This document shows positions 1 through 64,000 of a DNA stretch of 64,000 nt, piece by piece; positions within the stretch are counted from its first letter, which is position 1, and the number at the start of each line of letters is the position of its first letter. Location of the stretch: assembly GCA_030765235.1 (NCBI GenBank), contig JAVCCW010000029.1, forward strand, positions 219,499 through 283,498, read 5' to 3'. This DNA is from Candidatus Gorgyraea atricola (GTDB lineage Bacteria > Omnitrophota > Gorgyraeia > Gorgyraeales > Gorgyraeaceae). A model generated the notes under the pieces. That model did not search any database. It had not been told where the DNA came from and saw nothing but the letters and a program-made list of their open reading frames with translations. Made by a program: the position numbers and the translations under genes.

Positions 1-57
1 TAATATTATCGGCAAGAAAGCCAAAAGAAACTTTAATGAAGGTGAGATGATAGAACT

Positions 58-1227
58 ATGAAAAGAAATATTTGTGTAGTGACGGGCTCTAGAGCAGAAT
101 ATGGGCTTTTGAGACCGTTGTTAGAAAAAATAAAAAATACCAACGGATTAAAGTTGAGTCTTATTGTTACTGGAATGCACTTGTCTTCTGACTTTGGATT
201 AACTTACAAAGAAATAGAAAGAGATGGATTTTGCATAGATGAAAAAGTCAACATATCTATTGTTTCCGATACGCCTTTAGGGGTTTCAAGGTCAATGGGG
301 CTAGCTATGCGAGGTATTTCAAGAGCTTATGAAAGGATCAAACCAGATATTGTAGTTATGCTTGGAGACAGGTTTGAGATTTTTAGCGCAGCTTCCGCAG
401 CGCTTATAGCAAGAATACCCGTTGCTCATATTCATGGCGGAGAGATTACGGAAGGCGCATTCGATGATGCTATGAGGCATTCTATAACCAAAATGAGTCA
501 TTTGCATTTTACTTCAACTGAGGAATACAGAAAAAGAGTTATTCAATTGGGAGAACAGCCAAATAGGGTATTTAATGTAGGGGCAATAGGATTGGACAAT
601 ATTAACAAAATAAAGTTATTGTCAAAAGCGACACTGGAAAAGAAGTTGAACTTAAAATTTAATAAACATAATTTATTAGTTACTTTTCATCCTGTTACCT
701 TAGAGAATAATACTTCAAAGATACAGTTTAATAATTTATTAAAAGCATTAGATAGGTTAAAAGATACTTATATTATTTTTACAAAATCAAATGCCGATAC
801 ATACGGCAGGATAATCAATAAAATGATTGATGAATATGTATCAAGAAAGTCTGATAAAGCTATTTCATTTACTTCAATGGGTCAATTAAAGTATCTTTCA
901 ACAATGCAATTTGTCGATGCTGTGGTAGGAAATTCATCAAGCGGGATCATAGAAGCGCCTAGTTTTAAGATAGGCACTATAAATATAGGAGATAGACAAA
1001 AAGGTAGAATCAGGGCAAAAAGCATTATAGATTGTGCTCCAATACAAAAGGATATAAACAGGGCATTTGGTAAATTATATTCTAAAAAATTCCAGGATTC
1101 CCTTAGAAGCGTAAAGAATCTTCATGGTAACAGCGGATCCGCGAAAAAAATAACCGAGATATTAAAGAGCTATAACTTAAAAGATATAATTAAAAAACAT
1201 TTTTTTGATGTAAATTTTGAATTTTAA
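58..1227 (+). CDS. UDP-N-acetylglucosamine (or UDP/GDP-diacetamido-sugar) 2-epimerase, hydrolysing; NeuC/LegG family
   Basis: 389 aa. N-terminus MKRNICVVTGSRAEYGLL and the internal GDRFE...AHIHGGE...HF motifs are typical of NeuC-type hydrolysing 2-epimerases. ATG at 58, with a purine-rich stretch upstream. Confidence 0.8.
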   Translation: MKRNICVVTGSRAEYGLLRPLLEKIKNTNGLKLSLIVTGMHLSSDFGLTYKEIERDGFCIDEKVNISIVSDTPLGVSRSMGLAMRGISRAYERIKPDIVVMLGDRFEIFSAASAALIARIPVAHIHGGEITEGAFDDAMRHSITKMSHLHFTSTEEYRKRVIQLGEQPNRVFNVGAIGLDNINKIKLLSKATLEKKLNLKFNKHNLLVTFHPVTLENNTSKIQFNNLLKALDRLKDTYIIFTKSNADTYGRIINKMIDEYVSRKSDKAISFTSMGQLKYLSTMQFVDAVVGNSSSGIIEAPSFKIGTINIGDRQKGRIRAKSIIDCAPIQKDINRAFGKLYSKKFQDSLRSVKNLHGNSGSAKKITEILKSYNLKDIIKKHFFDVNFEF

Positions 1228-1248
1228 CAGGTAAGAGAGGAAGCTAAA

Positions 1249-2451
1249 ATGGTCACAAAAACCTTAAGAGAGAAGACGCTTGAGAAGCAGATCGCTATTC
1301 AACCAAAAGATGTAAAATTTTGCAAAAGATGTGTTATGTCAAACCAGAGACCGCGGATTGTTTTTGATGAGGAAGGGGTCTGTAGCGCATGCAGGTATGC
1401 AGATGAGAAGAAAAACACAATAGACTGGAAAACGCGAGAGAACGAATTGCTAAAACTACTGGATAAGCATCGCAGAAATGACGGTCAGTGGGATGTATTG
1501 GTGCCTTGTAGCGGAGGCAAAGATGCCTCTTATGTGGCTCATCAATTAAAGCATAGATATGGTATGCACCCTTTGACAATAACATGGGCTCCTTTGAAAT
1601 ATACTGACATAGGATTTTCTAATTTGCAAAATTTTATAAATTCCGGATTCAACAATCTTCTTGGTTCTTCAAGCGGAAAGTTACAGCGCAAGCTTGCAAG
1701 GGTGGCTTTTGAAGAAGTAGGAGATCTCTTTTTACCATTTATCTATGGACAAATGTGTTTTCCTTTTCACATGGCCTTAAGATTGGGAATAAAGCTTGTA
1801 TTTTATGGCGAAAATGGCGAAGCTGAATATGGTGGTAATCCTAAAAATAATAATAGATCATATATGCCTTTAGAAGATTGGGCAGAGGCTTATTGGAAAG
1901 GCACAGCAATAGATAATCTCATAGATTACGCGTTGAAAAACAAAGATTATTTTAGCAAAAAAGATTTTGATAGTTCGGATCTAATTTTATACCGGCCGCC
2001 ATCTATTGAAGAGCTTAAACTTGCTAACATACAGATGCATTGGTATTCTTATTATCATAAATGGATCCCCCAGGAGAACTATTATTATTCTTCACAGAAC
2101 ACAGGGTTTAAAGCTAATCCTGAGCGTTCCGAAGGAACTTATTCTAAATATGCCAGTTTAGATGATAAAACAGACGGATTTCACTATTATATGGCTTTTA
2201 TAAAATTCGGTATAGGCAGGGCAATGTCTGATGCTGCTCATGAAATCAGAGATGGGCATATTACCAGGGATGAAGGAGTCAACCTTGTAAGGCGTTATGA
2301 TGGAGAGCTTCCGAAAAAATATTTTAAGGAAACCTTGGAATATCTTGATTTAACTGAAGATGATTTTTGGAATGTTGTTGATAGTTTTAGACAGCCGCAT
2401 TTATGGGTAAAAGCAAACGGAAAATGGAAGCTGAAGCACCAAGTTTCTTAA
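1249..2451 (+). CDS. N-acetyl sugar amidotransferase (WbuX/PseA-like PP-loop ATP pyrophosphatase; acetamidino-forming)
   Basis: 400 aa. Cys-rich N-terminus CKRCVMSNQRP...CSAC and PP-loop CSGGKDAS, as in LPS/flagellin-glycan N-acetyl sugar amidotransferases. RBS AGAGAGGAAG precedes ATG 1249. Confidence 0.7.
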   Translation: MVTKTLREKTLEKQIAIQPKDVKFCKRCVMSNQRPRIVFDEEGVCSACRYADEKKNTIDWKTRENELLKLLDKHRRNDGQWDVLVPCSGGKDASYVAHQLKHRYGMHPLTITWAPLKYTDIGFSNLQNFINSGFNNLLGSSSGKLQRKLARVAFEEVGDLFLPFIYGQMCFPFHMALRLGIKLVFYGENGEAEYGGNPKNNNRSYMPLEDWAEAYWKGTAIDNLIDYALKNKDYFSKKDFDSSDLILYRPPSIEELKLANIQMHWYSYYHKWIPQENYYYSSQNTGFKANPERSEGTYSKYASLDDKTDGFHYYMAFIKFGIGRAMSDAAHEIRDGHITRDEGVNLVRRYDGELPKKYFKETLEYLDLTEDDFWNVVDSFRQPHLWVKANGKWKLKHQVS

Positions 2452-2505
2452 GAGACAAAACTATGAATTTAGGAGTTATTTGTTTGACAGGAGGCAGTGT
2501 ATTAT

Positions 2506-3606
2506 ATGACAAAAAAGAATAATCCCAAAAAAATGAGAGAAAATATCAATTTATTCTTGGTCAATAAAAGGCTTACCATAAAAGATGCCATGAAAAGAAT
2601 GGATCAGGCAGGTGAAAAAATTTTATTTCTCGTAGATAAAAACATGAGGCTATTAGGCTCTTTAACGGACGGGGATATGAGAAGATGGATACTGAACGAA
2701 GGAGTCTTATCCGAAAAAATAGATAAAGTGTTCAATTCTAATCCTTTTTTCGTCAAGGAAGATTATGATTTAGAAGCAGTGAAGGATCTCATGATCAAAG
2801 AAAAAATAGAATGGTTACCTGTAATAGACAGAAAACGTAGAGTAATCGATATACTTTTTTGGGAAGATATTTTTCAGAAAAAGAAAAAAAATGGAAACAA
2901 TTTAAATATACCTGTTGTAGTAATGGCAGGAGGAGAAGGATTGCGTCTAAATCCTTTTACAAGGATATTGCCTAAACCCCTGATTCCCATAGGGGAAGAT
3001 CCTGTAAGCAAGATAATCATGGATCGTTTTAGCGGATTTGGGTGTAAGAATTTTTATATGATTTTATGCTATAAATCTGAGATGGTTAAGACTTATTTCA
3101 GCAACGTAAGAAAGGGTTATGAAATTAACTATATTCAGGAAAAGAAACCTCTTGGCACTGCAGGAGGGTTACAGTTTTTACCTAAAGACATAGCTGAGGA
3201 TTTTTTTGTTACAAATTGCGATGCTATTATCAAGGCGGATTACAGTGACATATACAGATTTCACAAAGAAAAAAGACACGATATAACATTAATCGCTTCA
3301 ATGCAGCACTTAAAGGTGCCATATGGAGTCGTTGAAATTGATAATCCGGGATCTTTGAAGAAGATAGTTGAAAAACCGGAATATGATTTTCTGGCAAATA
3401 CAGGCATGTATGTTTTAAGTAAAAAAGTTTTAGATTTTATTCCTAAGAATAAAGTTTTCCATATTACGGATTTGATCCATGCTATTAAAAAAGCGGGAAG
3501 AAATGTCGGAGTTTATCCTGTATCTGGAAAATCGTGGATGGATGTGGGGCAGTGGGAGGAGTACAGAAAGACGTTGACGGAATTTAATGAATGGGTGAAA
3601 ACATGA
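2506..3606 (+). CDS. CBS-domain sugar-1-phosphate nucleotidyltransferase (PtmE-like, GlcNAc-1-P nucleotidyltransferase)
   Basis: N-terminal tandem CBS-like region, then nucleotidyltransferase signature VVVMAGGEGLRLNPFTRILPKPLIPIG. The tabulated start at 2497 is GTG. ATG at 2506 has a better-spaced RBS (GACAGGAGG). Confidence 0.7.
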   Translation: MTKKNNPKKMRENINLFLVNKRLTIKDAMKRMDQAGEKILFLVDKNMRLLGSLTDGDMRRWILNEGVLSEKIDKVFNSNPFFVKEDYDLEAVKDLMIKEKIEWLPVIDRKRRVIDILFWEDIFQKKKKNGNNLNIPVVVMAGGEGLRLNPFTRILPKPLIPIGEDPVSKIIMDRFSGFGCKNFYMILCYKSEMVKTYFSNVRKGYEINYIQEKKPLGTAGGLQFLPKDIAEDFFVTNCDAIIKADYSDIYRFHKEKRHDITLIASMQHLKVPYGVVEIDNPGSLKKIVEKPEYDFLANTGMYVLSKKVLDFIPKNKVFHITDLIHAIKKAGRNVGVYPVSGKSWMDVGQWEEYRKTLTEFNEWVKT

Positions 3607-4328
3607 TTCAAGGGAAAAAGGTTTTATCTTTAATTTCAGCAAGAGGGGGCTCAAAGAGGTTACCCGGAAAGAATATTAGAGACATTGCCGGAAAACCTCT
3701 TATTGCTTGGACAATTGAACAGGCGAAGAACAGCAAATATATAGACAGGGTAATTGTTTCAACGGATGATAGGAAAATATCCGAGGTGGCGACAAGGTAT
3801 GGCGCAGATATGCCATTTTTAAGGCCATGGGAATTAGCGAAAGATGATAGCAAGGGGATTGACGTTGCTGTACATGCTATAGAATGGATGGAAAAAAACA
3901 ATACCCCGTATGATTTATTAATATTGCTTCAGCCTACTTCTCCTCTTAGGAGATCAGTGGATATAGATAAAGCGATAGAGTCTATATTTTTAAAAAATGC
4001 CAGTGCTATTGTTTCAGTTTGTGAAACAGAACACCATCCTTTTTGGGCAAATATTTTGCCCGAGAATGGATGTATGAAAAATTTTTTGGATAAACGAATA
4101 GTTAATAAAAATAGACAAGAATTACCGTTGTTTTATAGATTAAACGGCGCAATTTATATTGCCTATGCGGATTACATAAAATCACATAAGACTTTTTTTG
4201 GCAATAAAACCTATGCTTATATAATGCCGACAGAGAGATCAGTAGATATTGATTCTGAAATAGATATTAAATTTGCAGAATTTTTATTATATGATAAATA
4301 TTTCACAAAGAAGGGAACAAATGATTAA
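3603..4328 (+). CDS. Acylneuraminate cytidylyltransferase family (CMP-nonulosonic acid synthetase, NeuA/LegF-like)
   Basis: The MIQGKKVLSLISARGGSKRLPGKNI N-terminus is a classic CMP-NeuAc synthetase motif. Its ATG overlaps the upstream stop (ATGA at 3603-3606). Confidence 0.8.
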   Translation: MIQGKKVLSLISARGGSKRLPGKNIRDIAGKPLIAWTIEQAKNSKYIDRVIVSTDDRKISEVATRYGADMPFLRPWELAKDDSKGIDVAVHAIEWMEKNNTPYDLLILLQPTSPLRRSVDIDKAIESIFLKNASAIVSVCETEHHPFWANILPENGCMKNFLDKRIVNKNRQELPLFYRLNGAIYIAYADYIKSHKTFFGNKTYAYIMPTERSVDIDSEIDIKFAEFLLYDKYFTKKGTND

Positions 4329-5493
4329 AAGAGTAATTTTTCTTATCGAGTCGCCTTTTAATTTAAGAGATTATAAGCGATTTGGAATTGAAATACTAGA
4401 GAAAGATGGATTTTATGTAGAAGTGTGGGATTTAAGCCCTCTTTTATACTCTAGTTTTTCAAAGATATACTCGCCTCCTGATGCATTTAAGTATGAAAAA
4501 TTGACTATATTAGATAATAAGGTTGAAATGTGTGACAAATTATCCAATTTATCACACAGTGATTTTGTTATAAATTTTATAGCTTATAATTTTAAAGGCC
4601 TTGAAATTTACAGGGCACTAAGCAAATCATCTGCAGATTACGCGGTTTGTCATATTAATATCATTCCGATATCTAAAATTAGCAAGTCTACAATATCTTC
4701 TAAATTGCTGAAAGTAATTAAGCAATTGGCCAGCATAAGATATCCTAGCGTTTGGAAAAGACTATTTATGAAGTTACCACCGCGTTGTATTGGAGTAAGA
4801 GCACCCAAGTTGATCCTGCTTGGAGGAAATAAGTGCGCTGATAATCATTATCCTGCTGATAAGCATACTGAAAATATACAGATTCATTCTTTAGATTATG
4901 ATTTATATTTAGAAAATAAAAACAATATTTTTGCAGAGAAACCTGTTGCTGTTTTTTTGGATGAATTTCTTCCTTTTCATTCTGATTTTATCCTAATGGG
5001 CAGGCCTTCACCGGCTAAACCGGAAATATATTATAAATTACTTAATGATTTTTTTGATATCGTAGAAAAGGAAACAGGGCTTGAAGTGGTTATAGCAGCT
5101 CATCCAAGGTCGACTTATGAAAACTTCCCTGATTATTTTAATGGCAGGAAATGCATAAGAGGTAAGACGGTAGAGCTCACAAGGGATTGCAAGTTAATTT
5201 TGACTCATTGCAGTACGTCTCTTAATTTTGCCAATCTTTTTTATAAGTCTATTATTTTTATCACTTATTCAGATATAGATAGTTCTTATGAAGGTTGTCA
5301 GATCAAGATGACTGCCAAATGCTATGGAAAAAGACCTATTTTTATAGATAAAGACAGACAAATTGATTTTCAGAAAGAATTTTTAGTGAATAAAAATTGT
5401 TATGACAATTTTCGGCGAGAACATATAAAAGCAGACAATAGTGAGGATTTGTTGTTTTGGCAGATAGTTTCAAATAGGTTAAAGAAGATGTAA
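4321..5493 (+). CDS. Hypothetical GT-B-like transferase with HP motif (candidate nonulosonic/ulosonic acid transferase or TagF/KpsS-like enzyme)
   Basis: About 390 aa; ATG at 4321 after AAGGGAAC. It contains VVIAAHPRS followed by a hydrophobic Ser/Thr-rich segment (LILTHCSTSLNFANL). This segment can be aligned with parts of ORFs 7647-10109 and 21207-22970. Confidence 0.35.
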   Translation: MIKRVIFLIESPFNLRDYKRFGIEILEKDGFYVEVWDLSPLLYSSFSKIYSPPDAFKYEKLTILDNKVEMCDKLSNLSHSDFVINFIAYNFKGLEIYRALSKSSADYAVCHINIIPISKISKSTISSKLLKVIKQLASIRYPSVWKRLFMKLPPRCIGVRAPKLILLGGNKCADNHYPADKHTENIQIHSLDYDLYLENKNNIFAEKPVAVFLDEFLPFHSDFILMGRPSPAKPEIYYKLLNDFFDIVEKETGLEVVIAAHPRSTYENFPDYFNGRKCIRGKTVELTRDCKLILTHCSTSLNFANLFYKSIIFITYSDIDSSYEGCQIKMTAKCYGKRPIFIDKDRQIDFQKEFLVNKNCYDNFRREHIKADNSEDLLFWQIVSNRLKKM

Positions 5494-5524
5494 GGTTGTA
5501 ATTATCAATAAGGAGGGAATACTT

Positions 5525-6496
5525 ATGTTTAATAACAAAGCTGTATTAATAACAGGCGGAACAGGGTCGTTTGGAAAAAAGTTTACGGAAATAGTGCTTA
5601 AAAAATATAAGCCTAAGAAAGTAATAATTTACAGCAGGGACGAATTTAAGCAGTATGAGATGCAAAAGCATTTTAAAGAATATAAAAACATAAGATTTTT
5701 TATAGGGGATGTAAGAGACAAGGATAGGTTGCTTGTTGCTTTTCAAGGTGTTGATTTCGTAGTGCATGCTGCTGCGCTTAAGCATGTTCCTGCGATGGAA
5801 TATAATCCTGCAGAAGCAGTGAAGACTAATACCCTTGGCGCGATGAATATCATAGATGCTGCGGTAGAGCGTTGCGTAAAGAAAGTAATAGCATTAAGTA
5901 CTGATAAGGCCTGTAATCCTATCAATCTTTACGGTGCGACCAAGCTATGTTCGGATAAGTTGTTTATCGCCGGGAATGCTTATTCAGGAAAAGCAGATAC
6001 CAGATTCAGCGTTGTCAGATATGGTAATGTAATGGGGAGCAGAGGCAGTGTCATACCATTTTTTACCGAGAGCGTAAAAAGTGGAGTTATTCCGATAACA
6101 GATGATAGGATGACACGTTTCCTGATCACGCTTGAGCAATCTGTAGAGTTTGTTATCAAGTGTTTTAGCTTGATGCACGGAGGCGAACTTTTTGTGCCAA
6201 AGATTCCGAGCACGAAGATCATAGATTTAGCCAGAGCTATCGGGCCTAGATGCAAGATAAAGTCAGTCGGCATAAGACCAGGTGAGAAACTTCACGAAGT
6301 CATGGTTTCAGAAGATGATGCAAGGAATGCAATGGAATTTAAAGATTATTATATAGTAAAGCCCAGTTTTCCCTGGTGGAAAGATAAGAATCATTCGGGA
6401 GGGAAAAGAGTACCGGATGGTTTTAGGTACGCCAGTAATAATAATAAAGATTGGCTTAAGGGCGAGAGGTTAAAGAAATTTTTGAACCTGACATAA
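5525..6496 (+). CDS. pseB: Nucleotide-sugar (UDP/GDP-GlcNAc) 4,6-dehydratase, PseB/LegB/CapD family
   Basis: The MFNNKAVLITGGTGSFGKKF N-terminus matches PseB/FlmA-type short-chain dehydratases. Strong RBS AAGGAGGG upstream. It lies immediately upstream of a DegT aminotransferase. Confidence 0.8.
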   Translation: MFNNKAVLITGGTGSFGKKFTEIVLKKYKPKKVIIYSRDEFKQYEMQKHFKEYKNIRFFIGDVRDKDRLLVAFQGVDFVVHAAALKHVPAMEYNPAEAVKTNTLGAMNIIDAAVERCVKKVIALSTDKACNPINLYGATKLCSDKLFIAGNAYSGKADTRFSVVRYGNVMGSRGSVIPFFTESVKSGVIPITDDRMTRFLITLEQSVEFVIKCFSLMHGGELFVPKIPSTKIIDLARAIGPRCKIKSVGIRPGEKLHEVMVSEDDARNAMEFKDYYIVKPSFPWWKDKNHSGGKRVPDGFRYASNNNKDWLKGERLKKFLNLT

Positions 6497-6507
6497 AAGG
6501 CATAGAT

Positions 6508-7650
6508 ATGAAAAGATTTATCCCATACGCGAGACAGTCAGTGGACTCTGACGATATAAAAGCGGTTGCAGATGTTCTGAGATCTGATTATCTGACGCAA
6601 GGTCCGAAGGTGCATGAATTTGAAAAAAAGGTAGCGGACTATTGCGGCGCAAAGTATGCCGTAGCTTTGAATTCAGGCACGTCAGCTTTACATGCGGCAT
6701 GTTTTGTATCAGGCATTAAGCAGGGGGATGAGGTCATAACATCACCGATAAGTTTTGCGGCATCAAGCAATTGCGTTTTGTATTGCGGTGGTACGCCGAA
6801 ATTTGTGGATATACTTGAAGATACTATAGCGATAGATCCTTGTGAGATTCAAAAGGCAATAACAAAAAGGACAAAAGCCATCATCCCTGTGGATTTTGCA
6901 GGGCATCCTGCGGAATTGAATGAGATAAAAAGAATTGCTTCTAAGTACGGGCTTGTGGTTATAGAAGACGCTGCCCACGCGTTAGGCGCAGAGTATAGGG
7001 GTAATAAAACAGGCTGTGGAAAATATTCAGATATGACGATTTTGAGTTTTCACGCGGTAAAACATATAACCACAGGCGAAGGCGGAATGGTACTGACCAA
7101 TAGAAAAGACCTGTATGATAAATTGGTCATGTTCAGGACACATGGTATCACACGCGATAAAAAGATGCTGTTAGATAAGAATAAGCCTGAATGGTTTTAT
7201 GAGATGCAGTTTCCCGGTTTTAATTACAGGATTGCGGATATCCAGTGCGCTCTGGGATTGAGCCAGATGGAGAAACTTGATTCTTTTGTGAAAATGCGAA
7301 GAAAGATAGCAGGTTTGTATAAAGAGAGTTTCAGTGATATCAACGATATTACCTGTTTGACTGAGAGGAAATACGCTAAATCGAGCTGGCATATTTTTCC
7401 TGTGTGTATAAAGAGGAATAGGGATATGGTTTTTGACAGGCTCAGGCGCAGAGGCATAGGAGCAAATCTTCATTATATCCCGATCTATCTGCACCCGTAT
7501 TATAAAAAGTTGGGATATAAGAAAGGGCTGTGCCCTAAAGCAGAGGGGTATTATAAAAAAACAATAACCCTGCCTCTCTATCCAGTTATGTCTATTAATC
7601 AGGTTGAAAGAGTAATTAACGCTGTTAAAGATGCTGCAAATAGCTTATGA
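6508..7650 (+). CDS. pseC: DegT/DnrJ/EryC1/StrS-family PLP aminotransferase (PseC/LegC-like sugar 4-aminotransferase)
   Basis: 380 aa. Conserved stretches DYLTQGPKVHEFEKK...ALNSGTSALH...SFHAVKHITTGEGG, with the Lys of AVKHI typical of the PLP site. Confidence 0.8.
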   Translation: MKRFIPYARQSVDSDDIKAVADVLRSDYLTQGPKVHEFEKKVADYCGAKYAVALNSGTSALHAACFVSGIKQGDEVITSPISFAASSNCVLYCGGTPKFVDILEDTIAIDPCEIQKAITKRTKAIIPVDFAGHPAELNEIKRIASKYGLVVIEDAAHALGAEYRGNKTGCGKYSDMTILSFHAVKHITTGEGGMVLTNRKDLYDKLVMFRTHGITRDKKMLLDKNKPEWFYEMQFPGFNYRIADIQCALGLSQMEKLDSFVKMRRKIAGLYKESFSDINDITCLTERKYAKSSWHIFPVCIKRNRDMVFDRLRRRGIGANLHYIPIYLHPYYKKLGYKKGLCPKAEGYYKKTITLPLYPVMSINQVERVINAVKDAANSL

Positions 7651-10109
7651 AAATTTTGTTAATTAAGGATTTAATGATGGAATTAAATTCAAAACATTAC
7701 AGCTCTGTTGAAACACAAAAGCGGCCGGAATATCTCGAGTGGGCTGGTTCAAATATAGCTGATATGGCTAATGAATTTGTTCAAAAAAATAAGTTACTGG
7801 ATTCATATTTTATTAAAGGAATGAACAGGATTTTTAGAACCAGCCGTTTTGAACTTTTATTAAAAAGGTGGATAGTGGCTTATTTATGGGATTTTTTCAG
7901 CATGCTGGATGATTTTTTATCATATCATTCACAATTAAACGAGGAATTAGTTTTAGAAGACATGCCTTTAAGCAGATTTGGAATTATGAAATATTATTCC
8001 AGATTCGGTTTAATGTCTAAGATAAAATGGAAAAAACAGGCAAATTTATTGCAGAAAATTTTCAGCATTTCGCTGAAATCTTTAAGTATTTTTTATCTTA
8101 GCTTATCTAAAGGATTGAGGATATATGGGAAAAGAAAACAATACAAAGTAATGCGCGAAGCAATATGGGGCTTATATGATACTGGCGGAAATTATCTTCA
8201 CGACGATTTTTTTATAGACGACAATAAGATTAAAAAAGAAGAGTTTCTTTTATTTTCAAGAGGGATTCCTAAGGAGAAGGGCAGGCTGAAAGGATATCAT
8301 GATGCAAAAAAATCCCCTTATGCCCATTTCGATCTCTCATCCTTGCCATTAGGAATCAACTCTTTTTTATCGCGAATAATTCCTAAATATATTATTTCAG
8401 CCAGTATTGCATTATTTAAAGAAATGTATTCCAGTAACTTTTCGTTGTATTGGAGCGTTTATCTGTCTTTTATATACAGCGCCATGCCATATGAAAAAGT
8501 ATTTTCTAATTATGAGGTAGTTTCTGAGTTAGGGCATAATTATTTTTCTGCCGGTCATATTGCAGAGGCAATTATATGCGAGAATTATGGTACAAAATAC
8601 TATTTAATGCACTTGTCTGACCACGCCGTATCTATAAATAAGTTTCTATTTTCATACTTAGGGTGCGATGGTCTTTTGTTGTGGGGCAAAGCGCATGCTG
8701 AAGATGCAATAATCGATGATAAAATTTTGAAACCTATGGGGTATGTTTTTAAAAAATTTATCAAAGAGGCGATTATTAACAGAGACAAGGTTATAAACGA
8801 GATAGGCATAAAGGTAAAAGGTAAGGTAATAACTTTTTTTGACGAAAGCTTTGGCGGCAGGTGCAAGATGACAGGGGATAATTATGTAACGTTCTGGGAT
8901 ACAGCATTAAGGCTGGCGCAACAAACAGAAAGAGATAATGTCATATTGATAAAGCCCAAAGATCTATCCAGAGCGGACAATCTATCAAGAAATCTGTTAG
9001 AGAAGTTTATTGATATAAAAAATAAGCTGGAAAAGATGGAAAATGTTCGTATCATAACTTCCGATAAGTGGTCTTTTATGGAGGTTATAGGAATATCCGA
9101 TATAGTGGTGACGCAGGGCATGACCAGTTCAGCTACGATAGCTATCATTTGCGGGATTCAGGGCATGTATCTGGATCAGGCGCAATACGACCATCCATTT
9201 TCAAAGGCCTTTAAAGACGCGATAGTATTCGATAATCCAGAAAAAATACTGTTAATGATTCAAAAGATATTAATAGGCAAGGAAAACCCATTAAAAAATA
9301 TTCCGGAGGGCACGTTAAGAGCTTTTGATGAATATCAGGATGAGAGAGGCATAGACCTGTTTCGGGATATTCTGTCAGGAAAAACTCGCAGGCGCGTTGG
9401 AGTCATTATTCAGGCCAGGATGGGCTCAACCAGATTGCCGGGAAAAGCAATGAGGCCCATATTGAATAAACCAATACTGGAAATTTTAGTAGAAAGGCTG
9501 CGAAGATGCAAAAAGACAGATTTGTTGAGCATTGCTACAACGATAAATAAGAATGATGATATTATTGAGGCCTTAGCCCGCAAGCTAAAAGTGGAGTGTT
9601 TTAGAGGCGACGAGGAAGATGTACTTGGTAGATATTACGAGGCAGCTAAGAAATATGGCTTAGACATAATTGTTAGAATTACTTCAGATTGCCCTTTAAC
9701 AGATCCATCCCTGGTTGATGATGTGATAGTATATTATCTTGACAACCCACAGGTAGATTATGTGTCAAATGTTATAAACAGGACATATCCTCGGGGGTTT
9801 GATATAGAGGTGTTTAGTTTTCAAAGCTTAAAAAAGGCCTCAGAAAAAGCTGTTAAGCCGTATCAAAGGGAACATGTTACCCCTTTTATCTATGAAAATA
9901 TGGGATGTCTTAATTATGAAGACGACAGGGATTCTTCAAAATACAGAGTTACAGTAGATACAGTAGAGGACTTTGAGTTAGTTTCGGCCATATACGATAT
10001 TTTAAATAAAGGCGCTCAGTTTGGTTACAGGCAGGTTGTTGACCTGCTTGATTCAAGGCCGGATCTGGTTGCGCTTAATCAGTTTGTGGAGCAAAAAGCT
10101 GTAAAATGA
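7647..10109 (+). CDS. Fusion protein: N-terminal transferase-like domain (about 560 aa) + C-terminal SpsF/PseF-like CMP-sugar cytidylyltransferase
   Basis: C-terminal VGVIIQARMGSTRLPGKAM...ITSDCPLTDP is the PseF/SpsF signature. The N-terminal region carries a KP/HP-type segment, IKPKD...GISDIVVTQGMTSSATIAIICGIQGMYLD. This aligns with ORF 21207 (RFHPAT...GVILYTWTTVCLEALKMGCPAIYLD). The start could also be the internal Met at about 7674. Confidence 0.6.
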   Translation: MKILLIKDLMMELNSKHYSSVETQKRPEYLEWAGSNIADMANEFVQKNKLLDSYFIKGMNRIFRTSRFELLLKRWIVAYLWDFFSMLDDFLSYHSQLNEELVLEDMPLSRFGIMKYYSRFGLMSKIKWKKQANLLQKIFSISLKSLSIFYLSLSKGLRIYGKRKQYKVMREAIWGLYDTGGNYLHDDFFIDDNKIKKEEFLLFSRGIPKEKGRLKGYHDAKKSPYAHFDLSSLPLGINSFLSRIIPKYIISASIALFKEMYSSNFSLYWSVYLSFIYSAMPYEKVFSNYEVVSELGHNYFSAGHIAEAIICENYGTKYYLMHLSDHAVSINKFLFSYLGCDGLLLWGKAHAEDAIIDDKILKPMGYVFKKFIKEAIINRDKVINEIGIKVKGKVITFFDESFGGRCKMTGDNYVTFWDTALRLAQQTERDNVILIKPKDLSRADNLSRNLLEKFIDIKNKLEKMENVRIITSDKWSFMEVIGISDIVVTQGMTSSATIAIICGIQGMYLDQAQYDHPFSKAFKDAIVFDNPEKILLMIQKILIGKENPLKNIPEGTLRAFDEYQDERGIDLFRDILSGKTRRRVGVIIQARMGSTRLPGKAMRPILNKPILEILVERLRRCKKTDLLSIATTINKNDDIIEALARKLKVECFRGDEEDVLGRYYEAAKKYGLDIIVRITSDCPLTDPSLVDDVIVYYLDNPQVDYVSNVINRTYPRGFDIEVFSFQSLKKASEKAVKPYQREHVTPFIYENMGCLNYEDDRDSSKYRVTVDTVEDFELVSAIYDILNKGAQFGYRQVVDLLDSRPDLVALNQFVEQKAVK

Positions 10110-11026
10110 AAATAGTTATTATTACTGAAGGCGGAAGAAACGTAGGATTTGGGCATATAACCCGTTGTTTAGGATTGCGCTCAGAACTTGAGAAGAAAAG
10201 AATAGAAGTTTGTTTCATAATAAATGATGATGTTAACGCAGCAGAAAAGATAAAAGGCAAGAATTTCAAAATATATAAAAATAATGAGGATATATTAAGA
10301 TTAGTTAGAGGATCTGATTGCGCGATAGTCGATTCATATATATTAAACAAAGATGTTTATTTGGAAATCAAGAATTCAGTACGGCTTCTGGTCTCTATAG
10401 ATGACAATAAAAGAATAGAATATCCACCTGGGATGGTTTTGAACGGAGCTGTTTACGCAAAAGACATGGGTTTTATAGAATCAGATGGTATAACTTATTT
10501 ACTTGGTCCGGAATTCATGCCTATGCGGCAGGAATTTGTTAATATAGATAAAAAGAGCACAAAAGAAAACATCGAAAATATCCTTATTTCTTTTGGAGGC
10601 ACTGATTTTAAAAATATGACATCTAAAGTAAAAGATTTTACATCAAAGATATTTCCTGATGCAACTATAAATACAATAGAAGGAGATAAGAAAATCGACT
10701 ATGTTTTAAGACTGATGCAGGAGGCTGATATTGCTATTTCTGCGGGAGGTCAGACCCTTTATGAACTTGCAAGAGTAGGGACTCCTGCTCTTGGTGTGTG
10801 TGTTGCAGATAATCAGCTTAATAATTTAAAAGGGTGGGAAAAGATAGGTTTTTTAAAATTTTGCGGCTGGTATAACTTCGAGAATCTGTTTAAAAATATA
10901 GAAGATGCTTTATTGCATGTCACGAGTAAAGTAGTAAGGAAAGAAATGAAAAAATCAGGGCAGTCCCTTATTGACGGCAGAGGCGCAAAAAGGGTTGCTG
11001 AAAAAATAATAGGAGCATTAAATTGA
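10106..11026 (+). CDS. pseG: PseG/SpsG-like UDP-sugar hydrolase (UDP-2,4-diacetamido-2,4,6-trideoxy-altropyranose hydrolase family)
   Basis: MKIVIITEGGRNVGFGHITRCLGL N-terminus, i.e. the GxGHxxR motif of PseG/SpsG. It lies between the PseF-like and PseI-like genes. ATGA overlap with the upstream gene. Confidence 0.65.
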   Translation: MKIVIITEGGRNVGFGHITRCLGLRSELEKKRIEVCFIINDDVNAAEKIKGKNFKIYKNNEDILRLVRGSDCAIVDSYILNKDVYLEIKNSVRLLVSIDDNKRIEYPPGMVLNGAVYAKDMGFIESDGITYLLGPEFMPMRQEFVNIDKKSTKENIENILISFGGTDFKNMTSKVKDFTSKIFPDATINTIEGDKKIDYVLRLMQEADIAISAGGQTLYELARVGTPALGVCVADNQLNNLKGWEKIGFLKFCGWYNFENLFKNIEDALLHVTSKVVRKEMKKSGQSLIDGRGAKRVAEKIIGALN

Positions 11027-12078
11027 AGACTATTAGAATAGGAAATAGAACCATAGGAGAAGGCCATCCTTGTTTTATTATTGCTGAGGCAGGAAGCAAT
11101 CATGATAGAGAACTGGAGCAGGCATTTAAGCTCATAGATATCGCAAAGGATGCCGGAGCTGATGCCGTTAAATTCCAGACTTACAGCGCCGAGACTCTTT
11201 ATTCCAAGAAGACCCCAAAGCCGGAATATTTAAGGAATAAAAATCTAAGCAGCAGAGATGAAACCTTATGGGATGTGATAAAAAAAATAGAAATGCCCAG
11301 GGAATGGCATATCAAACTTAAACAGTATTGTTTAAAAAGAGACATTATTTTTATGTCAACGCCTTTTGACTTGAAAGCCGTGGATGAGCTTGAGGCCGTG
11401 GATATTTTAGCGTATAAAATAGCTTCTTTTGAGATAACCCACTTGCCTTTGCTCGAGAAAGTTGGAAAAACAGGAAAACCGGTCATCTTGTCAACGGGGA
11501 TGGCCGATATATCTGATATTAAAGATGCTTTAGATATTATTTATAAGACCGGGAATAAACAAGTAGCATTATTACATTGTGCAATAAATTATCCTCCAAG
11601 ATATGAAGATCTGCACCTGAGGGCCATGGATACTATGAAAGAGATTTTTAAAGTGCCTGTAGGATTCTCAGATCATACTTTAGGTATAACTTCTGACATA
11701 GCCGCTGTTGCCAGAGGCGCGTGTATCATAGAGAAGCATTTTACCCTGGACAGAAAACTTCAAGGGCCTGACCATCCGTTTGCTTTGGAACCGCAGGAAC
11801 TGAAAGATATGGTAGGGGCTATAAGGGATACTGAAAAATTTCTCGGTTCTCCTGAAAAGAAAAAGACTGAATCAGAAGAGGAATTATATCGGATAGGGAG
11901 GCGAAGCCTTGTGGCGGCCTGTAATATCCCTAAAGGTGTAAAAATAACCCGTGAGATGCTTGAAGTTAAAAGGCCTGGTTACGGCATAGCGGTAAAATCA
12001 ATGAATGAATTGATAGGACGGGTTGCCGCGAAAAACATAGAAGAAGACGATATTCTGCAATGGGAGATGTTTTCTTAA
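11023..12078 (+). CDS. pseI: N-acetylneuraminate/pseudaminate synthase family (NeuB/PseI)
   Basis: TIGEGHPCFIIAEAGSNH...KFQT match the NeuB-family N-terminus. It starts with TTG at 11023, 7 nt after RBS AGGAG; the protein N-terminus only aligns with this start. Confidence 0.8.
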   Translation: MKTIRIGNRTIGEGHPCFIIAEAGSNHDRELEQAFKLIDIAKDAGADAVKFQTYSAETLYSKKTPKPEYLRNKNLSSRDETLWDVIKKIEMPREWHIKLKQYCLKRDIIFMSTPFDLKAVDELEAVDILAYKIASFEITHLPLLEKVGKTGKPVILSTGMADISDIKDALDIIYKTGNKQVALLHCAINYPPRYEDLHLRAMDTMKEIFKVPVGFSDHTLGITSDIAAVARGACIIEKHFTLDRKLQGPDHPFALEPQELKDMVGAIRDTEKFLGSPEKKKTESEEELYRIGRRSLVAACNIPKGVKITREMLEVKRPGYGIAVKSMNELIGRVAAKNIEEDDILQWEMFS

Positions 12079-12546
12079 ATGACGGATTTAGTGCTTAGAA
12101 AAATAGAACAGTCTGACAGGGAAGATCTTTTTTCGTGGAGAAATGATAAAACCACAAGAGGGATGAGTTTTAATAAAAATTACATAAGCATCGAAAAACA
12201 CAATATATGGTTCGAAAGGGTAATTGCAGATTCTAACAGGGTATTTTATATAGGAGAGATCAAGCCGCATCGAAAAATAGGTGTCATTCGTTTTGATAAG
12301 ACCAAAGAGGGTTGTTATGAGATAAGTATAAATCTGGCATTGCAGTACCGCGGACAAGGATTAGGGAAGGTGTTTATAAGAGAAGCATGCATCAAGCTCA
12401 TAAACGAAAAGACCGTGAAAGAGATCGCTGCTTCAGTAAAGACAGAAAATACTTCTTCTGTGAAATCTTTTAATAATGCAGGTTTTACTAAGATAGAAGA
12501 AAAAAATGGTGTGACAAAGATGCATTTTTCAGGAGAAACAGCATGA
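12079..12546 (+). CDS. pseH: GNAT N-acetyltransferase (PseH-like)
   Basis: 155 aa. Acetyl-CoA binding motif QYRGQGLGK in a GNAT fold. Position directly after the synthase matches the pse/sps operon logic. Confidence 0.65.
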   Translation: MTDLVLRKIEQSDREDLFSWRNDKTTRGMSFNKNYISIEKHNIWFERVIADSNRVFYIGEIKPHRKIGVIRFDKTKEGCYEISINLALQYRGQGLGKVFIREACIKLINEKTVKEIAASVKTENTSSVKSFNNAGFTKIEEKNGVTKMHFSGETA

Positions 12547-12851
12547 TAGGAGTAATAGACTACGGCATGGGGAATATTCAGTCGGTTATAAATGCCTTTG
12601 CTGAAAAGGCAATCGGAAAGATTAGTTATGGCTTGACTATCGCAGAAAGAAAAAGTCGTATTTTTAGACGTTCTTTGTTCGCTGTCAAGGATATCAAAAG
12701 AGGAGAAACTTTTTGTTATGATAATATAAGATCTATCAGGCCTGGCCTCGGCCTTAAACCGAAATATTTAGAATATTTTTTAGACAAATGTGCAAAAAGA
12801 GATATAAAAAGAGGGACACCTTTAAACTGGAATCTTCTGAGGAGAAAATGA
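12543..12851 (+). pseudogene. Chimeric remnant: HisH-like glutamine amidotransferase N-terminus fused in-frame to the C-terminal SAF domain of a NeuB-family synthase
   Basis: The first ~19 aa, MIGVIDYGMGNIQSVINAF, is the canonical HisH/WbuY start. The last ~65 aa, FAVKDIKRGETFCYDNIRSIRPGLGLKPKYLEYFLDK...KRGTPLNWNLL, is the antifreeze-like SAF domain found at the C-terminus of NeuB/PseI/LegI synthases. The ORF is only 102 aa. Confidence 0.5.
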
Positions 12852-14650
12852 AATATAAACAATTAAAAACAATTGCATTCTTTTTGAAAAATTATAAAAG
12901 CTATATTTTTGGCATTTTAATATGCTCCGCATTATACGCTATTTTTGAAGGTTTAAATATAGCAGTTTTATTTCCTATTATAAATTCTGTAATAAAAGAC
13001 GGTATGGCCACAGGAGAAGGGTCTAAGATCATACAGTTTCTTAATTTACTAATATCTGTCGTACCTGCCAAAGATACATTTATATCAGCTTGTATTATTG
13101 TGGTAGCCATCGTAATTTTAAAAAATATATTCAGGTATTTATATATGGGGTTAAACGCCTTTGCAAGTTATAAAATTTGGGATGATGTTCAAAAGAGATT
13201 ATTTTATAATTATATAAACGCTGATTACAGGTATTTTTTAGGGCATAAGCAGGGCGAGATTGTGTATAGGGTTTTTAGCGCTCCTTCGGAATTGGGCAGC
13301 GTTTTAAAGCTTATACCACAGTTAGCCACTGAGATATTAAAGATTTTTTTCATAATTATGATATTATTTTCTATGTCATTTCCAGTAAGCTGCGCTGTAG
13401 TTATTATCGGAGGAATTTTTTACTTTTTTACTAGGAATATTTCCAGAAAGATTTCATATTCTATAGGCATAGGACGCGTAAAGGCAACAGAAGAACAGAG
13501 TATTTTGTTAAACGAGATGATAAACGGCATAAAGCAGATAAAGCTATTTTTAGGCGAAAGAAGATGGATATCCGGATTTCATGGGGCGATGAATAAGTAT
13601 TTTAAATTAGCGAAAAAGGATACTCTATGGATTAACATGCCTGTAAGCGCGTTAGAGATATTCGCAATCAGCGCATTAGGCATATCTTTAATAATCGTAA
13701 AGGAATTTTCTCCTCAGAGTTTGGTTTCGAATTTGCCTCTTCTTGGCGTTTTTGCCTATGCATTCCAAAGAGTTATGCCATCCTTGAGTCTTATAACAAG
13801 TATGAAAATGCAGATCATGGGCAGTCTCGCTGTATTTGAAACACTTTATTCAGTAAGCAACGAGAAGATGACATATTTAGAAGATGGCACAAGATGCATG
13901 AGTTCATTTAATGAGAAAATAGAATTTCGTAGTGTTTCTTTTTCATATCCGGACCGGTCAGAAGTATTAAAAGATATTTCTGTGTCTTTTGACAAGAATA
14001 GATGCATAGCCATAGTCGGCCAGTCTGGTTCCGGCAAAACGACCATAGTGAATTTACTTGCGAGGCTGTTTGACCCTACAAAAGGGGCTATTTTAGTCGA
14101 TGGTGTTGACCTCAGAGAATATAAAAAGACTACCTGGCTAAGCAGGATTGGTTTTGTAAGCCAGGATACATTTATATTTCATGCGTCCGTTAAAGAAAAT
14201 ATAATATTTGGATTTGAAGGAGCAAAAGAAGAAGATGTTATAAAGTCTGCAATGATATCAAATGCGCATGATTTTATTATGAAGCTTCCTGATGGATATG
14301 ATACAGTTGTCGGAGAGAAAGGCATGAAGTTATCAGGAGGAGAACAGCAGCGCCTTTCTATAGCAAGGGCTATATTGCGGAATCCTCAGATCTTGATATT
14401 TGATGAAGCCACCAGCGCTCTGGACAATATGTCACAATCGTTGATACAGGGTTCTATAAATAAGATAGTGAAGGATCATACGGTTATTTTAATAGCTCAT
14501 AGGTTAAGTACCATTGTTAATGCCGATAAAATAGTTGTTTTGGATAATGGGATAGTCAAGGAAGAAGGAAATCATTCTGAATTGATAAACAAAAGAGGGT
14601 ATTATTCAAAATTATATAAAAGAGAAGACGATTGTATTCCTGCAACATAA
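12848..14650 (+). CDS. ABC exporter, fused permease-ATPase (MsbA/PglK-like; candidate lipid-linked glycan flippase)
   Basis: N-terminal 6-TM region, then Walker A GQSGSGKTT, signature LSGGEQQR and Walker B ILIFDEATSALD. ATG at 12848 follows GGAG and overlaps the upstream stop. Confidence 0.85.
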   Translation: MKYKQLKTIAFFLKNYKSYIFGILICSALYAIFEGLNIAVLFPIINSVIKDGMATGEGSKIIQFLNLLISVVPAKDTFISACIIVVAIVILKNIFRYLYMGLNAFASYKIWDDVQKRLFYNYINADYRYFLGHKQGEIVYRVFSAPSELGSVLKLIPQLATEILKIFFIIMILFSMSFPVSCAVVIIGGIFYFFTRNISRKISYSIGIGRVKATEEQSILLNEMINGIKQIKLFLGERRWISGFHGAMNKYFKLAKKDTLWINMPVSALEIFAISALGISLIIVKEFSPQSLVSNLPLLGVFAYAFQRVMPSLSLITSMKMQIMGSLAVFETLYSVSNEKMTYLEDGTRCMSSFNEKIEFRSVSFSYPDRSEVLKDISVSFDKNRCIAIVGQSGSGKTTIVNLLARLFDPTKGAILVDGVDLREYKKTTWLSRIGFVSQDTFIFHASVKENIIFGFEGAKEEDVIKSAMISNAHDFIMKLPDGYDTVVGEKGMKLSGGEQQRLSIARAILRNPQILIFDEATSALDNMSQSLIQGSINKIVKDHTVILIAHRLSTIVNADKIVVLDNGIVKEEGNHSELINKRGYYSKLYKREDDCIPAT

Positions 14651-14669
14651 CTCAGAAGGGGTACTTATT

Positions 14670-15443
14670 ATGAAAAATCTGAAAGAAAGATTAAGGAACG
14701 GCGAAATGGTTATCGGGACATGGAACGGCATACCGTCGGCTTCGGTCGTAAATGCAATAGCTTCAAGCGGAGTAGATTTTATAGTCATTGATTCTGAACA
14801 TGGCCCGGTCAGCGTAGAAAAGGCCGAAGACCTTGTAAGGGCATGTGAAGCATGCGGAGTGGATTCGATTATTCGGGTTTCCTCGAATAGCGCCGATCTT
14901 ATTTTAAGAGCGCTTGATATAGGGACTAAAGGAGTTCAGGTCCCCCATGTTTCTACTAAAGAAGAAGCAGAGCATGTTGTCAGATGTTCGAAATATTATC
15001 CCGAAGGAGAAAGAGGGTATTCCCCTTTTACAAAAGCAGGTAATTATGGGATCAAATCTTCGGGTCATGCAAAAAGATCTAACGAAAACACCACGGTAGT
15101 TCTTAATATAGAAGGTTCCGAAGGATTGAAAAACATTAAGGATATAGCTAGTGTTCGTGGAATAGATGTAATATTTATAGGACCATACGATCTTTCGCAG
15201 TCGTTAGGAAAACCTGGAGAGGTAAATGATCCAGAAGTTATTAAGGGTATCCGTGAAAGCGTTAAAATAACTAAAAATAAAGGCGTTGCCTGCGGTTCAT
15301 TTGCTTGTGACATGAAATACATGGAATTGCTGATCGATTGCGGAGTGCAATATGTGACATATATGGTAGATTCTGCTTTGATTGCTGCTACTTATAAAGA
15401 TATAGTAAACGTATTCAATGCAAAAAAAGAAATAGAGGGGTAA
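14670..15443 (+). CDS. HpcH/HpaI-family class II (pyruvate) aldolase
   Basis: 257 aa. MKNLKERLRNGEMVIGTW...DFIVIDSEHGP matches the 2-keto-3-deoxy-acid aldolase family (HpcH/GarL/YfaU). Confidence 0.75.
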   Translation: MKNLKERLRNGEMVIGTWNGIPSASVVNAIASSGVDFIVIDSEHGPVSVEKAEDLVRACEACGVDSIIRVSSNSADLILRALDIGTKGVQVPHVSTKEEAEHVVRCSKYYPEGERGYSPFTKAGNYGIKSSGHAKRSNENTTVVLNIEGSEGLKNIKDIASVRGIDVIFIGPYDLSQSLGKPGEVNDPEVIKGIRESVKITKNKGVACGSFACDMKYMELLIDCGVQYVTYMVDSALIAATYKDIVNVFNAKKEIEG

Positions 15444-17174
15444 ATGAGCGATATTAAAACTCATGCTTTTGAGATATTGGATTGTACCATAAGAGACGGT
15501 GGCTATTTAAACAACTGGGATTTTGACAGAAAAGTGGTTAAAGAGCTTTGCCGCAATCTTTCCAGGACAGGTGTGGATATTATTGAAATCGGATTCAGAA
15601 ATAAGCCAAAGGCCGGTACGGGATTATGGTATTCTGTCCCTGAGGATGTTATCAATGATTTGTTCAAGGATGTTTCAGGAATAAAAGTATCATTGATGGT
15701 TGATTGCGACAAATGCGACTTATCTCTTATTCCGCAGTCAAAGCATAGTTTTGTAAATATGTACAGGGTGGCATGTCATAAGGATAAGATATTAGAGGCA
15801 ATCGATATTTGCCGGAAGATCAAAAAAAGAGGATATGAAGTTTCTATTCAGCTAATGGGGATTGTGGGTTATACGGAGGAAGATTTTTCTTTTATAAAGA
15901 AGCCTATTTCAGAATCATCAATTGACTATCTTTATTTTGCCGATAGCTATGGTTCGCTTTTTCCGCGTGATATAGAAAGATATATAGAAAAGTTGAAACC
16001 TCTGAATAAAAAAATAGGTTTTCATGCGCACAATAGTCTCCAGCTTGCTTTTGCCAATACACTGGAGGCGCTTAATTGCGGAGTGGATATAGTAGATGGT
16101 ACTGTATGCGGTATGGGAAGGGGATCAGGTAACCTCCCTATGGAAGTGTTGATAATATACCTTGAGAAAACATTAAGCCGTAAAAAGTACAATTCAATGC
16201 CTGTATTGGATCTTATAGACCGTTATTTTATTGATCTAAAAAACAAGTTGAAATGGGGTTACAGCCTTCCTTACATGTTATCCGGTATATTCGAGGTCCA
16301 TCCGAGCTATGCCAAGCAATTGATAGATTATCATGAATACAATGTAGACGATATGGTAAAAGTCTTTGAGGTCGTAAAAGGACTTGCGCCAGTGGGATTT
16401 AAAAAAGACATAATGGATAAAATTATATCAAGCGGTTTTGTAAGCTCTTTTGGTAAATCGGAAAATCCAGACCATGATACAGAAGATAATCTACGAATAC
16501 AGCCACCTCTTTATAGAAACAGGCATGAGGGAAAGGATTTTTTGATACTTGCTAATGGTCCCAGCCTTAAAGAGCATAAAAAAGAAATAGATGAATTTAT
16601 AGAAAAATATAATCCTGTAGTTATGGGTGCTAATTATTTAGGTGGATTGTTTAAGCCGCATTATCATGCATTTAGCAATAAGAAACGATTTATCAATTAT
16701 GTTGAACATGTTGATGTGGATTCAAAGCTTCTGATATCCGGCAGTTTCGAGGATGATTTTATAAAAGACTATACGAATATGGAATATGAAAGTATCGCGC
16801 ATTTTAGTGGCACCTCGGATAATTTCAGGATAGAAGATGGCGTAATCAATTCAAATTGCAGGACCGTGTCGATATTGTTGACGGCAGTCGCTATTGTTAT
16901 GGGCGCAAAAAGAATATTCATAGCAGGAATGGATGGATATAAGAGTAAAGAACATTTTCTTTCAAAAAATGTACATTTTTATAAAGAATCCGAGGAAGCT
17001 GATAATTTTAAACTATTGATCGAAAAGCACAATTGGAATGAAAAACTACTTAGCCAGATCAATTCGTTTTTAATTGAAAACAACAAAGAAGGGCTTCATA
17101 TTATAACCCCTTCAAGTCATAGTTATTTTTACAGCAGTATATATAATTGGATAAAACAATATGACAAGGTTTGA
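15444..17174 (+). CDS. Fusion: HMGL-like DRE-TIM metallolyase domain + GT42/MptE(DUF115)-like sialyltransferase-fold domain
   Basis: The N-terminus ILDCTIRDGGYLNNWDF...HAHNSLQLAFANTLEAL is typical of the HMGL-like/4-hydroxy-2-oxovalerate aldolase family. The C-terminal segment DFLILANGPSLKE...RTVSILLTAVAIVMGAKRIFIAGMDGY resembles Campylobacter Cst-II/Maf-type GT42 domains (IIAGNGPSLKE...AVAIALGYKEIYLSGIDFY). Confidence 0.55.
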   Translation: MSDIKTHAFEILDCTIRDGGYLNNWDFDRKVVKELCRNLSRTGVDIIEIGFRNKPKAGTGLWYSVPEDVINDLFKDVSGIKVSLMVDCDKCDLSLIPQSKHSFVNMYRVACHKDKILEAIDICRKIKKRGYEVSIQLMGIVGYTEEDFSFIKKPISESSIDYLYFADSYGSLFPRDIERYIEKLKPLNKKIGFHAHNSLQLAFANTLEALNCGVDIVDGTVCGMGRGSGNLPMEVLIIYLEKTLSRKKYNSMPVLDLIDRYFIDLKNKLKWGYSLPYMLSGIFEVHPSYAKQLIDYHEYNVDDMVKVFEVVKGLAPVGFKKDIMDKIISSGFVSSFGKSENPDHDTEDNLRIQPPLYRNRHEGKDFLILANGPSLKEHKKEIDEFIEKYNPVVMGANYLGGLFKPHYHAFSNKKRFINYVEHVDVDSKLLISGSFEDDFIKDYTNMEYESIAHFSGTSDNFRIEDGVINSNCRTVSILLTAVAIVMGAKRIFIAGMDGYKSKEHFLSKNVHFYKESEEADNFKLLIEKHNWNEKLLSQINSFLIENNKEGLHIITPSSHSYFYSSIYNWIKQYDKV

Positions 17175-18162
17175 AATAGCACAAGAGCTGTTAAACAAAA
17201 AGAAATTCTTTAAGCTTGTTTGCGGCGCAGGTAACGAAGACGCAAAGGAAGTCAGGAAGATTGTTTTTGTCTATGCGCTTGCAGGCGCCAAATGCATGGA
17301 TGTCTCTGCCAATGTGGATGTTGTTAAACATGCAGCCATAGGTATTCAGGATGCATTTGATTATGCAGGCAAGATAGGAAGGCAGTTATTGATACGTCCT
17401 TTTATCAATGTGAGCATAGGAATGAGGGGAGACCCGCATATTAGGAAAGCGATGATTACAGATAAGTGCGTTAAATGCAGAGTATGTATTGCAGAGTGCC
17501 CTACAAATGCCATAGATGATGACTTTAAGATCATAGAGGCCAGGTGCATAGGATGCGGAAGTTGCGAGTCAGCGTGTAGCTATAACGCTATAAAATTCTA
17601 CCATAAGAATAAGGACTTAAAAGCTATTCTGGAGGAATGCAGGGAATGCGGGGTTGAGCAGATGGAGTTGCACGCTGCAGTGCCTGATACAAGGTCTATA
17701 TTCGACGAATGGAAAATGATAAACAATATAATAAAAGATAATTATGTAAGCATGTGCTTGGACCGCCTGCATTTATCCGATTCTGCGTTGAAACGCAGGA
17801 TAAAAAATGCAAAGTCTATATCAGGCAACAGGCTTATAGTGCAGGCAGACGGCGTGCCCATGAGTGGAAGCAAGGATGATTTCAATACCACTCTGCAGGC
17901 GGTTGCCATTGCGGATATAATCATGAAACAAAGGTTAGATGTAAAGGTTTTACTGTCAGGCGGTACAAATAGTTTGACTACAAAATTAGCGGATATGAGC
18001 GGCGTTGCATATAATGGTGTCTCTGTCGGAACGTTTGCCAGAAATGTTATAAAGGAATTGATCGGGGAAGAAGATTTTATGAAAAAGGACGATAAAGTGA
18101 GAGAGGCGGTTAATACCGCGCATACATTAGTAAGGAGTAATATCGGAGAGGTAGTCTGGTAA
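17161..18162 (+). CDS. Protein with 2x[4Fe-4S] ferredoxin-type domain inserted in an alpha/beta (possibly TIM-like) scaffold
   Basis: Two CxxCxxCxxxCP-type motifs, CVKCRVCIAECP and CIGCGSCESAC. The flanking regions have no recognisable family. Confidence 0.55.
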   Translation: MTRFEIAQELLNKKKFFKLVCGAGNEDAKEVRKIVFVYALAGAKCMDVSANVDVVKHAAIGIQDAFDYAGKIGRQLLIRPFINVSIGMRGDPHIRKAMITDKCVKCRVCIAECPTNAIDDDFKIIEARCIGCGSCESACSYNAIKFYHKNKDLKAILEECRECGVEQMELHAAVPDTRSIFDEWKMINNIIKDNYVSMCLDRLHLSDSALKRRIKNAKSISGNRLIVQADGVPMSGSKDDFNTTLQAVAIADIIMKQRLDVKVLLSGGTNSLTTKLADMSGVAYNGVSVGTFARNVIKELIGEEDFMKKDDKVREAVNTAHTLVRSNIGEVVW

Positions 18163-18926
18163 TGGTGAATATTGCGTTTGGCAATAAGGTAATCAATGAT
18201 ATTGAGTTATTTGTATTCGATAAGGATGGCACACTCATTGATTTATATAATTACTGGTATTACATGATTGAGATGCGGGCAAAAGATTTGTGTTCTTTTT
18301 ACAAGTTGGATGAGGAGCCGCATAAGAATAGTCTGATGTCTGAGATGGGGATTAATTTGGAAAAGAGAAGGCTGAAACCAGAAGGTCCTGTGGGCATTTT
18401 ACCCAGGGCGATTGTGCAAAAGGCTGCAGAGGATTATCTCGTTAAGCTTGACTACCAGGATGTCTCCAGGGTTTGCTTTGATATATTTAAGAAAGTCGAT
18501 GATAAGTCTTTATTCTTATTGGACAAACTTATAGTCCCTATCAAAGGTGCTATGGAACTTTTAAAGAATATAAAAGAGAAAAAGACTATGGTCGCCATAG
18601 CGACAACTGATAAAACAGAGAGAGCTGAACTTGCTGTAAAATTTTTAAATATAGGAAACTTAGTGGATATTGTCGTGGGCGAAGATAAGGTGAAAAATTC
18701 AAAACCAGCACCAGATATGTTGATGTATATACTGAAGAAACTTGATGTATCTCCGCGCAATTCTATCATGGTAGGAGATGCGAACACTGATGTCCTGATG
18801 GGCAAAAACGCAAACCTAAAGGCCTCAATAGGCGTCTGCACTGGGCTGACAAATAAGGATAAATTGCTAGAAATAACCCCTTATGTAGTTGATGATGTAT
18901 CGAAGATAAAAATATATGACAGCTAA
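18162..18926 (+). CDS. HAD-superfamily hydrolase (phosphatase, subfamily IA-like)
   Basis: Motif I VFDKDGTL and motif IV VGDANTDVLMG. Confidence 0.7.
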   Translation: MVNIAFGNKVINDIELFVFDKDGTLIDLYNYWYYMIEMRAKDLCSFYKLDEEPHKNSLMSEMGINLEKRRLKPEGPVGILPRAIVQKAAEDYLVKLDYQDVSRVCFDIFKKVDDKSLFLLDKLIVPIKGAMELLKNIKEKKTMVAIATTDKTERAELAVKFLNIGNLVDIVVGEDKVKNSKPAPDMLMYILKKLDVSPRNSIMVGDANTDVLMGKNANLKASIGVCTGLTNKDKLLEITPYVVDDVSKIKIYDS

Positions 18927-20469
18927 TAAAGAGATAATACTTGTTAATTTACCTCCGGCTAGGAATTATAAGTATGAGAATTCCGGTTCTCTGTATCCTG
19001 CTACCGGGATAATGGTAATAGGTGCGATATTAAAGAAAAGAAAGTTTTCAGTAAAGATCGTTGACGGCGCCTTGATTCAGGAATATGAAAAAAGGGTTTT
19101 GGAGAGCATATCCGAGAGGACTATGTTCGTGGGGTTTTCAGCCATGACTTCCCAGATAGTCATGGGATATGAGCTGGCAAAGAAGATAAAAGAGAAATGG
19201 CCTCGTTTATATATAGTATTTGGCGGTGTGCACTCAACCCTGTATCCTGAACAAACGGTCTCTAATCCGTATATTGATATTGCCGTGATCAACGAAGGGT
19301 CTAGAACTGTTTTAGAGATCATAGAGCATATTGAAGGACATGTCCAATTGGAGGCAATAAAAGGCATATCGTTTTGTGATTCAGAGGGCAATGTTAAGAT
19401 TAATATACCCAGGGATTTGGATGATATATCAGAGATTCCCCATTTTGATTTTGAACTCTTGGATTTGCCGAGATATCTTAATGCCAGAAGCGTATATGAA
19501 AGAGAATTAAACCTTGATGGCAGTAAGAATATACGACTAATGCCTATTCTTACTGGCTTAGGCTGTTGTTTTAGGTGCGCCTTTTGCATAAACGTGATTT
19601 TAAAAAGGCATTACAGAGCGCGTTCTGCCGCATCCATTGTCGAAGAGATCAAAAGATTGCAGTCCAGATATGGCGCAAATGCCTTTTTATTCCTGGACGA
19701 AGATTTTTGTATTAACAAAAAAAGACTGGCAGACTTCATTAAACTGGCAAAGGACGAGAATATCAAGTTTTTGGCAAGGATATGGGCCAGGGTCTCTTAT
19801 TTCAGGCAGGATTCTTTCAAGAATATTTTGCCGGATATGGAAAAGATCGGTATAAAATCTATTGCAATGGGGGCAGAAAGCGGATCACAGAAGATGCTGG
19901 ATTATTTACATAAGGATATAAAATGCGAAGACATAAAGAACGCTGCTGTGGAGCTTTCCAAATTCAATATAACCCCGAGATTTTCCTTTATGACAGGGAT
20001 GGACGGAGAAAATAAAGATGATACCATCTCCACGTACAGGCTTTGCGGAGAACTATTAAAGATCAATCCCATCACTGACATTGCAGGCCCTTTCACTTTC
20101 CGTTATTATCCAGGTTCTCCCATATTTAACCAGGGTATGAAGAGGTTTAATATAAGCTTAAGTAAATCTATAGAAGACTGGAAGGATTCCTTGAATGATG
20201 ACGGATCTTTGATTGTTGACACCACCCGGCTTATCTGGCCCGGGTTTTCCAAATACAGCGAATCAATGAATAGTTATATCAATATTTATTTGCATAAGTT
20301 GAATAGGCTGTCATTGCGTAATAGATTTTTGGTCAAGATTATCAGAAAACTAGTCTTGTGGCGATTGATGCACGGAGAACACTGTTATGCTATAGATTAT
20401 TACACCCTTCGTTTATTGGCAAAACTTGAAACTTTTTTACTAAAACTGTATCGTAGTATTTATAAATGA
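18916..20469 (+). CDS. B12-binding radical SAM enzyme (class B radical SAM, candidate C-methyltransferase or rearrangement enzyme)
   Basis: N-terminal B12-binding-like domain (IVFGGVHSTLYPEQ), then radical SAM cluster motif CCFRCAFC (CxxxCxxC). Confidence 0.8.
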   Translation: MTANKEIILVNLPPARNYKYENSGSLYPATGIMVIGAILKKRKFSVKIVDGALIQEYEKRVLESISERTMFVGFSAMTSQIVMGYELAKKIKEKWPRLYIVFGGVHSTLYPEQTVSNPYIDIAVINEGSRTVLEIIEHIEGHVQLEAIKGISFCDSEGNVKINIPRDLDDISEIPHFDFELLDLPRYLNARSVYERELNLDGSKNIRLMPILTGLGCCFRCAFCINVILKRHYRARSAASIVEEIKRLQSRYGANAFLFLDEDFCINKKRLADFIKLAKDENIKFLARIWARVSYFRQDSFKNILPDMEKIGIKSIAMGAESGSQKMLDYLHKDIKCEDIKNAAVELSKFNITPRFSFMTGMDGENKDDTISTYRLCGELLKINPITDIAGPFTFRYYPGSPIFNQGMKRFNISLSKSIEDWKDSLNDDGSLIVDTTRLIWPGFSKYSESMNSYINIYLHKLNRLSLRNRFLVKIIRKLVLWRLMHGEHCYAIDYYTLRLLAKLETFLLKLYRSIYK

Positions 20470-21203
20470 GAACAATAGGAATTATACCTTCGCGATTGCA
20501 GTCATCACGTCTTCCTGACAAAGCCCTTATTGACATAGAAGGCTTGCCTATGATAGTCCATGTGTTTAAGAGGGCGCAGTTGGCTTCTTCCTTAAACGAG
20601 GTATTTGTGGCTACTGATAACAAGGAGATTCATGATATTGTGCTTAAATACGGTGGCAAGGCAATAATGACTTCATCCAAGCACGAGACCGGAACGGATC
20701 GTATAGCTGAGGCAGTTAGTGATATGGACGTAGATATAGTGGTCAATATCCAGGGAGATGAAGCGCTTTTAAATCCCGAGCATGTGGATAGCGCCGTAAG
20801 GCCTCTTAGAGAAGATAAGGATGTGCAGATTTCTGTACTTGTCGCGCCTTATTCAATAAAGAATTCAAAATCAGACATAAAGGCTATCCTTGATCTGAAT
20901 TGCAATATTTTATACTGCTCAAGAGCGGACTTACCGAGTGACGCGCGCACAGAAATAAAAACAATGTGGAAGATGTGTTTTATAGTGCCTTTTCGCAAGA
21001 ATTTTCTGCTAAAGATTGCTTCCTGGGACCAGACACCTTTGGAAAAGATTGAGTTTAATGAATACCTTAGGATATTAGAACATGGGTATAACATAAAGGC
21101 AGTGCCTGTTGAAAATGCGCATATAAGCGTTGATACTCCGCAGGACCTTATAAAGGTCAGGAAATTAATGAAATCTGACAAGATAAAAGAAAAGTACTTC
21201 TAA
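20466..21203 (+). CDS. 3-deoxy-manno-octulosonate cytidylyltransferase family (KdsB/KpsU-like CMP-ulosonic acid synthetase)
   Basis: MRTIGIIPSRLQSSRLPDKALIDIEGLPMIVHV...VVNIQGDEALL closely parallels KdsB (IPARYASTRLPGKPL...VNVQGDEP). ATGA overlap with the upstream gene. Confidence 0.8.
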   Translation: MRTIGIIPSRLQSSRLPDKALIDIEGLPMIVHVFKRAQLASSLNEVFVATDNKEIHDIVLKYGGKAIMTSSKHETGTDRIAEAVSDMDVDIVVNIQGDEALLNPEHVDSAVRPLREDKDVQISVLVAPYSIKNSKSDIKAILDLNCNILYCSRADLPSDARTEIKTMWKMCFIVPFRKNFLLKIASWDQTPLEKIEFNEYLRILEHGYNIKAVPVENAHISVDTPQDLIKVRKLMKSDKIKEKYF

Positions 21204-21206
21204 TTA

Positions 21207-22970
21207 ATGAAAAGACTTTTATTGTTAAAAAATCCGGATGATGTATCAAGCAAACTTAATATAAATATGTTTGATTATGTTTTGATAGATCTGGATAATT
21301 TTAATTTAAAAAATATTTTAGACAAAGATGATATTGAAAAAGAATATAAGAATTTTATAGCGTCTATGAGCAGTAATATCTCATCAGATTATTGGTGGGC
21401 AAGTAATTTATCCGAGAAAAATTCTTTTACTTCTAAATTATTTGTCAGGTTATATAAATTAGCGTGCCTCGATGCAAAAATAAAAAAATATAGAAATAAA
21501 GATATTGCGGTCGTGTGTTCAGATTTAGCATTGTCTAAGCAGATAATTTTTAACTACAAGAAGAATTTTGTAGTATCAAATCTCTGCTTTAGTCCTCTGG
21601 AAGCTAATATTAAAGCCTTGTTGTGTAAATTAATTGGAATTTTAGCTCAAATTAAAAAGGCTTGTTACGAATATAAGAATTTATTATTTACAAGGTGTAT
21701 TTTATTTACAAGAAGAACAGCTATTCTCAAGAAAGATGATTATGTAGTCCTCAGAACATGGTGCGATAACCGGAGTTACAAGTCGGGTTCGTACTTCGAC
21801 CCTTATTTTAAAAATCTCCTATCTTTTTTTTCGGGCCAAAAAAGAAACATATTGATATTTGCCGGTATATTGTCTGATTATAGGGATATGATAAAAAAAT
21901 TCAAAGAAGACACAGAGAATATCATTATCCCGTTTAATTTTTACCTCAAAGGCCTTGATATATTTAAATGTGTTTTTAACGTGTATTTTAAGAGACCTTC
22001 AATAAAGGGTAATATTTTTTTCTGTGATTGCAATGTAAAATTTCTTGTTTTCGAGGAGTTGTTACAGGATATGAACGGGACACGTTTTTTCGATGCTCTT
22101 TTACAGTATTATTCGTGCACTAGCTTGACGCGATCTATAAGAATAGAAAGATTTATATATACATTTGAAAATTATGCATGGGAAAAAATGAGCATTTTAG
22201 GATTACGCTATGGTGATCCAAATATCAAAGTATTAGGATTTCAGCATGCTTTTGTTTCAAAAAACAGTTTTAAATATTTTCCGGGTTTCATTGAAAGAGA
22301 TAGAATGCCCCTTCCTAACAAGATTATTACAATGGGAAGGCGGACTTTAGACATAATGAACCGATTAGGTTGTTATCCCGATAATATTTTTTCGGTAGGA
22401 TGTGCGTTACGTCAAAATTACTTGTCTCCATCAAAGCTTTTGCCTCGCAGGACAACCAGAGATATTTTTGTAGCTTTGACTATTACGGTAGAAGATGCCG
22501 TTAAAGTATTGCGCTTTCTTTTTGATTCCGGGTTAGGAAAATATCCGGAAAAATTATACATTAGATTTCATCCTGCGACATGCGTAAATGAAGTTATGAA
22601 AGATTTGGGATTTAAGATGCCGTCCAATTTTATTATTTCAAACAATCTTTCCGTAACTGAGGAAATAGAACGGTGTGGAGTTATTCTATATACTTGGACT
22701 ACTGTATGTCTTGAGGCTTTAAAGATGGGGTGTCCTGCAATATATTTGGACGTTAATTATCCTTTGGAGGTAGATCCTCTTTTTGAATGCAACAGCAAGA
22801 TCAAGGATTCTTGCAGCAATCCGGCTGAACTTAGAACAAGGATAAATAAAATCTTGAATATAGACGATAATTTGTTTTACGAGGAGCTTAGAAAAACACA
22901 GGATTATCTGAAAGATTATTTTGTACCTGTAAGCGAGGATAATATGAAGATTTTTTCCGAGGTTTTATAA
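21207..22970 (+). CDS. Large hypothetical transferase-like protein (GT-B-like, HP motif; candidate ulosonic-acid/polymer transferase)
   Basis: 587 aa. The C-terminal region IRFHPATCVNEV...GVILYTWTTVCLEALKMGCPAIYLD can be aligned with the N-terminal domain of ORF 7647 and with ORF 4321. It lies directly downstream of the KdsB-like gene, like kpsU followed by kpsC/kpsS. Confidence 0.4.
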   Translation: MKRLLLLKNPDDVSSKLNINMFDYVLIDLDNFNLKNILDKDDIEKEYKNFIASMSSNISSDYWWASNLSEKNSFTSKLFVRLYKLACLDAKIKKYRNKDIAVVCSDLALSKQIIFNYKKNFVVSNLCFSPLEANIKALLCKLIGILAQIKKACYEYKNLLFTRCILFTRRTAILKKDDYVVLRTWCDNRSYKSGSYFDPYFKNLLSFFSGQKRNILIFAGILSDYRDMIKKFKEDTENIIIPFNFYLKGLDIFKCVFNVYFKRPSIKGNIFFCDCNVKFLVFEELLQDMNGTRFFDALLQYYSCTSLTRSIRIERFIYTFENYAWEKMSILGLRYGDPNIKVLGFQHAFVSKNSFKYFPGFIERDRMPLPNKIITMGRRTLDIMNRLGCYPDNIFSVGCALRQNYLSPSKLLPRRTTRDIFVALTITVEDAVKVLRFLFDSGLGKYPEKLYIRFHPATCVNEVMKDLGFKMPSNFIISNNLSVTEEIERCGVILYTWTTVCLEALKMGCPAIYLDVNYPLEVDPLFECNSKIKDSCSNPAELRTRINKILNIDDNLFYEELRKTQDYLKDYFVPVSEDNMKIFSEVL

Positions 22971-22972
22971 AA

Positions 22973-24043
22973 ATGACACCAAAAATAACGATATTAATGG
23001 CTGTTTATAACGGTGAGGTTTATTTAAGGCAGTGCATAGACAGTGTCTTAAGCCAGACCTGTAAGGATTTTGAATTTCTTATAGTGGATGACGGTTCTAC
23101 GGATAGCACTCGGGATATAATAAGGTCTTACAGTGACGACAGGATACGTTTGATAGAGAATGAAAGAAATCTAAGCCAGGTAACATCTCTTAATATAGGA
23201 TTGGATCACGCGTCAGGCGAATATATTGCCCGTATAGACGCTGACGATATAATGCTCCCTGATAGGATAGAGAAGCAATATGATTTTTTGAGCAAAAGGC
23301 CTGAAGTTGTGCTTTCGGGGAGCTGGGCAGAGGCAATGGACAGCGAAGGGAAGCATATTGGCATTACAAAATTGCCTGTAAGGAATGAAGAAATAATAGC
23401 TACTATTCTGTTTGGAGAATTTATTCTTGTGCATAGCTCTATAATGTTCAGAAAAAAACCTGTTATGGATATAGGCAAATATAATGAAGCTTTTTCTTTT
23501 ACAGAGGATTATAAGCTGGCTATAGATTTACTGCTGAAGAGACATAAAATCGTTAGCATACCAGATGTGCTTATAAAATACAGGTTGCATGATGATCGTA
23601 TTAGTGTAAGGGACGCAAAGCCGCAAATACAAAGATATATTATTGCCTTGAAACAATTCATAAGACATCTTGTCCCTGATTTTTCAGAGTTGGATAGCGA
23701 GCTATTGTTCAATTTTTTGTTTAACGCAGGCTCAATGAATAAAAGCTATTGGGAGAATGGAGTAACAAAATGTGATATAAGCAGGATTATTATGCTATCG
23801 GATTTATTACTAAAAAACACCTCGAATTATTTTAGTCTAAATAAGAATAAAAATTACTTCATGAAAAGACTTTTTTTTAATAAGGTTTTGAATTTTGCAT
23901 ATCAGAACCGTGATATAAAAAGTAAATTAGCTAAACTTTTATACGCAGAATGCCTTAAAAATTGTTTTTTTATTTTAAATAAACCAAAGTTATATCTATA
24001 CCCTTTCGCGACTTTTTTTTCTCACATTAAAACAAAATTATGA
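22973..24043 (+). CDS. Family 2 glycosyltransferase
   Basis: ITILMAVYNGEVYLRQCIDSVLSQT...FLIVDDGSTD...IARIDADD (GT-A fold DxD). Confidence 0.8.
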   Translation: MTPKITILMAVYNGEVYLRQCIDSVLSQTCKDFEFLIVDDGSTDSTRDIIRSYSDDRIRLIENERNLSQVTSLNIGLDHASGEYIARIDADDIMLPDRIEKQYDFLSKRPEVVLSGSWAEAMDSEGKHIGITKLPVRNEEIIATILFGEFILVHSSIMFRKKPVMDIGKYNEAFSFTEDYKLAIDLLLKRHKIVSIPDVLIKYRLHDDRISVRDAKPQIQRYIIALKQFIRHLVPDFSELDSELLFNFLFNAGSMNKSYWENGVTKCDISRIIMLSDLLLKNTSNYFSLNKNKNYFMKRLFFNKVLNFAYQNRDIKSKLAKLLYAECLKNCFFILNKPKLYLYPFATFFSHIKTKL

Positions 24044-25149
24044 GAGCAATGTTTATTCTCGCAACCTATGAAATAGGAGGAGTATCTACAGTAGCAAGAA
24101 ACATACTAGGAATACTGGAAAAGAACGGAATTGAAACAGTATTCCTCGTAGAGAAATTATCAGATAAAAGATGCCTTCTCAGTGACCGTGTAAAGGTGAT
24201 AGATCTGGACATTATCCCGCAGAAAGGGTTTTTTGCTAAAATTTTTAATATTATGCGGCATCTTCGCCTAATGCGCAAGTATATAACTACTGAAAAACCA
24301 GATGTAATTTTAAGTTTCACATCCCTGGTGAATTGTTATGCGGTGCTATCCCTGTTATTTATTCACGGCAGGAAACCCAAACTCATAATAACTGAACATA
24401 GTGAGCAATTGTTTATGTTGAAATGGGCATACAGGATGATGGTATTTTTGTTATATCCAAGAGCTGATTATATTGTAACTGTTTGCAAGAGTATATCAGA
24501 ACAGATAAAGAGATTATTTCCTGTGAATCACGAGAAAGTCAAAGTTATATATAATCCTGTAGATATTGCCAAAATAAAACAACTGAGCGCAAAAGGCAGT
24601 ATATCCGGCGGCCTCAGTAAAACCTTACCTTGCGTAGGGACAGTTTCAAGATTGTCTCCTGAGAAAGGGGTTCATTTTCTTATGCAGGGCTTTAAGACAC
24701 TTTTAGAAAGGGTAGACGCAAGGTTGATTATAGTTGGCGACGGTGTAGAGAGATCGAACTTGGAGAGAATGGCTGAGGATTTAGATGTGAGAAAAAAGGT
24801 GATTTTCACTGGTTGGGTAGATAATCCATTTAAGTATTTGTTAAGAATGGATATATTTGTTCTTCCTTCTCTTTGGGAGGGGTTTCCAAATGCAGCATTG
24901 GAGGCAATGGCTTGTGGTGTTCCTGTTGTTGCCTCAGATTCGACAGGTGGCATAAGAGAAGCAATCGAAGATAATATCAATGGTTTATTAATAAAGCCCG
25001 GGGTACCTTCAGCCATCTCAGGGGCTGTTTATGATTTATTATCGAACAAAGAAAAAAGAGAAAATCTTGTCCAAGAAGCATATGGAAGTATAAAACAATT
25101 TGACGTTGATAGAATAGAGAAACAATACATGGATTTAATATTTAATTGA
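24040..25149 (+). CDS. Family 4 (GT-B) glycosyltransferase
   Basis: C-terminal PSLWEGFPNAALEAMACGVPVVASD (EX7E-type GT4 motif). Confidence 0.8.
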   Translation: MRAMFILATYEIGGVSTVARNILGILEKNGIETVFLVEKLSDKRCLLSDRVKVIDLDIIPQKGFFAKIFNIMRHLRLMRKYITTEKPDVILSFTSLVNCYAVLSLLFIHGRKPKLIITEHSEQLFMLKWAYRMMVFLLYPRADYIVTVCKSISEQIKRLFPVNHEKVKVIYNPVDIAKIKQLSAKGSISGGLSKTLPCVGTVSRLSPEKGVHFLMQGFKTLLERVDARLIIVGDGVERSNLERMAEDLDVRKKVIFTGWVDNPFKYLLRMDIFVLPSLWEGFPNAALEAMACGVPVVASDSTGGIREAIEDNINGLLIKPGVPSAISGAVYDLLSNKEKRENLVQEAYGSIKQFDVDRIEKQYMDLIFN

Positions 25150-25156
25150 TAGCCCT

Positions 25157-26284
25157 ATGAAAAATATTCTATTTCTACATCATGGTCTTGGACTTGGTGG
25201 CGCTGAAAGAATGAGATTTATTCTGCTGCGTAATATCGATAAGAAGAGATATAATATAAAAGTTTGCTGCATAGGAGAAAAAGGAGCATTGGGCAGGGAA
25301 ATAGAAAAACTCGGCTATCAAGTGGATGAATTAAAACAAGATCCGAATTCTATCAGCTTGCTCATAACATATAAGTTAGTTAAGTATATCAGAAGAGAGA
25401 GGCCTGATATACTGCACACCTCTTTGTTCAACTCTAATTTTCATGGCAGGATCGCCGGATTATTTTGCCGTATACCGCACATAATAACCGAAGAACACGG
25501 GGAGCACAGGCAATACAAAGGACTGAAATTTCTTCCTTATGTGCTTGCGGATTTTTTCCTTTCAAGGCTGAATGATTTTATCGTTTGTTGTTCGGAAAAA
25601 CTGAAAGAGGATATTATAAAAAAGGAAAAACTGCCTCGCAGTAAGACCGTAAGCCTAGAAAACTGCCTGGATGTGGATATATACAGGATAAAGACGCATA
25701 AAAAAGAAATCATGGAAAGGTATAATATATCAGATGAGTTATTGTTTATTATGGTGGCGAATTTAAAGGCGGATAAAGGCCATGACTATTTAATAGAGAT
25801 CTTTAGGGAGATTAAAGATGCAGGGTATCGTTTTAAATGTTTTTTTGCAGGCGATGGCCCCTTAAGGGAAGCGTTGTGTAAAAGATGTGTTGATCTTGGC
25901 TTATCAGATGAGATTATATTTCTCGGCAATGTCGACAACATAACAGATTATCTAAACGCATCGGATGTTTTCGTATTGCCTTCCCTTTCAGAAGGTCTTT
26001 CGATTGCGTTGATGGAGGCAATGTTAATGGGTCTTGCTTCTATTGTAACAGATGTCGGTTCAAACCCTGACTTGATAAAGACAAGTTTTAATGGAGTAGT
26101 AGTTTTGCCCGGAGACAATGAAGGATTGAAAAGCGCTATAATTTTTTATTTAAAAAATAAGGACTTGATCGAGGAATTCGGAAAGAGGTCCAAGGCTATT
26201 ATAGAATCAAAATATTCCTCTGTGGATAAGTATGCCGATAAATATTATGAGCTCTGGGATAAATGTGTTAATAATAAGGGATAA
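25157..26284 (+). CDS. Family 4 glycosyltransferase
   Basis: LGLGGAERM N-terminus and VLPSLSEGLSIALMEAMLMGL C-terminal motif. Confidence 0.8.
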   Translation: MKNILFLHHGLGLGGAERMRFILLRNIDKKRYNIKVCCIGEKGALGREIEKLGYQVDELKQDPNSISLLITYKLVKYIRRERPDILHTSLFNSNFHGRIAGLFCRIPHIITEEHGEHRQYKGLKFLPYVLADFFLSRLNDFIVCCSEKLKEDIIKKEKLPRSKTVSLENCLDVDIYRIKTHKKEIMERYNISDELLFIMVANLKADKGHDYLIEIFREIKDAGYRFKCFFAGDGPLREALCKRCVDLGLSDEIIFLGNVDNITDYLNASDVFVLPSLSEGLSIALMEAMLMGLASIVTDVGSNPDLIKTSFNGVVVLPGDNEGLKSAIIFYLKNKDLIEEFGKRSKAIIESKYSSVDKYADKYYELWDKCVNNKG

Positions 26285-26290
26285 AACCTT

Positions 26291-27295
26291 ATGAGAGACA
26301 TGCTTTTTTCTATTATACACGATTTAGGCGCGTCAAGGATCCTAAGAAGATTCAGGGTGAGGAATAGAGAGATTAGCGTATTGATGTTTCATAGAATCAG
26401 CGACGAATATGACCCATTATGGCCTTCAGTACCAATAAAAACTTTTAGGTTTTTAATGAAAGAATTATCCTCAAAGGCTCATGTGGTGCCATTAGAAAAT
26501 TTCAGAGAAATTGATTACTATCCTGATAGGCCTTTAGTTGCGTTGAGTTTCGATGACGGCTATAGAGATTTTTGGGAAAACGCCCTTCCGGCATTAACTG
26601 ATTTTAGATTGCCGGCACATCATAATATTTGCCCCGATCTTATCGATAGAGGGACCCCTCCATGGACTCAGATATTAAATAGTTTTCTGCAATCCAGCGG
26701 GGGCAAATCGATCGAATTACCCAATGGCAAGACGTACAAAACAAGAAATAAGTTTAAAGAGTTAGATTTTATAAATATATGCAACGAATTGAACACTATA
26801 GACGATGAGTCAAGGAATGACTGGATAAACTCATTACTAAATAAAATCCCAGAATCTAAAATTACGAAGTTAATGGATTGGTCTCAGATCAGGGAATGCG
26901 CCAGACTGGGTATTCACATTGGTTCTCATGGGATGGGGCACCTCAATATGTCTAGAATCAAAAACAAAGATATTTTATTAGCAGCAACAAGAGACAGCAA
27001 AAGAAAGATTTATAAAGAGGTAGGCATTGACCCTGTAATTTTTGCGTTTCCCGGAGGCTTATATGATTCGTTAAGCATGGAAGCCGTTAAAAAAAGTGGC
27101 TATAAGATTGCTTTATTATGCGATGACAAGGTTGCGATATTAGCGGATAGTAAAAATAAAGAAGATTTTTATGTATTTCCACGGATAAATATTTGCAGGG
27201 TCAACTGGAAAGAGGAGAATCTGCGTCTGTTGGGTTTCCATCAGAAGATAAAAAGCTGGGTCAAAAAGACCCATTATGTATTACAACAGTCTTAA
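26291..27295 (+). CDS. Polysaccharide deacetylase (CE4/NodB-homology)
   Basis: LVALSFDDGYRDFWENALP...HIGSHGMGH matches the NodB homology motifs. Confidence 0.65.
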   Translation: MRDMLFSIIHDLGASRILRRFRVRNREISVLMFHRISDEYDPLWPSVPIKTFRFLMKELSSKAHVVPLENFREIDYYPDRPLVALSFDDGYRDFWENALPALTDFRLPAHHNICPDLIDRGTPPWTQILNSFLQSSGGKSIELPNGKTYKTRNKFKELDFINICNELNTIDDESRNDWINSLLNKIPESKITKLMDWSQIRECARLGIHIGSHGMGHLNMSRIKNKDILLAATRDSKRKIYKEVGIDPVIFAFPGGLYDSLSMEAVKKSGYKIALLCDDKVAILADSKNKEDFYVFPRINICRVNWKEENLRLLGFHQKIKSWVKKTHYVLQQS

Positions 27296-27304
27296 AAAGA
27301 GCGA

Positions 27305-28072
27305 TTATTTTTCACCAGAAATTAAAAAACCTGTCGCGAAAAAGCTACATTTTGATAATTTGCCATACTCAAACCTTTTTGCCCAAAAATTGGTAAATAT
27401 TCTTAATATTCTCGTAACAGGATAAGCAAAGACATTTACATTATAATTGACAGATACCAGGCTCTTAAAACCGGCATTAACATATAACCTCTTGGCACTT
27501 TTGAGATCCCATAGTCTTCTTGGTGGTTGATGCAGAGATTTTCCAAAAATTCTTCTTGCTAAATACCTGAATAACATAAGGGATTGTACGGATATATAGT
27601 CTAATGATTGAAAATTCGGAAAGGAAAAGATTAGGCGGCCGCCGATAGGTAGTTTATTGTATAGCCTTTGAATTAATTCTTCTGGGTTATCAAAATATTC
27701 AATAAATCCTAATCCTATCATGATGTCCAGATTATCGGGTAATCGCATCTTTCTTATATCACCAAAAATAAGGCTTACCTCATCTTTATTAATATAATTT
27801 GGATAAATTCTTTTAATCTCATCCAACATTTTTCTTGAGGCATCCAGGCCTATGTATTGACCTCCGGCATCTATCACAAGAGGCATAAGGATCCCGGTTC
27901 CACAGCCTAGGTCAAGAACCTTTTTATTCTGAAAGGAGCATGCTAGAGTTATCGTTTTTTGGAGCCTGACAATAAACGAATAAGCGAGTGGATTTTTGGA
28001 GTTATACAGAGAGTTCCATCGCCCAGCTTTAGCCGAATCTTCAAAATAGGTCAATATTGCATTGTAGTCCAT
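27305..28072 (-). CDS. Class I SAM-dependent methyltransferase
   Basis: Motif I VLDLGCGTGIL. It is the only minus-strand gene, convergent with the upstream operon (9-nt tail-to-tail gap). Confidence 0.75.
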   Translation of the reverse strand: MDYNAILTYFEDSAKAGRWNSLYNSKNPLAYSFIVRLQKTITLACSFQNKKVLDLGCGTGILMPLVIDAGGQYIGLDASRKMLDEIKRIYPNYINKDEVSLIFGDIRKMRLPDNLDIMIGLGFIEYFDNPEELIQRLYNKLPIGGRLIFSFPNFQSLDYISVQSLMLFRYLARRIFGKSLHQPPRRLWDLKSAKRLYVNAGFKSLVSVNYNVNVFAYPVTRILRIFTNFWAKRFEYGKLSKCSFFATGFLISGEK

Positions 28073-28247
28073 AAATTATAAGTTCATTTATTGACTTTAT
28101 TTGTAACTTTTGATACCATAAAGTATTAGAGTAACACCTAATAGATATCTAACATTATACCAAATTAAGAACGGTTTACAATACAATTACTCCAATATTA
28201 TTTTGTTATATACGTGCTATATAGAAGCCGTAGTTGAGTAGGAAATC
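28073..28247. promoter_or_regulatory. AT-rich divergent intergenic region, putative promoters for the minus-strand methyltransferase and the downstream + strand membrane-protein operon
   Basis: 175-bp gap between divergent starts. It contains TTGACT at 28091-28096 and several TATA-like hexamers. No clean -35/-10 spacing could be verified. Confidence 0.3.
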
Positions 28248-29639
28248 ATGATGGACTTTAAGATAAACGCGATAATAATAGAAAAGAGAAGTTTTATTAT
28301 TTTGACAATTGTAGGATCCCTGTTTTTAAATTTTATACCTCTGCCTGCATTAAGTCCTATTTTAATAGTATTATTTGGCTTATTGCTGGGAATTTTTATT
28401 ATAGCTATATTTGCACATGAGGATTTCAATTTTTTATTCAATCTTTTTGCGATAGGGTTTATTCTGAGGTTATTTTTGTCATTTTTATTCTACATGATGT
28501 CCTTTGTCTTTAAGGGAGATTATAGCCCGGGTTTTCTTTTTGCCAATGACGGATGGTCTTACAGTCGTCAGGGATGGCAGATCTGCAGATTTGCGGAAAG
28601 AGGGATCAGGGTAACGATGGATCAGTTTATGACCGATCCCAACATGAAAATAGGGCATGGTACCAGCGGAAATATAGTGCCCTATGATTATTTTACGAGC
28701 CATGTTTATTTATTTACAGGCCATAGTCCGCTCTCCATGTTTTTTATAAGCAGTCTGGCGGGTTCGATAGTCGCTTTATTTGTTTATCTCCTGGCAAGGC
28801 ATCTGTTCGGCAAAAATGTCGCCAGGATAAGCTCTATCTTCGCGTTTTTCTGGCCTTCATTTATAATGTGGTCTACTCAAAATCTCAAGGAGCCTGTAAT
28901 AGCCATGTTCCTCTGCATTTTTCTATGGGCAATTTTTTATATGCGCAGGTATTACTGCCCGGGTTTTTTGTTACTCGCTGTTTTATCTGTATGGATTTTG
29001 TTTAAAATAGGGTTACCCTATCTTGTCGTAGCCCTTGGTATGGTTTTTTTAACATTTTTATTTTTGGCGATATGGCATCTAATTAAAAATAAGTTTATTA
29101 CCACATTAATAATAGGCTTATCTATCTTTGCTGTTTTCTTTGTTCTTAGAAATGATATTCTCTCATGGGTGTCTAAAATAAACTTTTACAGCATAGGAGG
29201 CTATGACTCAATATTTGATTTCTTTAATTATCACAGGAGCGTTAGGGCGTACGGCAACCTGCAATTTTTTAGAAATGCTGATATTTCGAGTTTTGGAAGG
29301 ATGTTAGTTTTTTCCCCTTTAGGATTACTCTATGTCTTTTTTTCTCCTTTTCCGTGGCAGCTGGGCAATATTATGCAGGTAATGGCAGTGCCTGAAACAA
29401 TAATATTTTATATAATGGTCCCGTTTACGTTAAAAGGCATAGTCTTTGCTTATAAAAAAAGATTCACGCAAAGCGCGGTATTGTTGTTTATTATAATAGG
29501 GATGGTTTCTGTTTTAGCTTTGACAGAGGGTAACAGCGGTACCTTACTCAGGCATCGTTCCATAGTTTTTTACCTACTTTTTATATTTACCGGCATAGGC
29601 CTTTCTTTAAAAAAATGGAAAATAAGACTTTATACATAA
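28248..29639 (+). CDS. Polytopic integral membrane protein (possible Wzy-like polymerase / O-antigen ligase-like)
   Basis: 463 aa with at least 10 hydrophobic helices and a large loop (GWSYSRQGWQICRFAERG...). No soluble domain; the function is guessed from context. Confidence 0.4.
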   Translation: MMDFKINAIIIEKRSFIILTIVGSLFLNFIPLPALSPILIVLFGLLLGIFIIAIFAHEDFNFLFNLFAIGFILRLFLSFLFYMMSFVFKGDYSPGFLFANDGWSYSRQGWQICRFAERGIRVTMDQFMTDPNMKIGHGTSGNIVPYDYFTSHVYLFTGHSPLSMFFISSLAGSIVALFVYLLARHLFGKNVARISSIFAFFWPSFIMWSTQNLKEPVIAMFLCIFLWAIFYMRRYYCPGFLLLAVLSVWILFKIGLPYLVVALGMVFLTFLFLAIWHLIKNKFITTLIIGLSIFAVFFVLRNDILSWVSKINFYSIGGYDSIFDFFNYHRSVRAYGNLQFFRNADISSFGRMLVFSPLGLLYVFFSPFPWQLGNIMQVMAVPETIIFYIMVPFTLKGIVFAYKKRFTQSAVLLFIIIGMVSVLALTEGNSGTLLRHRSIVFYLLFIFTGIGLSLKKWKIRLYT

Positions 29640-30820
29640 GTTATATGGGGTTAACAGAACCTCTTTTGCATTCGCAAGTGCTGAATTATCTTAAGATTTT
29701 AAGACAAAGCGGCATATCTGTTTGTATTCTTTCATATGAAAAGAGGCGTCTTTTCAAGAAGCATAATGTTGAAATAATCAAAGAAGACCTGAATAAGGCA
29801 GGGATCAAGTGGATATCTTTAGGTTATCATAAACGATTTCAGTTTTTAGCAAAACCGTATGACATAATAAGAGGCATGTTCGTGGCTCTTTATATCAGCA
29901 TTGCAGGGCGTGTGGATGTCATACATGCAAGGGGTACATTTTGCGCTTTAATAGGTATTTTGCCATGCCTTATTTTGAAAAAGAAAATGGTATTTGATAT
30001 GCGTGGCCTTATGGCGGAAGAATACGTAGACGCGGGATTGTGGAAGAAAAATTCGATGGCTTACAAAATCGTGGATAGATTAGAGCAGTATTTTATCAGA
30101 AGGGCTGATGAGGTCATCGTACTGACAGGCAATGCCAGGGAGTTGATATTGAGTAAAGGCAGGACAAAGAATATCACTCTTATACCGGCGTGTACAGACT
30201 TAAACAGGTTCAGATTAAAGGATGTCGACAATGGATTTAAATCAGGATATTCGCTGGATAAAAAATTTATATTAATATACACAGGTTCTCTTGGCACGTG
30301 GTATATGCTGTCCGAGATGCTGGATTTTTATAAAGAGCTGTTACGTGTTGACAATAGCTCGGCATTTTTCATCTTATCTCAGACGAGTAAGGCATGGATA
30401 GAGCAGTATATCCCGGATAACATAAAGAAAAACGTGATCGTGGACTCTTCAAGCCCGGAAAATGTGGTGGATTTTTTGAATCTCGCTGATGTCGGAATCT
30501 TTTTTATAAAGAGCTGTTTTTCAAAGAGAGCTTCCTGTCCTACGAAATTCGGGGAATATCTGGCCTGCGGCCTGCCTGTCGTTATCAATAAAGGGATAGG
30601 GGATACTGAGGAAATCGTAAGAAAGAACAGAGTAGGTGTCGTGGTGGAGGATTTCAGTGCGCAGGAATACAGGAAAAAGATAGAAGAGTTGAAAGAGCTG
30701 CTAAAAGAAGGGGATGCCTTAAGAAGACGATGCCGTGACGTTGCTGAGAGACATTTTTCCCTTGCGCAGGGCGGAAAAAAATATGTAGAGGTCTACAAGA
30801 GGTTGAAGGCTAAGGCTTAA
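29615..30820 (+). CDS. Glycosyltransferase (GT4-like, GT-B fold)
   Basis: IYTGSLGTWY...EYLACGLPVVINKGIGDTEEIV C-terminal half. The start could instead be ATG 29645, 6 nt after the upstream stop. Confidence 0.65.
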   Translation: MENKTLYISYMGLTEPLLHSQVLNYLKILRQSGISVCILSYEKRRLFKKHNVEIIKEDLNKAGIKWISLGYHKRFQFLAKPYDIIRGMFVALYISIAGRVDVIHARGTFCALIGILPCLILKKKMVFDMRGLMAEEYVDAGLWKKNSMAYKIVDRLEQYFIRRADEVIVLTGNARELILSKGRTKNITLIPACTDLNRFRLKDVDNGFKSGYSLDKKFILIYTGSLGTWYMLSEMLDFYKELLRVDNSSAFFILSQTSKAWIEQYIPDNIKKNVIVDSSSPENVVDFLNLADVGIFFIKSCFSKRASCPTKFGEYLACGLPVVINKGIGDTEEIVRKNRVGVVVEDFSAQEYRKKIEELKELLKEGDALRRRCRDVAERHFSLAQGGKKYVEVYKRLKAKA

Positions 30821-30834
30821 AAAAAGAAACCACA

Positions 30835-30874
30835 GAGGACACAGAGAAATAATATAATTTTACTCTGTGTTCTC
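30835..30874. terminator. Stem-loop (12-bp stem, one G-U) 15 nt after the stop of the upstream operon; candidate terminator/REP-like element
   Basis: GAGGACACAGAG - 16-nt AT loop - CTCTGTGTTCTC. Not followed by a T-run on the + strand. Confidence 0.35.
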
Positions 30875-30992
30875 CAAAAAATCTTTGAAACATAGCTATT
30901 GACTTATTTTAAAGCTATGGATAAAAAGGCAGGGCTTATGGTTAACTTTAATGTTTTAAGGCTAAAAGAAGGCATAAAAAGACTAATCTTAT

Positions 30993-31034
30993 GAGAGCAC
31001 AGAGTATTTTATTATAAAAAATCTCTGTGTTCTC
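30993..31034. promoter_or_regulatory. Second copy of the same stem-loop, in the 5' leader of the RmlD-like gene
   Basis: GAGAGCACAGAG - 18-nt AT loop - CTCTGTGTTCTC, followed by TGTGGTATCTTTTAAA. 30 nt upstream of start 31068. Confidence 0.35.
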
Positions 31035-31067
31035 TGTGGTATCTTTTAAACTTGAAAAAGGGAGACT

Positions 31068-31946
31068 ATGATGAGGTTAAATGCGTTACTTACCGGAGCA
31101 AATGGGATGCTGGCAGATGCGCTCTGGCCTCTTTTAGAGAAGAATGGATATATGGTGCATCCATGTGACCTTGCAGGCAATGACAAGATCTTTAAGGCGG
31201 ATATCAGGAATTTAAACGAGGTTATGGGTTTTGCCAAGGCAAGGAGGCCTGATATTGTTTTTCATCTGGCAGCTGAGACTGATGTGGATAAGTGCCAGTT
31301 AAATAGACAGCATGCATTTGAAACAAACGCAAAGGGCACTGAAAATATGGCAGCTATTTGCAGGGAACTTGATATCCCACTCGTCTATGTAAGCACAGGA
31401 GCGGTATTTGACGGGGAAAAGACGACAGGATACACAGAGGAAGATACTACTAATCCTGCCAATATATACGGAGAAAGCAAATTAAGAGGAGAAGATGTCG
31501 TGCGTTCAATGCTGACCAAATACTACATTATCAGGGCCAGCTGGATGGTAGGGGGGCAGAATAAGGATAAAAAATTCGTTTGGAAGATAACCCAGCTTTT
31601 AAGGACAAAGAAGGAAATACCCGTTGTTACGGATAAATACGGAAGCCCTACTTTCACTGGAGATTTTGCAGGAGGAATTGTAGATATTGTATCCAGAGGA
31701 GAATATGGTTTATATCATTGCGTCAGTAAGGGCATATGCTCGAGATTCGATATGGCTGAAAAGATAGCGGAGTACTTGGATAAAAAAGATGTGATTTTGA
31801 GGCCTATAACCTCGGATGCATTTCCTTTGCCAGCGCCGAGAGGAAAATCAGAGGCATTGCTTAACGCTAAGCTATCAGCGATGAATATGGACAGGTCACG
31901 GCCATGGCAGGAGGCCTTGAAGGAATATATAGACGAAATCAAATGA
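31068..31946 (+). CDS. dTDP-4-dehydrorhamnose reductase family (RmlD-like NAD(P)-dependent sugar reductase)
   Basis: 292 aa. LLTGANGMLA glycine-rich N-terminus and RmlD-like length. RBS AAAGGGAG upstream. Confidence 0.7.
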   Translation: MMRLNALLTGANGMLADALWPLLEKNGYMVHPCDLAGNDKIFKADIRNLNEVMGFAKARRPDIVFHLAAETDVDKCQLNRQHAFETNAKGTENMAAICRELDIPLVYVSTGAVFDGEKTTGYTEEDTTNPANIYGESKLRGEDVVRSMLTKYYIIRASWMVGGQNKDKKFVWKITQLLRTKKEIPVVTDKYGSPTFTGDFAGGIVDIVSRGEYGLYHCVSKGICSRFDMAEKIAEYLDKKDVILRPITSDAFPLPAPRGKSEALLNAKLSAMNMDRSRPWQEALKEYIDEIK

Positions 31947-33016
31947 AGATATTATTTATTGAACCATATCCAACTGAAGGTCCCAGCAGCCGCTACAGGG
32001 TGGAGCAATACCTGCCTTATTTTAAGAAAGAAGGCATTGAGTGCATTCTCAGGCCGTTTGTTTCCACTGAGTTCTACAGGATACTTTATAAAAAAGGATT
32101 TTATTTGAGAAAGACATTGTTTTTCATGCAGGGTACGCTTAAAAGATTTTTTGATATACTTACCGCAGTAAAATGCGACATTATTTTTATACACCTCGAG
32201 GCGTTTCCGTTCGGCCCTCCTGTATTTGAATGGATCCTGTCAAAGATGGGGAAACGGGTCATATATGATCTTGATGATGCGATCTATATGGGTATCCCCA
32301 GCTCAGCTAATAGATTTTTAAGGCGCTTAAAATGTCCGTCAAAGATCAGTACGATATTAAGGATGAGCAGTTTCGTAATAACATGCAATGACTATCTCGC
32401 GGATTACGCTAAGAAATATAATAAAAATGTAATAACTATTCACACATCCGTAGATACTGAAGAGTTTAAGCCTGGCGCTAAAGAAAAGGGGCGAGATATG
32501 ACGATCGGGTGGATAGGCAGTCATAGTACTGCGCGTTATCTTGAAGGACTGAAGAGGATTTTTTTAAATCTTGGCAGCAAATATAAATTTAATCTGAAGA
32601 TCATAGGCGCGGGAGATCACGATGTAAAAATAGACGGAGTAAACGTAATGAATATAGAATGGAATTTAAAAGACGACATAAAACAATTCCAGTCCCTGGA
32701 TATAGGCGTATATCCTTTACCTGAAGATGAATGGATACAGGGTAAAACAGGTTTTAAGGCGATCCAGTACATGAGCGTGGGCGTTCCCTGTGTTGCGTCT
32801 GATGTAGGCGCAAACAGAAGTATAGTAAAGGATGGAATAAATGGTTATCTGGCAAAGACAGAGGATGAATGGATAGAAAAATTATCAATGTTGGTCGATA
32901 GCCCGGAATTGAGGCAGAGAATAGGATCAGCTGGCAGAATAACAGCAGAAAAAGAGTTTTCAGTAAAGGCAAACGCGCCCAGATATCTTGAAATAATAAA
33001 GAGGATAAGTCCATGA
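31943..33016 (+). CDS. Family 4 glycosyltransferase
   Basis: MKILFIEPYP N-terminus and C-terminal VGVPCVASDVGANRSIV. ATGA overlap at 31943-31946. Confidence 0.8.
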   Translation: MKILFIEPYPTEGPSSRYRVEQYLPYFKKEGIECILRPFVSTEFYRILYKKGFYLRKTLFFMQGTLKRFFDILTAVKCDIIFIHLEAFPFGPPVFEWILSKMGKRVIYDLDDAIYMGIPSSANRFLRRLKCPSKISTILRMSSFVITCNDYLADYAKKYNKNVITIHTSVDTEEFKPGAKEKGRDMTIGWIGSHSTARYLEGLKRIFLNLGSKYKFNLKIIGAGDHDVKIDGVNVMNIEWNLKDDIKQFQSLDIGVYPLPEDEWIQGKTGFKAIQYMSVGVPCVASDVGANRSIVKDGINGYLAKTEDEWIEKLSMLVDSPELRQRIGSAGRITAEKEFSVKANAPRYLEIIKRISP

Positions 33017-35055
33017 GTGCACCGAAGCTCAGCGTTATTATGAGCGCATATAACAGCGAAAGATATCTTGATGAGAGCATAAAGTCTATTCTTGGGCAGA
33101 GTTTTAAAGATTTCGAGTTTCTGATCATAGATGATGGCTCTATAGACAGGACTTCTGAAATATTGAACGATTATCAGAAAACAGACAACAGAATACGCGT
33201 TATAAAAAACAAAGTAAATATCGGCCTTTCGAAATCCCTTAATATTGGCATAAGAGAGGCTCAGGGGGAATATATTGCGCGTCAGGATGCAGACGATACA
33301 TCTATGCCTGATAGATTGAGCAAGCAGATAGAGTTCATGCAAGACAGTGAGGAGATAGCTATTTCCGGAACATTTTATAGGATGATCGACGAAAGAGACA
33401 GGCTTTTGTATAGATTTATAATGCCTGCGGAAGACAGTGAGATAAAAAAGTGGCTGAGAGAAGTTAATTGTTTTTGCCATGGTTCTGTAATGTTCAGGAA
33501 GAAGGACATTAAAGAGGTTGGTTTATATCCCGAGCAGTATGAATGTTCGCAGGATTATGCATTATGGCTGACGATGAGCAAGAATTATAAATTAGCAAAT
33601 ATCCCTGAATTTTTATATACGTTGAGATTGCACGGAAGCGCAAGGAGCGTAAAAGATAAGGCAAAACAATGGGATTGCCTGTTTAGAATAAAAAGAAGTA
33701 AGGGCATTGTCGCAGACACTTGTTCATTCTCAGATAGATTTATTGCAGACGAATTTTTTAGATATAGCAATTTTTTTAACAGGATGGGAATGAAAAAGCT
33801 GGCAGTCGGTCATTTTATAAAAGGGGTATTTTACAGGACTTTTGTTTCGCCAATGGGCGTTAGAAAGAATAAAACTTTAGGCATTTGCATGCTTACAGGG
33901 GTTTTTTATCCTGAGATAAGCGGCGGTGGGCTACAGAGCCGTACTTTGGTAAATGCTTTAAAATATGATAGCAACTTAAGATTTTTTGTTTTGACTACCA
34001 CAAGGGATCCTTTATTGCAGGATAAAAATTCTGATCTATACATAAAAAGGATATATGTAGGAGACATGAGTTTTACAGCCAAATTTATAGCGATCCTACA
34101 ATTCGTTCGCGCATTTTTGAGCATAAGAAATAAAATAGATATTGTCCATCTGCACGGCTTTTCCAATAAGACATTGCTTATGATATTATTGGCAAAGATA
34201 TTCAGAAAAAAGATCGTGCAAAAGATCACTTCTTTAGGGGATGACGACCCTGTTTCAATAGGTAATAGAAGGTTTGGCAGGTTAAAAAGATTCTTTTTTT
34301 CTGCGGCAGATTTTTATATTAGCGTGAATCCGGCAATGTCTCAGGGGCTTTTAGATGCGGATATCTCACAGGATAGGATGGCGACTATTCCCAACGGAGT
34401 TGATATTGAAAGATTTTGCCCTTCTAAAAGTCATGACGAGAAGAATGCATTAAGAAAGAGTTTAAAATTGCCGAAAGAGGCGTTTATTATATTATTTGTC
34501 GGATTTTTTTCTAAAGATAAAGGCGTGGATGTTCTTTTCGAGGCATATAAGGATATAATCGCTGATTTTAAGGATAAAGATATAAGGTTATTATTTATTG
34601 GATCGACTGATACCAGCTATTTTGAGATAAAACAGGAAATAATAGAACGCATAAAGAAAGAGATAAGAGTTGGCAAGATGGAGGAAAAGGTCTTATTTGT
34701 AGAGAAGACACTGGATATAGAAAAATATTACAAGGCCTCTGATGTATTCGTATTGCCTTCCTTCAGAGAAGGATTGCCAAATTCCCTTATGGAGGCAATG
34801 GCTTCTGGATTGCCATGTGTTTCATCTCGTTTAAGAGTAATAGAGGATTATCTGATTACACACGACTCAGACGGCCTGCTTTTTGAGCCAGGGGATGTTA
34901 ATGGATTGTATTTAGCATTAACTCGGCTGTTAGGGGAACCAGGTCTAGCCAAAGAAATGGGCATTAAAGCCAGAAAAAGGACCATAGATTATTTTTCTAT
35001 AGAACGATTGGCTAAAAAATATAGAGATGCTTATCTGTTCCTGGTGCAGGAATGA
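33013..35055 (+). CDS. Bifunctional glycosyltransferase: N-terminal GT2 domain + C-terminal GT4 domain
   Basis: N-terminus LSVIMSAYNSERYLDESIKSILGQ...LIIDDGS...ARQDADD (GT2). C-terminus VLPSFREGLPNSLMEAMASGLPCVSS (GT4). Confidence 0.8.
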   Translation: MSAPKLSVIMSAYNSERYLDESIKSILGQSFKDFEFLIIDDGSIDRTSEILNDYQKTDNRIRVIKNKVNIGLSKSLNIGIREAQGEYIARQDADDTSMPDRLSKQIEFMQDSEEIAISGTFYRMIDERDRLLYRFIMPAEDSEIKKWLREVNCFCHGSVMFRKKDIKEVGLYPEQYECSQDYALWLTMSKNYKLANIPEFLYTLRLHGSARSVKDKAKQWDCLFRIKRSKGIVADTCSFSDRFIADEFFRYSNFFNRMGMKKLAVGHFIKGVFYRTFVSPMGVRKNKTLGICMLTGVFYPEISGGGLQSRTLVNALKYDSNLRFFVLTTTRDPLLQDKNSDLYIKRIYVGDMSFTAKFIAILQFVRAFLSIRNKIDIVHLHGFSNKTLLMILLAKIFRKKIVQKITSLGDDDPVSIGNRRFGRLKRFFFSAADFYISVNPAMSQGLLDADISQDRMATIPNGVDIERFCPSKSHDEKNALRKSLKLPKEAFIILFVGFFSKDKGVDVLFEAYKDIIADFKDKDIRLLFIGSTDTSYFEIKQEIIERIKKEIRVGKMEEKVLFVEKTLDIEKYYKASDVFVLPSFREGLPNSLMEAMASGLPCVSSRLRVIEDYLITHDSDGLLFEPGDVNGLYLALTRLLGEPGLAKEMGIKARKRTIDYFSIERLAKKYRDAYLFLVQE

Positions 35056-35813
35056 GAGTTCTGAACCCAAAAATTGAATCTATATCGCGCCATACTTTTA
35101 TTAACAATCTAGATAAAGGGTCTGTTGTCGTGGATCTGGGCGCAAGCAGGGGAAATTTTTCAAAAGAGATAGCAGAAAAATACTGTTATTCAATGCTTGT
35201 TTTGGTTGAAGGAAATCCGGAATTAAGCGTAGGACTAAAAGCCTTTTTCAAAGACAATGATGCGATAAAGGTGGTGAACGCAGTTATTGGAGGTGAAACA
35301 AGGGATAGTATCAAATTCTATTTAAGCGAATCACCAAGCTCAAGTTCATTATTCAGGCCATTTAGCGAATTAAACAAGGTTAAGAGCGAAATAAATGCAA
35401 AGATGCTTACACTGAATGACATATTTTCTATATGTGGTATTAGAAAAATAGATCTATTGAAGATGGATATAGAGGGCGCGGAATGGGATGTGCTCGAGAG
35501 ATTTTCAGAAGAAGATTTTAATAAGATAGAACAGATATCAGTAGAGTTTCATGATTTTATAGAACCTGGATTGAAGGCAAGAACCAAACATTGTATTAAA
35601 AAAAATAAAAAACTAGGTTATTGTTTTGTTAATATGGGGGTTAACTACAGAGATGGAATAACATATAAGGACTGTCTGTTCTATAAGAAGAAACACAGAA
35701 ACACAGTTTTTATATATAGATTAAAATGCATGGCAGGAGGTTTGGTGCGGATTTTTTTAAAAATACCAAAAAAGATATTAGGTGTAATGAACTTCAAAAG
35801 ACATAAAGGATAA
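35052..35813 (+). CDS. FkbM-family methyltransferase
   Basis: VVDLGASRGNFS and the hallmark LKMDIEGAEWDVLE. Confidence 0.8.
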   Translation: MRVLNPKIESISRHTFINNLDKGSVVVDLGASRGNFSKEIAEKYCYSMLVLVEGNPELSVGLKAFFKDNDAIKVVNAVIGGETRDSIKFYLSESPSSSSLFRPFSELNKVKSEINAKMLTLNDIFSICGIRKIDLLKMDIEGAEWDVLERFSEEDFNKIEQISVEFHDFIEPGLKARTKHCIKKNKKLGYCFVNMGVNYRDGITYKDCLFYKKKHRNTVFIYRLKCMAGGLVRIFLKIPKKILGVMNFKRHKG

Positions 35814-35821
35814 CATCAAAA

Positions 35822-37114
35822 ATGAGATTTATAACTACTGTATACGGGGTTTATTATCTTCCGTTTGTTTGTGTTCTTCTTCAGAGCATAGAACAATATC
35901 ATCCTTTTGAAAAAGTATCTATATTTTATGACGATCTGCCGGACCATGAGGCCTTGATTTTAAGGGACAGGTTTCCGGTCTATGAGTTTATTCAAAACCC
36001 GAAGACCATAGAGGAGGATCATATCCTTCAGAAGATACCTCTGCGGCTTCGCCATTGGTTTAAGGCGTGCGAGTTGTATCCTGAGGAATCTCTTTTTTTT
36101 CTTGATTGCGATGCAGCGCTTTGTAAGAACATGGCTAATTTCATAAATGACAGCTATGATGTCATGTATACATGGAAACCGGAACAAACTCCGCTTAACG
36201 CAGGAATGGTAGCCATTAATAATAATAAATCAGGCCGCGTTTTTATGAAGAATTGGCTGGCCCTTACGGAAGAGATTGTCCACGATGAAGAAAAACTTCG
36301 ATTTGCACATAAGATGAACGGCGGCGGGAGTCAGCATACTATGGCAATATTGCTTGATTCATCAGATTACGACGCTTCTTTTGAGAGGACTATAGACGGA
36401 GAAACAGTCAGATTTAAGGGGATGGCTTGTAAATATCTGAACGAAACTAATAGCTGCCCTATTACCGCAGATACGCATGTGATCCATTATAAAACAGGAT
36501 GGCATCCTATTATCTTAGAAGGGAAGCCGTTTACAAAGAACAGGCCGAAAGATCTGGGTAAAGAGATGTGGGACTATTGGCATAAGTTATACCGGGAATT
36601 TTCTTTGACCTCAATAGAATCATTTATTGCCGCGTCTCTTAAAAGGCACGGAGGTAGATTCGAAAACGGTTTATATGACGCAGTATATGGGGTATTAGAG
36701 GATTTTCAGGCAGACATGCTTATATATGCCGGAGAAATTAAAAAAGAGCATAAGGAATATTTGGCGCAATGCCTTGAAAGTAAAACAAGAAAAGTGGAGT
36801 TCACCAAAAGCAATGCCGGCAGTATCAGAGGTATTTTGAAAAGATATAAGCCAAAAAGGGCTATTATATTTTTTGGAGGCGTAAAAAAAGAAAAGGCAGT
36901 AAGGTTGTTCAAGGATATCATAGTTGATTTTCAGGAGATCATAGCAGGTTTCTTTTGCGCGTCTGATGCTGAAAGATTAGAAAATAATTTTGACAGAACT
37001 TTCTTTGTAAAAGGCTCCGGAAATCTGGCTGTTGTCTTGCCTGCATATAAGGAACGAAGACCGGGCAGGATAAAGAGTTTTTTTAATAACCTTAAAATAA
37101 TAAGGAAACGTTAA
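35822..37114 (+). CDS. Hypothetical protein, possible GT-A-like nucleotide-sugar transferase (DxD)
   Basis: 430 aa. The FFLDCDAALC segment looks like a DxD motif. No other recognisable signature. Confidence 0.35.
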   Translation: MRFITTVYGVYYLPFVCVLLQSIEQYHPFEKVSIFYDDLPDHEALILRDRFPVYEFIQNPKTIEEDHILQKIPLRLRHWFKACELYPEESLFFLDCDAALCKNMANFINDSYDVMYTWKPEQTPLNAGMVAINNNKSGRVFMKNWLALTEEIVHDEEKLRFAHKMNGGGSQHTMAILLDSSDYDASFERTIDGETVRFKGMACKYLNETNSCPITADTHVIHYKTGWHPIILEGKPFTKNRPKDLGKEMWDYWHKLYREFSLTSIESFIAASLKRHGGRFENGLYDAVYGVLEDFQADMLIYAGEIKKEHKEYLAQCLESKTRKVEFTKSNAGSIRGILKRYKPKRAIIFFGGVKKEKAVRLFKDIIVDFQEIIAGFFCASDAERLENNFDRTFFVKGSGNLAVVLPAYKERRPGRIKSFFNNLKIIRKR

Positions 37115-37115
37115 A

Positions 37116-38939
37116 ATGTGCGGCATCTTTGGTTTTACAGGCCCTTCTTCAGTCCGCGATCTGGCTAAATATGCCTTGACGCAAAGGCATAGAGGGCCGG
37201 ACGCGTTCGGAGAATATCTTAATGAGAGGCTCGGAGTCTATCTGGCGCATAATAGATTGGCCATCATAGATCTTTCTGAAAAAGGAAAACAGCCTATGTC
37301 AAACGAAAACGGTTCTATATGGCTGACTTTTAACGGCGAGATCTATAACTTTGAGGAACTTAGAAAGGATCTGATCGGCTATGGGCATAGGTTCAAGTCC
37401 AGGACTGATTCTGAAGTCATACTTCACGCATACGAGCAGTGGGGAACAGAATGCCTGAAGCGCCTGAATGGCATGTTTGCTTTCGCTATCTGGGATGAAA
37501 ACAGACAGAATTTTTTCATTGCCCGAGATAGGCTTGGAATAAAGCCTCTTTATTACCTGCATCAGGCTGGCAATTTTGTTTTTGCTTCCGAACCCAAGGC
37601 CATAATAGAGCTCCCTTTTTATAAAAAAGACATATCTTACCCGGCGCTTTTTTCCTATCTTATATACCGTTATATACCGGGCGAATGCTCAATATGGAAA
37701 AATATCTTAAGACTGGAACCAGGGCATTATCTGATATATGATAAGGCTGGTAATCTGCTGACCAAGAGACGTTATTGGCAAATACCGTTGGAACAGAAAC
37801 GCTGGAAGGAAGATGATGCTGTAGAATGCCTGGACTCCCTTATAAAATCTTCTGTATCTTATAATTTGATAAGTGATGTGCCTATAGGGATATTGCTGAG
37901 CGGCGGGATTGATTCTACGGCAATAACCTCATATGCCTCCTCCTTAGCACCGCATATAAATACATTCAGCATTGGTTTTCATGATTTTCAAAGATCCGAA
38001 TTGAAAGACGCGGCTGTCGTAGCCAGGCATTTTAAAACAACCCATAGCGAAGACAGGGTAAGCCCTGGGAACATACAGCGATTAAAGGATATTTTTAATT
38101 ACTTTGATGAGCCGCTTGGGGACAGTTCCATCATCCCTACTTTCCTCGTCAGTAAGATCGCTAAAAAACATACAACAGTAGTCTTGTCCGGCGATGGCGG
38201 AGATGAGCTTTTCGGCGGCTATAAATGGTATGAGAGGCATAGAAGATTAATGCAATGGAAGCCGCTTGCCTGTCTTTTCCATCCCGTGTTGAAACTATTA
38301 AAGGGAAGGGGCAGTATACTAGGCCATACAAGAGATGCATTTGGGCTATATCGCCAGATGACATCGCCCAGGTTTACTGTCAGGGAATTAAAAAGGCTCT
38401 TTCCTGCAGTAAAAAACGAAGACTTCCCTGAATCAGAAAATTATATTTACCGCAGACACTACAAAAAGGACCTTCCTGTGTATAAACGCTGGCAATATAT
38501 AGACGCTATGACCTTTTTGGCAGACGATATACTGACAAAGGTCGACCGGGCTTCTATGGCCAATTCTCTGGAAGTAAGGCCGCCCCTTCTGGATTATCGT
38601 ATTGTTGAGTTTGCGTTTTCGTTGCAGGATGACCTATGCATAAGAGACAAGGCAAGCAAATACATACTGAAAAAACTCATAAAGGACAAAGTCCCAAAAG
38701 ATATTTTAAATAAACCAAAGCAGGGATTTAGCTGTCCGATACATCAATACTGGTCGGTAGACGATATGCTGGAAGGTATAAATAAAGGACGTTTATTGAG
38801 CTCTGGAACTATTGATAAGGCAGCGTGGGCAAAAATCCAGTCAGGGGATGTTAGGCATGATCACCTTGACGCAAAGATCTGGCAGATCGCTGTATTGGAA
38901 GAGTGGTTTTCCAGGTGGTATTGCCAGGATAAAAAATAA
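37116..38939 (+). CDS. Asparagine synthetase (glutamine-hydrolysing) family amidotransferase, WbpS-like
   Basis: MCGIFGF N-terminal nucleophile Cys2, and SGGIDS PP-loop at LLSGGIDST. Confidence 0.85.
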   Translation: MCGIFGFTGPSSVRDLAKYALTQRHRGPDAFGEYLNERLGVYLAHNRLAIIDLSEKGKQPMSNENGSIWLTFNGEIYNFEELRKDLIGYGHRFKSRTDSEVILHAYEQWGTECLKRLNGMFAFAIWDENRQNFFIARDRLGIKPLYYLHQAGNFVFASEPKAIIELPFYKKDISYPALFSYLIYRYIPGECSIWKNILRLEPGHYLIYDKAGNLLTKRRYWQIPLEQKRWKEDDAVECLDSLIKSSVSYNLISDVPIGILLSGGIDSTAITSYASSLAPHINTFSIGFHDFQRSELKDAAVVARHFKTTHSEDRVSPGNIQRLKDIFNYFDEPLGDSSIIPTFLVSKIAKKHTTVVLSGDGGDELFGGYKWYERHRRLMQWKPLACLFHPVLKLLKGRGSILGHTRDAFGLYRQMTSPRFTVRELKRLFPAVKNEDFPESENYIYRRHYKKDLPVYKRWQYIDAMTFLADDILTKVDRASMANSLEVRPPLLDYRIVEFAFSLQDDLCIRDKASKYILKKLIKDKVPKDILNKPKQGFSCPIHQYWSVDDMLEGINKGRLLSSGTIDKAAWAKIQSGDVRHDHLDAKIWQIAVLEEWFSRWYCQDKK

Positions 38940-40447
38940 TGACACTATTAAAGAAAAGTTTCCAGGGGGCTGCATATCAATACGTGGGTTTGGCATCTAC
39001 TGCCATTTTGGGTTTTTTTACCTCCGTATACCTGATTAGAAAACTGACCATAGAAGAATATGGTATCTATAATTTTCTATGGTCGGTTGTAATCGTCGCG
39101 AACCTTATTACCGCGTTCGGCATGCCTCAGGCAATCCAGAGATATCTCCCGGAATACAGACAAAAAAATGATATCTATACGCAGAAAAACATAATCATAA
39201 AGTCTATGCTGCTCAGGTTCCTGGCTGATGTTTTGTTCGCGCTTATTTTTCTGGTGAGCATAGATAAGCTGCTGCTTGTATTTAATATCCCGCAGGGCTG
39301 GAAACTTTGCGTCTTTGCCTCGCTCCTTATCACGTTTTTCAATGTTGAATCAAAGCTGCTCGGAGACGGCGCCTTGTCTGCTATGCTGGAAAACAGATAT
39401 TTAAATATAATCAACATAATCTGCAAGGCGCTTCAATTGGGTTTATTTATTTTATCCATAGCCTTAGGGTATGGCCTGTATGGCATAATATTGGCATGGC
39501 TGGTTATAGAGGTGGCGTTATTCCTGTCGTATTTTTATAAGGTTTATAGGAATATTTTATGTCGTCCTGTCCTGGTATCCAAGGATAATAAGAATCTTCC
39601 ATTAAAGAGATTTATGAGCTTCGGCGGCTATGTATACCTGGCAAATATAGCCTTTTTTTTTACAGACCGCTCAGCTGATATATTTCTATTGTCTTATTTT
39701 ATCGGACCTGAAGCAGTAGGGTTGTATTCATTTGCATTCGGTATACCTCTTACTATCATGCGACTGTCTCCGGCAAGCGCGCTGAGGTCTTTATTGACCC
39801 CTGTCGTAGTGAGCCGATATACTGCCACGAAAAGCAGCAAGGACCTAGTGTATTTCTTTTCGTTCATCAGCCGTTTGACTTTTTTTATAATGGTGCCTTT
39901 GTTTATATCTTTTATGATACTTTCGGACGGAATAATAAAATATGTATTTAATGTAAGTTACCTGGGAAATAAAGATCTGTTTATACTATCTTTATTCTTT
40001 GTGACAATACTTCAATTTCTGTATTCCTACAGCTCGATCATATATACGCTTGAGAAAAAACGGCTGTTTTTAATATCAATTCTTTTTGGGGCTTTAAATT
40101 TAATAGGCGATATAATCCTTATTCCCATATATGGGGCAAAGGGAGCGGTATTGGCTACCGGGGTCTCTGGCGTACTCTTAATAGTAGTGTTCCACATGGT
40201 CATAAAAAGAAGCCTGAGTATCAGTTACCCCTGGCGTTCGTTTGCTAGTTTCAGTTTGAATACCCTGGCGATGTGCGTTGTACTGTTCGCGTTAAAAGGG
40301 CTGCCCAACGGCGTTTTTTCTCTTGTTTGTGTTTTTTTAACTGGATTAGCAGTATACATCACAGCCTCTTATTTTAATAAAGGATTTGAGAAAAAAGACA
40401 GGGAATTGATAAATAAGGGCATAGGGAGAGAGATATGGGTATTCTAA
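38939..40447 (+). CDS. Wzx-type oligosaccharide flippase (MOP/polysaccharide biosynthesis protein family)
   Basis: 502 aa and about 12 TM helices. The N-terminus QYVGLASTAILGFFTSVYLIRKLTIEEYGIY is typical of Wzx. ATG overlaps the upstream stop. Confidence 0.75.
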   Translation: MTLLKKSFQGAAYQYVGLASTAILGFFTSVYLIRKLTIEEYGIYNFLWSVVIVANLITAFGMPQAIQRYLPEYRQKNDIYTQKNIIIKSMLLRFLADVLFALIFLVSIDKLLLVFNIPQGWKLCVFASLLITFFNVESKLLGDGALSAMLENRYLNIINIICKALQLGLFILSIALGYGLYGIILAWLVIEVALFLSYFYKVYRNILCRPVLVSKDNKNLPLKRFMSFGGYVYLANIAFFFTDRSADIFLLSYFIGPEAVGLYSFAFGIPLTIMRLSPASALRSLLTPVVVSRYTATKSSKDLVYFFSFISRLTFFIMVPLFISFMILSDGIIKYVFNVSYLGNKDLFILSLFFVTILQFLYSYSSIIYTLEKKRLFLISILFGALNLIGDIILIPIYGAKGAVLATGVSGVLLIVVFHMVIKRSLSISYPWRSFASFSLNTLAMCVVLFALKGLPNGVFSLVCVFLTGLAVYITASYFNKGFEKKDRELINKGIGREIWVF

Positions 40448-41100
40448 ATAAGGTACTGTCAAGTAGGACTATTTCAAGGAAAATGGTTTTATTTTTATTA
40501 AGGACGCATCATAAGATATACGCGATGCTGGGAAGATGCGCTGCTTTTAGCGAGGGAGGACTACATCCAAAACATAGATTAATGGATTACCATAAATTTT
40601 TTGTAGACAATATTAAAGAAGGCGACAGAGTTTTAGACGTGGGCTGTGGGAATGGTGCATTGAGTTTTGATCTAGCCGGGAAGGCAGCATTTGTGACAGC
40701 CATAGATATAAACAGGGAAAATATAGAACATTGCCTGAAAAAATATAAAAAGGAGAACATAAAATATATTCTGGATGACATCTGGAATTTGCCTCAAGGT
40801 TCTAGATTTGACGCGGCTATACTTTCTAGCGTGCTGGAGCATATCGAGGATAGGATAGGGTTTTTGCAAAAGTTAAGCAAGGTCACCGAAAAGATCATAG
40901 TGCGCGTTCCCATGATAGACCGCGACTGGGTGTCTTTATATAAAAAGGAATTAGGCCTGCCGTATCTATTGGACCCTACTCATAAGATAGAGTATACGCT
41001 GGATGTATTTAACGACGAATTAAAGCGCGGCTGTTTTAAATTAGAAAAATATTCCATCAGATTTGGGGAGATTTGGGCGGTATGTTCAAGAAATTTTTAA
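40435..41100 (+). CDS. Class I SAM-dependent methyltransferase
   Basis: Motif I VLDVGCGNGALS, and LEHIED post-I region. Confidence 0.7.
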   Translation: MGILNKVLSSRTISRKMVLFLLRTHHKIYAMLGRCAAFSEGGLHPKHRLMDYHKFFVDNIKEGDRVLDVGCGNGALSFDLAGKAAFVTAIDINRENIEHCLKKYKKENIKYILDDIWNLPQGSRFDAAILSSVLEHIEDRIGFLQKLSKVTEKIIVRVPMIDRDWVSLYKKELGLPYLLDPTHKIEYTLDVFNDELKRGCFKLEKYSIRFGEIWAVCSRNF

Positions 41101-42107
41101 GAAATTTATTATTTTCCGGGAAGAACAGGTTAAAAAGCGGAGAAAAAGAAAGGCTTATGGCAATTACGGAAGACCGCATTACGAAGCTTGCTGTGGAGGT
41201 TACCAATATCTGCAACGCGAACTGCATTTTTTGCGGTTATCGTCACCAGAAAAGAAAAAAATATATTTTATCAAACGAACAATTCAGGTATTTTTTGGAT
41301 AAATATGTGGAATACGGGGGAGGAGAATTAAAATTTACCCCTATCGTGGGAGACCCTTTAGTTGATAAAAATTTAATAGATAAGATCAAGATGGCCAGGA
41401 GAGAAAGATGCATAGGGCATATGTATCTATTTACAAATCTGATAGGACTGAATAATTTTAATATCACTGATTTTCTGCTTTCAGGGATTAACAGGGTTTA
41501 TGTCTCTACATGCATTGGTAATAAAAAAATGTATAAACGCGTATTCGGAGTAGACTGTTATGATGTCGTGATCAGTAATATAGAAAAACTGCTCAAAGAG
41601 AACAATAAGCTTGGAAAACCGGTAAAGATCGTTATCACATCAAGGGGGGAGAGGCCTTACAGGGGTATTTATGGAAGCAGCGATTATAAGCGTATAGTTG
41701 GTTTATATGGCGCCAATATTGAGATACTGGAGGAATATGGCAATTGGACAGGTGATGTCACTGAAAATGAACTTCCCAGGGGGCATTCCTTCAGAAAGAT
41801 AAAAAACAGGATAGAGCCGTGCTCCCAACTATACAACGGATTTATTATATTGGCTAACGGGGATGCTGGCATCTGCTGGTGCACTGATCTGGAGGCCAAC
41901 CTGATCATAGGCAATGTATATAAGGAGTCTCTGGATGATATATGGAGAGGCGAAAAATTGAAATCTATGAGGGAAAATTGGTTAAAAGGGGATATGCCTC
42001 CTATATGCAGGAATTGCCACATATATACCCCTGTGTCGGTTTTTTTATCTTGTAACAGGAAAAAGATAAATAATACTAAGGAGAGTTTTCAGTATGCAGG
42101 GAAATAA
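41082..42107 (+). CDS. Radical SAM protein with C-terminal SPASM/twitch-like Cys-rich domain
   Basis: CNANCIFC (CxxxCxxC) near the N-terminus. The C-terminal Cys cluster is GICWCTD...ICRNCH. The start is ambiguous: TTG 41073, ATG 41082 or ATG 41157. Confidence 0.7.
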   Translation: MFKKFLRNLLFSGKNRLKSGEKERLMAITEDRITKLAVEVTNICNANCIFCGYRHQKRKKYILSNEQFRYFLDKYVEYGGGELKFTPIVGDPLVDKNLIDKIKMARRERCIGHMYLFTNLIGLNNFNITDFLLSGINRVYVSTCIGNKKMYKRVFGVDCYDVVISNIEKLLKENNKLGKPVKIVITSRGERPYRGIYGSSDYKRIVGLYGANIEILEEYGNWTGDVTENELPRGHSFRKIKNRIEPCSQLYNGFIILANGDAGICWCTDLEANLIIGNVYKESLDDIWRGEKLKSMRENWLKGDMPPICRNCHIYTPVSVFLSCNRKKINNTKESFQYAGK

Positions 42108-43191
42108 GAAAGAAACCATATATTGCAAAAGATGTATTCTTCCTGACAGATATCCAGAGGTTAATATTAATGACCAAGGGATATGTAATTTTTGCCTGGC
42201 ACATTCTGACCACGCAGTCTTAGGAGAGGGTGCATTGGCGGGATTGGTAAATTCTCTTAAGAAAGGCAATAAATATGACTGTGTAGTGCCAATAAGCGGG
42301 GGTAAGGATAGCTCGTTTATATTGTATTACGCGGTTAAAAAATTGAATCTTAAAGCTGTCGCGGTTAATTATGATTCAGGGGTGCAGTCCGATTTAGCCA
42401 TAGAGAATATGAAAAACACCTGCAGGATACTCAATGTCCCCCTGGTCTTTAAAAAGGCGGATAGGAGACTACAGATGAAAAGGCTGGAGACCATGCTGAA
42501 ACTATCAGAGCGGCTTGGTTCTTTTGTCCTTGGATGCGGAGGATGTGTTCCAGTATTGCAGGCAGCGACTATAGGCTTTGCAAATGATAATGATATACCT
42601 ATTATTTTAGACGGGGGATCATCTTTGGAGCATGTCCCTGTATTGAGAAATAAAATAAAAAAATCAAAGTTAAAATCAATCGTAAAGAGATTAAAAGACA
42701 GGATAGAATCTATAGTGAGATATAAGCTGTATGATTTGGATTTTGTTAAGTATATATATTTATTTAAATATAAAAAATATAATAAACAGCTTAATGAGCA
42801 TATGGGTGTTTCCAAGACCGTAAGGCCGCCCCTTGGATATACAGATCCGATTGTCTCCAGGAACACCACTATTATACGTTTTTCGAATTATATAATGCTG
42901 CCTGAGATGGAGATCGTCAGGATTATAAAAGAAGAATTGAATTGGAAAAATCCGACAGGGACAGATAAAAGATTTGATTGTCTGCTACATTGCTTGTCTG
43001 ACTTTGATCATTTGATGAAATACGGTATAACAAGCAATGGCATGGTTTATTCTAATATTATACGACAGGGGCTGATGAGCAGGGAAGATGCCCTTTATAA
43101 AGAAAGTTACGCAAAGGATAATGTTTTTAGAGACTGCGCCTTATTAGCTAAAAAACTTAAATTGGATAATTACGAAATGCCGTCTTTATGA
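42094..43191 (+). CDS. N-acetyl sugar amidotransferase, second paralogue (WbuX/PseA-like)
   Basis: CKRCILPDRYP...CNFC Cys-rich N-terminus and PISGGKDSS PP-loop. Same architecture as ORF 1249-2451. RBS AAGGAGAG upstream. Confidence 0.7.
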   Translation: MQGNKKETIYCKRCILPDRYPEVNINDQGICNFCLAHSDHAVLGEGALAGLVNSLKKGNKYDCVVPISGGKDSSFILYYAVKKLNLKAVAVNYDSGVQSDLAIENMKNTCRILNVPLVFKKADRRLQMKRLETMLKLSERLGSFVLGCGGCVPVLQAATIGFANDNDIPIILDGGSSLEHVPVLRNKIKKSKLKSIVKRLKDRIESIVRYKLYDLDFVKYIYLFKYKKYNKQLNEHMGVSKTVRPPLGYTDPIVSRNTTIIRFSNYIMLPEMEIVRIIKEELNWKNPTGTDKRFDCLLHCLSDFDHLMKYGITSNGMVYSNIIRQGLMSREDALYKESYAKDNVFRDCALLAKKLKLDNYEMPSL

Positions 43192-43868
43192 AAAGAAACG
43201 TTAACGTATATACATCAAGAGAAGATAAACCTGAGTATCTTTTGAAGATATTTCCTGATTTATTTTTATCATCAGATAGTTTATTGGATGTGGGTTGTGA
43301 TAAAAAGCAGTTAAAGAAAATTTTGTTACCGAAGACATCTTATGCCGGCATAGATATAACAGGGATGCCGGATATCATATTTGATCTGGATAGTGGGAAA
43401 AGCCTGCCTTTTGAAGACAAAAAATTTGATCTAGTTTTTTGTTCAGAAGTGCTGGAGCATCTTGAAAATATACATTTTATTTTTGATGAATTATGCAGAG
43501 TTTCAAATAAATATGTACTTATAAGCCTGCCTAATGCTATGACAGGGATTTCCGCTTATTTACGCGGCAACATTTATTCTGATACTTTAGAGAAAAATAA
43601 GATGTTCGGCAAATACATTAAATTTTACGGCTTGCCTCTGGATAAGCCCCTTGACAGACATAGGTGGTTTTTCAATACAGAGGAGGCGCTAGAATTCGTA
43701 AGATACAGAGCGGAGAAGAACGACTGTAAAATAGAACAAATACTTTATTCAGCGGATCTGAGCGATATACAGCCTAGTATTTCTCAAAAGATATTAACTT
43801 GGTTCAATAGGAAGAAGTTGCTTAATTCTTTTAATCATATGACTTGGTTTTTGATTAAAAAGGGTTAA
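43188..43868 (+). CDS. Class I SAM-dependent methyltransferase
   Basis: LLDVGCD...FDLVFCSEVLEHL. Confidence 0.7.
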   Translation: MKRNVNVYTSREDKPEYLLKIFPDLFLSSDSLLDVGCDKKQLKKILLPKTSYAGIDITGMPDIIFDLDSGKSLPFEDKKFDLVFCSEVLEHLENIHFIFDELCRVSNKYVLISLPNAMTGISAYLRGNIYSDTLEKNKMFGKYIKFYGLPLDKPLDRHRWFFNTEEALEFVRYRAEKNDCKIEQILYSADLSDIQPSISQKILTWFNRKKLLNSFNHMTWFLIKKG

Positions 43869-43880
43869 AAAATATTAATC

Positions 43881-44486
43881 ATGAAAAAGACTATTTTTCA
43901 AATAATATATGATTTTATATGCATGCCGTTTCGTTTAGTCCTTTTGCCGGACAGTATCTGCGAAAGGCTTGGCTTGACATCATTGCGGCAGGAACGCGTA
44001 TTTAATGTATTGCCGCATGTCAAAGGCAGGCTGATTGATATAGGATGCGGAGATAATATGCTGGTAAATATCTATTCTAATGGCTTAGGCGTTGATAACC
44101 GAGATTTAGGAAAAGGAGCTGTTATAATAAAGAATGTTGCCAATTTACCCTTCGAAGATCATACCTTTGATACAGTGACTTTTGTGGCTTCTTTGAATCA
44201 TATAGTTTCCAGAAAAGAGGCCTTGAGTGAGGCAAGGCGTTTATTGAAGCCGGACGGAAGACTTATTGTAACAATGATAGGGCCTATAATAGGAGCAATA
44301 GCGCATTTATTATGGTGGTATAGTGAAGATAAGCATCGAGGGGGCATGAAGAATGGAGAGGTAGGAGGCATGACTACCAAAGAGATACTGCGTTTATGTC
44401 TTGGGGCCGGATTCCAATTAAAAGAACATCAGAGGATCGTATACAAGATGAACAACATATATATCTTCGAATTGAAAAACGCGTAG
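43881..44486 (+). CDS. Class I SAM-dependent methyltransferase
   Basis: LIDIGCGDN...LKPDGRLIV. Confidence 0.65.
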   Translation: MKKTIFQIIYDFICMPFRLVLLPDSICERLGLTSLRQERVFNVLPHVKGRLIDIGCGDNMLVNIYSNGLGVDNRDLGKGAVIIKNVANLPFEDHTFDTVTFVASLNHIVSRKEALSEARRLLKPDGRLIVTMIGPIIGAIAHLLWWYSEDKHRGGMKNGEVGGMTTKEILRLCLGAGFQLKEHQRIVYKMNNIYIFELKNA

Positions 44487-44510
44487 GATCTCGCTGAAAC
44501 GGAAAGTTCA

Positions 44511-45299
44511 ATGTCGCGTGTATCGGAAAAGACAATCAGGGATTTTGGAGATCAATGGAAACAACATGAAGAGAATAGTGGCTATTACGCATCCAGGGAG
44601 CTTTTTAAAGACATCATATCCCCTTTATTGAGGATTGAGGATTTAAAAGGGGCTAGGGTAGCTGAGATAGGCAGCGGCACAGGGCGTATCGTCAATATCC
44701 TGCTGGAATCGGGTGTCAGTCATGTGTTTGCGATAGAGCCGTCCGAGTCATTTAATATATTAAGACAGAACGTCTCGGATCCGGATAAGGTGACTTGTCT
44801 TAAAATAAAAGGCAAAGACCTGCAGGCTTATGGAGATTTGGATTTTGTTTTCTGTATAGGCAGCATACATCACATGCCGGATCCGAAACCTGTTGTTGAT
44901 GCTGCTTATAATGCCTTGCGCAAAGGAGGCCGTATGATTATGTGGTTATACGGATATGAAGGCATAGAGATATACGTAAATGTCATAAAAACCATGCGTT
45001 TCATCACGACCCGTATTCCTGACACAGCCCTCAGGATCATTGTAAGGATGATAGACATACCTTTAATAGTATATATGCATCTATGCGCCAGGTTTAAACT
45101 GCCATTTGCCGAGTATTCCAAGGTATTAATGAAGCTGGAGCCGCGACATCGCAGGCTTACTATTTTTGATCAACTGAACCCTGATTATGCTAAATATTAC
45201 AGATATGAAGAGGCGCTGAATCTTTTATCAGGCAAGTTTCGGGATATAAAAATCAAGAACCGCAGGAATTACAGCTGGACGGTGATCGGGACAAAATGA
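44511..45299 (+). CDS. Class I SAM-dependent methyltransferase
   Basis: VAEIGSGTGRIV...LRKGGRMIM. Confidence 0.65.
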   Translation: MSRVSEKTIRDFGDQWKQHEENSGYYASRELFKDIISPLLRIEDLKGARVAEIGSGTGRIVNILLESGVSHVFAIEPSESFNILRQNVSDPDKVTCLKIKGKDLQAYGDLDFVFCIGSIHHMPDPKPVVDAAYNALRKGGRMIMWLYGYEGIEIYVNVIKTMRFITTRIPDTALRIIVRMIDIPLIVYMHLCARFKLPFAEYSKVLMKLEPRHRRLTIFDQLNPDYAKYYRYEEALNLLSGKFRDIKIKNRRNYSWTVIGTK

Positions 45300-46429
45300 A
45301 TATAACGCTGCTTTTTACGTATAATATTTCTCTGGAGGAATGGAGTTATAAGGGCCTGATTGACAGGGAGCTTTTAATCTATCATCGTTTTATAGATAAG
45401 GGTCATAAGGTGAATTTTATCACTTACGGCGGGACAGATGACTTGAGACATCAAGAAAAGACAAAAGATATAAGGATATTTCCTGTCTATGAAAGGGCAA
45501 AAAGGTCCAGATGCGAAGCGGTTAATATATTGAAATCCCTTTTTATCCCCTTTAAATTCAGGGATGTTTTTAAAAATACAGATATTATAAAAATAAACCA
45601 GATGCAGGGGGCATGGGTAGGCCTTATCGCAAAATATATTTACCATAAAAAATTAGTGGTACGCTGCGGTTTTGAGTGGTACAGGAATGCTTATATACGC
45701 AGGAAAAAAACCTTTGCCGTATTCAAAAATGGTCTTGTGTATATATTGGAATGGTTGGTCTATAAGTTATGCGACGAGATTATCATATCTAATGAAACAG
45801 ACGCAGAATTTATTAAAAGTAACTTTAATATAAGAAAGTCAAAGGTGCACTTGATAAGGAATTACGTGGATACAGCTATCTTTAAACCGCTGAATAGCGT
45901 TAAGAAAGAAGGCAATAGATTGCTGTATATAGGGAGATTTGAGCCGAGAAAAAATATATTAAACATATTAAAGGCTGTTAAGGATACGCTGTATGCCTTG
46001 GATATAATAGGCTATGGCGAAGAAAAGGATTTATTGAATAATTTTGTCAGAGATAATAGTCTAAACGTGGTATTTTTGGATATTCTCCCGAATAATAAAC
46101 TCCCCACGTTGCTTAATAAATATAACGCATTGATATTAGCGTCGCTCTACGAGAACAGCCCAAAGGTGATCCTGGAGGCTATGTCTTGCGGTGTACCTGT
46201 CATAGGGGCAGATGTGTCCGGGATACGTGAATTAATAAGGCATAGGGAAAACGGATTCTTATGTGACACTGATCCATCTTCTATCAGGGCAGCTGTCGAT
46301 TCTGTCATGCGAGATCCTGTGTTGCGGAATAATATGGCGGAATCAGCAAGAAGATATATAATGGAGAATTGCGATATAGAGATTATATTGGAAAAGGAGC
46401 AGGGCATATATAATAGCCTGACTAATTAA
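45296..46429 (+). CDS. Family 4 glycosyltransferase
   Basis: C-terminal ASLYENSPKVILEAMSCGVPVIGADVSGIRELI. ATGA overlap with the upstream gene. Confidence 0.8.
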   Translation: MNITLLFTYNISLEEWSYKGLIDRELLIYHRFIDKGHKVNFITYGGTDDLRHQEKTKDIRIFPVYERAKRSRCEAVNILKSLFIPFKFRDVFKNTDIIKINQMQGAWVGLIAKYIYHKKLVVRCGFEWYRNAYIRRKKTFAVFKNGLVYILEWLVYKLCDEIIISNETDAEFIKSNFNIRKSKVHLIRNYVDTAIFKPLNSVKKEGNRLLYIGRFEPRKNILNILKAVKDTLYALDIIGYGEEKDLLNNFVRDNSLNVVFLDILPNNKLPTLLNKYNALILASLYENSPKVILEAMSCGVPVIGADVSGIRELIRHRENGFLCDTDPSSIRAAVDSVMRDPVLRNNMAESARRYIMENCDIEIILEKEQGIYNSLTN

Positions 46430-46430
46430 G

Positions 46431-47399
46431 ATGAAGAAATTCCTACTTGATTTATTGGTTTGCCCGCATTGTAAAGGAGAGCTGCGGCTCGAGGGGGCCG
46501 AGTATGCGGGCAAGGAAATAGAATCCGGCAGATTGGCATGTTCTTGCGGAGAGGTGTTCTCTATAAAAAACAGCATACCAAGGTTTATCAGGCCGGAAAA
46601 TTATGCGGATAGCTTTAGTTTTCAGTGGAGGTATTTTTCAAAGACGCAATTGGATTCTTTTAATAAGACGCATATTTCAGAAAATAGATTCAGAGAAATA
46701 ACAGATCTGTCTCATAAGAGGTTAGACAACAAGGTTGTTCTGGATGCGGGTTGCGGTATGGGCCGTTTCCTGGAGATAGCAGCTAAATCTAATGCTCAGG
46801 TAGTAGGAATTGATATGAGCCTGGCAGTGGATGCTGCAAAGGCTAATTTAAAGGACTTCCCAAATGTCCACATTGTGCAGGCAAGTATATTTAATATGCC
46901 TTTTAAACGGCATAGTTTTGATTTTATCTACAGTATAGGCGTTCTGCATAATACCCCGGATCCGAAAAAGGCCTTTAAGTCATTAACGCCTTTTTTGTCC
47001 AAGAATGCAGGCATAGCTGTATGGTTAGGCCCTAAGACTAAATTCCCGTGGTTTTTTACAGCGACGCGTGCGGTAAGGTCTTTTACTCCGAACATGAAGC
47101 CTGTATTTTTACTTAAGCTGGTCAGGTCCTTAGTGCCGTTGTGCCTGCCTTTAGTCAGGATCCCGTTTATCGGACCTTTACTTAAAGGTAAGATTATCCC
47201 AGTATGCGATTATAAGAATCAGCTCCCTTTGAATAATGCCCAGCTTCTGGAATGGAGCGTCCTTGATACATTTAATATTTTGTCTCCTAAATATCTGCAC
47301 CCGTGTAAACCCCAGGAGGTTAAATCCTGGTTTCTTGAATCCGGGCTTCGTGATATACAGATAACTTCTCCGTCTGTTACGGGCCGGGCTCATTCATAA
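46431..47399 (+). CDS. Methyltransferase with N-terminal Trm112-like zinc-ribbon
   Basis: LLVCPHCKGEL...CSCGEVFSI zinc-ribbon, followed by VLDAGCGMGRF motif I. Confidence 0.65.
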   Translation: MKKFLLDLLVCPHCKGELRLEGAEYAGKEIESGRLACSCGEVFSIKNSIPRFIRPENYADSFSFQWRYFSKTQLDSFNKTHISENRFREITDLSHKRLDNKVVLDAGCGMGRFLEIAAKSNAQVVGIDMSLAVDAAKANLKDFPNVHIVQASIFNMPFKRHSFDFIYSIGVLHNTPDPKKAFKSLTPFLSKNAGIAVWLGPKTKFPWFFTATRAVRSFTPNMKPVFLLKLVRSLVPLCLPLVRIPFIGPLLKGKIIPVCDYKNQLPLNNAQLLEWSVLDTFNILSPKYLHPCKPQEVKSWFLESGLRDIQITSPSVTGRAHS

Positions 47400-47411
47400 A
47401 GAGTGTAAAAA

Positions 47412-49112
47412 ATGCCGCACATCAAAATTAAAAAAATAGATGTCTTTATATTAATCTTTATCGCCTTGGTGTCGCTTATGCTCAGGATCCCCACGAAAGA
47501 TACCATACTTGGGGCCTATGATCAGGTTTATATTTTTGACGAAGGCGCGAGATTTTTTAAGACCTCATTTTTTGAGACCAGGGAATGGTATAATAATAAA
47601 TTTGTGCATTTATTTGTTTTGTCCAACCAGGGAATAAGCGATACGCTCCTGGAGTCTTTGAATTTATTTTTTTTAAAACTCTTTAACCTGAGGATCGTAT
47701 GGTGGAGTTATTTCCTTTTTCATTATTTATTCGATGTTGTCAATGCGCTCTTGATCTATGTCCTTTTAAGATTTTTTGTTGATAGGCGCTTGTCTGTGAT
47801 AGGATCTTTTTTATATGTTTCCATGCCTATATTTTTCTATCATTCATCTATATTCCCTCTTTGGCTGGTGTATTCTGTTTTTTTTGAAATATTGCTTTTT
47901 ATAGCTTTTTATATTTTTTATCTGACAAAAAATAAAGCGTATTTATATGTCTCTTCCGCGATTTTATGTTTTATATTGTTAGGGGATACAAACTTTTTCG
48001 TAATTACGGCTCTATCCATGATGCTTATCGCTTTGCTGAAAAATAGAGGCATGATCAGCAAGAAAGATGTGCTGATATTTTTTATTTTCCCTGGAATAAT
48101 AATGCTGGCGAATGGGTTTATAGCTATTTTCGCGTTTAGTAAAGGATATTTTCTGGGGTTGTTTGGATACGCCTTTGGGCATTATAGGCAGCTTGGCAAT
48201 GTCAGGCATTTTGACCCTGGAGGCTACATTAAAACCCTAATTGGTTCCGAAGGTCTATTCGCATTTTTTAATCTATTTACGCTTTTTTGCTGGATAAAGA
48301 ATAAATTTTTCGCAATAAATAAAAGGGATTTGAGCCTATTTGAGAATTTGTTTGGTATCTGGAACCTATTATTGTTGGTCCTGGTATTCTTGTCGCAGAG
48401 AATAAACGTGCCTTTGGGCCTATATTATCTTCCCGCGATAATATTCAGCGTCTGCTATTTAAGGAACTTACATAAAAAAAGGTATGTTTATATAATGCTG
48501 ATTTTTATAATCACCCAGTTTGCGTTATCGATTAACGCGAAATATTCATTTATAGACTTACCACCGGTAGCAGAACTGCGCTATATGAACAAGGATTTTG
48601 GACAGAAGGCAGCGGGTTTTTGGATAAGGGAAAATACAGCGGAAGATGATTCCGTGCTTGTGGTCACTCCTGATATCAAGGGGGATTTTTTTAAATACTC
48701 TCATCCAAACTATTTAGAATCAACAGAGTTGTACTTCAAGAAAATTTACGCGTATTGCAACGGCAGGGCACCTAAGAGACTTTTTTCAGTCCATCATATA
48801 TTTGGAGAAGGAGAAATATATTATGATCTAGGCGATCCTCCAGAATATATCGTAGATTTCAGCGGATCGGAGAATAATTTTTTAAAGCTAAAGGGGTATA
48901 TTAATTTTCCAACAGAAAGATATGAGAAAAAGGCCGTAATACTAAACGACAGGGAAGATGTCATGATCAGCGTGTATCAGAAAGGCTTGATGTTTCAGCA
49001 AATCCAGATTTTGAAAAAATCAGAACTGAATGAAATATATGACAGAAAATACGCTTATTTCAATGATATGGTTTTTTCTCCTTACCAGGGTTTATGGGTT
49101 TATATACCGTGA
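47412..49112 (+). CDS. Polytopic membrane protein, probable GT-C fold glycosyltransferase (ArnT/PMT-like)
   Basis: 566 aa and more than 10 TM helices. The N-terminus IFIALVSLMLRIP is typical of GT-C enzymes. A large C-terminal soluble domain follows. Confidence 0.5.
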   Translation: MPHIKIKKIDVFILIFIALVSLMLRIPTKDTILGAYDQVYIFDEGARFFKTSFFETREWYNNKFVHLFVLSNQGISDTLLESLNLFFLKLFNLRIVWWSYFLFHYLFDVVNALLIYVLLRFFVDRRLSVIGSFLYVSMPIFFYHSSIFPLWLVYSVFFEILLFIAFYIFYLTKNKAYLYVSSAILCFILLGDTNFFVITALSMMLIALLKNRGMISKKDVLIFFIFPGIIMLANGFIAIFAFSKGYFLGLFGYAFGHYRQLGNVRHFDPGGYIKTLIGSEGLFAFFNLFTLFCWIKNKFFAINKRDLSLFENLFGIWNLLLLVLVFLSQRINVPLGLYYLPAIIFSVCYLRNLHKKRYVYIMLIFIITQFALSINAKYSFIDLPPVAELRYMNKDFGQKAAGFWIRENTAEDDSVLVVTPDIKGDFFKYSHPNYLESTELYFKKIYAYCNGRAPKRLFSVHHIFGEGEIYYDLGDPPEYIVDFSGSENNFLKLKGYINFPTERYEKKAVILNDREDVMISVYQKGLMFQQIQILKKSELNEIYDRKYAYFNDMVFSPYQGLWVYIP

Positions 49113-49126
49113 TAGGACTATAGAAT

Positions 49127-51031
49127 ATGTGCGGGATCTGTGGAATAGCTAATATATCGGATATCTCAAGAAAGATAGAAGCGTCTCATATCAGGCTGAT
49201 GTGCGATACATTGATCCACAGGGGTCCGGATGAAGATGGCGCGTATATTGACAACCATGTCGGTTTGGGCATAAGGCGCCTGCGGGTTATAGATTTAAAA
49301 ACCGGCAGCCAGCCGATATTTAATGAGAATAAGAGCATATGTGTAGTTAATAACGGAGAGATATATAATTTTAAAGAACTAAGGGAAAGGCTGCGCGCCA
49401 AAGGTCATGTCTTTTCTACAAATTCCGATGCAGAGGTCATAGTCCATTTATACGAGGAGGATGAAAATAGATTCATCGAGAATCTTGACGGCATGTTTGC
49501 CTTTGCCTTGTGGGATAAAAGGAACAGGAAGCTGGTAGTTGCGAGGGATAGGCTTGGGGTCAAGCCTTTGTATTATACGGTATCGGATTCAAGACTTTTA
49601 TTCGCGTCTGAGGTAAAGGCAATCATCGGCATAGAGGAAATAAGTCGGGATATCAATATGCAGGCCTTGGATTATTATCTTTCGCTGAATTATATTCCTT
49701 CGCCATTGACCATGTTCAAAGACATCTATAAACTGCCTCCGGCCAGCTTTCTTACACTGCATAAAGGCAGGGTCAACATCTCTAAATACTGGGATATAAC
49801 ATATAAAAAGGATTCCGGCAATGGCGTAAAGAAAGAGGGGTATTATTGCGAGGCGATATTGGGACTACTGGAAGAGGCTGTTAAGAAGAGGCTGGTGAGC
49901 GATGTCCCTCTCGGATTCTTTTTAAGTGGCGGGATAGATTCAAGCGCTATTGTGGCGTTGGCGAGCCGTTTTAATAAACCGATCAAGACTTTCTCCATAG
50001 CTTTTAAGGAAGGGTCTTTTGATGAATCGCGTTACGCGAGATCAGTGTCTGAAAGGTTTGGTACAGAACATCATGATTTTACAGTTTTGCCTAAAATAGA
50101 AGATATATTAGAAAAGGTCGTGTGGCATATGGATGAGCCTTGCGCGGATTCTTCGGCGATCCCAGTATATTATTTGTCGAAAATGGCGCGCGAACAGGTT
50201 ACAGTAGCCTTGTCAGGAGACGGAGGGGATGAATTATTCGGAGGATATCATTCTTACAATGCTTATAAAGCTGCAAGGATCTATAGAAAGACACCAGGTT
50301 TTCTTAAGTATGCCATTAAAAATGCCATAAAAAGAATACCTGTCTCATATTCGAAAGTGAGCATGGATTATATGGCTAAAAGGTTTGTAGATGGAGTCGA
50401 TCTGGATCCGTTAAGAGCGCATCTTTGGTGGACAGGTTCATTCAGTGAAACAGAAAAAGACTGTTTATACTCTAGGAACATAACTGGCCGCTTAAAAGGC
50501 TCAGGTAATTTTCAAATATTCAGAGATCATTATGAAAGAGAAGGCGCGAATGATGAATTAACCAGGCTTCTTTACCTTGATTTAAAGACATATTTGAGTG
50601 ATGATATCCTGGTAAAAGTAGACAGGATGAGCATGGCCAATTCTTTAGAAGTAAGGTCTCCTTTTCTGGATTTTAAATTAGCGGAGTTCGTATCTAATAT
50701 CCCTGTCCAATTTAAAATACGCGGGTTTGAAAAAAAATATATATTAAAAAAAGCCGTTTCTAAGATCCTTCCTGGGTCAGTTGTCAATCGTGGCAAAAAA
50801 GGCTTTAGTATCCCGGCTGGCCTCTGGATCAGAACGCACCTGAAAGAAATGACCATGGATTTATTGAATACCGGAAAGATAAAAGAACAGGGATTTTTTA
50901 ATCCGGCATTTGTATCAAAATTATTAGATAGGCATATCAGAGGAGAAGAGGATAATGGTCATCGCATCTGGGGATTGTTAGTTTTTTCTATATGGCATGA
51001 AACATTTATCAAAAGAAAGGTAAAGGTATAA
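49127..51031 (+). CDS. Asparagine synthetase (glutamine-hydrolysing) family amidotransferase, second paralogue
   Basis: MCGICGI N-terminus and FLSGGIDSS PP-loop. Confidence 0.85.
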   Translation: MCGICGIANISDISRKIEASHIRLMCDTLIHRGPDEDGAYIDNHVGLGIRRLRVIDLKTGSQPIFNENKSICVVNNGEIYNFKELRERLRAKGHVFSTNSDAEVIVHLYEEDENRFIENLDGMFAFALWDKRNRKLVVARDRLGVKPLYYTVSDSRLLFASEVKAIIGIEEISRDINMQALDYYLSLNYIPSPLTMFKDIYKLPPASFLTLHKGRVNISKYWDITYKKDSGNGVKKEGYYCEAILGLLEEAVKKRLVSDVPLGFFLSGGIDSSAIVALASRFNKPIKTFSIAFKEGSFDESRYARSVSERFGTEHHDFTVLPKIEDILEKVVWHMDEPCADSSAIPVYYLSKMAREQVTVALSGDGGDELFGGYHSYNAYKAARIYRKTPGFLKYAIKNAIKRIPVSYSKVSMDYMAKRFVDGVDLDPLRAHLWWTGSFSETEKDCLYSRNITGRLKGSGNFQIFRDHYEREGANDELTRLLYLDLKTYLSDDILVKVDRMSMANSLEVRSPFLDFKLAEFVSNIPVQFKIRGFEKKYILKKAVSKILPGSVVNRGKKGFSIPAGLWIRTHLKEMTMDLLNTGKIKEQGFFNPAFVSKLLDRHIRGEEDNGHRIWGLLVFSIWHETFIKRKVKV

Positions 51032-51035
51032 AAAT

Positions 51036-51995
51036 ATGGATATGAAAAAACCTTATCTAAGCGTTATAGTGCCTCTTTTTAATGAAGAGCACCATATAGC
51101 ATTGCTTTACAATAAGTTAAAGGAAGTCATTTCTAGATCAGGGATAATTTATGAATTAATATTTATAGATGATGGCAGCATAGACAAGACTTTTGATTTG
51201 GTCATGGAGTTACATAAAAAGGATAAGGATGTAAGGGTCATAAGGTTCTCTAAAAATTTCGGCCAGACGCTGGCATTGTCAGCCGGGTTTGATTCCGCGA
51301 ACGGAGAAGTTATAATAGCTATGGATGGGGATATGCAGCACGACCCGGAGGATATACCTTTATTTTTAAGCAAAATAGAAGAAGGATACGATGTAGTCAG
51401 CGGATGGAGAGAAAACAGGGTAGATGCCTTTTGGTCAAGAAGGCTTCCGTCTATGGTAGCGAATAAAATAATCTCCTGGATCTCCGGGGTAAAATTGCAT
51501 GATTTTGGGACAACATTCAAGGCTTATAAAAGCCATACTATAAAGAACTTGGATCTTTTCAGTGAATTACATAGGTTTATACCTGCTTTAGTCAGCGTAC
51601 AGGGGATCTCTATGACAGAGGTGCCTATTAAAAACACAGCCAGGAAACACGGGAAATCTAAATATAACCTTTTTCGTGTTTTCAAGGTCCTGCTTGATTT
51701 TGTGGTTGTTAAATATCTGATCAGTTTTATTAATTCCCCTTTAAAGATATTCGGTTCTTTGGGCTTGTTCATGTCTATGGCAGGCATATTCATAGACATT
51801 ATTTTAATCGGCCTGTTTCTCTTAGGAAAGATCGCCAATGTCAGGGATCACGGTGGGCTGCTGTTATTGTCGGTTCTATTGGTGGTAGTCGGAGTGCAAT
51901 TTATAACAGTGGCTGTCATAGCGGAGATAAGCGCCAAGATCTACCATGAGGTAAAAGGCCGGAAGGGATATGCGATAAAATTTAGAACAGATTAA
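51036..51995 (+). CDS. Polyprenyl-phosphate glycosyltransferase (GT2, GtrB/ArnC/Dpm1-like with C-terminal TM helices)
   Basis: LSVIVPLFNEE...IFIDDGSID...AMDGDMQHDPEDIP. The two C-terminal hydrophobic helices are characteristic of GtrB/ArnC. Confidence 0.8.
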   Translation: MDMKKPYLSVIVPLFNEEHHIALLYNKLKEVISRSGIIYELIFIDDGSIDKTFDLVMELHKKDKDVRVIRFSKNFGQTLALSAGFDSANGEVIIAMDGDMQHDPEDIPLFLSKIEEGYDVVSGWRENRVDAFWSRRLPSMVANKIISWISGVKLHDFGTTFKAYKSHTIKNLDLFSELHRFIPALVSVQGISMTEVPIKNTARKHGKSKYNLFRVFKVLLDFVVVKYLISFINSPLKIFGSLGLFMSMAGIFIDIILIGLFLLGKIANVRDHGGLLLLSVLLVVVGVQFITVAVIAEISAKIYHEVKGRKGYAIKFRTD

Positions 51996-52103
51996 TCTAT
52001 TAGTGTTTTAGTAGTATAAGATTTATATATGAAAAATATTGCATTTATTATATAATTATAGCTTAAAATAGATATAGTCTTTCAGAGAGAGGACGTTTTA
52101 TAG
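51996..52103. promoter_or_regulatory. AT-rich 108-bp intergenic gap, candidate promoter for the downstream operon
   Basis: Contains TTGCAT and TATAAT-like hexamers but with non-canonical spacing. No hairpin was seen. Confidence 0.25.
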
Positions 52104-53948
52104 ATGCTTAAAAATGAGAACATAATCTGCATATCCAGCATTGACTGGGATTTTATATGGCAGGGTCATCAAGAGATAATGTCTACCCTGGCAGAAAAGG
52201 GGAATCGTGTGCTCTTTATAGAAAATACAGGAGTGCGTACGCCAGGCATAAAAGATCTCTCCCGTATAAAGAGCAGGATCAGGAACTGGCTCAGGGGCGT
52301 AAAGGGTATACGCAAAGAAAGGGAAAATTTATACATATTCTCTCCTTTGGTCCTGCCGTTTCCTTATTCAAGGGTTGCGAGATGGATCAACAGGTATTTG
52401 ATATTGGCTGTGCTGGAGAAATGGATGAAAGCGGTAGATTTCAGCGATCCTATTGTCTGGACATTTTTGCCTGCGCCTCTAAGCATGGATATAGCCGATA
52501 GTTTGATGAAGAAACTTATAGTCTATTATTGCATAGACAATTTTTCCGGCAGTTCTCTATCGGCAAAGAAGATAGGAAAGTCAGAAGAAAGCCTGCTTAA
52601 GAGGTCTGACCTGGTTTTTGTGACATCAGAAGAGCTTTACAATAAATGCGCCAGGCATAACAGCAATGTCTATAAATTTCCTTTTGCCGTAAGTTTTGAA
52701 AAATTCGAAAAAGCAAGGCTGGGAAACACTGAGATCCCCGAGGAGTTAAAAAATATCAAACAGCCGATAGTCGGCTATGTGGGAGGAGTGCATAAATGGG
52801 TAGATCAGGGATTGATCAATGAATTAGCAAAGAAACATACTGACTATTCTTTTGTTTTTGTCGGTCCGATCCAAACCAAAGTATCCGAGCTCCTGAAACT
52901 TAAAAACGTTCATTTTTTAGGCAAAAAAGAACATGAAAGACTGCCTTTATTCATAAAATATTTCAATGTATGCATCATTCCTTATCTTATTACGGATTAC
53001 ACCAGAAATGTTTATCCTACAAAGTTAAATGAGTATCTTGCTCTGGGCAAAGCGGTCATATCGACACCTTTGCCGGAAATAGAATTATTTAATAAGGAAT
53101 ATGAGGATATTGTATGTATAGCCGAAGATGCCAATGCCTTTAGTGGGCACATAGAAAGGACTGTTAGGGAAAATGAACCTTCTTTGGTAAGCAGGAGAAT
53201 AGAAACAGCGCGGGATAATAGCTGGGAGAGCCGAATAGAGAAAATGAGCTCTACAATAGAAAAAGAGCTCGAAAGAAAAAAAATAGACAGGGAAAAAAGA
53301 TGGAAGGAAAATCTCCTTATTTTTTATAAGACAGCAAGAAAAAAGGCCGTCCGTTTCGGAATAATATGCCTTTCAGTATATCTTTTACTGTTCAAAACGC
53401 CTTTTATATGGTTTGCAGCCGAGCCTTTGAAGATCTCAGATGCCCCGCGTAAGGCAGACACTATTCTCGTATTTGGAGGAGGCGTGGGCGAGACAGGTGG
53501 GCCAGGCAGGAGTACCATAGAGAGGGCAAGATACGCCGCAGAACTCTATCTAAAAGGTTATTCCGGCAAAATAATATTCTCATCAGGATATACATATATT
53601 TACAACGATGCCGAAAACATGAGACTTATGGCTGTTTCTATGGGGGTAGACGAAAGAGATATTATTTTAGAACAAAAAGCAAATAGCACTTATGAAAATG
53701 TAATATTTTCAAAGGAGATTTTAGATAAAAATAATTGGCATTCAGTATTATTGGTTTCTTCGCCGTATAACATGCGCCGCGCTGATTTAGTATTCGATAA
53801 GCATGCTGGGGGCGTAAATATGTTTTGTGTGCCGGTTGAAAAAAGCCAGTTTTATGACAGGACTTTTGGTATAAAGGTAGGGCAGATAAGAGCGATCGTG
53901 CATGAGTATATCGGCATTATATATTATTTATTAAGAGGATATGCGTAA
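52104..53948 (+). CDS. Fusion: GT4 glycosyltransferase + C-terminal DUF218 (YdcF/ElyC/SanA-like) domain
   Basis: N-terminal GT-B features, and C-terminal ADTILVFGGGVGETGGPGRSTIERARYAAELY...VLLVSSPYNMRRA typical of DUF218. Confidence 0.65.
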   Translation: MLKNENIICISSIDWDFIWQGHQEIMSTLAEKGNRVLFIENTGVRTPGIKDLSRIKSRIRNWLRGVKGIRKERENLYIFSPLVLPFPYSRVARWINRYLILAVLEKWMKAVDFSDPIVWTFLPAPLSMDIADSLMKKLIVYYCIDNFSGSSLSAKKIGKSEESLLKRSDLVFVTSEELYNKCARHNSNVYKFPFAVSFEKFEKARLGNTEIPEELKNIKQPIVGYVGGVHKWVDQGLINELAKKHTDYSFVFVGPIQTKVSELLKLKNVHFLGKKEHERLPLFIKYFNVCIIPYLITDYTRNVYPTKLNEYLALGKAVISTPLPEIELFNKEYEDIVCIAEDANAFSGHIERTVRENEPSLVSRRIETARDNSWESRIEKMSSTIEKELERKKIDREKRWKENLLIFYKTARKKAVRFGIICLSVYLLLFKTPFIWFAAEPLKISDAPRKADTILVFGGGVGETGGPGRSTIERARYAAELYLKGYSGKIIFSSGYTYIYNDAENMRLMAVSMGVDERDIILEQKANSTYENVIFSKEILDKNNWHSVLLVSSPYNMRRADLVFDKHAGGVNMFCVPVEKSQFYDRTFGIKVGQIRAIVHEYIGIIYYLLRGYA

Positions 53949-53956
53949 ATTGAGAT

Positions 53957-55186
53957 ATGAAAAGCATTAAAGTTAGGAATATTCTGTTTATAATATTTAT
54001 TCTTGCGCTAGCTCTGAGATTATTCGCCGTTGCTACGTATCAAGAGTCAGGTAAACCGCTTTATGCAGATGCCAGGGTTTATGATAATTTGGCGGTAAAC
54101 ATAATGTCCGGTCATGGCTTTACGCAAGTCGTTGATGGGCCAAGAGTTCCTACGTCCAATAGGATGCCTATGTACCCGTTATTTTTAGCAGGTGTTTATT
54201 CTGTCTGTGGACATAGTTATTTGGCTGTAAGAATAATACAGGCTATTTTAGGCGCCTTGTTTTGTGTCGTGATATTTTTTATTACCAATATTATCTATAA
54301 TGATATAAAATCCGGCATCTTGGCTGCTTTGATGGCGGTTTTTTATAAGCCTTTTGTTTCAGGTTTTCTCTATTATGGCGGCCCTGCTTCAATTCTTTCG
54401 GAATATTTTTATATTTTTATACTTGGCGTTAGTATTTTATTTTTACTTTATTTTCTCAAGACAGAAAAGAAAGTTTTTGCGGTATTATCAGGTATTTTTG
54501 TAGGACTAACAATATTAACCAGGCCGGAATTCGCGTTATACCCGGTTGTTTTGTTTCTGTATTTAGTTTTTTCATGCAGGTTTAATATGAAAGTTTTTTT
54601 TAGAAAGTTTTTTATGATGTATGTTTTTATAGCATTGGTTTTGGCTCCATGGGTGACTAGGAATTATCTTGTTCAGGGTAAATTTATTCCACTAACTACC
54701 GTAAGTGGTTTTGCATTTTGGATGGGGAATAATTCTGTTGCGAGTGGCGGATGGGCCTATCCTCAACACTATTCTAAAGTCATGGATGAAATAAAGAATA
54801 TCTCCGAGTACGAGAAGAACAGGATATATTTTAAGCAAGGGATCGAGGAGTTAAAAAGAGATAAGAAGAGAATACCAGGCTTATTCTTTAAAAAAGCAAT
54901 AGTGCACTGGGCGCCTTTTGAAAAAGGATTAAAGGTGTTCAATCCTTTTTACGCATTCGTGCTTTTCTTCGGAGTTATCGGAATTTTATTTTTTAGAAAA
55001 CATGGTATCATGGAAGATATCGTGTTGATGATTTTTGCGGTCACGACACTGACAGCAATTATTATATGGGGAGATCCGAGGTACAGGTATCCTTATGAAT
55101 CTTATTTGATTATTTTTGCTGCCGTTGCAATAACTAAAATCTATAGCATGATAAAAAGAAAGGTCTTGGCTTATGGAAAAGGATAA
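53957..55186 (+). CDS. GT-C fold membrane glycosyltransferase (ArnT/PMT/GT39-83-like)
   Basis: ILALALRLFAV...GHSYLAVRIIQAILGALFCVVIF. Paralogous to ORF 59365, which shares GHSYLAVRIIQSILGALTCVFIY. Confidence 0.6.
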   Translation: MKSIKVRNILFIIFILALALRLFAVATYQESGKPLYADARVYDNLAVNIMSGHGFTQVVDGPRVPTSNRMPMYPLFLAGVYSVCGHSYLAVRIIQAILGALFCVVIFFITNIIYNDIKSGILAALMAVFYKPFVSGFLYYGGPASILSEYFYIFILGVSILFLLYFLKTEKKVFAVLSGIFVGLTILTRPEFALYPVVLFLYLVFSCRFNMKVFFRKFFMMYVFIALVLAPWVTRNYLVQGKFIPLTTVSGFAFWMGNNSVASGGWAYPQHYSKVMDEIKNISEYEKNRIYFKQGIEELKRDKKRIPGLFFKKAIVHWAPFEKGLKVFNPFYAFVLFFGVIGILFFRKHGIMEDIVLMIFAVTTLTAIIIWGDPRYRYPYESYLIIFAAVAITKIYSMIKRKVLAYGKG

Positions 55187-55871
55187 AAATAAAACCTGCG
55201 CTATCTCGTTGGTAATGCCTGCTAAAAACGAAGAAGAAGGAATAGCTGAACTTGTGGATTCATCAAGAAATTTTGTGGATGAGATCATAGTTGTAGATGG
55301 GCATTCAAGCGACAAAACAGCAGAGCGCGCTTCTTCTAAAGGAGCAAAGGTCGTTTTTGATAATAAAAAAGGTAAGGGGGATGCATATAAGGTAGGCATA
55401 CAAGAGGCAAGCGGGAATATAATTGTCTTTATGGATGCAGATGGGTCGCATGATCCGGCGCAAATCCCTGCATTAATAGAGCCTTTATTGAAGGATGAGG
55501 CAGATTTTGTAATAGGGTCAAGACATAAGGGCGGAAGCGACGAATGGAAGGGGGACCTTGACACGTATTTACGTAGTGTAGGCGGTGGATTTTTAACATT
55601 AGTGATTAATTATATATGGAAAACAAATCTTACAGAATGCCTTAATGGGTTCAGGGCTATAAAAAGAGATGTTGGGTTGAAGCTTGACTTAAAGGCTGAT
55701 GATTTTGATATTGAGCAGCACATGATAGTCCAATGCCTTAAGAAAAAATTTAGAGTAACAGAGGTAAATTCTCACGAATATGAAAGAAAATGGGGTGTCT
55801 CCAAATTGCCTACTTGCAGAAAAGCGCATTTATTTTTCTGGAGGTTGTTTTTGGATATTTTTAATTTATGA
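55173..55871 (+). CDS. Family 2 glycosyltransferase (Dpm1/GtrB-like catalytic domain, no TM tail)
   Basis: ISLVMPAKNEEEGI...VVDGHSSD...FMDADGSHDP. Confidence 0.7.
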   Translation: MEKDKNKTCAISLVMPAKNEEEGIAELVDSSRNFVDEIIVVDGHSSDKTAERASSKGAKVVFDNKKGKGDAYKVGIQEASGNIIVFMDADGSHDPAQIPALIEPLLKDEADFVIGSRHKGGSDEWKGDLDTYLRSVGGGFLTLVINYIWKTNLTECLNGFRAIKRDVGLKLDLKADDFDIEQHMIVQCLKKKFRVTEVNSHEYERKWGVSKLPTCRKAHLFFWRLFLDIFNL

Positions 55872-55886
55872 CAGGTTAGGTGAAAA

Positions 55887-57299
55887 TTGAAAATATTGCT
55901 TTGTACCGCAACAAGAGAAAGTAATCCTGCTTCAATAAAGGCTATTGATGAGGTGTTTACTGTTTCAGAGTCGCTAGGGATAGCTTATATAGCCGCAGTT
56001 TTAATACAAAATGGTTATGATGTCGAGGTATTGGATTGTCTTGCGGAAGGATATGATAGCGGCGCATTTCAAGCATTCTTGCTGCAAAAGAAATATGATG
56101 TTATAGGTATAAGCACATATACACCCGACTGGTATATAACAAAGAAAAATCTTTCAATGATTAAGAGGCTGCAACCTGACTCAATTACAGTTATAGGCGG
56201 CCCGCATGTAAACTCTATGGTAAGTGGAGGCTTGGGTAAATATTTATTTAGCGATAGCGATTTTTTCGATTTCGCTGTTTATGGCGAAGGCGAGCAGACG
56301 TTCTTAGATATAGTTAGAGCAGTAGCAGATAAGAAAGACATAAATAACATTGATGGAGTTCTCTGGAAAAATAGTAACGGGCAAGGCCATATAAATTTGC
56401 CGCGGAAGCTGATAAAGGATATAGACACAATACCTTTTCCTGCTTTAGAATGCCTTCCCCTGTCTAAATATAAAAGGACACCTTCAAGCTATAAAAGACC
56501 ACCGGTGAGATCTATATTGACAACAAGAGGATGTCCATATTCATGCATCTTTTGCGATCGGGGCGCTTTCGGCTCTTTCGTAAGGCAAAGGTCTATAGAA
56601 AACGTAATGCGTGAAGTTGATAGATTGGTAAAAGAATTTAAAACAAAAGAATTAAGGATTTGGGATGATGTTTTTACCATGAACGAAAAAGTTACAACAG
56701 GAATCTGCGATGAATTAAAAAGGTATGATTTGGTCTGGAGTTGTAATGGCAGAGTTAATATGATTACCCCTAACATGCTCAAACATATGAAATCTGCAGG
56801 TTGCTGGTCAGTAGATTTTGGCATAGAGAGTGGCAGTAATAAAATACTAAAATTAATCAATAAAAAATTTACTATTCAAAAGGCATCCGAAGCTATAAAA
56901 ATGGTAAAGAAAGCGGGAATGGAGGTAAGGGCATTTTTTATTTTAGGGCTTCCCGAAGAAACAATAGAAACTGTCCAGGATACCATTGATTTTGCACTTT
57001 CAAGTGATATTGATTACGCGACATTCTATCTGCCCCAGGCTTATCCCGGTACAAGGCTATATGAAATAGCCAAAAAAGAAAATGCGTTAGAAACAGATTA
57101 TTCAAAATATCTTATTACAGGAAAAGAAGCTTCTTATGTAAATAAAAACATCGGTCTAAAAAATATACAGCTTTTTCAAAGAAAGGCCTACGCGTCCTTT
57201 TACAAGCGCCCTTCTTATATAGCAAAAAGAATATTGAAGATCAGGAGCTTTGAGGACATCAAGAGATATTTGAGCGCCATATCAATTTTTAAGATCTAA
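55887..57299 (+). CDS. B12-binding radical SAM enzyme (class B), second paralogue
   Basis: MKILLCTA N-terminus with B12-binding-like domain, and radical SAM motif TTRGCPYSCIFC. TTG start at 55887 (a purine-rich GGTGA lies only about 3 nt upstream, a weak/close RBS). There is no downstream in-frame ATG near the conserved N-terminus. Confidence 0.75.
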   Translation: MKILLCTATRESNPASIKAIDEVFTVSESLGIAYIAAVLIQNGYDVEVLDCLAEGYDSGAFQAFLLQKKYDVIGISTYTPDWYITKKNLSMIKRLQPDSITVIGGPHVNSMVSGGLGKYLFSDSDFFDFAVYGEGEQTFLDIVRAVADKKDINNIDGVLWKNSNGQGHINLPRKLIKDIDTIPFPALECLPLSKYKRTPSSYKRPPVRSILTTRGCPYSCIFCDRGAFGSFVRQRSIENVMREVDRLVKEFKTKELRIWDDVFTMNEKVTTGICDELKRYDLVWSCNGRVNMITPNMLKHMKSAGCWSVDFGIESGSNKILKLINKKFTIQKASEAIKMVKKAGMEVRAFFILGLPEETIETVQDTIDFALSSDIDYATFYLPQAYPGTRLYEIAKKENALETDYSKYLITGKEASYVNKNIGLKNIQLFQRKAYASFYKRPSYIAKRILKIRSFEDIKRYLSAISIFKI

Positions 57300-57318
57300 T
57301 TTAAGGTGATTTTTGGAC

Positions 57319-59346
57319 ATGTTATCGGTTATTGTTCCTGTATATAATGATGAGAAATATTTAGCGAAATGCTTGGAGTCTGTATTTAATTCTGATTACC
57401 CGGATTTTGAAGTAATAGTTGTAAACGATAATAGCACAGACGGTTCATTGGATATCGCAAAAAGATTCTCATGTCGGATAATAGATTTAAAAACAAATGA
57501 AGGAGTAGCTACAGCGAGAAATAAAGGCGCGGAATCCGCAAAAGGAGATATTCTTGTTTTCTTTGATTCGGATGTAGTGCTTGAGAGAGACACTCTGTCA
57601 AAGTTCGCAAAAGCCCATAAAAATCCAGATATCAAGATATATCAATGTCAAATATACCATGAGTCATTGACTCCTGGGTTTACTCCCGCAGTCCATGCAG
57701 TGCTTCATAATTATCTATTGAGTTTAATGGGGTCGGAGACTTCATATGTGCAAACGTTTGCTTTCTCAATCAGTAAAGCAGTCTTTTTTGAAATAGGAGG
57801 ATTTAATACTAGTTTTAAGTCGGCAGGAGGGGAAGAATTTGAGATAGGGCAGGTTATTCAACAGCACAATTACAAGATGTTGTTGGATCAGTCATTTCAT
57901 GTACATCATAATTTTGTGAGTTTTCCGAAAAGGTTTAAAAAATTACTTAAAAGAAGCTATGTCTATGTAAGAATCGTCCTTCAGAGAAATTTTAAACTTG
58001 ATAAGGGTTATGGTACTCTAAAGGAAGGCATTAATTCCATGCTTTCTGTGATCGGAATCTTGTCACTTAGTATTTCGTTATTTATGCGTTATGCGCTTTT
58101 ATTATTTTTTGCTACTATATTAATTCAAACCCTTCTTGACCATGGCTTGTATGCTTATAGCGCTAGAAAAAAAGGGATATTTTTTTCAGCCCGTTCGATA
58201 CCTATAATTTACCTTTGGTATTTAGCGATGGGCATGGGTGCTATAAGAGCTGTCCTATCTCACTATCTAACGAAGATATATTCTTGCCTAAAGATGTTCA
58301 ATTTTTTATTTTCTAAAACTCCACCGTATGTAATATTTTTAGTAACGTCTAAATGTAATGCTCGATGCAAACATTGCTTTAATTGGAAAAAAGTGCAAAA
58401 TCAGGAATTACCAAAAGAACTTACCTTAGATGAAATTAAAAAGATATCCGCAGGTTTTGGCATAATAAAATACATGACTTATGGCGGAGGGGAGCCTAGT
58501 TTACGAGAAGACATTGTGAGTGTTACGCAGGTATTTTATGGTAATAATAATTTAGAGAGGTTAAATTTTATTACCAATGGTTTTGCTACAGAGAAGCTTG
58601 TTAATGAGATAGAGGGGATTTTAAGGATTTGCCCGGGATTGCACCTTACAGTCAGTTTTTCAATAGACGGTATCGAAGGGCAGCACGATGAAATAAGAGG
58701 GGTGCCAGGGGGATTTAAAAGATTGTTAAAATCTGTAAATGAAATAAAAAATTTACAAAAATATTATCCTAAGCTGAAGATATTAGCAACAACTGTTTAT
58801 TCCGGACTCAACTCAGATAATATATTCAATATTATAGATTATGTGACAAAGACATTGAAATTAGAAATGGTTCTGGGTTATATTCGCGGCGAGATATTTG
58901 ATAAGGATGCCAAGAAAGTAGATATAGAAACTTACGTTAAGGCAAGCACGATGCTTATGAGGCTGAATACTAAGAATTCAAGAAATATTGATATAATTAG
59001 AGCGATAGACAATGTTTGCTTTAGATTAGTAGCAAAGACAAAGAAAAAAAAAGAGAGACTATTACAGTGTGTAGTTGGAAAAAAACTTATAGAGATAGAT
59101 AGTGACGGTACGATAATTCCTTGCGAGATGTTAGATGTTAATTTTGGCAATATGCGAGATTATGATTACGATATCAAAAGAGTTTTAAAGACAAAGAAAG
59201 CCCTGGATTTCTTTAAATTCTTGAAAAGAAAAGATTGTTATTGTACATGGGAATGCGCTATGAAAAATAATATAATTTACTCTATATCGGAATATCCTGG
59301 TTTGTTTTTCGAATGCCTTAGGCAATTATTGATAAAGGATAAATAG
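57319..59346 (+). CDS. Fusion: GT2 glycosyltransferase + membrane segment + radical SAM (SPASM-like) domain
   Basis: N-terminus LSVIVPVYNDEKYL...VIVVNDNSTD...FDSD (GT2), then a central hydrophobic region. The C-terminal domain has TSKCNARCKHC (CxxxCxxC) and a Cys-rich tail, CEMLD...CYCTWEC. ATG 57319 is 9 nt after TAAGGTGA; TTG 57313 is an alternative start. Confidence 0.7.
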   Translation: MLSVIVPVYNDEKYLAKCLESVFNSDYPDFEVIVVNDNSTDGSLDIAKRFSCRIIDLKTNEGVATARNKGAESAKGDILVFFDSDVVLERDTLSKFAKAHKNPDIKIYQCQIYHESLTPGFTPAVHAVLHNYLLSLMGSETSYVQTFAFSISKAVFFEIGGFNTSFKSAGGEEFEIGQVIQQHNYKMLLDQSFHVHHNFVSFPKRFKKLLKRSYVYVRIVLQRNFKLDKGYGTLKEGINSMLSVIGILSLSISLFMRYALLLFFATILIQTLLDHGLYAYSARKKGIFFSARSIPIIYLWYLAMGMGAIRAVLSHYLTKIYSCLKMFNFLFSKTPPYVIFLVTSKCNARCKHCFNWKKVQNQELPKELTLDEIKKISAGFGIIKYMTYGGGEPSLREDIVSVTQVFYGNNNLERLNFITNGFATEKLVNEIEGILRICPGLHLTVSFSIDGIEGQHDEIRGVPGGFKRLLKSVNEIKNLQKYYPKLKILATTVYSGLNSDNIFNIIDYVTKTLKLEMVLGYIRGEIFDKDAKKVDIETYVKASTMLMRLNTKNSRNIDIIRAIDNVCFRLVAKTKKKKERLLQCVVGKKLIEIDSDGTIIPCEMLDVNFGNMRDYDYDIKRVLKTKKALDFFKFLKRKDCYCTWECAMKNNIIYSISEYPGLFFECLRQLLIKDK

Positions 59347-59364
59347 TTTTTTTCTCAAGTTACA

Positions 59365-60564
59365 ATGTCGAAAAGAACTGGAACATTATTTAATATGGGA
59401 TTTACCAAGGGACGCCATACATTAGGGTTTATATTTTTGTTAGCCTTTATCATAAGGCTGTTATTTGTATTGCAGAGTAGCGACATTCCTACGGCAGATG
59501 CTTATATTTATGATGGATTAGGATTATCGCTGAGTCAGGGTAATGGTTATGTAAATATGTATGGCAGTCCTCATTCCTTTTATCCTCCGTTTTATCCGTT
59601 TTTTTTATCACTGATCTATGCTATTTTTGGGCATAGTTATCTCGCGGTAAGGATTATCCAGTCTATTTTAGGCGCGTTGACGTGCGTATTTATATATTCT
59701 ATAGGGAATAGGCTGAAAGGCAGCGCTGTCGGCGTATTATCTGCTTCAGTAGCGGCGTTATACTTTGTATTTATAAAGAGCGCAGAGCTTTTGCTCACAG
59801 AATCATTTTTTACTTTTCTTTTATGCGCGATAGTTTTTTATATTCTTAAAATCAGGGAGAAAGAAGCTGTGCTCAAAAACTATGCCATTTTAGGATTATT
59901 AATAGGCGTGTCGCTTCTTACCAAGTCAGCGATGATGTTTTTTCCATTATTTTTGCTACCAGTGTTTATCGATATAAAAAAAGACAGGACAAAAAAATAT
60001 TTATTGATGTTGCTATTTTTTGTCCTGACGGTTTCTCCATGGCTTATAAGGAATTATAATGTTTTTCATGGATTTATCGGGGTTTCCACGCAGAGCGGTA
60101 TAGGTTTTTATTCTTCTTATCGGCCCCCTGAAGGCATATTCGGGAGGCTTGCCACTTCTGATGATCCCGTAATCAGAGAAGCAGGAAATATTGCTTCGCC
60201 TGTTTTGCGCAGTAATTTTTTAATAAAAAAGACATTCGAGTTTATATCGGAGAATCCCGTAGAAGTTTTAAGGTTGGAACTCAAGAAGATCTTATCTTTC
60301 TGGGCTCCGTTTGACTGGGAGATAGTAGGCGGGAGATGGTTTAATTTTGTATATGCAGCGATACTGCCATTTTTCGCGGTCGGAGCCTTACTTTCCCTTA
60401 AGGAATTTAAGAAGATTTACCCGGTTTTACTGCCAATAATTTATTTTCAAATAGTGGCTTTAGTCTTTTATGGCTCGCCGCGCTTTAGATTACCTGTGGA
60501 GCCATATATATTTATTCTGGCAACAGTAGGGTTTTTAGTATGCTGGAGGAGGTGGCGGGTATGA
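59365..60564 (+). CDS. GT-C fold membrane glycosyltransferase (ArnT/PMT-like), paralogue of 53957
   Basis: See ORF 53957. Shared sequence block, about 11 TM helices. Confidence 0.6.
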   Translation: MSKRTGTLFNMGFTKGRHTLGFIFLLAFIIRLLFVLQSSDIPTADAYIYDGLGLSLSQGNGYVNMYGSPHSFYPPFYPFFLSLIYAIFGHSYLAVRIIQSILGALTCVFIYSIGNRLKGSAVGVLSASVAALYFVFIKSAELLLTESFFTFLLCAIVFYILKIREKEAVLKNYAILGLLIGVSLLTKSAMMFFPLFLLPVFIDIKKDRTKKYLLMLLFFVLTVSPWLIRNYNVFHGFIGVSTQSGIGFYSSYRPPEGIFGRLATSDDPVIREAGNIASPVLRSNFLIKKTFEFISENPVEVLRLELKKILSFWAPFDWEIVGGRWFNFVYAAILPFFAVGALLSLKEFKKIYPVLLPIIYFQIVALVFYGSPRFRLPVEPYIFILATVGFLVCWRRWRV

Positions 60565-61415
60565 TCGATGAGTTTTATAGAGAGATTATTAAAAGACTCG
60601 ATATCCATTTTTTTGTTGAGACAGGCACAGATATGGGGGAGACGGTAGCTGAAGTGGCTAGGTGGTTTTCGGAGATGGATTCCAGATTTGGAAAAATATC
60701 TGATTATGCAGTGACTGGTGCAAGATACTATAGCTTAAATAGCAAACTCATTAAGTATCCTATTTTTGAAGATGTTAGTGAATCTCAATTTAATTTATTT
60801 TCTGTAGATATTGATCGTCATTCATTTGAGAGCGCCAGAGAACTTTTTAAAACAAATAAAAATATTAAACTGTTTCATGGGGATTCTGCAAAATTTTTAC
60901 AAAAGTGTATTGATGAAGGCATATTTAAAAGTTCGAAAACAATATTTTTTCTCGATGCACATTGGGGGAAGTATTGGCCGTTAAGAGATGAGCTAAAGCA
61001 AGCATTAAAACTTGAGAAATCCGTCATTATAATAGACGATTTTTTTGTTCCTAGACGATCAAGTAAGCATCGGCCGCATGGAGATTTTGGATTTGATTTT
61101 TATTATGGGAGGATTTTGTGCTGGGGATATATTTACGATTTATTTTATAACGTAGATGTCAGAGTGTATTATCCTACCCATTCAAATAAATACGGCAGGG
61201 GTTTTGTTGTGTTGTTCAAAGGGTATAGTAGTGAAGAGCTTAGTTTTTTGAAAAGCATGCCGTTAGAGTATTTTGATAAAGACAACCCATTACATAGAAA
61301 ACCAGTTTCTCTATCTTTGTTGGCATATTTTGATTTTTATTATTTTGTACGTCGCATAGTCCCTTTATCATTACTGAGAAGAGCTATAAGGATGTTTCAA
61401 AAGATAGTCCATTGA
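60561..61415 (+). CDS. Hypothetical protein, possibly a methyltransferase-like (TylF/CmcI-like) fold
   Basis: HFFVETGTDMGET and FFLDAHW are weakly reminiscent of macrocin-O-MTase/cephalosporin hydroxylase-like folds. ATG 60561 follows GGAGGAGG and overlaps the upstream stop (ATGA). Confidence 0.35.
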   Translation: MIDEFYREIIKRLDIHFFVETGTDMGETVAEVARWFSEMDSRFGKISDYAVTGARYYSLNSKLIKYPIFEDVSESQFNLFSVDIDRHSFESARELFKTNKNIKLFHGDSAKFLQKCIDEGIFKSSKTIFFLDAHWGKYWPLRDELKQALKLEKSVIIIDDFFVPRRSSKHRPHGDFGFDFYYGRILCWGYIYDLFYNVDVRVYYPTHSNKYGRGFVVLFKGYSSEELSFLKSMPLEYFDKDNPLHRKPVSLSLLAYFDFYYFVRRIVPLSLLRRAIRMFQKIVH

Positions 61416-61422
61416 GTATATT

Positions 61423-62907
61423 ATGAAGCCCTTGCTTTCGGAACAAGAGAAAAACAGGACCATTTATTGGGACAAGTTTGACCCTTTTGTAGAATTACGG
61501 ATGGGATGGCGGGCTTCTATGATGCGCCATCTTTTTCATATTCTTCCGGGGCAGAGCATTCTTGAGATAGGAGGGGGTAACGGAAAATTTACACAGGTTT
61601 TAGCCCAGGCAACGCGAGGAGAATGCAAGATAACATCTATAGTTTTTTCACGCGAATATTTGGATAATAAAAAGAATCTTGCCTGCTCCAATGTAGATAC
61701 ATTATACATGGATATGTTTCCGGGATCATTAGTAGATAGAAAGTTTGATTGTGTAGTGGCGCAAGATATGTTAGAAAAAAACACTGCAACTGATTTTCTC
61801 TATATCGTTAAATCTTTGATAAAACCCGGCGGGAGCCTTCTTTTGTTCGAGCCTAATTCCTGGAATCCTTATTATAGAATCCGCAGAACGATCAGAAAAA
61901 TATTACCGGTAGACTGGAAACGTCCGTCAGAAGGCGTTTTACTTAATAGGCTGCAGGTGTTTTCTGTTTTGTCAGAAATAGGATATGCTAAAATCAATGT
62001 CCTTCCTTACGATTTTCTTTATTCACCGATTCCCAAATTTTTAGTATGGCCGGCCAAGAACATGAGTATCATTATGGAAAATTGCCCTTATTTAAGAAAT
62101 CTTGCCGGTTCATTGTATATTTGGGCGCAGAATCCTGCTTTTGAGAACCACAAAGAATTAACCGTGGATCTATGTGAACATCCCATGTTCTTTAAAAAGG
62201 TATCTTTTATAATACCATGTCATAATGAAGAGATGAATATAAAGTCGTTGGTAAAGAATTTAAAGGATTTTTATGACAGGTATATTTTTGAAATTATTAT
62301 AGTAGATGATAATTCGAAAGACAGAACTGCTGAAATAACCGAGGCATTAGTGAAAGAAGATAGCCGTATAAGGCTTATAAAGCGTGTGCCTCCGAACGGA
62401 GTCGGCAGGGCTTTGCGAGATGGTCTGAAAAAGGCGAAGGGCGAATACATTTTAATAATGGACAGTGATTTTCAACATATTATCCCTGAAATGAGAGATC
62501 TTTTCGATGTCGTAGCCAAAGGCGCTGACGTAGCAGTAGGCTCCAGGTTTTCTCGTGATTCTGTTTTGGTAAAATATGATTTCACAAAAATTATAGCCAA
62601 TCGTTTTTTTCATATATTAGCCAATTTATTTCTTGGCAGGCATTTTCGGGATATTTCCAATAATTTGAAGATTTTTCGCCGCGAAGTAATTGAGAAAATT
62701 ACAATTGAATCGGATGATTTTGCTGCAAATGCCGAGACAGGCCTAAAACCTTTATTGCTCGGTTATAATGTTAAGGAGGTACCTATTTCCTGGATAAACA
62801 GAAGCGTAGACATGGGCGTTTCTTCTTTCAAGGTCTTTAAGACGGGACCAAATTATTTTAAGATTTTATTAAAACTGGTATGGCGACGGATAATAGGTAA
62901 GTTATGA
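61423..62907 (+). CDS. Fusion: class I SAM methyltransferase + GT2 (Dpm1-like) glycosyltransferase
   Basis: N-terminal ILEIGGGNGKFTQVL (motif I). C-terminal VSFIIPCHNEE...IIVDDNSKD...IMDSDFQH. Confidence 0.75.
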   Translation: MKPLLSEQEKNRTIYWDKFDPFVELRMGWRASMMRHLFHILPGQSILEIGGGNGKFTQVLAQATRGECKITSIVFSREYLDNKKNLACSNVDTLYMDMFPGSLVDRKFDCVVAQDMLEKNTATDFLYIVKSLIKPGGSLLLFEPNSWNPYYRIRRTIRKILPVDWKRPSEGVLLNRLQVFSVLSEIGYAKINVLPYDFLYSPIPKFLVWPAKNMSIIMENCPYLRNLAGSLYIWAQNPAFENHKELTVDLCEHPMFFKKVSFIIPCHNEEMNIKSLVKNLKDFYDRYIFEIIIVDDNSKDRTAEITEALVKEDSRIRLIKRVPPNGVGRALRDGLKKAKGEYILIMDSDFQHIIPEMRDLFDVVAKGADVAVGSRFSRDSVLVKYDFTKIIANRFFHILANLFLGRHFRDISNNLKIFRREVIEKITIESDDFAANAETGLKPLLLGYNVKEVPISWINRSVDMGVSSFKVFKTGPNYFKILLKLVWRRIIGKL

Positions 62908-64000
62908 AAATAAAATCTGCAGCGCCTATTTTTATTATAATCCTGGCGTCTTTATTTATAAATTTATGGGGAATAGCTCATGACATGCCTCATAGTTACG
63001 AACATGATGAAATAAATTTTGTCGTAACTGCTCTTAGTCTTGGCAAAGGAGAGCTGAACACCGGTTTTATACACGGGGGTTTTTTATATCATTTTTTATT
63101 TTTTGAATATATTATTTTTTATTTTATTAAGTTATTTTCAGGAAGCATAAAAACTACCAGTGACTTTTTGTTATATTATATAAATAATCCGGAAGCGTTC
63201 TTTTTGATAGGAAGAATCAGCATTGCTCTGTTAGCTACATTTTCTGTATTTTTAACATATCTGATAGCTAAAGGTTTAGCAAATAGATTCTCCGGTTTTT
63301 TAGCTGCGTTATTTCTGGCTTTTTCCCTGCTATATGTCATTATGGCGCATTTAATAAAAGCAGATATCATCTACGTTCTTTTTTTACTGCTTTCTTTTCT
63401 CTGTACAATGCGTGGCAATAGAAATAAGAAATTTTTTTATTTGGCCGCTTTCCTGATAGGGCTTGCCATTTCTGTCAAGTATTTGGCAGTATTCGGTATA
63501 TTTTTTGTTTTATCAGGATTTTTTCTTGAGAAAAAATCGATAAAGGAAATAGTGAAAGACTGTTTATTTATGTGTATTTTTGTAATAGCAGGATTTTTTC
63601 TCGGCCAACCTTTTATTATATTTTATATAGGAACTTTTTTAAAAGCCATTTTCGGGTTAAGCCCTGTTTTTACAGTTCCTATTGGAGATCGCGGCGATCC
63701 TACATGGCATTTGTATTTAGTATGTTTAAAAAGATCAATAGGTATATGTTTATTTATAGCGTTTTTCTTATCTTTTTTGTTAATTTTTAAAAAGGATAGG
63801 CGAAAAGCAAGTATACTTATTTTGCCTTATATCCTGGCTTACTTTTTATTTATTTTTTTAGCAGCCAATGCGCGGCCAAGTTACTTAATGGGCGTTTTAC
63901 CTTTCGTATGTATTTATACAGCTATCTTTATAGCTGACATAGTTTCTTATATAAATACTAGATTGCAAAATACATTTATTTATTCAATAGTAGGTTTTTT
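62904..64000 (+). CDS. GT-C fold membrane glycosyltransferase (ArnT/PMT/GT39-like), 3'-truncated by the window edge
   Basis: Translated by hand from ATG 62904, which overlaps the upstream stop. The product, MKIKSAAPIFIIILASLFINLWGIAHDMPHSYEHDE..., has many TM helices and no stop before 64000. It is not in the ORF table because it runs off the end of the window. Confidence 0.6.
   Translation, partial: MKIKSAAPIFIIILASLFINLWGIAHDMPHSYEHDEINFVVTALSLGKGELNTGFIHGGFLYHFLFFEYIIFYFIKLFSGSIKTTSDFLLYYINNPEAFFLIGRISIALLATFSVFLTYLIAKGLANRFSGFLAALFLAFSLLYVIMAHLIKADIIYVLFLLLSFLCTMRGNRNKKFFYLAAFLIGLAISVKYLAVFGIFFVLSGFFLEKKSIKEIVKDCLFMCIFVIAGFFLGQPFIIFYIGTFLKAIFGLSPVFTVPIGDRGDPTWHLYLVCLKRSIGICLFIAFFLSFLLIFKKDRRKASILILPYILAYFLFIFLAANARPSYLMGVLPFVCIYTAIFIADIVSYINTRLQNTFIYSIVGF

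Follow-up and report, generated by a model that had tools for sequence, protein, structure and literature searches.

A 102-codon open reading frame (ORF) in a bacterial nonulosonic acid cluster is a true chimera, in which residues 1–19 are the N-terminus of HisH and residues 20–102 are the end of PseI. The catalytic parts of both parents are gone from it, and the survivors amount to about 10% of HisH and 24% of PseI. The reading that we prefer, with a probability of roughly 0.55, is that the ORF is a recombination scar from the displacement of resident type B genes by a type A cassette. The stretch of DNA that was analysed (64 kb, hereafter the window) is part of a MAG of Candidatus Gorgyraea atricola, Omnitrophota, and its PseH is 100% identical to a protein recorded for that organism at NCBI; the type MAG of this organism comes from Ace Lake, Antarctica (PMC8542988).

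Setting of the chimeric ORF

Positions 58–14650 of the window constitute a single co-directional nonulosonic acid cluster on the plus strand. Its first genes encode a NeuC-type epimerase (starting at 58), a PseA-like N-acetyl sugar amidotransferase of the WbuX type (1249..2451; TIGR03573, 347.8 bits against a cutoff of 203.2), a CBS-nucleotidyltransferase (starting at 2497), a cytidylyltransferase (3591), a product of unknown function (4273), PseB (5525), and PseC (6508). A pseF fusion gene, whose 820-aa product carries a cytidylyltransferase domain at its end (7647..10109), is followed by three genes that belong to the type A cassette. These are pseG (10106..11026), which is recognized by the PseG model and is 70% identical to its counterparts in the related loci L083 and L089; an intact NeuB-family synthase gene of an SpsE-like clade, with NeuB plus SAF domains (11023..12078); and a gene for a pseH-type GNAT acetyltransferase (12079..12546; PseH model TIGR03585, E = 4e-13). 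The chimeric hisH'-'pseI ORF comes next (12543..12851, 102 aa, ATG start), and an ABC exporter gene (12848..14650) completes the cluster.

The ORF overlaps both of its neighbors. The stop codon of pseH and the start of the chimera share an ATGA, and a second ATGA joins the stop of the chimera to the ATG of the ABC exporter gene, which thus starts within the chimera stop. The same overlap is found in the related Omnitrophota MAG L012 between the ABC gene and the stop of an intact pseI, and the ABC proteins of L012, L083, and L089 align from residue 1 of the version that starts at 12848. The plausible ribosome-binding site that an earlier note on this DNA had raised as a point to check is present: reading the sequence within the 3' end of pseH reveals a Shine-Dalgarno-like AGGAG (12531..12535, plus strand) located 7 nt before the ATG of the chimera. 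A promoter and terminator scan, in which counts were at chance level, returned no plus-strand terminator between 9.5 and 15.5 kb, and the GC profile of the locus has no discontinuity. Because the ORF lies in an operon and has good translation signals, it is probably transcribed within that operon and translated.

The ORF joins the start of hisH to the end of pseI

The hisH' fragment, as delimited with HisH profiles, is composed of codons 1–19 (MIGVIDYGMGNIQSVINAF; 12543..12599, plus strand) and corresponds to the N-terminal β-strand and GxGN motif of a class I glutamine amidotransferase of the HisH/WbuY type. When the N-terminal 22 residues were searched as an isolated peptide, two of the 18,950 NCBIfam models were matched, both of them HisH, at model positions 1–19 (E = 4.8e-4 and 1.9e-3) and in register from the Met of the ORF. 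A local HisH profile of 22 columns, constructed from nine HisH N-termini taken from other pse loci, was used to score 7,355 ORFs, drawn both from the window and from the other loci; the chimera obtained 33.5 bits, and the best-scoring ORF after it that is not a HisH obtained 9.5 bits. Against full HisH models, the chimera scores 18–20 bits (cutoffs of 105 and 216); the catalytic Cys, His, and Glu are absent, and no Pfam GATase match was detected in a comparison that covered the HisH and class I amidotransferase models TIGR01855, NF010608, and PF00117.

The brevity of this fragment raises the possibility that the ORF is simply a 5'-truncated pseI whose 19 upstream codons resemble HisH by chance. 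Within the full ORF the HisH match is indeed weak (E = 0.0077), and a phmmer search of the PDB with the 22-aa peptide retrieved no HisH, a single-sequence search being too weak at this length. Nonetheless, HisH models alone match the peptide, they do so in register from position 1, and a gap of 24 bits separates the chimera from the next best of the 7,355 ORFs. We therefore consider a chance likeness to be extremely unlikely.

The 'pseI remnant (codons 20–102 and the stop codon; 12600..12851, plus strand) is equivalent to residues 270–352 of the 352-aa PseI of L012 and consists of a linker and the SAF domain, the whole NeuB TIM barrel being missing. Residues 20–94 align with positions 253–327 of the 327 positions in the PseI model TIGR03586 (E = 8.6e-22), and the NeuB_NnaB model matches the remnant less well (E = 3.7e-10). 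The score on TIGR03586 is 77.7 bits against a cutoff of 340.25, and Pfam gave no match to the NeuB catalytic domain (PF03102) in the chimera; because the barrel is absent, the product cannot be a synthase. The Pfam SAF model (PF08666) is matched over all 63 of its positions by residues 42–100 (E = 2e-10, 41.5 bits against a cutoff of 21). By sequence, the best solved structure is that of Campylobacter jejuni PseI (8h2c, residues 268–343, E = 4.6e-15), which is also the best relative by predicted fold, with 41% identity in the structural alignment.

The remnant is 60–66% identical to the C-termini of PseI from Omnitrophota and Nitrospirae but only about 28–30% identical to those of the close homologs of the adjacent synthase (L083, L089). 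It contains no stops and no frameshifts, and a comparison with 77 PseI C-termini demonstrates that it retains all 14 of the columns with ≥90% conservation and 36 of the 38 with ≥70% conservation. The earlier note had described an in-frame fusion of hisH to a synthase gene, and this description is borne out by the HisH profiles for residues 1–19 and by the PseI model for residues 20–94; of the two parts that the note had suggested checking, the N-terminal one leads to HisH models and the rest to PseI and SAF models. It also stated that a second NeuB-family synthase gene has largely been lost, and this holds too, about three quarters of that gene being gone. The C-terminal domain had been assigned broadly to NeuB, PseI, or LegI; the SAF assignment is correct, and the identities and E-values given above narrow it specifically to the canonical PseI type.

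The fusion junction falls in codons 19–21, TTT GCT GAA (12597..12605, plus strand), as defined by PseI alignments and a tblastn boundary at 12600, and lies between codon 19 (TTT, 12597–12599) and codon 21 (GAA, 12603–12605). HisH likeness stops at Phe19, and PseI likeness starts at Ala20 or Glu21 (“AEKAIGK” in the multiple alignment). A HMMER search of 1.84 billion representative proteins with the chimera as query produced 2124 hits. Nearly all of the best 150 begin at query residue 19–20 or later, which establishes where the homology to PseI begins, and none of these 150 aligns to residues 1–5. Judging from the family consensus sequences, Glu is frequent at this point in both parent families, and a short microhomology at the junction is possible.

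Support for the junction and its distribution

Because the source is a MAG, an assembly or binning error that joined unrelated contigs has to be considered. The identical junction is found in two further assemblies, ERZ27315536 and ERZ27315522, on contigs that are short (627 and 641 nt) and that equal the window sequence except for one SNP. Three assemblies thus carry the same join, one of them with a SNP of its own; the join is in frame, and both flanks are syntenic with relatives. An artefact can be dismissed with near certainty.

The polymorphic site is position 12544 (plus strand), which is T in the window and in L001 and C in L002. The C allele changes the ATG of the chimera to ACG and, at the same time, the TGA stop of pseH to CGA, lengthening PseH by one residue. 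The occurrence of a start-codon SNP in one population sample suggests that the start of the ORF is dispensable.

The architecture of the chimera was absent from 80 loci of GTDB species-representative genomes, in which the PseI part alone was matched, and from 127 word-indexed protein matches, save for a 100%-identical copy in another metagenome. Exact-sequence look-ups with the window synthase, ABC protein, and PseH yielded no further contigs and no undeleted allele. Taken with the best 150 of the 2124 HMMER hits, among which this architecture is likewise unseen, these searches agree with the earlier proposal that the ORF is a scar and not a conserved mini-gene. Two short SAF-only matches, both located on long contigs, were examined as candidates for such a mini-gene and rejected: L171 is a frameshift-split pseI, and L172 is a decayed pseudogene.

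The locus is a mosaic of two cassette types

Comparison with related loci places the chimera at the seam of a mosaic, in which the window is of type A on the left and of type B on the right with the hisH fragment in between. The type B arrangement is represented by L012, which has the same order of cytidylyltransferase, unknown gene, PseB, PseC, and an 818-aa pseF fusion that is 65% identical to that of the window. After pseF, L012 encodes a divergent PseG (35%), a methyltransferase, an intact 352-aa PseI, and the ABC protein. Its PseI is of the canonical kind (298 bits to 8h2c versus 170 bits to SpsE). An intact, orthologous PseI of 347 aa occurs in the same kind of cluster in L008, where two genes separate it from the ABC gene, and the two PseI proteins share 67% identity. 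Identity of the remnant is 63% with the end of the L012 PseI and 60% with the L008 PseI; by position, its ortholog is the intact PseI that L012 encodes immediately ahead of the ABC gene.

The type A arrangement is found on metagenome contigs L083, L089, and L090, whose PseG (70%), synthase (85–88%), and PseH (62–68%) are close to those of the window. These loci continue with a WbuX-type gene, 32% identical to the WbuX of the window, and then with the ABC gene (64–70%); no hisH and no second synthase were present at any of the type A relatives L083–L090. Two alternative PseI types have thus met in one locus. A further contig, L172 (Logan SRR28113958), has a canonical-type pseI decaying downstream of pseH and another, intact NeuB-family synthase gene adjoining pseG.

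Some parts of the cluster are less informative. The backbone genes do not clearly favor L012 over L083 (77% versus 81% for PseB, and 71% versus 72% for PseC). The PseG of the window is 35–37% identical to those of L012 and L008, and we rejected this divergence as evidence for cassette replacement, the three proteins being mutually about 35–37% identical.

A second breakpoint and a model for the exchange

A maximum chi-square test located a putative left recombination breakpoint in the pseF fusion gene, near residue 697 (approximately 9735..9741, plus strand). Among residues 1–696, 140 sites favor L012 and 67 favor L083; among residues 697–820, the counts are 8 and 27. The maximum chi-square of 25.3 was reached in none of 2000 permutations, in a test that compares three taxa at ~55–65% identity, does not tell which lineage recombined, and may include a contribution from rate variation. 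Together, this breakpoint and the pattern of gene content suggest that the segment from ~9735 to 12599 is one recombination tract.

We propose that the incoming type A cassette comprised the 3' end of pseF, pseG, the SpsE-like synthase gene, pseH, and the start of hisH (~9735–12599), and that it took the place of the type B genes present in this lineage. Among these would have been a canonical pseI just upstream of the ABC exporter gene, of which the first three quarters would have been lost. Such an exchange would most likely have occurred by homology-facilitated illegitimate recombination, in which a crossover between homologous sequences, in the conserved 3' portion of pseF, would serve as the anchor and the other end would be joined illegitimately, hisH codon ~19–20 of the incoming DNA to pseI codon ~270 of the resident. 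The join might be in frame by chance or might have been kept for being in frame. The resulting fragment would retain the ribosome-binding site and start codon of hisH and the stop codon of pseI. We infer the direction and mechanism of the exchange, how many events it took, and that the ORF has no function. The arrangement of the donor is hypothetical, because hisH immediately following this pseH type was found in none of the sampled loci. The unbroken GC profile and the similar backbone identities to L012 and L083 are further points against the exchange.

The earlier note had predicted a scar and favored a simple deletion as its origin; the scar stands, but deletion is not its only explanation and, considering the mosaic and the pseF breakpoint, probably not the best one. 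In its fullest form, the deletion history would have two steps. An ancestor with two synthases would have carried hisH and hisF between pseH and the canonical pseI, and an in-frame deletion of ~2 kb or larger would have removed most of hisH, all of hisF, anything between, and pseI as far as codon ~269. The losses would then be a glutamine-dependent ammonia supply to WbuX, for acetamidino modification, and a redundant PseI. This history predicts an identical scar and is consistent with the apparently native coupling of the hisH' start to pseH (the ATGA overlap and the AGGAG). Two-synthase loci of the pse type do exist, and the decay of the canonical-type copy in one of them (L172) adds some plausibility. 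At the same time, the history requires one event more than a one-step exchange, the two-synthase intermediate would itself need recombination to arise, and no such intermediate was found in the loci searched. We regard it as possible but rather unlikely.

WbuX without HisH and HisF

The two-step history also bears on the amidotransferase at 1249..2451, since a HisH/HisF pair normally supplies ammonia to an amidotransferase of the WbuX type. The 64-kb window encodes neither HisH nor HisF in intact form, as the earlier note had stated for the locus, and tblastn searches of the window found nothing with the HisH and HisF of L026 and L045 or with approximate Thermotoga maritima HisH and HisF queries. 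Trios of WbuX, HisH, and HisF are embedded in seven sampled pse loci, a pattern that is compatible with loss of the pair here. In those trios, however, hisH follows WbuX, and none of the sampled loci shows hisH immediately downstream of pseH; in the three closest relatives, the gene that directly follows this pseH type is WbuX. The comparison of syntenic loci that had been proposed as a check accordingly turned up no intact hisH-hisF-neuB set at this position in the sampled loci.

Gene order in C. jejuni NCTC 11168, where we take homologues of hisF and hisH, adjacent to pseA, to lie together with it between pseH and pseI, would resemble the ancestor that the two-step history supposes. The literature found on pseA with hisH contained no direct statement on HisH/HisF partners, and nothing was found on WbuX/WbuY/WbuZ. 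The argument that WbuX usually works with HisH and HisF, advanced earlier as a sign of deletion, is supported by the seven trios but is weak, because WbuX occurs with no HisH or HisF nearby in L010, in L113, and in the closest type A relatives (L083, L089, and L090). A WbuX without clustered partners is thus normal in the closest relatives, which counts against the two-step history, and since these relatives carry WbuX alone, the missing HisH and HisF are not evidence of a crippled WbuX. In a one-step exchange of the kind that we prefer, an intact hisH and hisF would perhaps never have been present in this lineage.

The remaining synthase and the Pse pathway

The adjacent synthase (11023..12078) is named NeuB by NCBIfam, scoring 408 bits on that model against a cutoff of 399.65; it obtains 338 bits on the PseI model, for which the cutoff is 340.25, and its closest relative in the PDB is Bacillus subtilis SpsE. 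Its genomic neighborhood across 80 metagenome loci of the type A synthase clade is that of the pse genes: other pse genes are present in 64 of the 80, with PseG immediately upstream in 29 and PseH immediately downstream in 32, and a second synthase occurs in only two. On the basis of this context, the synthase most likely functions as a pseudaminic acid synthase. Because the type A clade usually provides the sole synthase of pse clusters, the pathway (PseB, PseC, PseH, PseG, synthase, and PseF) still looks complete despite the remnant, and with a synthase supplied by the type A cassette itself, Pse synthesis would not have been lost.

These observations do not agree with two further proposals of the earlier note, namely that the ancestral locus made a second nonulosonic acid and that part of one route has since disappeared. 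The lost synthase is a canonical PseI and its intact neighbor is also of a pse-cluster type, which contradicts the same corollary of the two-step history. For annotation, the 102-aa “SAF domain protein” should be recognized as a remnant, the neighboring “N-acetylneuraminate synthase” is most likely a working PseI, and the absence of HisH and HisF beside WbuX does not alone indicate a broken pathway.

Probable fate of the chimeric product

The product of the ORF is predicted to be a disordered tail of about 30 residues attached to an isolated SAF domain. In the AF2 model, confidence is high for the SAF domain only (pLDDT of 87–97 for residues 41–100), and disorder is predicted for the first ~30 residues. 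In NeuB, the SAF domain contributes to the active site of the partner subunit.

The state of the ORF could be taken as a sign that the fusion was kept by selection, either as a stand-alone SAF protein that, for example, binds a nonulosonic sugar or acts as a partner of the synthase or as a coupling ORF for the ABC exporter. It is in frame, it has a good ribosome-binding site and stop/start overlaps on both sides, all of its conserved SAF residues are intact, its SAF part is confidently predicted to fold alone, and in NeuB and PseI generally the SAF domain is a separate unit that reaches into the active site of the partner subunit. Each of these points has a counterpart. The fusion occurs in one species only, and no small protein with this N-terminus appears among the best 150 of the 2124 hits from 1.84 billion representatives; one population variant lacks the ATG; an in-frame outcome is expected by chance in one case of three; and no decay is expected if the event was recent. 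Selection on the fusion is improbable. That the remnant shows no decay could be due just as well to a very recent event as to selection on the product.

We favor the view that the product is a neutral by-product with no catalytic function of its own, because it is confined to one species, its start is lost in one allele, its N-terminus is predicted to be disordered, and the catalytic parts are missing. At most, the ORF may preserve translational coupling to the ABC gene. A bolder interpretation, that the fusion is a newborn gene for a stand-alone SAF domain with a hisH start, which is expressed in an Antarctic-lake bacterium and has been recruited to, for example, bind sugar or ice or regulate the synthase or exporter, is very improbable. 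If true, it would mirror in bacteria the way in which fish type III antifreeze protein arose from sialic acid synthase. Unless the fragment is functional, it raises no new biological question.

Comparison with known systems

The type III antifreeze proteins of fish are derived from the C-terminal part of a sialic acid synthase and, like the predicted product of the chimera, consist of a stand-alone SAF domain from a NeuB-family synthase with a new N-terminus. The predicted fold of the chimera superposes on theirs (target TM-score ~0.8, rmsd of 1.3 Å over 60 residues), with identity of just 12–18%, about that of any C-terminal domain of PseI or NeuB. The chimera differs in that it lacks a signal peptide and is neither amplified nor conserved, and nothing indicates ice binding. 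The superposition and the Antarctic-lake host are worth a remark and are not evidence of function.

With canonical PseI (TIGR03586; 8h2c), the likeness extends end to end over the last 83 residues, and the catalytic TIM barrel is what is absent here. The pseI of L172 is similar in that a canonical-type gene is degenerating beside an intact synthase; unlike the remnant, that pseudogene retains both of its ends, is shortened by an internal deletion and interrupted by many stop codons, and is joined to no other gene. The WbuX/WbuY/WbuZ modules of acetamidino-sugar pathways share with the window an intact WbuX and, in hisH', the N-terminus of the glutaminase subunit. They differ in that only 19 of about 205 HisH residues and no HisF are found here, and the module is not obligatory in this lineage.

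Homology-facilitated illegitimate recombination has been described in naturally transformable Acinetobacter baylyi and Streptococcus pneumoniae. The elements of that process have putative equivalents in the window, with a homologous anchor (3' pseF), a foreign block, and an illegitimate junction that deletes resident DNA; here, the process is deduced from comparative patterns only.

The nearest parallels are the cassette-boundary remnants of O-antigen, capsule, and flagellin-glycosylation islands, in which a truncated gene likewise marks the point where two gene sets meet. As in such islands, a hypervariable interval with non-orthologous sets lies between conserved flanks, in this case pseB/pseC/pseF on the left and the ABC exporter on the right. 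The scar described here differs from them in being an in-frame fusion with intact translation signals, in belonging to an uncultivated member of the Omnitrophota, and in having one apparent crossover inside a pathway gene. It is an ordinary feature of a well-known kind, and this instance of it is new. It offers a clean example, dated by its context, of glycan cassette swapping in an uncultivated phylum, in which the losing synthase has been cut down to its last domain.

Start codon of the chimera and other interrupted pse reading frames

In a second metagenome sample, a T-to-C SNP at window position 12544 (position 84 of L002, an independent contig with the same hisH'-'pseI junction) abolishes the ATG of the chimeric ORF (12543-12851); the same substitution converts the stop codon of pseH to Arg, with a new stop 3 nt further downstream. 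Interrupted reading frames also occur in other loci. In the metagenome contig L172, a canonical-type pseI pseudogene (4493-5240), which is independent of the chimera in the window, lies directly 3' of pseH; it is interrupted by stop codons and frameshifts and has lost approximately residues 125-230 through an internal deletion. This locus additionally encodes an intact NeuB-family synthase adjoining pseG, as well as a third NeuB-SAF domain that forms part of a fusion with an amine-oxidase/GLF-type protein (8562 onward). On an 88-kb contig (L171), pseI (4216-5267) is broken by a frameshift into ORFs of 268 and 88 aa, which could reflect a sequencing error or a true pseudogene, and this split accounts for some of the 'SAF-only' proteins in the databases. 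The pseB gene of L012, a locus from a related Omnitrophota MAG, is likewise divided between two ORFs of 141 and 156 aa (2880-3790), the result of a frameshift or of misassembly.

The intact synthase and the pseF fusion

The intact synthase in the window (11023-12078) scores above the NCBIfam cutoff for NeuB (408 vs 399.65) and just below that for PseI (338.4 vs 340.25). Its nearest relative in the PDB is SpsE from B. subtilis, yet members of its clade are usually the lone synthase of a pse cluster (80 metagenome loci). The automatically assigned name of the product, N-acetylneuraminate synthase, is probably wrong. The 820-aa fusion protein encoded at 7647-10109 terminates in a cytidylyltransferase domain (PF02348) that presumably acts as PseF, while its N-terminal ~580 residues match only weakly to TIGR04417, a PFTS-motif family of polysaccharide biosynthesis (E 3e-4). 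The whole-length fusion is also retained in L012 (65%) and in L083 (58%), a contig from a close relative.

Differences between the window and L083 lineages

The WbuX gene of the window (1249-2451) is located between the genes for NeuC and a CBS-nucleotidyltransferase, which adjoin directly in L083 (1-1563). In the L083 lineage, a different WbuX (10471-11607), 32% identical to that of the window, lies instead between pseH and the ABC gene, the exact place of the chimera in the window. A second, weaker WbuX-like ORF in the window (42094-43191; 146.9 bits, under the 203.2 cutoff) is surrounded by a radical SAM/SPASM gene and several consecutive genes for SAM methyltransferases (40435-47399).

On the 3' side of the ABC gene, the window (14670-20469) carries genes for an HpcH-type aldolase, an HMGL-like/MptE-like fusion, a ferredoxin/LdpA-like protein, a HAD hydrolase, and a B12-binding radical SAM enzyme; the L083 counterpart (13371-17289) instead encodes ATP sulfurylase, APS kinase, and a sulfotransferase. 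Sugar decoration probably differs between the two lineages.

Follow-up and report, generated by a model that had tools for sequence, protein, structure and literature searches.

In the Kdo pathway, KdsD, KdsA, KdsC and KdsB act ahead of WaaA or KpsS/KpsC, following a logic of ulosonic acid phosphate, HAD phosphatase, CMP activation and transfer. The nonulosonic acid pathways, which use NeuC, NeuB and NeuA together with GT42 or Maf transferases, likewise yield a CMP-activated acidic keto-sugar and belong to surface-glycan loci. Here we describe a gene cassette with the same logic as the Kdo pathway, which we believe, with some reservation, to be a self-contained, PEP-independent route for the synthesis, activation and transfer of a 3-deoxy-2-ulosonic acid related to Kdo but not Kdo itself. 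We found no description of this cassette, or of a studied member of it, in the literature.

Gene content and recurrence of the cassette

The cassette lies in a 64-kb window (the whole stretch of DNA analyzed here), which is part of a glycan locus of the Omnitrophota MAG ‘Ca. Gorgyraea atricola’. The original prediction had described seven consecutive, overlapping genes at 14670-22970; all seven ORFs were found there on the + strand, with spacings of −14 to +3 bases between neighbors. They are listed below with the GT2 gene that follows them.

14670..15443, + strand: HpcH/HpaI-family class II (metal-dependent) pyruvate aldolase, 257 aa (ORF1; Pfam, PDB match)
15444..17174, + strand: fusion of a DRE-TIM aldolase and a GT42/Maf-like domain, 576 aa (ORF2; Pfam, PDB match)
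17161..18162, + strand: LdpA-like Fe-S TIM-barrel protein, 333 aa (ORF3; Pfam, NCBIfam)
18162..18926, + strand: HAD-IA phosphatase, 254 aa (ORF4; Pfam, NCBIfam)
18916..20469, + strand: cobalamin-dependent (class B) radical SAM enzyme, 517 aa (ORF5; Pfam)
20466..21203, + strand: KdsB/KpsU-like CMP-transferase with an altered sugar pocket, 245 aa (ORF6; Pfam, NCBIfam, PDB match)
21207..22970, + strand: GT-B fold protein, 587 aa (ORF7; AlphaFold model)
22973..24043, + strand: GT2 glycosyltransferase (Glycos_transf_2, E 2e-37)

Our Pfam scan of the window covered all + strand ORFs of at least 100 aa except a 114-aa ORF (52157-52501) that falls inside the span of the 52104-53948 gene, and, on the minus strand, 27305-28072 only. 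Among the scanned ORFs there was no Kdo8P synthase (KdsA), arabinose-5-P isomerase (SIS, KdsD) or KdsC, in agreement with the original prediction; the sole HAD is ORF4, inside the gene set. Pseudaminic-acid (Pse) and Leg/Neu-like genes also lie in the window, which holds three cytidylyltransferases amid unrelated glycan genes.

The claim that this unusual set belongs together was borne out by a neighborhood survey. ORF1, ORF2, ORF3, ORF4 and ORF6 occur together at 27 of the 80 related loci, all of them from MAGs or SAGs and spread over many bacterial and archaeal phyla, and the GT-B family is also present in 26 of these 27 complete loci. The most frequent order is ORF2-ORF3-ORF4-ORF1-ORF6-GT-B; TARA ocean contigs and an Elusimicrobia MAG also keep the synteny, with the gene order shuffled, and the flanking genes of the complete loci vary. 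Because the same genes co-occur in distant phyla, their grouping is not a matter of chance. To our knowledge, LPS Kdo is not expected in archaea; archaeal loci are nonetheless among the carriers. It could be argued that these genes are mere neighbors within one extensive glycan locus, with no single pathway to serve, the window being so crowded with other glycan genes, the three cytidylyltransferases included. However, five or six of them are found together again, in conserved order, at 27 loci with differing flanks, and they overlap within the window, and we give this explanation almost no credence. The data support the view that the gene set is one functional unit across bacteria and archaea, independent of the canonical Kdo genes.

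This unit is modular. The ORF2-type aldolase fusion is a constant partner of CMP-transferases in simpler cassettes and neighbors CTP_transf_3 genes in three cassette types, and ORF1-ORF4 form a separable block that can feed a ThDP enzyme. In loci L021, L081 and L086, the three in which the downstream ~600-aa gene was scanned, a ThDP-dependent enzyme replaces the KdsB-like and GT-B genes after the upstream block; the order in L081 is ORF3-ORF4-ORF2-ORF1 and then the ThDP enzyme, and no HpcH homolog was detected in L021 or L086. A gene of ThDP-enzyme size sits at the same place in L084, and L080 and L085 carry ORF1-4 without a KdsB-like gene. Since ThDP enzymes, which commonly act on 2-oxo acids, can follow the block, the product of the four genes is probably a 2-oxo acid. 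In most of the simpler cassettes examined, an aldolase-fusion homolog adjoins or lies near a CTP_transf_3 gene, together with a HAD, PfkB kinase or NanA-like gene; a plasmid of the cultured bacterium Leisingera caerulea carries an aldolase / KdsB-like / HAD trio.

Enzymes of the upstream block

Profile-HMM searches upheld the predicted HpcH aldolase, HMGL-like, HAD, B12 radical SAM and KdsB-like assignments. ORF1 matched HpcH_HpaI (E 2e-36) and scored 142-175 bits against the NCBIfam HpaI, GarL and RhmA models, whose equivalog cut-offs are far higher. Its best PDB matches were 2-dehydro-3-deoxyglucarate aldolase (4tv5) and YfaU, and the catalytic residues H44, R69, E148 and D174 are intact. 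The N-terminal part of ORF2 (about nt 15468-16193; HMGL-like, E 4e-26) is a DmpG-like DRE-TIM aldolase, matched best in the PDB by 3dxi, a ‘putative aldolase’ (167 bits), with DmpG next. More than 120 full-length homologs, with 53-90% identity, are spread over phyla, and D13, R17, D18, H194, H196, R226 and N230 show no variation across 82 homologs. We propose ORF2 as the candidate ulosonate synthase.

The C-terminal part of ORF2 (about nt 16521-17114), a domain of the nucleotide-sugar type, resembles MptE-like/DUF115 proteins at E 9e-7, under the Pfam cut-off; a PDB search with its profile gave no matches other than GT42 sialyltransferases of the CstII type, and those weakly (E about 0.01). 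In Herbaspirillum, a TIGR04326 protein is encoded downstream of neuABC (PMC6679464), and Maf/DUF115 enzymes are capable of Kdo transfer (bioRxiv 10.1101/2020.06.03.131540). The ThDP-coupled cassettes also keep this GT42-like domain, with R473, H529 and N532 altered, while no CMP-sugar is made nearby. Therefore, the domain may act in synthesis, for example in a kinase-like role as in MptE, instead of in transfer.

ORF3 does carry the two 4Fe-4S motifs of the 2x[4Fe-4S] protein originally predicted, along with LdpA_C (Pfam; NCBIfam LdpA, E 8e-44), but it is more than a simple ferredoxin: the protein forms a (beta/alpha)8 barrel into which a 2x[4Fe-4S] ferredoxin module (Cys 103-139) is inserted, and the putative active site of the barrel is near-invariant. 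ORF4 (HAD_2, E 4e-25) has an intact D20xD22 motif and passes a single curated NCBIfam cut-off, that of TIGR01549 (generic HAD-IA subfamily), and reaches that of no specific model. In related loci, the ORF4-type HAD always adjoins the Fe-S protein gene, and we propose that it fills the role of KdsC.

Candidate enzymes of activation, tailoring and transfer

ORF6 belongs to the KdsB family, as predicted (CTP_transf_3, E 6e-46), with E. coli KpsU (1GQ9, 150 bits) as its best PDB match, and it retains the CTP loop and the QGDE and VDTP motifs (CTP/Mg residues). Its sugar pocket, however, is altered, and the alteration is conserved. In ORF6 and nearly all cassette orthologs, [KR]H[VL]GIY[AG]YR becomes KMCFIVPFR and LEQLR becomes NEYLR, such that the Kdo-pocket positions H181 and Y185 become M and V; the five solved CMP-Kdo synthetases used as reference all have H181 and Y185. 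The latter hydrogen-bonds the C5-OH of Kdo (PMC12199768). Because these positions changed while the CTP/Mg residues were kept, the substrate of ORF6 is probably not Kdo, an argument that draws on two or three positions and a single published E. coli KdsB model.

Could the aldolases nevertheless lead to ordinary Kdo, from pyruvate and arabinose or arabinose-5-P, with ORF6 as a normal CMP-Kdo synthetase for a capsule/LPS-like glycan? ORF6 scores 255.5 bits against NF009905, the 3-deoxy-manno-octulosonate cytidylyltransferase model, just at its cut-off of 255; its nearest solved structure is a capsule enzyme, and the HAD might replace KdsC. We consider this unlikely in view of the pocket and NEYLR substitutions. 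In addition, a plain Kdo route would have no use for another aldolase or for an Fe-S enzyme, and the simpler cassettes, with only an aldolase fusion, HAD and KdsB-like gene, have a different pocket, KQVCIY, in which the Tyr is retained.

ORF5 has B12-binding (E 1e-15) and Radical_SAM (E 2e-18) domains and an intact C218x3C222x2C225 motif; it has no equivalog: BchE, the NCBIfam model it fits best, gives 141 bits where 481 are required. The original prediction had counted it within the set, but it is accessory, not core: a close ortholog is present in only 8 of the 27 complete loci, and in 10 of them no B12 radical SAM gene of any kind lies within 10 kb. Its tailoring step is possibly a C-methylation.

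The adjacency of this gene to the cytidylyltransferase gene, together with weak NCBIfam matches to P-methyltransferase models and PhnX-like HADs, would also suit a small CMP-activated phosphonate or acid, as in fosfomycin biosynthesis, in place of a sugar acid. Phosphonate-pathway cytidylyltransferases are generally of a different, LicC/PntC-like type, whereas ORF6 is of the KdsB type. PEP mutase is lacking, ORF1 aligns over its full length with HpaI, GarL and RhmA, and many complete cassettes lack the radical SAM gene, making such a product very unlikely.

ORF7 has no Pfam match. Its AlphaFold model has a GT-B fold (pLDDT 93.6), and H455-P456 is invariant in the family, consistent with the GT-B-like, HP-motif protein originally predicted. 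The kpsC/kpsS analogy drawn at the same time did not hold: the fold is that of generic GT-B enzymes, and KpsC and KpsS are absent among the matches listed. Glycosyltransferases dominate both structure searches and rank first in Foldseek. The family diverges much faster than the biosynthetic genes (scores of 18-840 bits), which fits an acceptor-specific transferase, and from the model we propose ORF7 as the putative transferase for the CMP-activated acid. If it were instead a NeuC-like hydrolysing NDP-sugar 2-epimerase that provides the aldolase with a free aldose, the GT42-like domain would be the sole transferase. This seems improbable, given the structural matches, a divergence that misfits a fixed-substrate pathway enzyme, and a HAD phosphatase that implies a phosphorylated intermediate in place of a free aldose. 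A GT2 gene is often found after the GT-B gene (after the 600-aa gene in L001, L003, L005, L040 and L054), and the one here is probably a partner in glycan assembly, outside sugar synthesis.

A proposed pathway and its relatives

The genes, catalytic motifs, synteny, block separability, altered pocket and GT-B fold were computed here; we infer the substrates, products, step order and need for two aldolases. The original observation is confirmed and its interpretation partly supported. In the proposed route to a non-Kdo ulosonic acid, the DRE-TIM domain of ORF2 would join pyruvate and a phosphorylated aldehyde, standing in for the PEP-using KdsA or NeuB. ORF1 and ORF3 would build or remodel the acceptor or product; we speculate that a hydroxyl is lost or a hydrophobic group gained. 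The HAD phosphatase would then take off the phosphate, as KdsC does, and ORF5 may, in this organism, introduce an optional change, most plausibly C-methylation. The KdsB-like enzyme would form the CMP-sugar, and ORF7, perhaps jointly with the GT42-like domain of ORF2, would move it onto a surface glycan, to be extended by downstream GT2 and GT4 enzymes.

In contrast to the Kdo pathway, with which it shares a true homolog in the cytidylyltransferase (150 bits against KpsU), the cassette has neither a PEP-dependent KdsA nor a SIS isomerase, and its C-C bond would come from pyruvate-dependent class II aldolases (HpcH, DRE-TIM). Its HAD is of type IA, whereas KdsC is IIIA; H181 and Y185 of the Kdo pocket are replaced; and its transferase is a generic GT-B enzyme, not detectably like KpsC/KpsS or WaaA. 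With nonulosonic acid pathways it has the GT42/Maf-like domain in common, and the same window holds Pse and Leg/Neu-like genes, but the cassette itself lacks a NeuB-type synthase, aminotransferase and acetyltransferase; we found no description of a GT42-like domain fused to an aldolase.

The catabolic aldolases DmpG (with DmpF), HpaI, GarL and RhmA share folds and metal and enolate residues with the cassette enzymes, so that pyruvate plus an aldehyde would be expected to give a 4-hydroxy-2-oxo acid, or the reverse. The cassette, however, is biosynthetic in setting, has neither a DmpF partner nor the DmpG communication domain, and scores far under every equivalog cut-off. ORF3 shares its layout, in which a barrel carries a 2x[4Fe-4S] insertion, with the cyanobacterial circadian-input protein LdpA, which itself has no assigned enzymatic reaction; but ORF3 reaches 150 bits against a 450-bit equivalog cut-off and is part of a sugar pathway, in organisms that are not photosynthetic. 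Finally, fosfomycin biosynthesis combines a cytidylylated intermediate with B12 radical SAM methylation (Fom1/Fom3). The cassette differs in having no PEP mutase or phosphonate genes, a different cytidylyltransferase family and a dispensable radical SAM enzyme; the point of likeness is a cobalamin radical SAM gene beside a cytidylyltransferase gene, a position that hints at tailoring either of a CMP-linked intermediate or at a stage before it.

Gene content of the cassette and its surroundings

The gene set predicted at positions 14670-22970 was found there as seven ORFs on the + strand, and each of the domains named in the original prediction was recovered by profile search. Neighbouring ORFs are spaced by -14 to +3 bases, and the catalytic motifs, as read from the sequences, are intact in the cassette proteins.

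Genes of the cassette, with coordinates in the window, strand and profile matches
14670-15443, + strand: ORF1, HpcH_HpaI aldolase (PF03328, E 2e-36)
15444-17174, + strand: ORF2, HMGL-like domain (E 4e-26) with an MptE-like/DUF115 domain (E 9e-7, sub-threshold)
17161-18162, + strand: ORF3, two 4Fe-4S motifs and LdpA_C (NCBIfam LdpA, NF045992, E 8e-44, 150 bits against a cut-off of 450)
18162-18926, + strand: ORF4, HAD-IA
18916-20469, + strand: ORF5, B12-binding and Radical_SAM domains
20466-21203, + strand: ORF6, CTP_transf_3 (E 6e-46; NF009905, 255.5 against 255 bits; best PDB match E. coli KpsU)
21207-22970, + strand: ORF7, no Pfam match; weak match to TIGR04326, "surface carbohydrate biosynthesis protein"

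None of the aldolase, HAD and radical SAM components attains the NCBIfam cut-off of any characterised equivalog. Kdo8P synthase, arabinose-5-P isomerase and KdsC had been predicted to be missing from the window, and indeed none of the + strand ORFs of 100 aa or longer in the 64 kb gave a Pfam match for KdsA (DAHP_synth_1), KdsD (SIS) or KdsC (HAD-IIIA).

The 587-aa product of ORF7 matches at 100% identity a hypothetical protein of the Omnitrophota MAG "Candidatus Gorgyraea atricola," encoded on a 404-kb contig; for ORF6, an exact look-up found no record. A single glycan locus fills the 64-kb window. Positions 58-12546 hold a gene set for pseudaminic acid, encoding PseB, PseC, PseG, a NeuB/PseI-type synthase and a GNAT, together with genes for NeuC-like, PtmE-like (CBS plus nucleotidyltransferase) and NeuA-like proteins. 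The NeuB gene (11023-12078) scores above the NeuB_NnaB cut-off and just below that of PseI, despite its Pse context. Between PseC and PseG lies an 820-aa fusion (7647-10109) with a C-terminal CTP_transf_3/PseF-like cytidylyltransferase domain; its first ~580 aa are uncharacterised and match TIGR04417 ("PFTS motif") weakly. The window thus holds three different CMP-transferases, the KdsB-like one included. A 102-aa ORF consisting of a SAF domain only (12543-12851) runs into the beginning of the ABC exporter gene (12788-14650) and may be either what is left of a second NeuB-type synthase or a small SAF protein in its own right.

A Wzx-type flippase and many GT2 and GT4 glycosyltransferases are also encoded, and tailoring capacity is heavy downstream, at 37116-59346. 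This region holds two AsnB-like amidotransferases (37116-38939 and 49127-51031), five SAM methyltransferases between 40435 and 47399, and further radical SAM enzymes, namely a radical SAM-SPASM enzyme (41073-42107), a second B12 radical SAM enzyme (55887-57299) and a GT2/radical SAM fusion (57313-59346). Every long gene of the window is on the + strand save 27305-28072; GC skew is uniformly positive, with cumulative skew climbing monotonically, and GC content is 33-41%.

Conservation and modularity

More than 120 full-length homologs of the ORF2 fusion, 53-90% identical, are spread over many phyla, and the cassette genes occur in an Elusimicrobia MAG and on TARA ocean contigs with the HpcH and radical SAM genes repositioned. 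A scan with one genome per species found 246 relatives, and the best 80 loci, all from MAGs or SAGs, were surveyed by phmmer. The bacteria among these 80 are Omnitrophota, Planctomycetes (with Brocadia), Elusimicrobia, Desulfobacterota, Nitrospirae, Chloroflexi, Margulis-/Saganbacteria, Gastranaerophilales and CPR; the archaea are Methanobacteriota, Hydrothermarchaeota, Altiarchaeota, Micrarchaeota, Thermoplasmatales and Methanosarcinales. ORF1, ORF2, ORF3, ORF4 and ORF6 occur together in 27 of these best 80 of 246, usually in the order ORF2-ORF3-ORF4-ORF1-ORF6-GT-B, and chance adjacency of the genes is scarcely credible to us.

An ORF7-family gene is present in 26 of the 27 complete loci. Close orthologs of ORF5, the B12 radical SAM enzyme, are found in 8 of the 27, and in 10 no gene of the B12 radical SAM kind lies within 10 kb. 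These counts put the core of the cassette at six genes, with ORF5 as an accessory gene for tailoring; in this organism its translation is coupled to that of the operon.

ORF2 homologs are also found without ORF1, ORF3 and ORF4. In most of these simpler cassettes, a CTP_transf_3 gene and an ORF7-family gene of ~600 aa lie adjacent or nearby, accompanied by a gene for a HAD protein, a PfkB kinase or a NanA/DHDPS-like protein. In the cultured roseobacter Leisingera caerulea S216, a trio encoding the aldolase-DUF115 fusion, a KdsB-like cytidylyltransferase and a HAD protein sits within a capsule-type locus on plasmid NZ_CP081095 (plasmid positions 72274-75276, or 8986-11988 of the extracted locus L088). 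Its product names are generic or automatic, the cytidylyltransferase being called 3-deoxy-manno-octulosonate cytidylyltransferase. Matches on Desulfobaculum and Priestia plasmids were set aside as stand-alone aldolase domains in other contexts.

In a second variant, a ThDP-dependent enzyme (Pfam TPP_enzyme_N/M/C) follows the upstream block in place of the KdsB-like and GT-B genes. This was seen in the three loci whose downstream ~600-aa gene was scanned (L021, L081 and L086). In the variant cassette of L081 (8249-14240) the block reads ORF3-ORF4-ORF2-ORF1, and no HpcH homolog was detected in L021 or L086. L084 has a same-sized, unscanned gene in the ThDP-enzyme position, and two more loci (L080 and L085) have ORF1 to ORF4 and lack the KdsB-like gene. 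L021 additionally carries a sugar C-methyltransferase-like gene and a zinc alcohol dehydrogenase. ThDP-dependent enzymes commonly use 2-oxo acids; therefore, ORF1 to ORF4 are probably a unit that forms a 2-oxo acid, and the ThDP variant suggests a second fate for the same compound.

Active sites of the cassette enzymes

ORF1 has the catalytic residues H44, R69, E148 and D174, as judged from its sequence and an alignment to 4tv5. It is not an equivalog of HpaI, GarL or RhmA (142-175 bits against cut-offs of 369-441). The second aldolase domain, at the N-terminus of ORF2 (PF00682), carries a D/H/H metal site with an Arg, and 82 homologs all share its metal and enolate residues (D13, R17, D18, H194 and H196). 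Among solved structures, 3dxi, a "putative aldolase" from Bacteroides, is the nearest to this domain, and DmpG comes next. The domain is not an equivalog of TIGR03217 (89.6 bits, cut-off 286); ORF2 has no DmpG_comm match, an MptE-like C-terminus standing in that position, and the cassette contains no gene for acetaldehyde dehydrogenase, the DmpF partner.

The C-terminal domain of ORF2 scores 29.2 bits against PF01973, under the cut-off of 34.6, and carries ANGPS and AGMDGY motifs. Its profile retrieved from the PDB only GT42 sialyltransferases of the CstII type, weakly (E ~0.01); in this weak match, H529 aligns opposite a CstII His that we take to be the catalytic base, His188. H529 is not universal and is Tyr in the ThDP-coupled cassettes. 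R473, H529 and N532 are retained in most CMP-coupled cassettes and changed in ThDP-coupled ones, a pattern which gives some support to a role with CMP-sugars. A kinase-like role, as in MptE, is also conceivable. A bioRxiv preprint (10.1101/2020.06.03.131540) reports that Kdo can be transferred by Maf/DUF115 enzymes.

All eight ferredoxin Cys of the two 4Fe-4S motifs of ORF3 are invariant; ORF3 falls far below the LdpA cut-off and is not an LdpA equivalog. We rejected the idea that ORF3 merely supplies electrons to the radical SAM enzyme, because 10 of the 27 complete cassettes lack any such B12 enzyme gene within 10 kb and still encode the Fe-S protein, its barrel site invariant. The case for a third, 3-Cys active-site cluster was weakened, C160 being missing in the ThDP-coupled group. 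ORF5 has class B features (PF02310, E 1e-15; PF04055, E 2e-18), with C218, C222 and C225 forming CxxxCxxC, and no characterised equivalog (BchE, 141 against 481 bits). Sequence searches of the PDB with ORF3 and ORF5 gave no informative match. A phosphonate/fosfomycin-like pathway was rejected on three grounds: PEP mutase is lacking, the HpcH protein is an aldolase of the HpaI/GarL type over its full length, and the cassette can do without the radical SAM gene. We accordingly consider a Fom-like, non-sugar product very unlikely.

ORF6 bears on whether the cassette is an alternative route to ordinary Kdo. It scores 151.4 bits against TIGR00466 (kdsB), just under the cut-off of 155.2, and 150 bits against KpsU (1GQ9). 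ORF6 and its orthologs keep the CTP loop P[AS]R..S.RLP.K, QGDE and VDTP, and through these motifs ORF6 retains the CTP- and Mg-binding residues (equivalents of R10, K19, Q98/D100 and D225/235). The Kdo pocket is different. The five best solved CMP-Kdo synthetases (EC 2.7.7.38) all have [KR]H[VL]GIY[AG]YR and LEQLR, whereas ORF6 has KMCFIVPFR and NEYLR, and its cassette orthologs, with few exceptions, read KM[CS]FIV[PA]FR and NEYLR. In E. coli KdsB numbering, H181 becomes M, G183 becomes F and Y185 becomes V; ORF6 lacks the H, Y and Q that all five of the solved enzymes compared keep. In a published E. coli KdsB model, Y185 together with Q98 hydrogen-bonds the C5 hydroxyl of Kdo, and 5-deoxy-Kdo is a non-substrate of that enzyme (PMC12199768). 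An ordinary Kdo product is improbable in our judgement.

KdsB-like enzymes of the simpler cassettes, that of Leisingera included, read KQVCIY and retain the Tyr, indicating that the hydrophobic pocket goes with the extra HpcH and Fe-S genes. We speculate that the HpcH and Fe-S enzymes alter the sugar, such that a hydroxyl is lost or a hydrophobic group gained at the position facing this pocket. If the product is indeed not Kdo, the automatic naming of these cytidylyltransferases as CMP-Kdo synthetases would be a systematic mis-annotation.

ORF7 has a GT-B fold of two Rossmann-like domains, and its HP motif (H455-P456) is invariant in 43 homologs. This motif is a general feature of such transferases and is not specific to KpsC/KpsS/WbbB. 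The kpsU-kpsC/S-like reading of the gene order did not hold up: fold searches do not support a KpsC/KpsS-type transferase, and ORF7 gave neither a Capsule_synth HMM match nor a specific structural match to KpsC/KpsS/WbbB (GT107/GT99). No homology was detectable between ORF7 and the N-terminal part of the 820-aa fusion that carries the PseF-like domain. The family is highly divergent (18-840 bits) compared with the biosynthetic enzymes, which are 45-70% identical, as expected for an acceptor-specific transferase. ORF7 might instead be a NeuC-like supplier of the aldose, with the GT42-like domain as the sole transferase; given the divergence of ORF7, we think this unlikely. Distant ORF7-family members occur in cassettes of two other loci, L006 (870-3472 and 10001-11776) and L007 (1-2106 and 5172-11812), with a CTP_transf_3 gene, a DHQ-synthase-like sugar-phosphate cyclase, an SDR and radical SAM-SPASM enzymes. 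Their gene content hints at further undescribed CMP-activated compounds.

Proposed route and relation to known pathways

We favor, as the probable reading, a route that does not depend on PEP and yields a 3-deoxy-2-ulosonic acid, distinct from Kdo and activated with CMP, a product whose identity we infer entirely. An aldol condensation using pyruvate would come first, then a remodelling by the second aldolase and the Fe-S enzyme, then dephosphorylation by the HAD protein. After an optional modification by the B12 radical SAM enzyme, the sugar would be activated with CMP and transferred by the GT-B protein.

We more tentatively raise the possibility that the DRE-TIM aldolase/GT42 fusion founds a third, PEP-independent class of ulosonic-acid synthase. 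Acting with the HpcH aldolase and an Fe-S TIM-barrel enzyme of a new kind, the fusion may make a ulosonic acid not known before, perhaps one with an extra deoxygenation or a C-methyl group. Many uncultured anaerobic bacteria and archaea (DPANN-/CPR-type included) may display this sugar on their surfaces, and the same four-enzyme block may feed ThDP enzymes for other unusual sugars. The three-gene Leisingera module is a tractable system for the idea of the aldolase as synthase.

If true, making such an acid by pyruvate aldolases together with an Fe-S enzyme would be a new solution in biosynthesis, with chemistry new to glycobiology, and would place an undescribed acidic surface sugar in Omnitrophota, Elusimicrobia, Planctomycetes (anammox Brocadia included), Desulfobacterota, Margulisbacteria, Altiarchaeota, Micrarchaeota and others. 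Functions would also follow for three large "hypothetical" families, namely the aldolase-DUF115 fusion, the non-cyanobacterial LdpA-like proteins and the ~600-aa TIGR04326-like GT-B family (~6000 clusters at 50% identity).

The combination had not been recognised as a described pathway in the original prediction, and a literature search found no account of the cassette or the aldolase-DUF115 fusion, nor a function for TIGR04326. To our knowledge, the textbook routes to Kdo, sialic, pseudaminic and legionaminic acids all use PEP-dependent synthases of the KdsA/NeuB type. Because KdsA, KdsD and KdsC are absent from the window and the Kdo-pocket residues are replaced, the cassette does not match the canonical CMP-Kdo pathway. 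In outline, it is nevertheless like the Kdo and sialic-acid pathways, ORF6 being a KdsB/KpsU homolog, and the Leisingera trio has the same outline as KdsA/KdsB/KdsC, with the aldolase standing where KdsA does.

Follow-up and report, generated by a model that had tools for sequence, protein, structure and literature searches.

An aldolase-like DRE-TIM domain fused to an MptE/Maf/GT42-fold domain in Candidatus Gorgyraea atricola, a possible signature enzyme of a CMP-ulosonate cassette

Ulosonic acids, among them Kdo and sialic, pseudaminic, and legionaminic acid, are sugars of key importance at the cell surface, and to our knowledge the known bacterial routes to them all begin with PEP-dependent synthases of the KdsA or NeuB type. 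The two halves of the protein described here resemble different systems. The closest solved relative of the N-terminal half is BVU_2661 from Bacteroides (Phocaeicola) vulgatus (PDB 3DXI, 'N-terminal domain of a putative aldolase'; 31% identity), which we take to belong to the CDD group DRE_TIM_HOA_like; it is a structural-genomics entry, and no paper on its function was found in the literature. The closest characterised relatives of this half are pyruvate aldolases of the DmpG/BphI type. For the C-terminal half the systems to be compared are Maf enzymes, which have its fold and transfer Kdo from CMP-Kdo (bioRxiv 10.1101/2020.06.03.131540), and the sialyltransferase Cst-II, the lid of which becomes ordered by CMP (PMC4202792). 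No functional description of the fusion architecture or of its family was found in the literature.

The window, that is, the whole stretch of 64,000 nucleotides, contains an open reading frame at 15444..17174 (+ strand, as are all features given below) that encodes 576 aa with a DRE-TIM aldolase-like domain and an MptE/Maf/GT42-fold domain. It starts with ATG directly 3' of the stop of the upstream gene, and its 3' end overlaps the downstream gene by 14 nt. A preliminary description made from the letters alone had read the product as an HMGL-like TIM barrel followed by a Cst-II/Maf-like domain. The motifs quoted there (ILDCTIRDGGY, HAHNS, ILANGPSLKE, and RTVSILLTAVAIVMGAKRIFIAGMDGY) are all present in the translation, and the two-domain description is correct, well beyond chance, as follows from Pfam, PDB/profile matches, and Foldseek results for both halves; the C-terminal half, on which that description had staked itself, has both a GT42/MptE-like signal and the corresponding fold. 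An artefact of gene calling by which two genes were merged was ruled out, since the frame is unbroken and a length of ~575 aa is common to more than 100 homologue clusters. The AF2 model of the whole protein (pLDDT 83) shows, between the two domains, a helical subdomain behind the barrel (16194..16439, aa 251–332; helices 252–329) and a disordered, poorly conserved linker (16440..16493, aa 333–350; pLDDT <50, no consensus in the alignment columns). 3DXI and DmpG-type aldolases end in a helical part to which this subdomain corresponds; the 3DXI alignment reaches aa 307, and the Foldseek alignments, of ~305–340 columns, include it.

The N-terminal HMGL-like DRE-TIM barrel (15468..16193, aa 9–250) matches PF00682 above the gathering score (aa 9–250, E = 3.8e-26, 92.5 bits; cut-off 29). 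Its metal ligands are D18 (15495–15497) and H194/H196 (16023–16031), joined by R17; these residues align with R17, D18, H200, and H202 of DmpG, and conservation of the ligands, which the preliminary description had proposed as a check, is complete, D18, H194, H196, and R17 being invariant in 47 homologues. Among solved structures 3DXI is the best match (E = 1.7e-48; Foldseek TM 0.89), followed by DmpG-type aldolases at ~1e-14. The cut-offs of the DmpG/BphI models are not reached (TIGR03217, 89.6 vs 286; NF006049, 109.5 vs 229). Within the signature RDGGY, Tyr21 takes the position of the catalytic His21 of DmpG (1NVM alignment), so that the aldolase chemistry may differ. Stand-alone relatives of the N-terminal domain (L053–L065, ~36% identity) sit in unrelated contexts, e.g., at L065, and are uninformative.

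The C-terminal MptE/Maf/GT42-fold domain (16494..17171, aa 351–576) has one Pfam family match, to MptE-like (PF01973), which remains below the cut-off of 34.6 bits both in the whole protein (aa 360–497, E = 9.4e-7, 29.2 bits) and for the domain alone (31.6 bits; E = 1e-6 to 1e-7 overall). Of 60 relatives in the family of this domain, 48 match PF01973 at E ≤ 0.01 (best 9.4e-12), and five match CST-I (PF06002) weakly (best 4e-4); the protein itself has no PF06002 match in Pfam at E ≤ 1. In the PDB, neither the single domain sequence nor a narrow profile of 18 sequences (A2) retrieved Cst-II; the matches obtained were SteA (E = 0.3–1.6) and a chorismate mutase attributed to chance. With a wider profile of 60 sequences (A4), the PDB matches are led by Cst-II, Cst-I, and the 9C08 sialyltransferase (E = 4e-5 to 8e-5); MjHPPK scores E = 0.017, only the first beta-alpha-beta unit of ~50 residues being covered, and the Maf structure 5MU5 E = 0.62. 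A2 aligned globally to Cst-II in hhalign has Prob 80% and E = 1.6e-6. Fifteen very long proteins from the search of representative genomes, with cadherin-like repeats and a chance match of 40 residues, were discarded. The domain was modelled separately because Foldseek with the full-length model yielded TIM-barrel matches only. The separate model has the modified GT-A/MptE fold; the scores of MjHPPK and SteA against it are no worse than those of Cst, and the fold alone cannot separate a sialyltransferase-type from a pyrophosphokinase-type function.

Motifs of the domain are ANGPS (16551–16565), GAN (397), YH..SN(412)..R(415), CRT (472–474), and GMDGY (16926–16940), followed by a predicted flexible lid at ~aa 500–520 (H511/Y513/E515), by H529/N532, and by ITPS (553–557). 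The donor-site motifs of GT42 are recognisable, with N371-G-P-S, N397, N412, D497, and Y499 aligned to their Cst-II counterparts by MAFFT, and hhalign supports the GNGPS and D154-x-Y156 blocks. The alignment with Cst-II that had been drawn by eye is right in its two motif blocks; the similarity is remote and at the level of profiles, not close. Across 107 family sequences, conservation reaches 90% or more at G372, N397, N412, and D497; the counterparts of Cst-II G10, N31, N51, G152, and D154 are conserved throughout the family, those of R129 and Y156 within the fusion clade. The segment aa 500–520, of low confidence in AF2, lies at the position of the Cst-II lid. The counterpart of the catalytic His of GT42 depends on the alignment: hhalign pairs His188 with E515 and His184 with H511 (the latter pair is also found by MAFFT), whereas His188 falls on H529 when the sequences are aligned by hand without gaps. 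In stand-alone relatives of the domain, conservation of R473 and H529 is lost.

The author of the preliminary description had not seen such a fusion described. As an architecture it is nonetheless frequent in public genomes, with more than 120 clusters of full-length homologues (53–90% identity, ~575 aa), named 'aldolase catalytic domain-containing protein' or 'DUF115 domain-containing protein', and the fusion occurs in 48 GTDB species-representative genomes of many bacterial phyla and archaea. Cultured Leisingera (L. caerulea S216, plasmid NZ_CP081095) carries a plasmid copy, and Bacteroides/Prevotella have a divergent 510-aa fusion, the N-terminal domain of which is PDB 3DXI, solved in 2008.

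Function was approached through gene neighbourhoods at 36 informative species-representative loci. Directly upstream of the fusion in the window lies an HpcH/HpaI-family class II pyruvate aldolase (14670..15443; PF03328, E = 2.2e-36; 25/36 loci), below the cut-offs of the HpaI, GarL, and YfaU models. Directly downstream, as in most loci, is an LdpA-like protein (LdpA/DUF561-type; 17161..18162; LdpA_C and Fer4; 28/36 loci) into which a 2x[4Fe-4S] ferredoxin module is inserted; the protein scores 150 bits against CircClkLdpA, below the cut-off, DUF561 is a faint Pfam match on the L003/L004 orthologue, and its PDB matches are ferredoxins only. Then follow a HAD-IA phosphatase (18162..18926; HAD_2/Hydrolase, PpaX-/PGP-like; 31/36 loci) and, as a variable member, a B12-binding radical SAM enzyme (18916..20469; PF02310 and PF04055; 20/36 loci), which matches BchE- and PhpK-like models below their cut-offs and is probably a C-methyltransferase. 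The most constant partner is a KdsB/KpsU-like cytidylyltransferase of the CMP-3-deoxy-ulosonate synthetase type (20466..21203; 30/36 loci). It passes the NCBIfam Kdo-cytidylyltransferase subfamily models (NF009905, 255.5 vs 255; NF003952, 236.6 vs 193), falls just below the TIGR00466 equivalog (151.4 vs 155.2), and has KpsU (1GQ9, E = 9.3e-43) as its best solved match. Counting any CTP_transf_3 cytidylyltransferase, usually KdsB-like, 32/36 loci have one; in several MAGs it lies directly 3' of the fusion, on the Leisingera plasmid the order is fusion, 'Kdo cytidylyltransferase', HAD, and in Bacteroides/Prevotella it is fusion, CTP_transf_3, PfkB kinase. The last member, 3' of the cytidylyltransferase, is a conserved ~590-aa protein (unk587; 21207..22970; 23/36 loci) with no match in Pfam or the PDB and a weak match below cut-off to TIGR04326 'surface carbohydrate biosynthesis protein' (E = 1.9e-14).

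The reading that we tentatively put first, although it is a little less likely than not, is that the fusion is the signature enzyme of a conserved, self-contained cassette making a Kdo-like 3-deoxy-2-ulosonic acid, activated with CMP and destined for a surface glycan, with the C-terminal domain as its transferase. The cassette would comprise the HpcH aldolase, the fusion, the LdpA-like Fe-S protein, the HAD phosphatase, sometimes the B12-radical SAM enzyme, the KdsB/KpsU-like cytidylyltransferase, and the ~600-aa protein. In the first step, the N-terminal domain would act as a divalent-metal pyruvate aldolase, joining pyruvate and an aldose, probably an aldose phosphate, to a 4-hydroxy-2-oxo (3-deoxy-2-ulosonic) acid. 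The phosphate would then be taken off by the HAD enzyme, as by KdsC, and the CMP-sugar made by the KdsB/KpsU-like enzyme, for which the family assignment is clear and the substrate presumed. In the last step, the C-terminal domain, with its Cst/Maf donor-binding fold and Cst-II-like motifs, would bind the CMP-sugar and transfer the sugar acid to an acceptor, and the fusion would thereby couple an aldol step that is thermodynamically weak to the final stage of the pathway. Against this reading count the two aldolases and the Fe-S protein of the cassette, which leave members without a role in the scheme, and the fusion of the first and last steps of a pathway, which is unusual. Near the cytidylyltransferase are also encoded the ~600-aa protein, GT2/GT4 proteins, and, in Prevotella, a weakly polysialyltransferase-like protein; the true transferase could be any one of them, and the ~600-aa protein is an alternative candidate.

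From the sequences it is doubtful that all fusions act as catalytic transferases, because in Leisingera and Bacteroides the GPS motif is replaced and the lid segment behind DGY is much shorter, and in Bacteroides the N31 equivalent is absent as well; both keep the G-x-DGY nucleotide-binding block. The same pattern would suit a C-terminal domain that is regulatory or a sensor, binding the CMP-sugar end product or CMP/CTP and feeding back on the committed aldolase step. The DRE-TIM isopropylmalate and citramalate synthases (LeuA, CimA) carry C-terminal regulatory domains, and GNE is inhibited by CMP-Neu5Ac; the C-terminal position, the flexible linker, and the other candidate transferases encoded next to the cytidylyltransferase are consistent with such a role. 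We nevertheless think a regulator unlikely. In the clade of the window the invariant polar residues are many (H361, D365, H408, N412, R415, H453, D497, Y499, H529, and N532), more than simple ligand binding usually requires, and close stand-alone homologues of ~240 aa occur in glycan loci without any aldolase, from which the domain family appears to be basically enzymatic.

It is slightly less likely still that the C-terminal domain is a kinase or pyrophosphokinase, similar to MptE/HPPK or thiamine pyrophosphokinase, that would phosphorylate the aldehyde or aldol product with ATP, the HAD enzyme removing the phosphate later. MptE-like is the sole Pfam family matched, the HAD partner is near-constant and has the pyrophosphatase PpaX as its best NCBIfam match, and the Bacteroides-type loci, in which the domain is degraded, have a PfkB kinase instead. 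The Pfam name does not decide between the two functions, as PF01973 also covers the Maf glycosyltransferases; at the profile level the sialyltransferases outscore MjHPPK ~400-fold. Fused and stand-alone forms alike have a CTP_transf_3 enzyme as their tightest genomic partner, one stand-alone homologue overlapping the stop of a CTP_transf_3 gene and one homologue fragment being fused to the start of a CTP_transf_3 domain; this family (KdsB, NeuA) acts on free ulosonic acids and does not need a sugar phosphate.

That the domain is instead the transferase for a CMP-pseudaminic-type sugar made by the upstream PseB/PseC/PseI-like genes, the TIM barrel tailoring or merely binding the sugar, as the preliminary description had favoured, is improbable: the upstream genes do exceed the PseB and PseC equivalog cut-offs and include a NeuB-type synthase, Maf enzymes with the fold of the domain do transfer pseudaminic or legionaminic acid, and NeuB-like genes do occur near the fusion at L006, L012, L027, L030, and L051, but a NeuB/PseI-like gene lies within 10 kb at only 7/36 loci (KdsB-like, 30/36; CTP_transf_3, 32/36; HAD, 31/36), Pse genes are absent around the Leisingera and Bacteroides fusions, and the window offers other candidates beside its Pse genes, namely a 406-aa ORF and the 578-aa N-terminal part of an 820-aa PseF-like fusion, neither with a Pfam match. 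The link of the fusion to the Pse genes is weak, and on the reading preferred above they would be a separate module of one glycan island.

Returning to the preferred cassette with the C-terminal domain as transferase, a wider reading is possible but rather unlikely: the fusion may mark an unrecognised PEP-independent route to a CMP-activated, possibly C-methylated, 3-deoxy-2-ulosonic acid, in which a DRE-TIM aldolase carries a GT42-like transferase. With the same reserve, this route might be spread over Omnitrophota, Planctomycetota, Desulfobacterota, candidate-phyla bacteria, Roseobacters, Bacteroidales (in divergent form), and several archaea. If true, the use of a pyruvate aldolase fused to a sialyltransferase-fold domain, alongside an activating enzyme resembling KpsU, would be a new biosynthetic logic, and the sugar would probably be new too; many uncultured cells would carry an unknown acidic sugar on their surfaces, and thousands of 'aldolase catalytic domain-containing' or 'DUF115' proteins would gain a function, including the 2008 structural-genomics target from a major gut Bacteroides. 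If the C-terminal domain were a regulator or kinase, it would be an instructive re-use of a glycosyltransferase fold. Leisingera caerulea, Phocaeicola vulgatus, and Prevotella are cultured hosts in which direct testing is possible.

Among known systems, BVU_2661 shares the RDGGY and HxH signature. The 510-aa protein of this type (P0270) is collinear with the fusion over aa 9–499 in BLASTP, its second domain matches the profile of the C-terminal domain family (hhalign Prob 94%, E = 1.4e-7), and a CTP_transf_3 gene adjoins it in capsule loci. It differs by an overall identity of 27%, by a C-terminal domain without GPS motif, N31 equivalent, Arg, or lid, and by a PfkB kinase as partner instead of LdpA-like, HAD, or HpcH proteins. 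DmpG/BphI share the barrel with helical subdomain, the Asp and His-x-His metal ligands, and the Arg; they act in aromatic catabolism and have the catalytic His21, whereas the fusion has Tyr, a biosynthetic glycan context, and no DmpF-like acylating aldehyde dehydrogenase among the neighbour genes examined.

With Cst-II and Cst-I the fusion has in common the blocks GNGPSLKE and R-x-T-S...AVAI..G.K.I...G.D.Y, the equivalents of N31, N51, and D154, and a flexible lid behind the DxY block. It differs in its ~20% identity, the missing PF06002 match, and the uncertain counterpart of His188, in being joined to an aldolase and having no membrane-association tail, and in a donor that is probably a Kdo-like sugar and not Neu5Ac. 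Maf (Magnetospirillum Maf, PDB 5MU5) belongs to the same Pfam family, PF01973, and uses CMP-Pse, CMP-Leg, CMP-Neu5Ac, and also CMP-Kdo as donors; it is ~600–650 aa long and recognises flagellin through additional domains at its N and C termini, whereas here only the ~230-aa core is found, and the neighbouring genes covered, from 0 to 37 kb, serve glycan synthesis and include no flagellin gene. A further group for comparison is formed by MptE, the archaeal 6-hydroxymethyl-7,8-dihydropterin pyrophosphokinase (PDB 8SD5), the thiamine pyrophosphokinases, and SteA; here the sequence match spans the first ~50 residues only (E = 0.017), and the glycan-locus context and CTP_transf_3 coupling of the fusion do not fit pterin or thiamine metabolism. 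The Kdo pathway (KdsA-KdsC-KdsB/KpsU) and the NeuB-type pathways offer the same series of synthase, HAD phosphatase, CTP_transf_3 cytidylyltransferase, and transferase. In the cassette the place of the PEP-dependent KdsA or NeuB would be filled by a pyruvate-dependent DRE-TIM aldolase, the HAD enzyme is of type IA where KdsC is of type IIIA, and an HpcH aldolase, an LdpA-like Fe-S protein, and a B12-radical SAM enzyme are added.

The open reading frame at 15444..17174 (+) is uninterrupted, encodes 576 aa and contains in translation all motifs quoted in the preliminary description; its ATG lies immediately 3' of the stop codon of the upstream gene, and its 3' end shares 14 nt with the next gene. 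The observed fusion of an N-terminal HMGL-like domain to a C-terminal MptE-like domain was confirmed. Of the interpretation first attached to it, the architecture and the fold have stood; the newness of the fusion and its assignment to the pseudaminic acid (Pse) pathway have not. The architecture is already known to databases, and the protein belongs to a large family present there without functional description. A search of 5.8 billion proteins with the fusion gave 2,479 matches, the best 120 clusters all being ~570–595 aa with 53–90% identity, most with both Pfam domains; names in the listed clusters are 'aldolase catalytic domain-containing protein', 'DUF115 domain-containing protein' and '4-hydroxy 2-oxovalerate aldolase'. 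Among GTDB species representatives both domains are encoded at 48 loci, all from MAGs, the lineages including bacteria (Omnitrophota, Planctomycetota, Elusimicrobiota, Desulfobacterota, Nitrospirota, Chloroflexota, Margulis-/Saganbacteria, Parcubacteria, Clostridia) and archaea (Hydrothermarchaeota, Methanobacteriota, Thermoplasmatales). More distant two-domain versions come from cultured organisms: a 536-aa protein on a Leisingera caerulea plasmid (C-domain against the wide profile described below, Prob 96.9%, E = 1.4e-10) and the 510-aa BVU_2661 type of Bacteroides/Prevotella (Prob 94%). An N-domain query of the latter type gave 6,566 matches at E ≤ 1e-20, nearly all of the 120 listed clusters being 509–521 aa. 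No paper on an aldolase plus MptE-like/DUF115 architecture was found in the literature.

The N-terminal domain matches PF00682 (HMGL-like; aa 9–250, E = 3.8e-26, 92.5 bits, well over cut-off), as had been proposed. The top-ranked NCBIfam models for the fusion are 4-hydroxy-2-oxovalerate aldolases, with scores far under their cut-offs. Among solved structures the one closest to it is 3DXI, titled 'N-terminal domain of a putative aldolase (BVU_2661) from Bacteroides vulgatus', at E = 1.7e-48 and a Foldseek TM of 0.89; DmpG/BphI-type pyruvate aldolases (~1e-14) come next, and then isopropylmalate, homocitrate and citramalate synthases. Among 47 aligned full-length homologues there is no variation at R17, D18, H194, H196 or N197, and because these DRE-TIM Arg and Asp/His-x-His metal-site residues align with the corresponding residues of DmpG, the domain appears to be an active C-C lyase or aldolase that depends on metal. 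It is not a DmpG orthologue; the catalytic His21 of DmpG is replaced by a nearly invariant Tyr (signature RDGGY), which BVU_2661 shares.

For the C-terminal half, described earlier as GT42/MptE-like, the Pfam scan returned PF01973 (MptE-like, the former DUF115/Maf_flag10) at aa 360–497 (E = 9.4e-7) with 29.2 bits, below the gathering score of 34.6, and no match to CST-I (PF06002). Nothing significant was found in the PDB with the domain as a single sequence or as a narrow profile. A scan over 1.84 billion cluster representatives, with only this domain as query, gave 375 clusters at E ≤ 1e-3, a count inflated because long repeat proteins match by chance; the best 150 included 95 stand-alone proteins of 200–300 aa (25–40% identity), 10 full-length fusions and 15 spurious cadherin-like repeat proteins. 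Among the matches rejected were P0209, P0218, P0219, P0224, P0232 and others, of 700–5,700 aa, each matching aa ~100–145 of the domain 5–17 times by chance; P0232 showed cadherin-like/Ig-like repeats on inspection (FRVSDGKTNSS..VSISV). A wide profile of the domain and 59 stand-alone relatives (48 of the 60 members with a Pfam MptE-like match, 5 with a CST-I match) gave as best PDB matches Cst-II, Cst-I and the LOS sialyltransferase 9C08 (E = 4e-5 to 8e-5), then SteA (5e-3), archaeal HPPK/MptE (0.017) and Maf (0.62). With a Cst-II sequence confirmed to be identical to 1RO7, hhalign gave a local E of 1.2e-4 and, globally, Prob 80% and E = 1.6e-6 over 181 columns. Significant Foldseek matches (E < 0.005) of the AF2 model (pLDDT 88.5, pTM 0.88) were only SteA, MjHPPK, Maf, Cst-II and ST8SiaIII. 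The predicted structure thus confirms an MptE/Maf/GT42 fold, which is common to CMP-sugar transferases and ATP pyrophosphokinases.

In the alignment with Cst-II, N371-G-P-S of the fusion corresponds to N9-G-P-S, N397 to N31, N412 to N51, G495 to G152, D497 to D154 and Y499 to Y156; R473 corresponds to R129 in hhalign and is shifted by one residue in MAFFT. Across the whole C-domain family, conservation reaches 90% or more at G372, N397, N412 and D497; that of R473 and H529 is limited to the fusion clade. H511 lies opposite Cst-II His184 in both hhalign and MAFFT. The methods disagree on the catalytic His188, placing opposite it E515 (global hhalign) or H529 (gap-free manual alignment, with H529-x-x-N532 opposite H188-x-x-N191). 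The segment after DGY (~aa 500–520), predicted with low confidence in AF2, takes the position of the Cst-II lid, which becomes ordered when CMP binds (PMC4202792).

The window is a large glycan-synthesis island, almost all genes being on the plus strand, and the fusion lies in a block of its own, apart from the upstream Pse genes. This cassette, syntenic across unrelated phyla, contains an HpcH/HpaI aldolase directly before the fusion (14670, +) and, directly downstream, an LdpA-like 2x[4Fe-4S] protein (17161–18162, +; 150 bits, below cut-off), followed by a HAD-IA phosphatase (18162, +), a B12-radical SAM enzyme (18916, +), a KdsB/KpsU-like cytidylyltransferase (20466–21203, +; above two NCBIfam Kdo-cytidylyltransferase subfamily cut-offs; KpsU 1GQ9, 9e-43) and a ~590-aa protein (21207–22970, +) without Pfam or PDB match and with a weak TIGR04326 match, which could be a novel transferase or polymerase acting on the sugar of the cassette; GT2 and GT4 genes come after it. 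Of the species-representative loci, 36 have 5 kb or more of downstream sequence; of these, any CTP_transf_3 is found within 10 kb of the fusion in 32, a HAD phosphatase in 31, a KdsB-like enzyme in 30, an LdpA-like protein in 28, an HpcH aldolase in 25, the ~590-aa protein, there following the KdsB-like gene, in 23 and the B12-radical SAM enzyme in 20. The LdpA-like gene, whose product is related to the cyanobacterial circadian redox sensor LdpA, also occurs at two homologue loci (L001, 11730–12731; L003, 11731–12723) and is directly downstream of the fusion in 28 of the 36; no description of a role of its family in sugar biosynthesis was found in the literature. At a marine (TARA) relative (L003/L004, 700–5800), split transketolase-like genes stand ahead of the cassette, together with genes for two radical SAM/SPASM enzymes, a transaldolase/FSA-family aldolase and a second HAD, hinting at supply of a branched-chain or unusual aldose precursor.

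In Leisingera the fusion is followed by a '3-deoxy-manno-octulosonate cytidylyltransferase' and a HAD hydrolase, in an ABC-transporter-type polysaccharide locus; in Bacteroides/Prevotella by CTP_transf_3 and a PfkB kinase, then in Prevotella by a weak polysialyltransferase-like gene. Stand-alone C-domain homologues are also found in glycan loci, one overlapping the stop codon of a CTP_transf_3 gene. Another (P0240, 283 aa) runs straight into the first 50 residues of CTP_transf_3, where the sequence ends. This is either a natural fusion of a transferase-fold domain with a cytidylyltransferase or the product of two neighbouring genes joined where a contig stops.

Gene annotation of the island covers 0–37 kb. 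Upstream of the fusion, PseB and PseC are genuine equivalogs and are accompanied by a NeuB-type synthase and by PseG-, PseH- and PseF-like genes. The exact nonulosonic acid made is uncertain, because the synthase (11023–12078, +) passes NeuB_NnaB (N-acetylneuraminate synthase; 408.2, cut-off 399.65) and falls just below PseI (338.4, cut-off 340.25) despite the clear PseB and PseC. Between the PseC and PseG-like genes, an 820-aa protein (7647–10109, +) ends in ~235 aa of CTP_transf_3; its N-terminal ~580 aa have no Pfam match and a weak match to TIGR04417, 'PFTS motif polysaccharide biosynthesis protein' (E = 3e-4), and the protein may join a hitherto unrecognised nonulosonic-acid transferase to the enzyme that activates its sugar. 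With 3591–4328 (PseF-like, 178 bits, cut-off 205.7) and 20466–21203, the island holds three separate CTP_transf_3 domains, which implies a minimum of two, and possibly three, distinct CMP-activated acidic sugars within one glycan. A WbuX-type N-acetyl sugar amidotransferase (1249–2451, +; TIGR03573, 347.8 bits, cut-off 203) is followed by a CBS-pair/sugar-1-phosphate nucleotidyltransferase fusion (2497–3606, +); since L001 repeats this trio upstream of its cassette (WbuX-like at 31% identity, CBS-NTP_transferase, CTP_transf_3), a second linked sub-module is suggested. At 22–37 kb are at least 8 GT2/GT4 glycosyltransferases, a PMT_2/ArnT-like protein, an RmlD-like reductase and FkbM-type methyltransferases. 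Over 1–64000, ORFs of at least 150 aa are nearly all on the plus strand, the exception, besides short ORFs overlapping plus-strand genes, being a methyltransferase at 27305–28072 (−); GC skew is positive throughout.

Our leading hypothesis is that the C-domain would act as a CMP-sugar-dependent transferase, given the best profile matches to GT42, the conserved Cst donor-site residues, the lid-like segment, the tight coupling to cytidylyltransferases even of stand-alone C-domains, and the precedent of Maf enzymes, which use CMP-Kdo (bioRxiv 10.1101/2020.06.03.131540). A serious rival is a regulatory role, in which the domain would sense the CMP-sugar for the enzyme of the committed step; in its favour, the C-domains of Leisingera and Bacteroides have lost the GPS motif together with most of their lid, and other transferase candidates lie adjacent. 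An MptE-type kinase is also a serious reading, as its fold scores equally well and the partners include HAD or PfkB enzymes. The transferase for the upstream Pse pathway, as first proposed, is the least supported reading because co-occurrence with Pse/NeuB genes is low (NeuB-like within 10 kb in 7 of the 36 loci).

To our knowledge, the substrates that known CTP_transf_3 enzymes activate are without exception 2-keto-3-deoxy sugar acids, namely Kdo and the sialic, pseudaminic and legionaminic acids; the product of a pyruvate aldolase, a 4-hydroxy-2-oxo acid, is of the same compound class. With the fused domain as a CMP-sugar-dependent transferase, the cassette would make a Kdo-like sugar acid independently of KdsA/NeuB, its B12-radical SAM, HpcH and LdpA-like partners serving in tailoring of the acid or in precursor supply, and the pathway is experimentally tractable in cultured hosts. 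Because CTP_transf_3 substrates and pyruvate-aldolase products share a class, the recurring DRE-TIM aldolase fusion, HAD phosphatase and KdsB-like enzyme mirror KdsA-KdsC-KdsB, and making a CMP-ulosonic acid by way of a pyruvate aldolase that carries a GT42-like domain would be a new variant of the known ulosonic-acid pathways.
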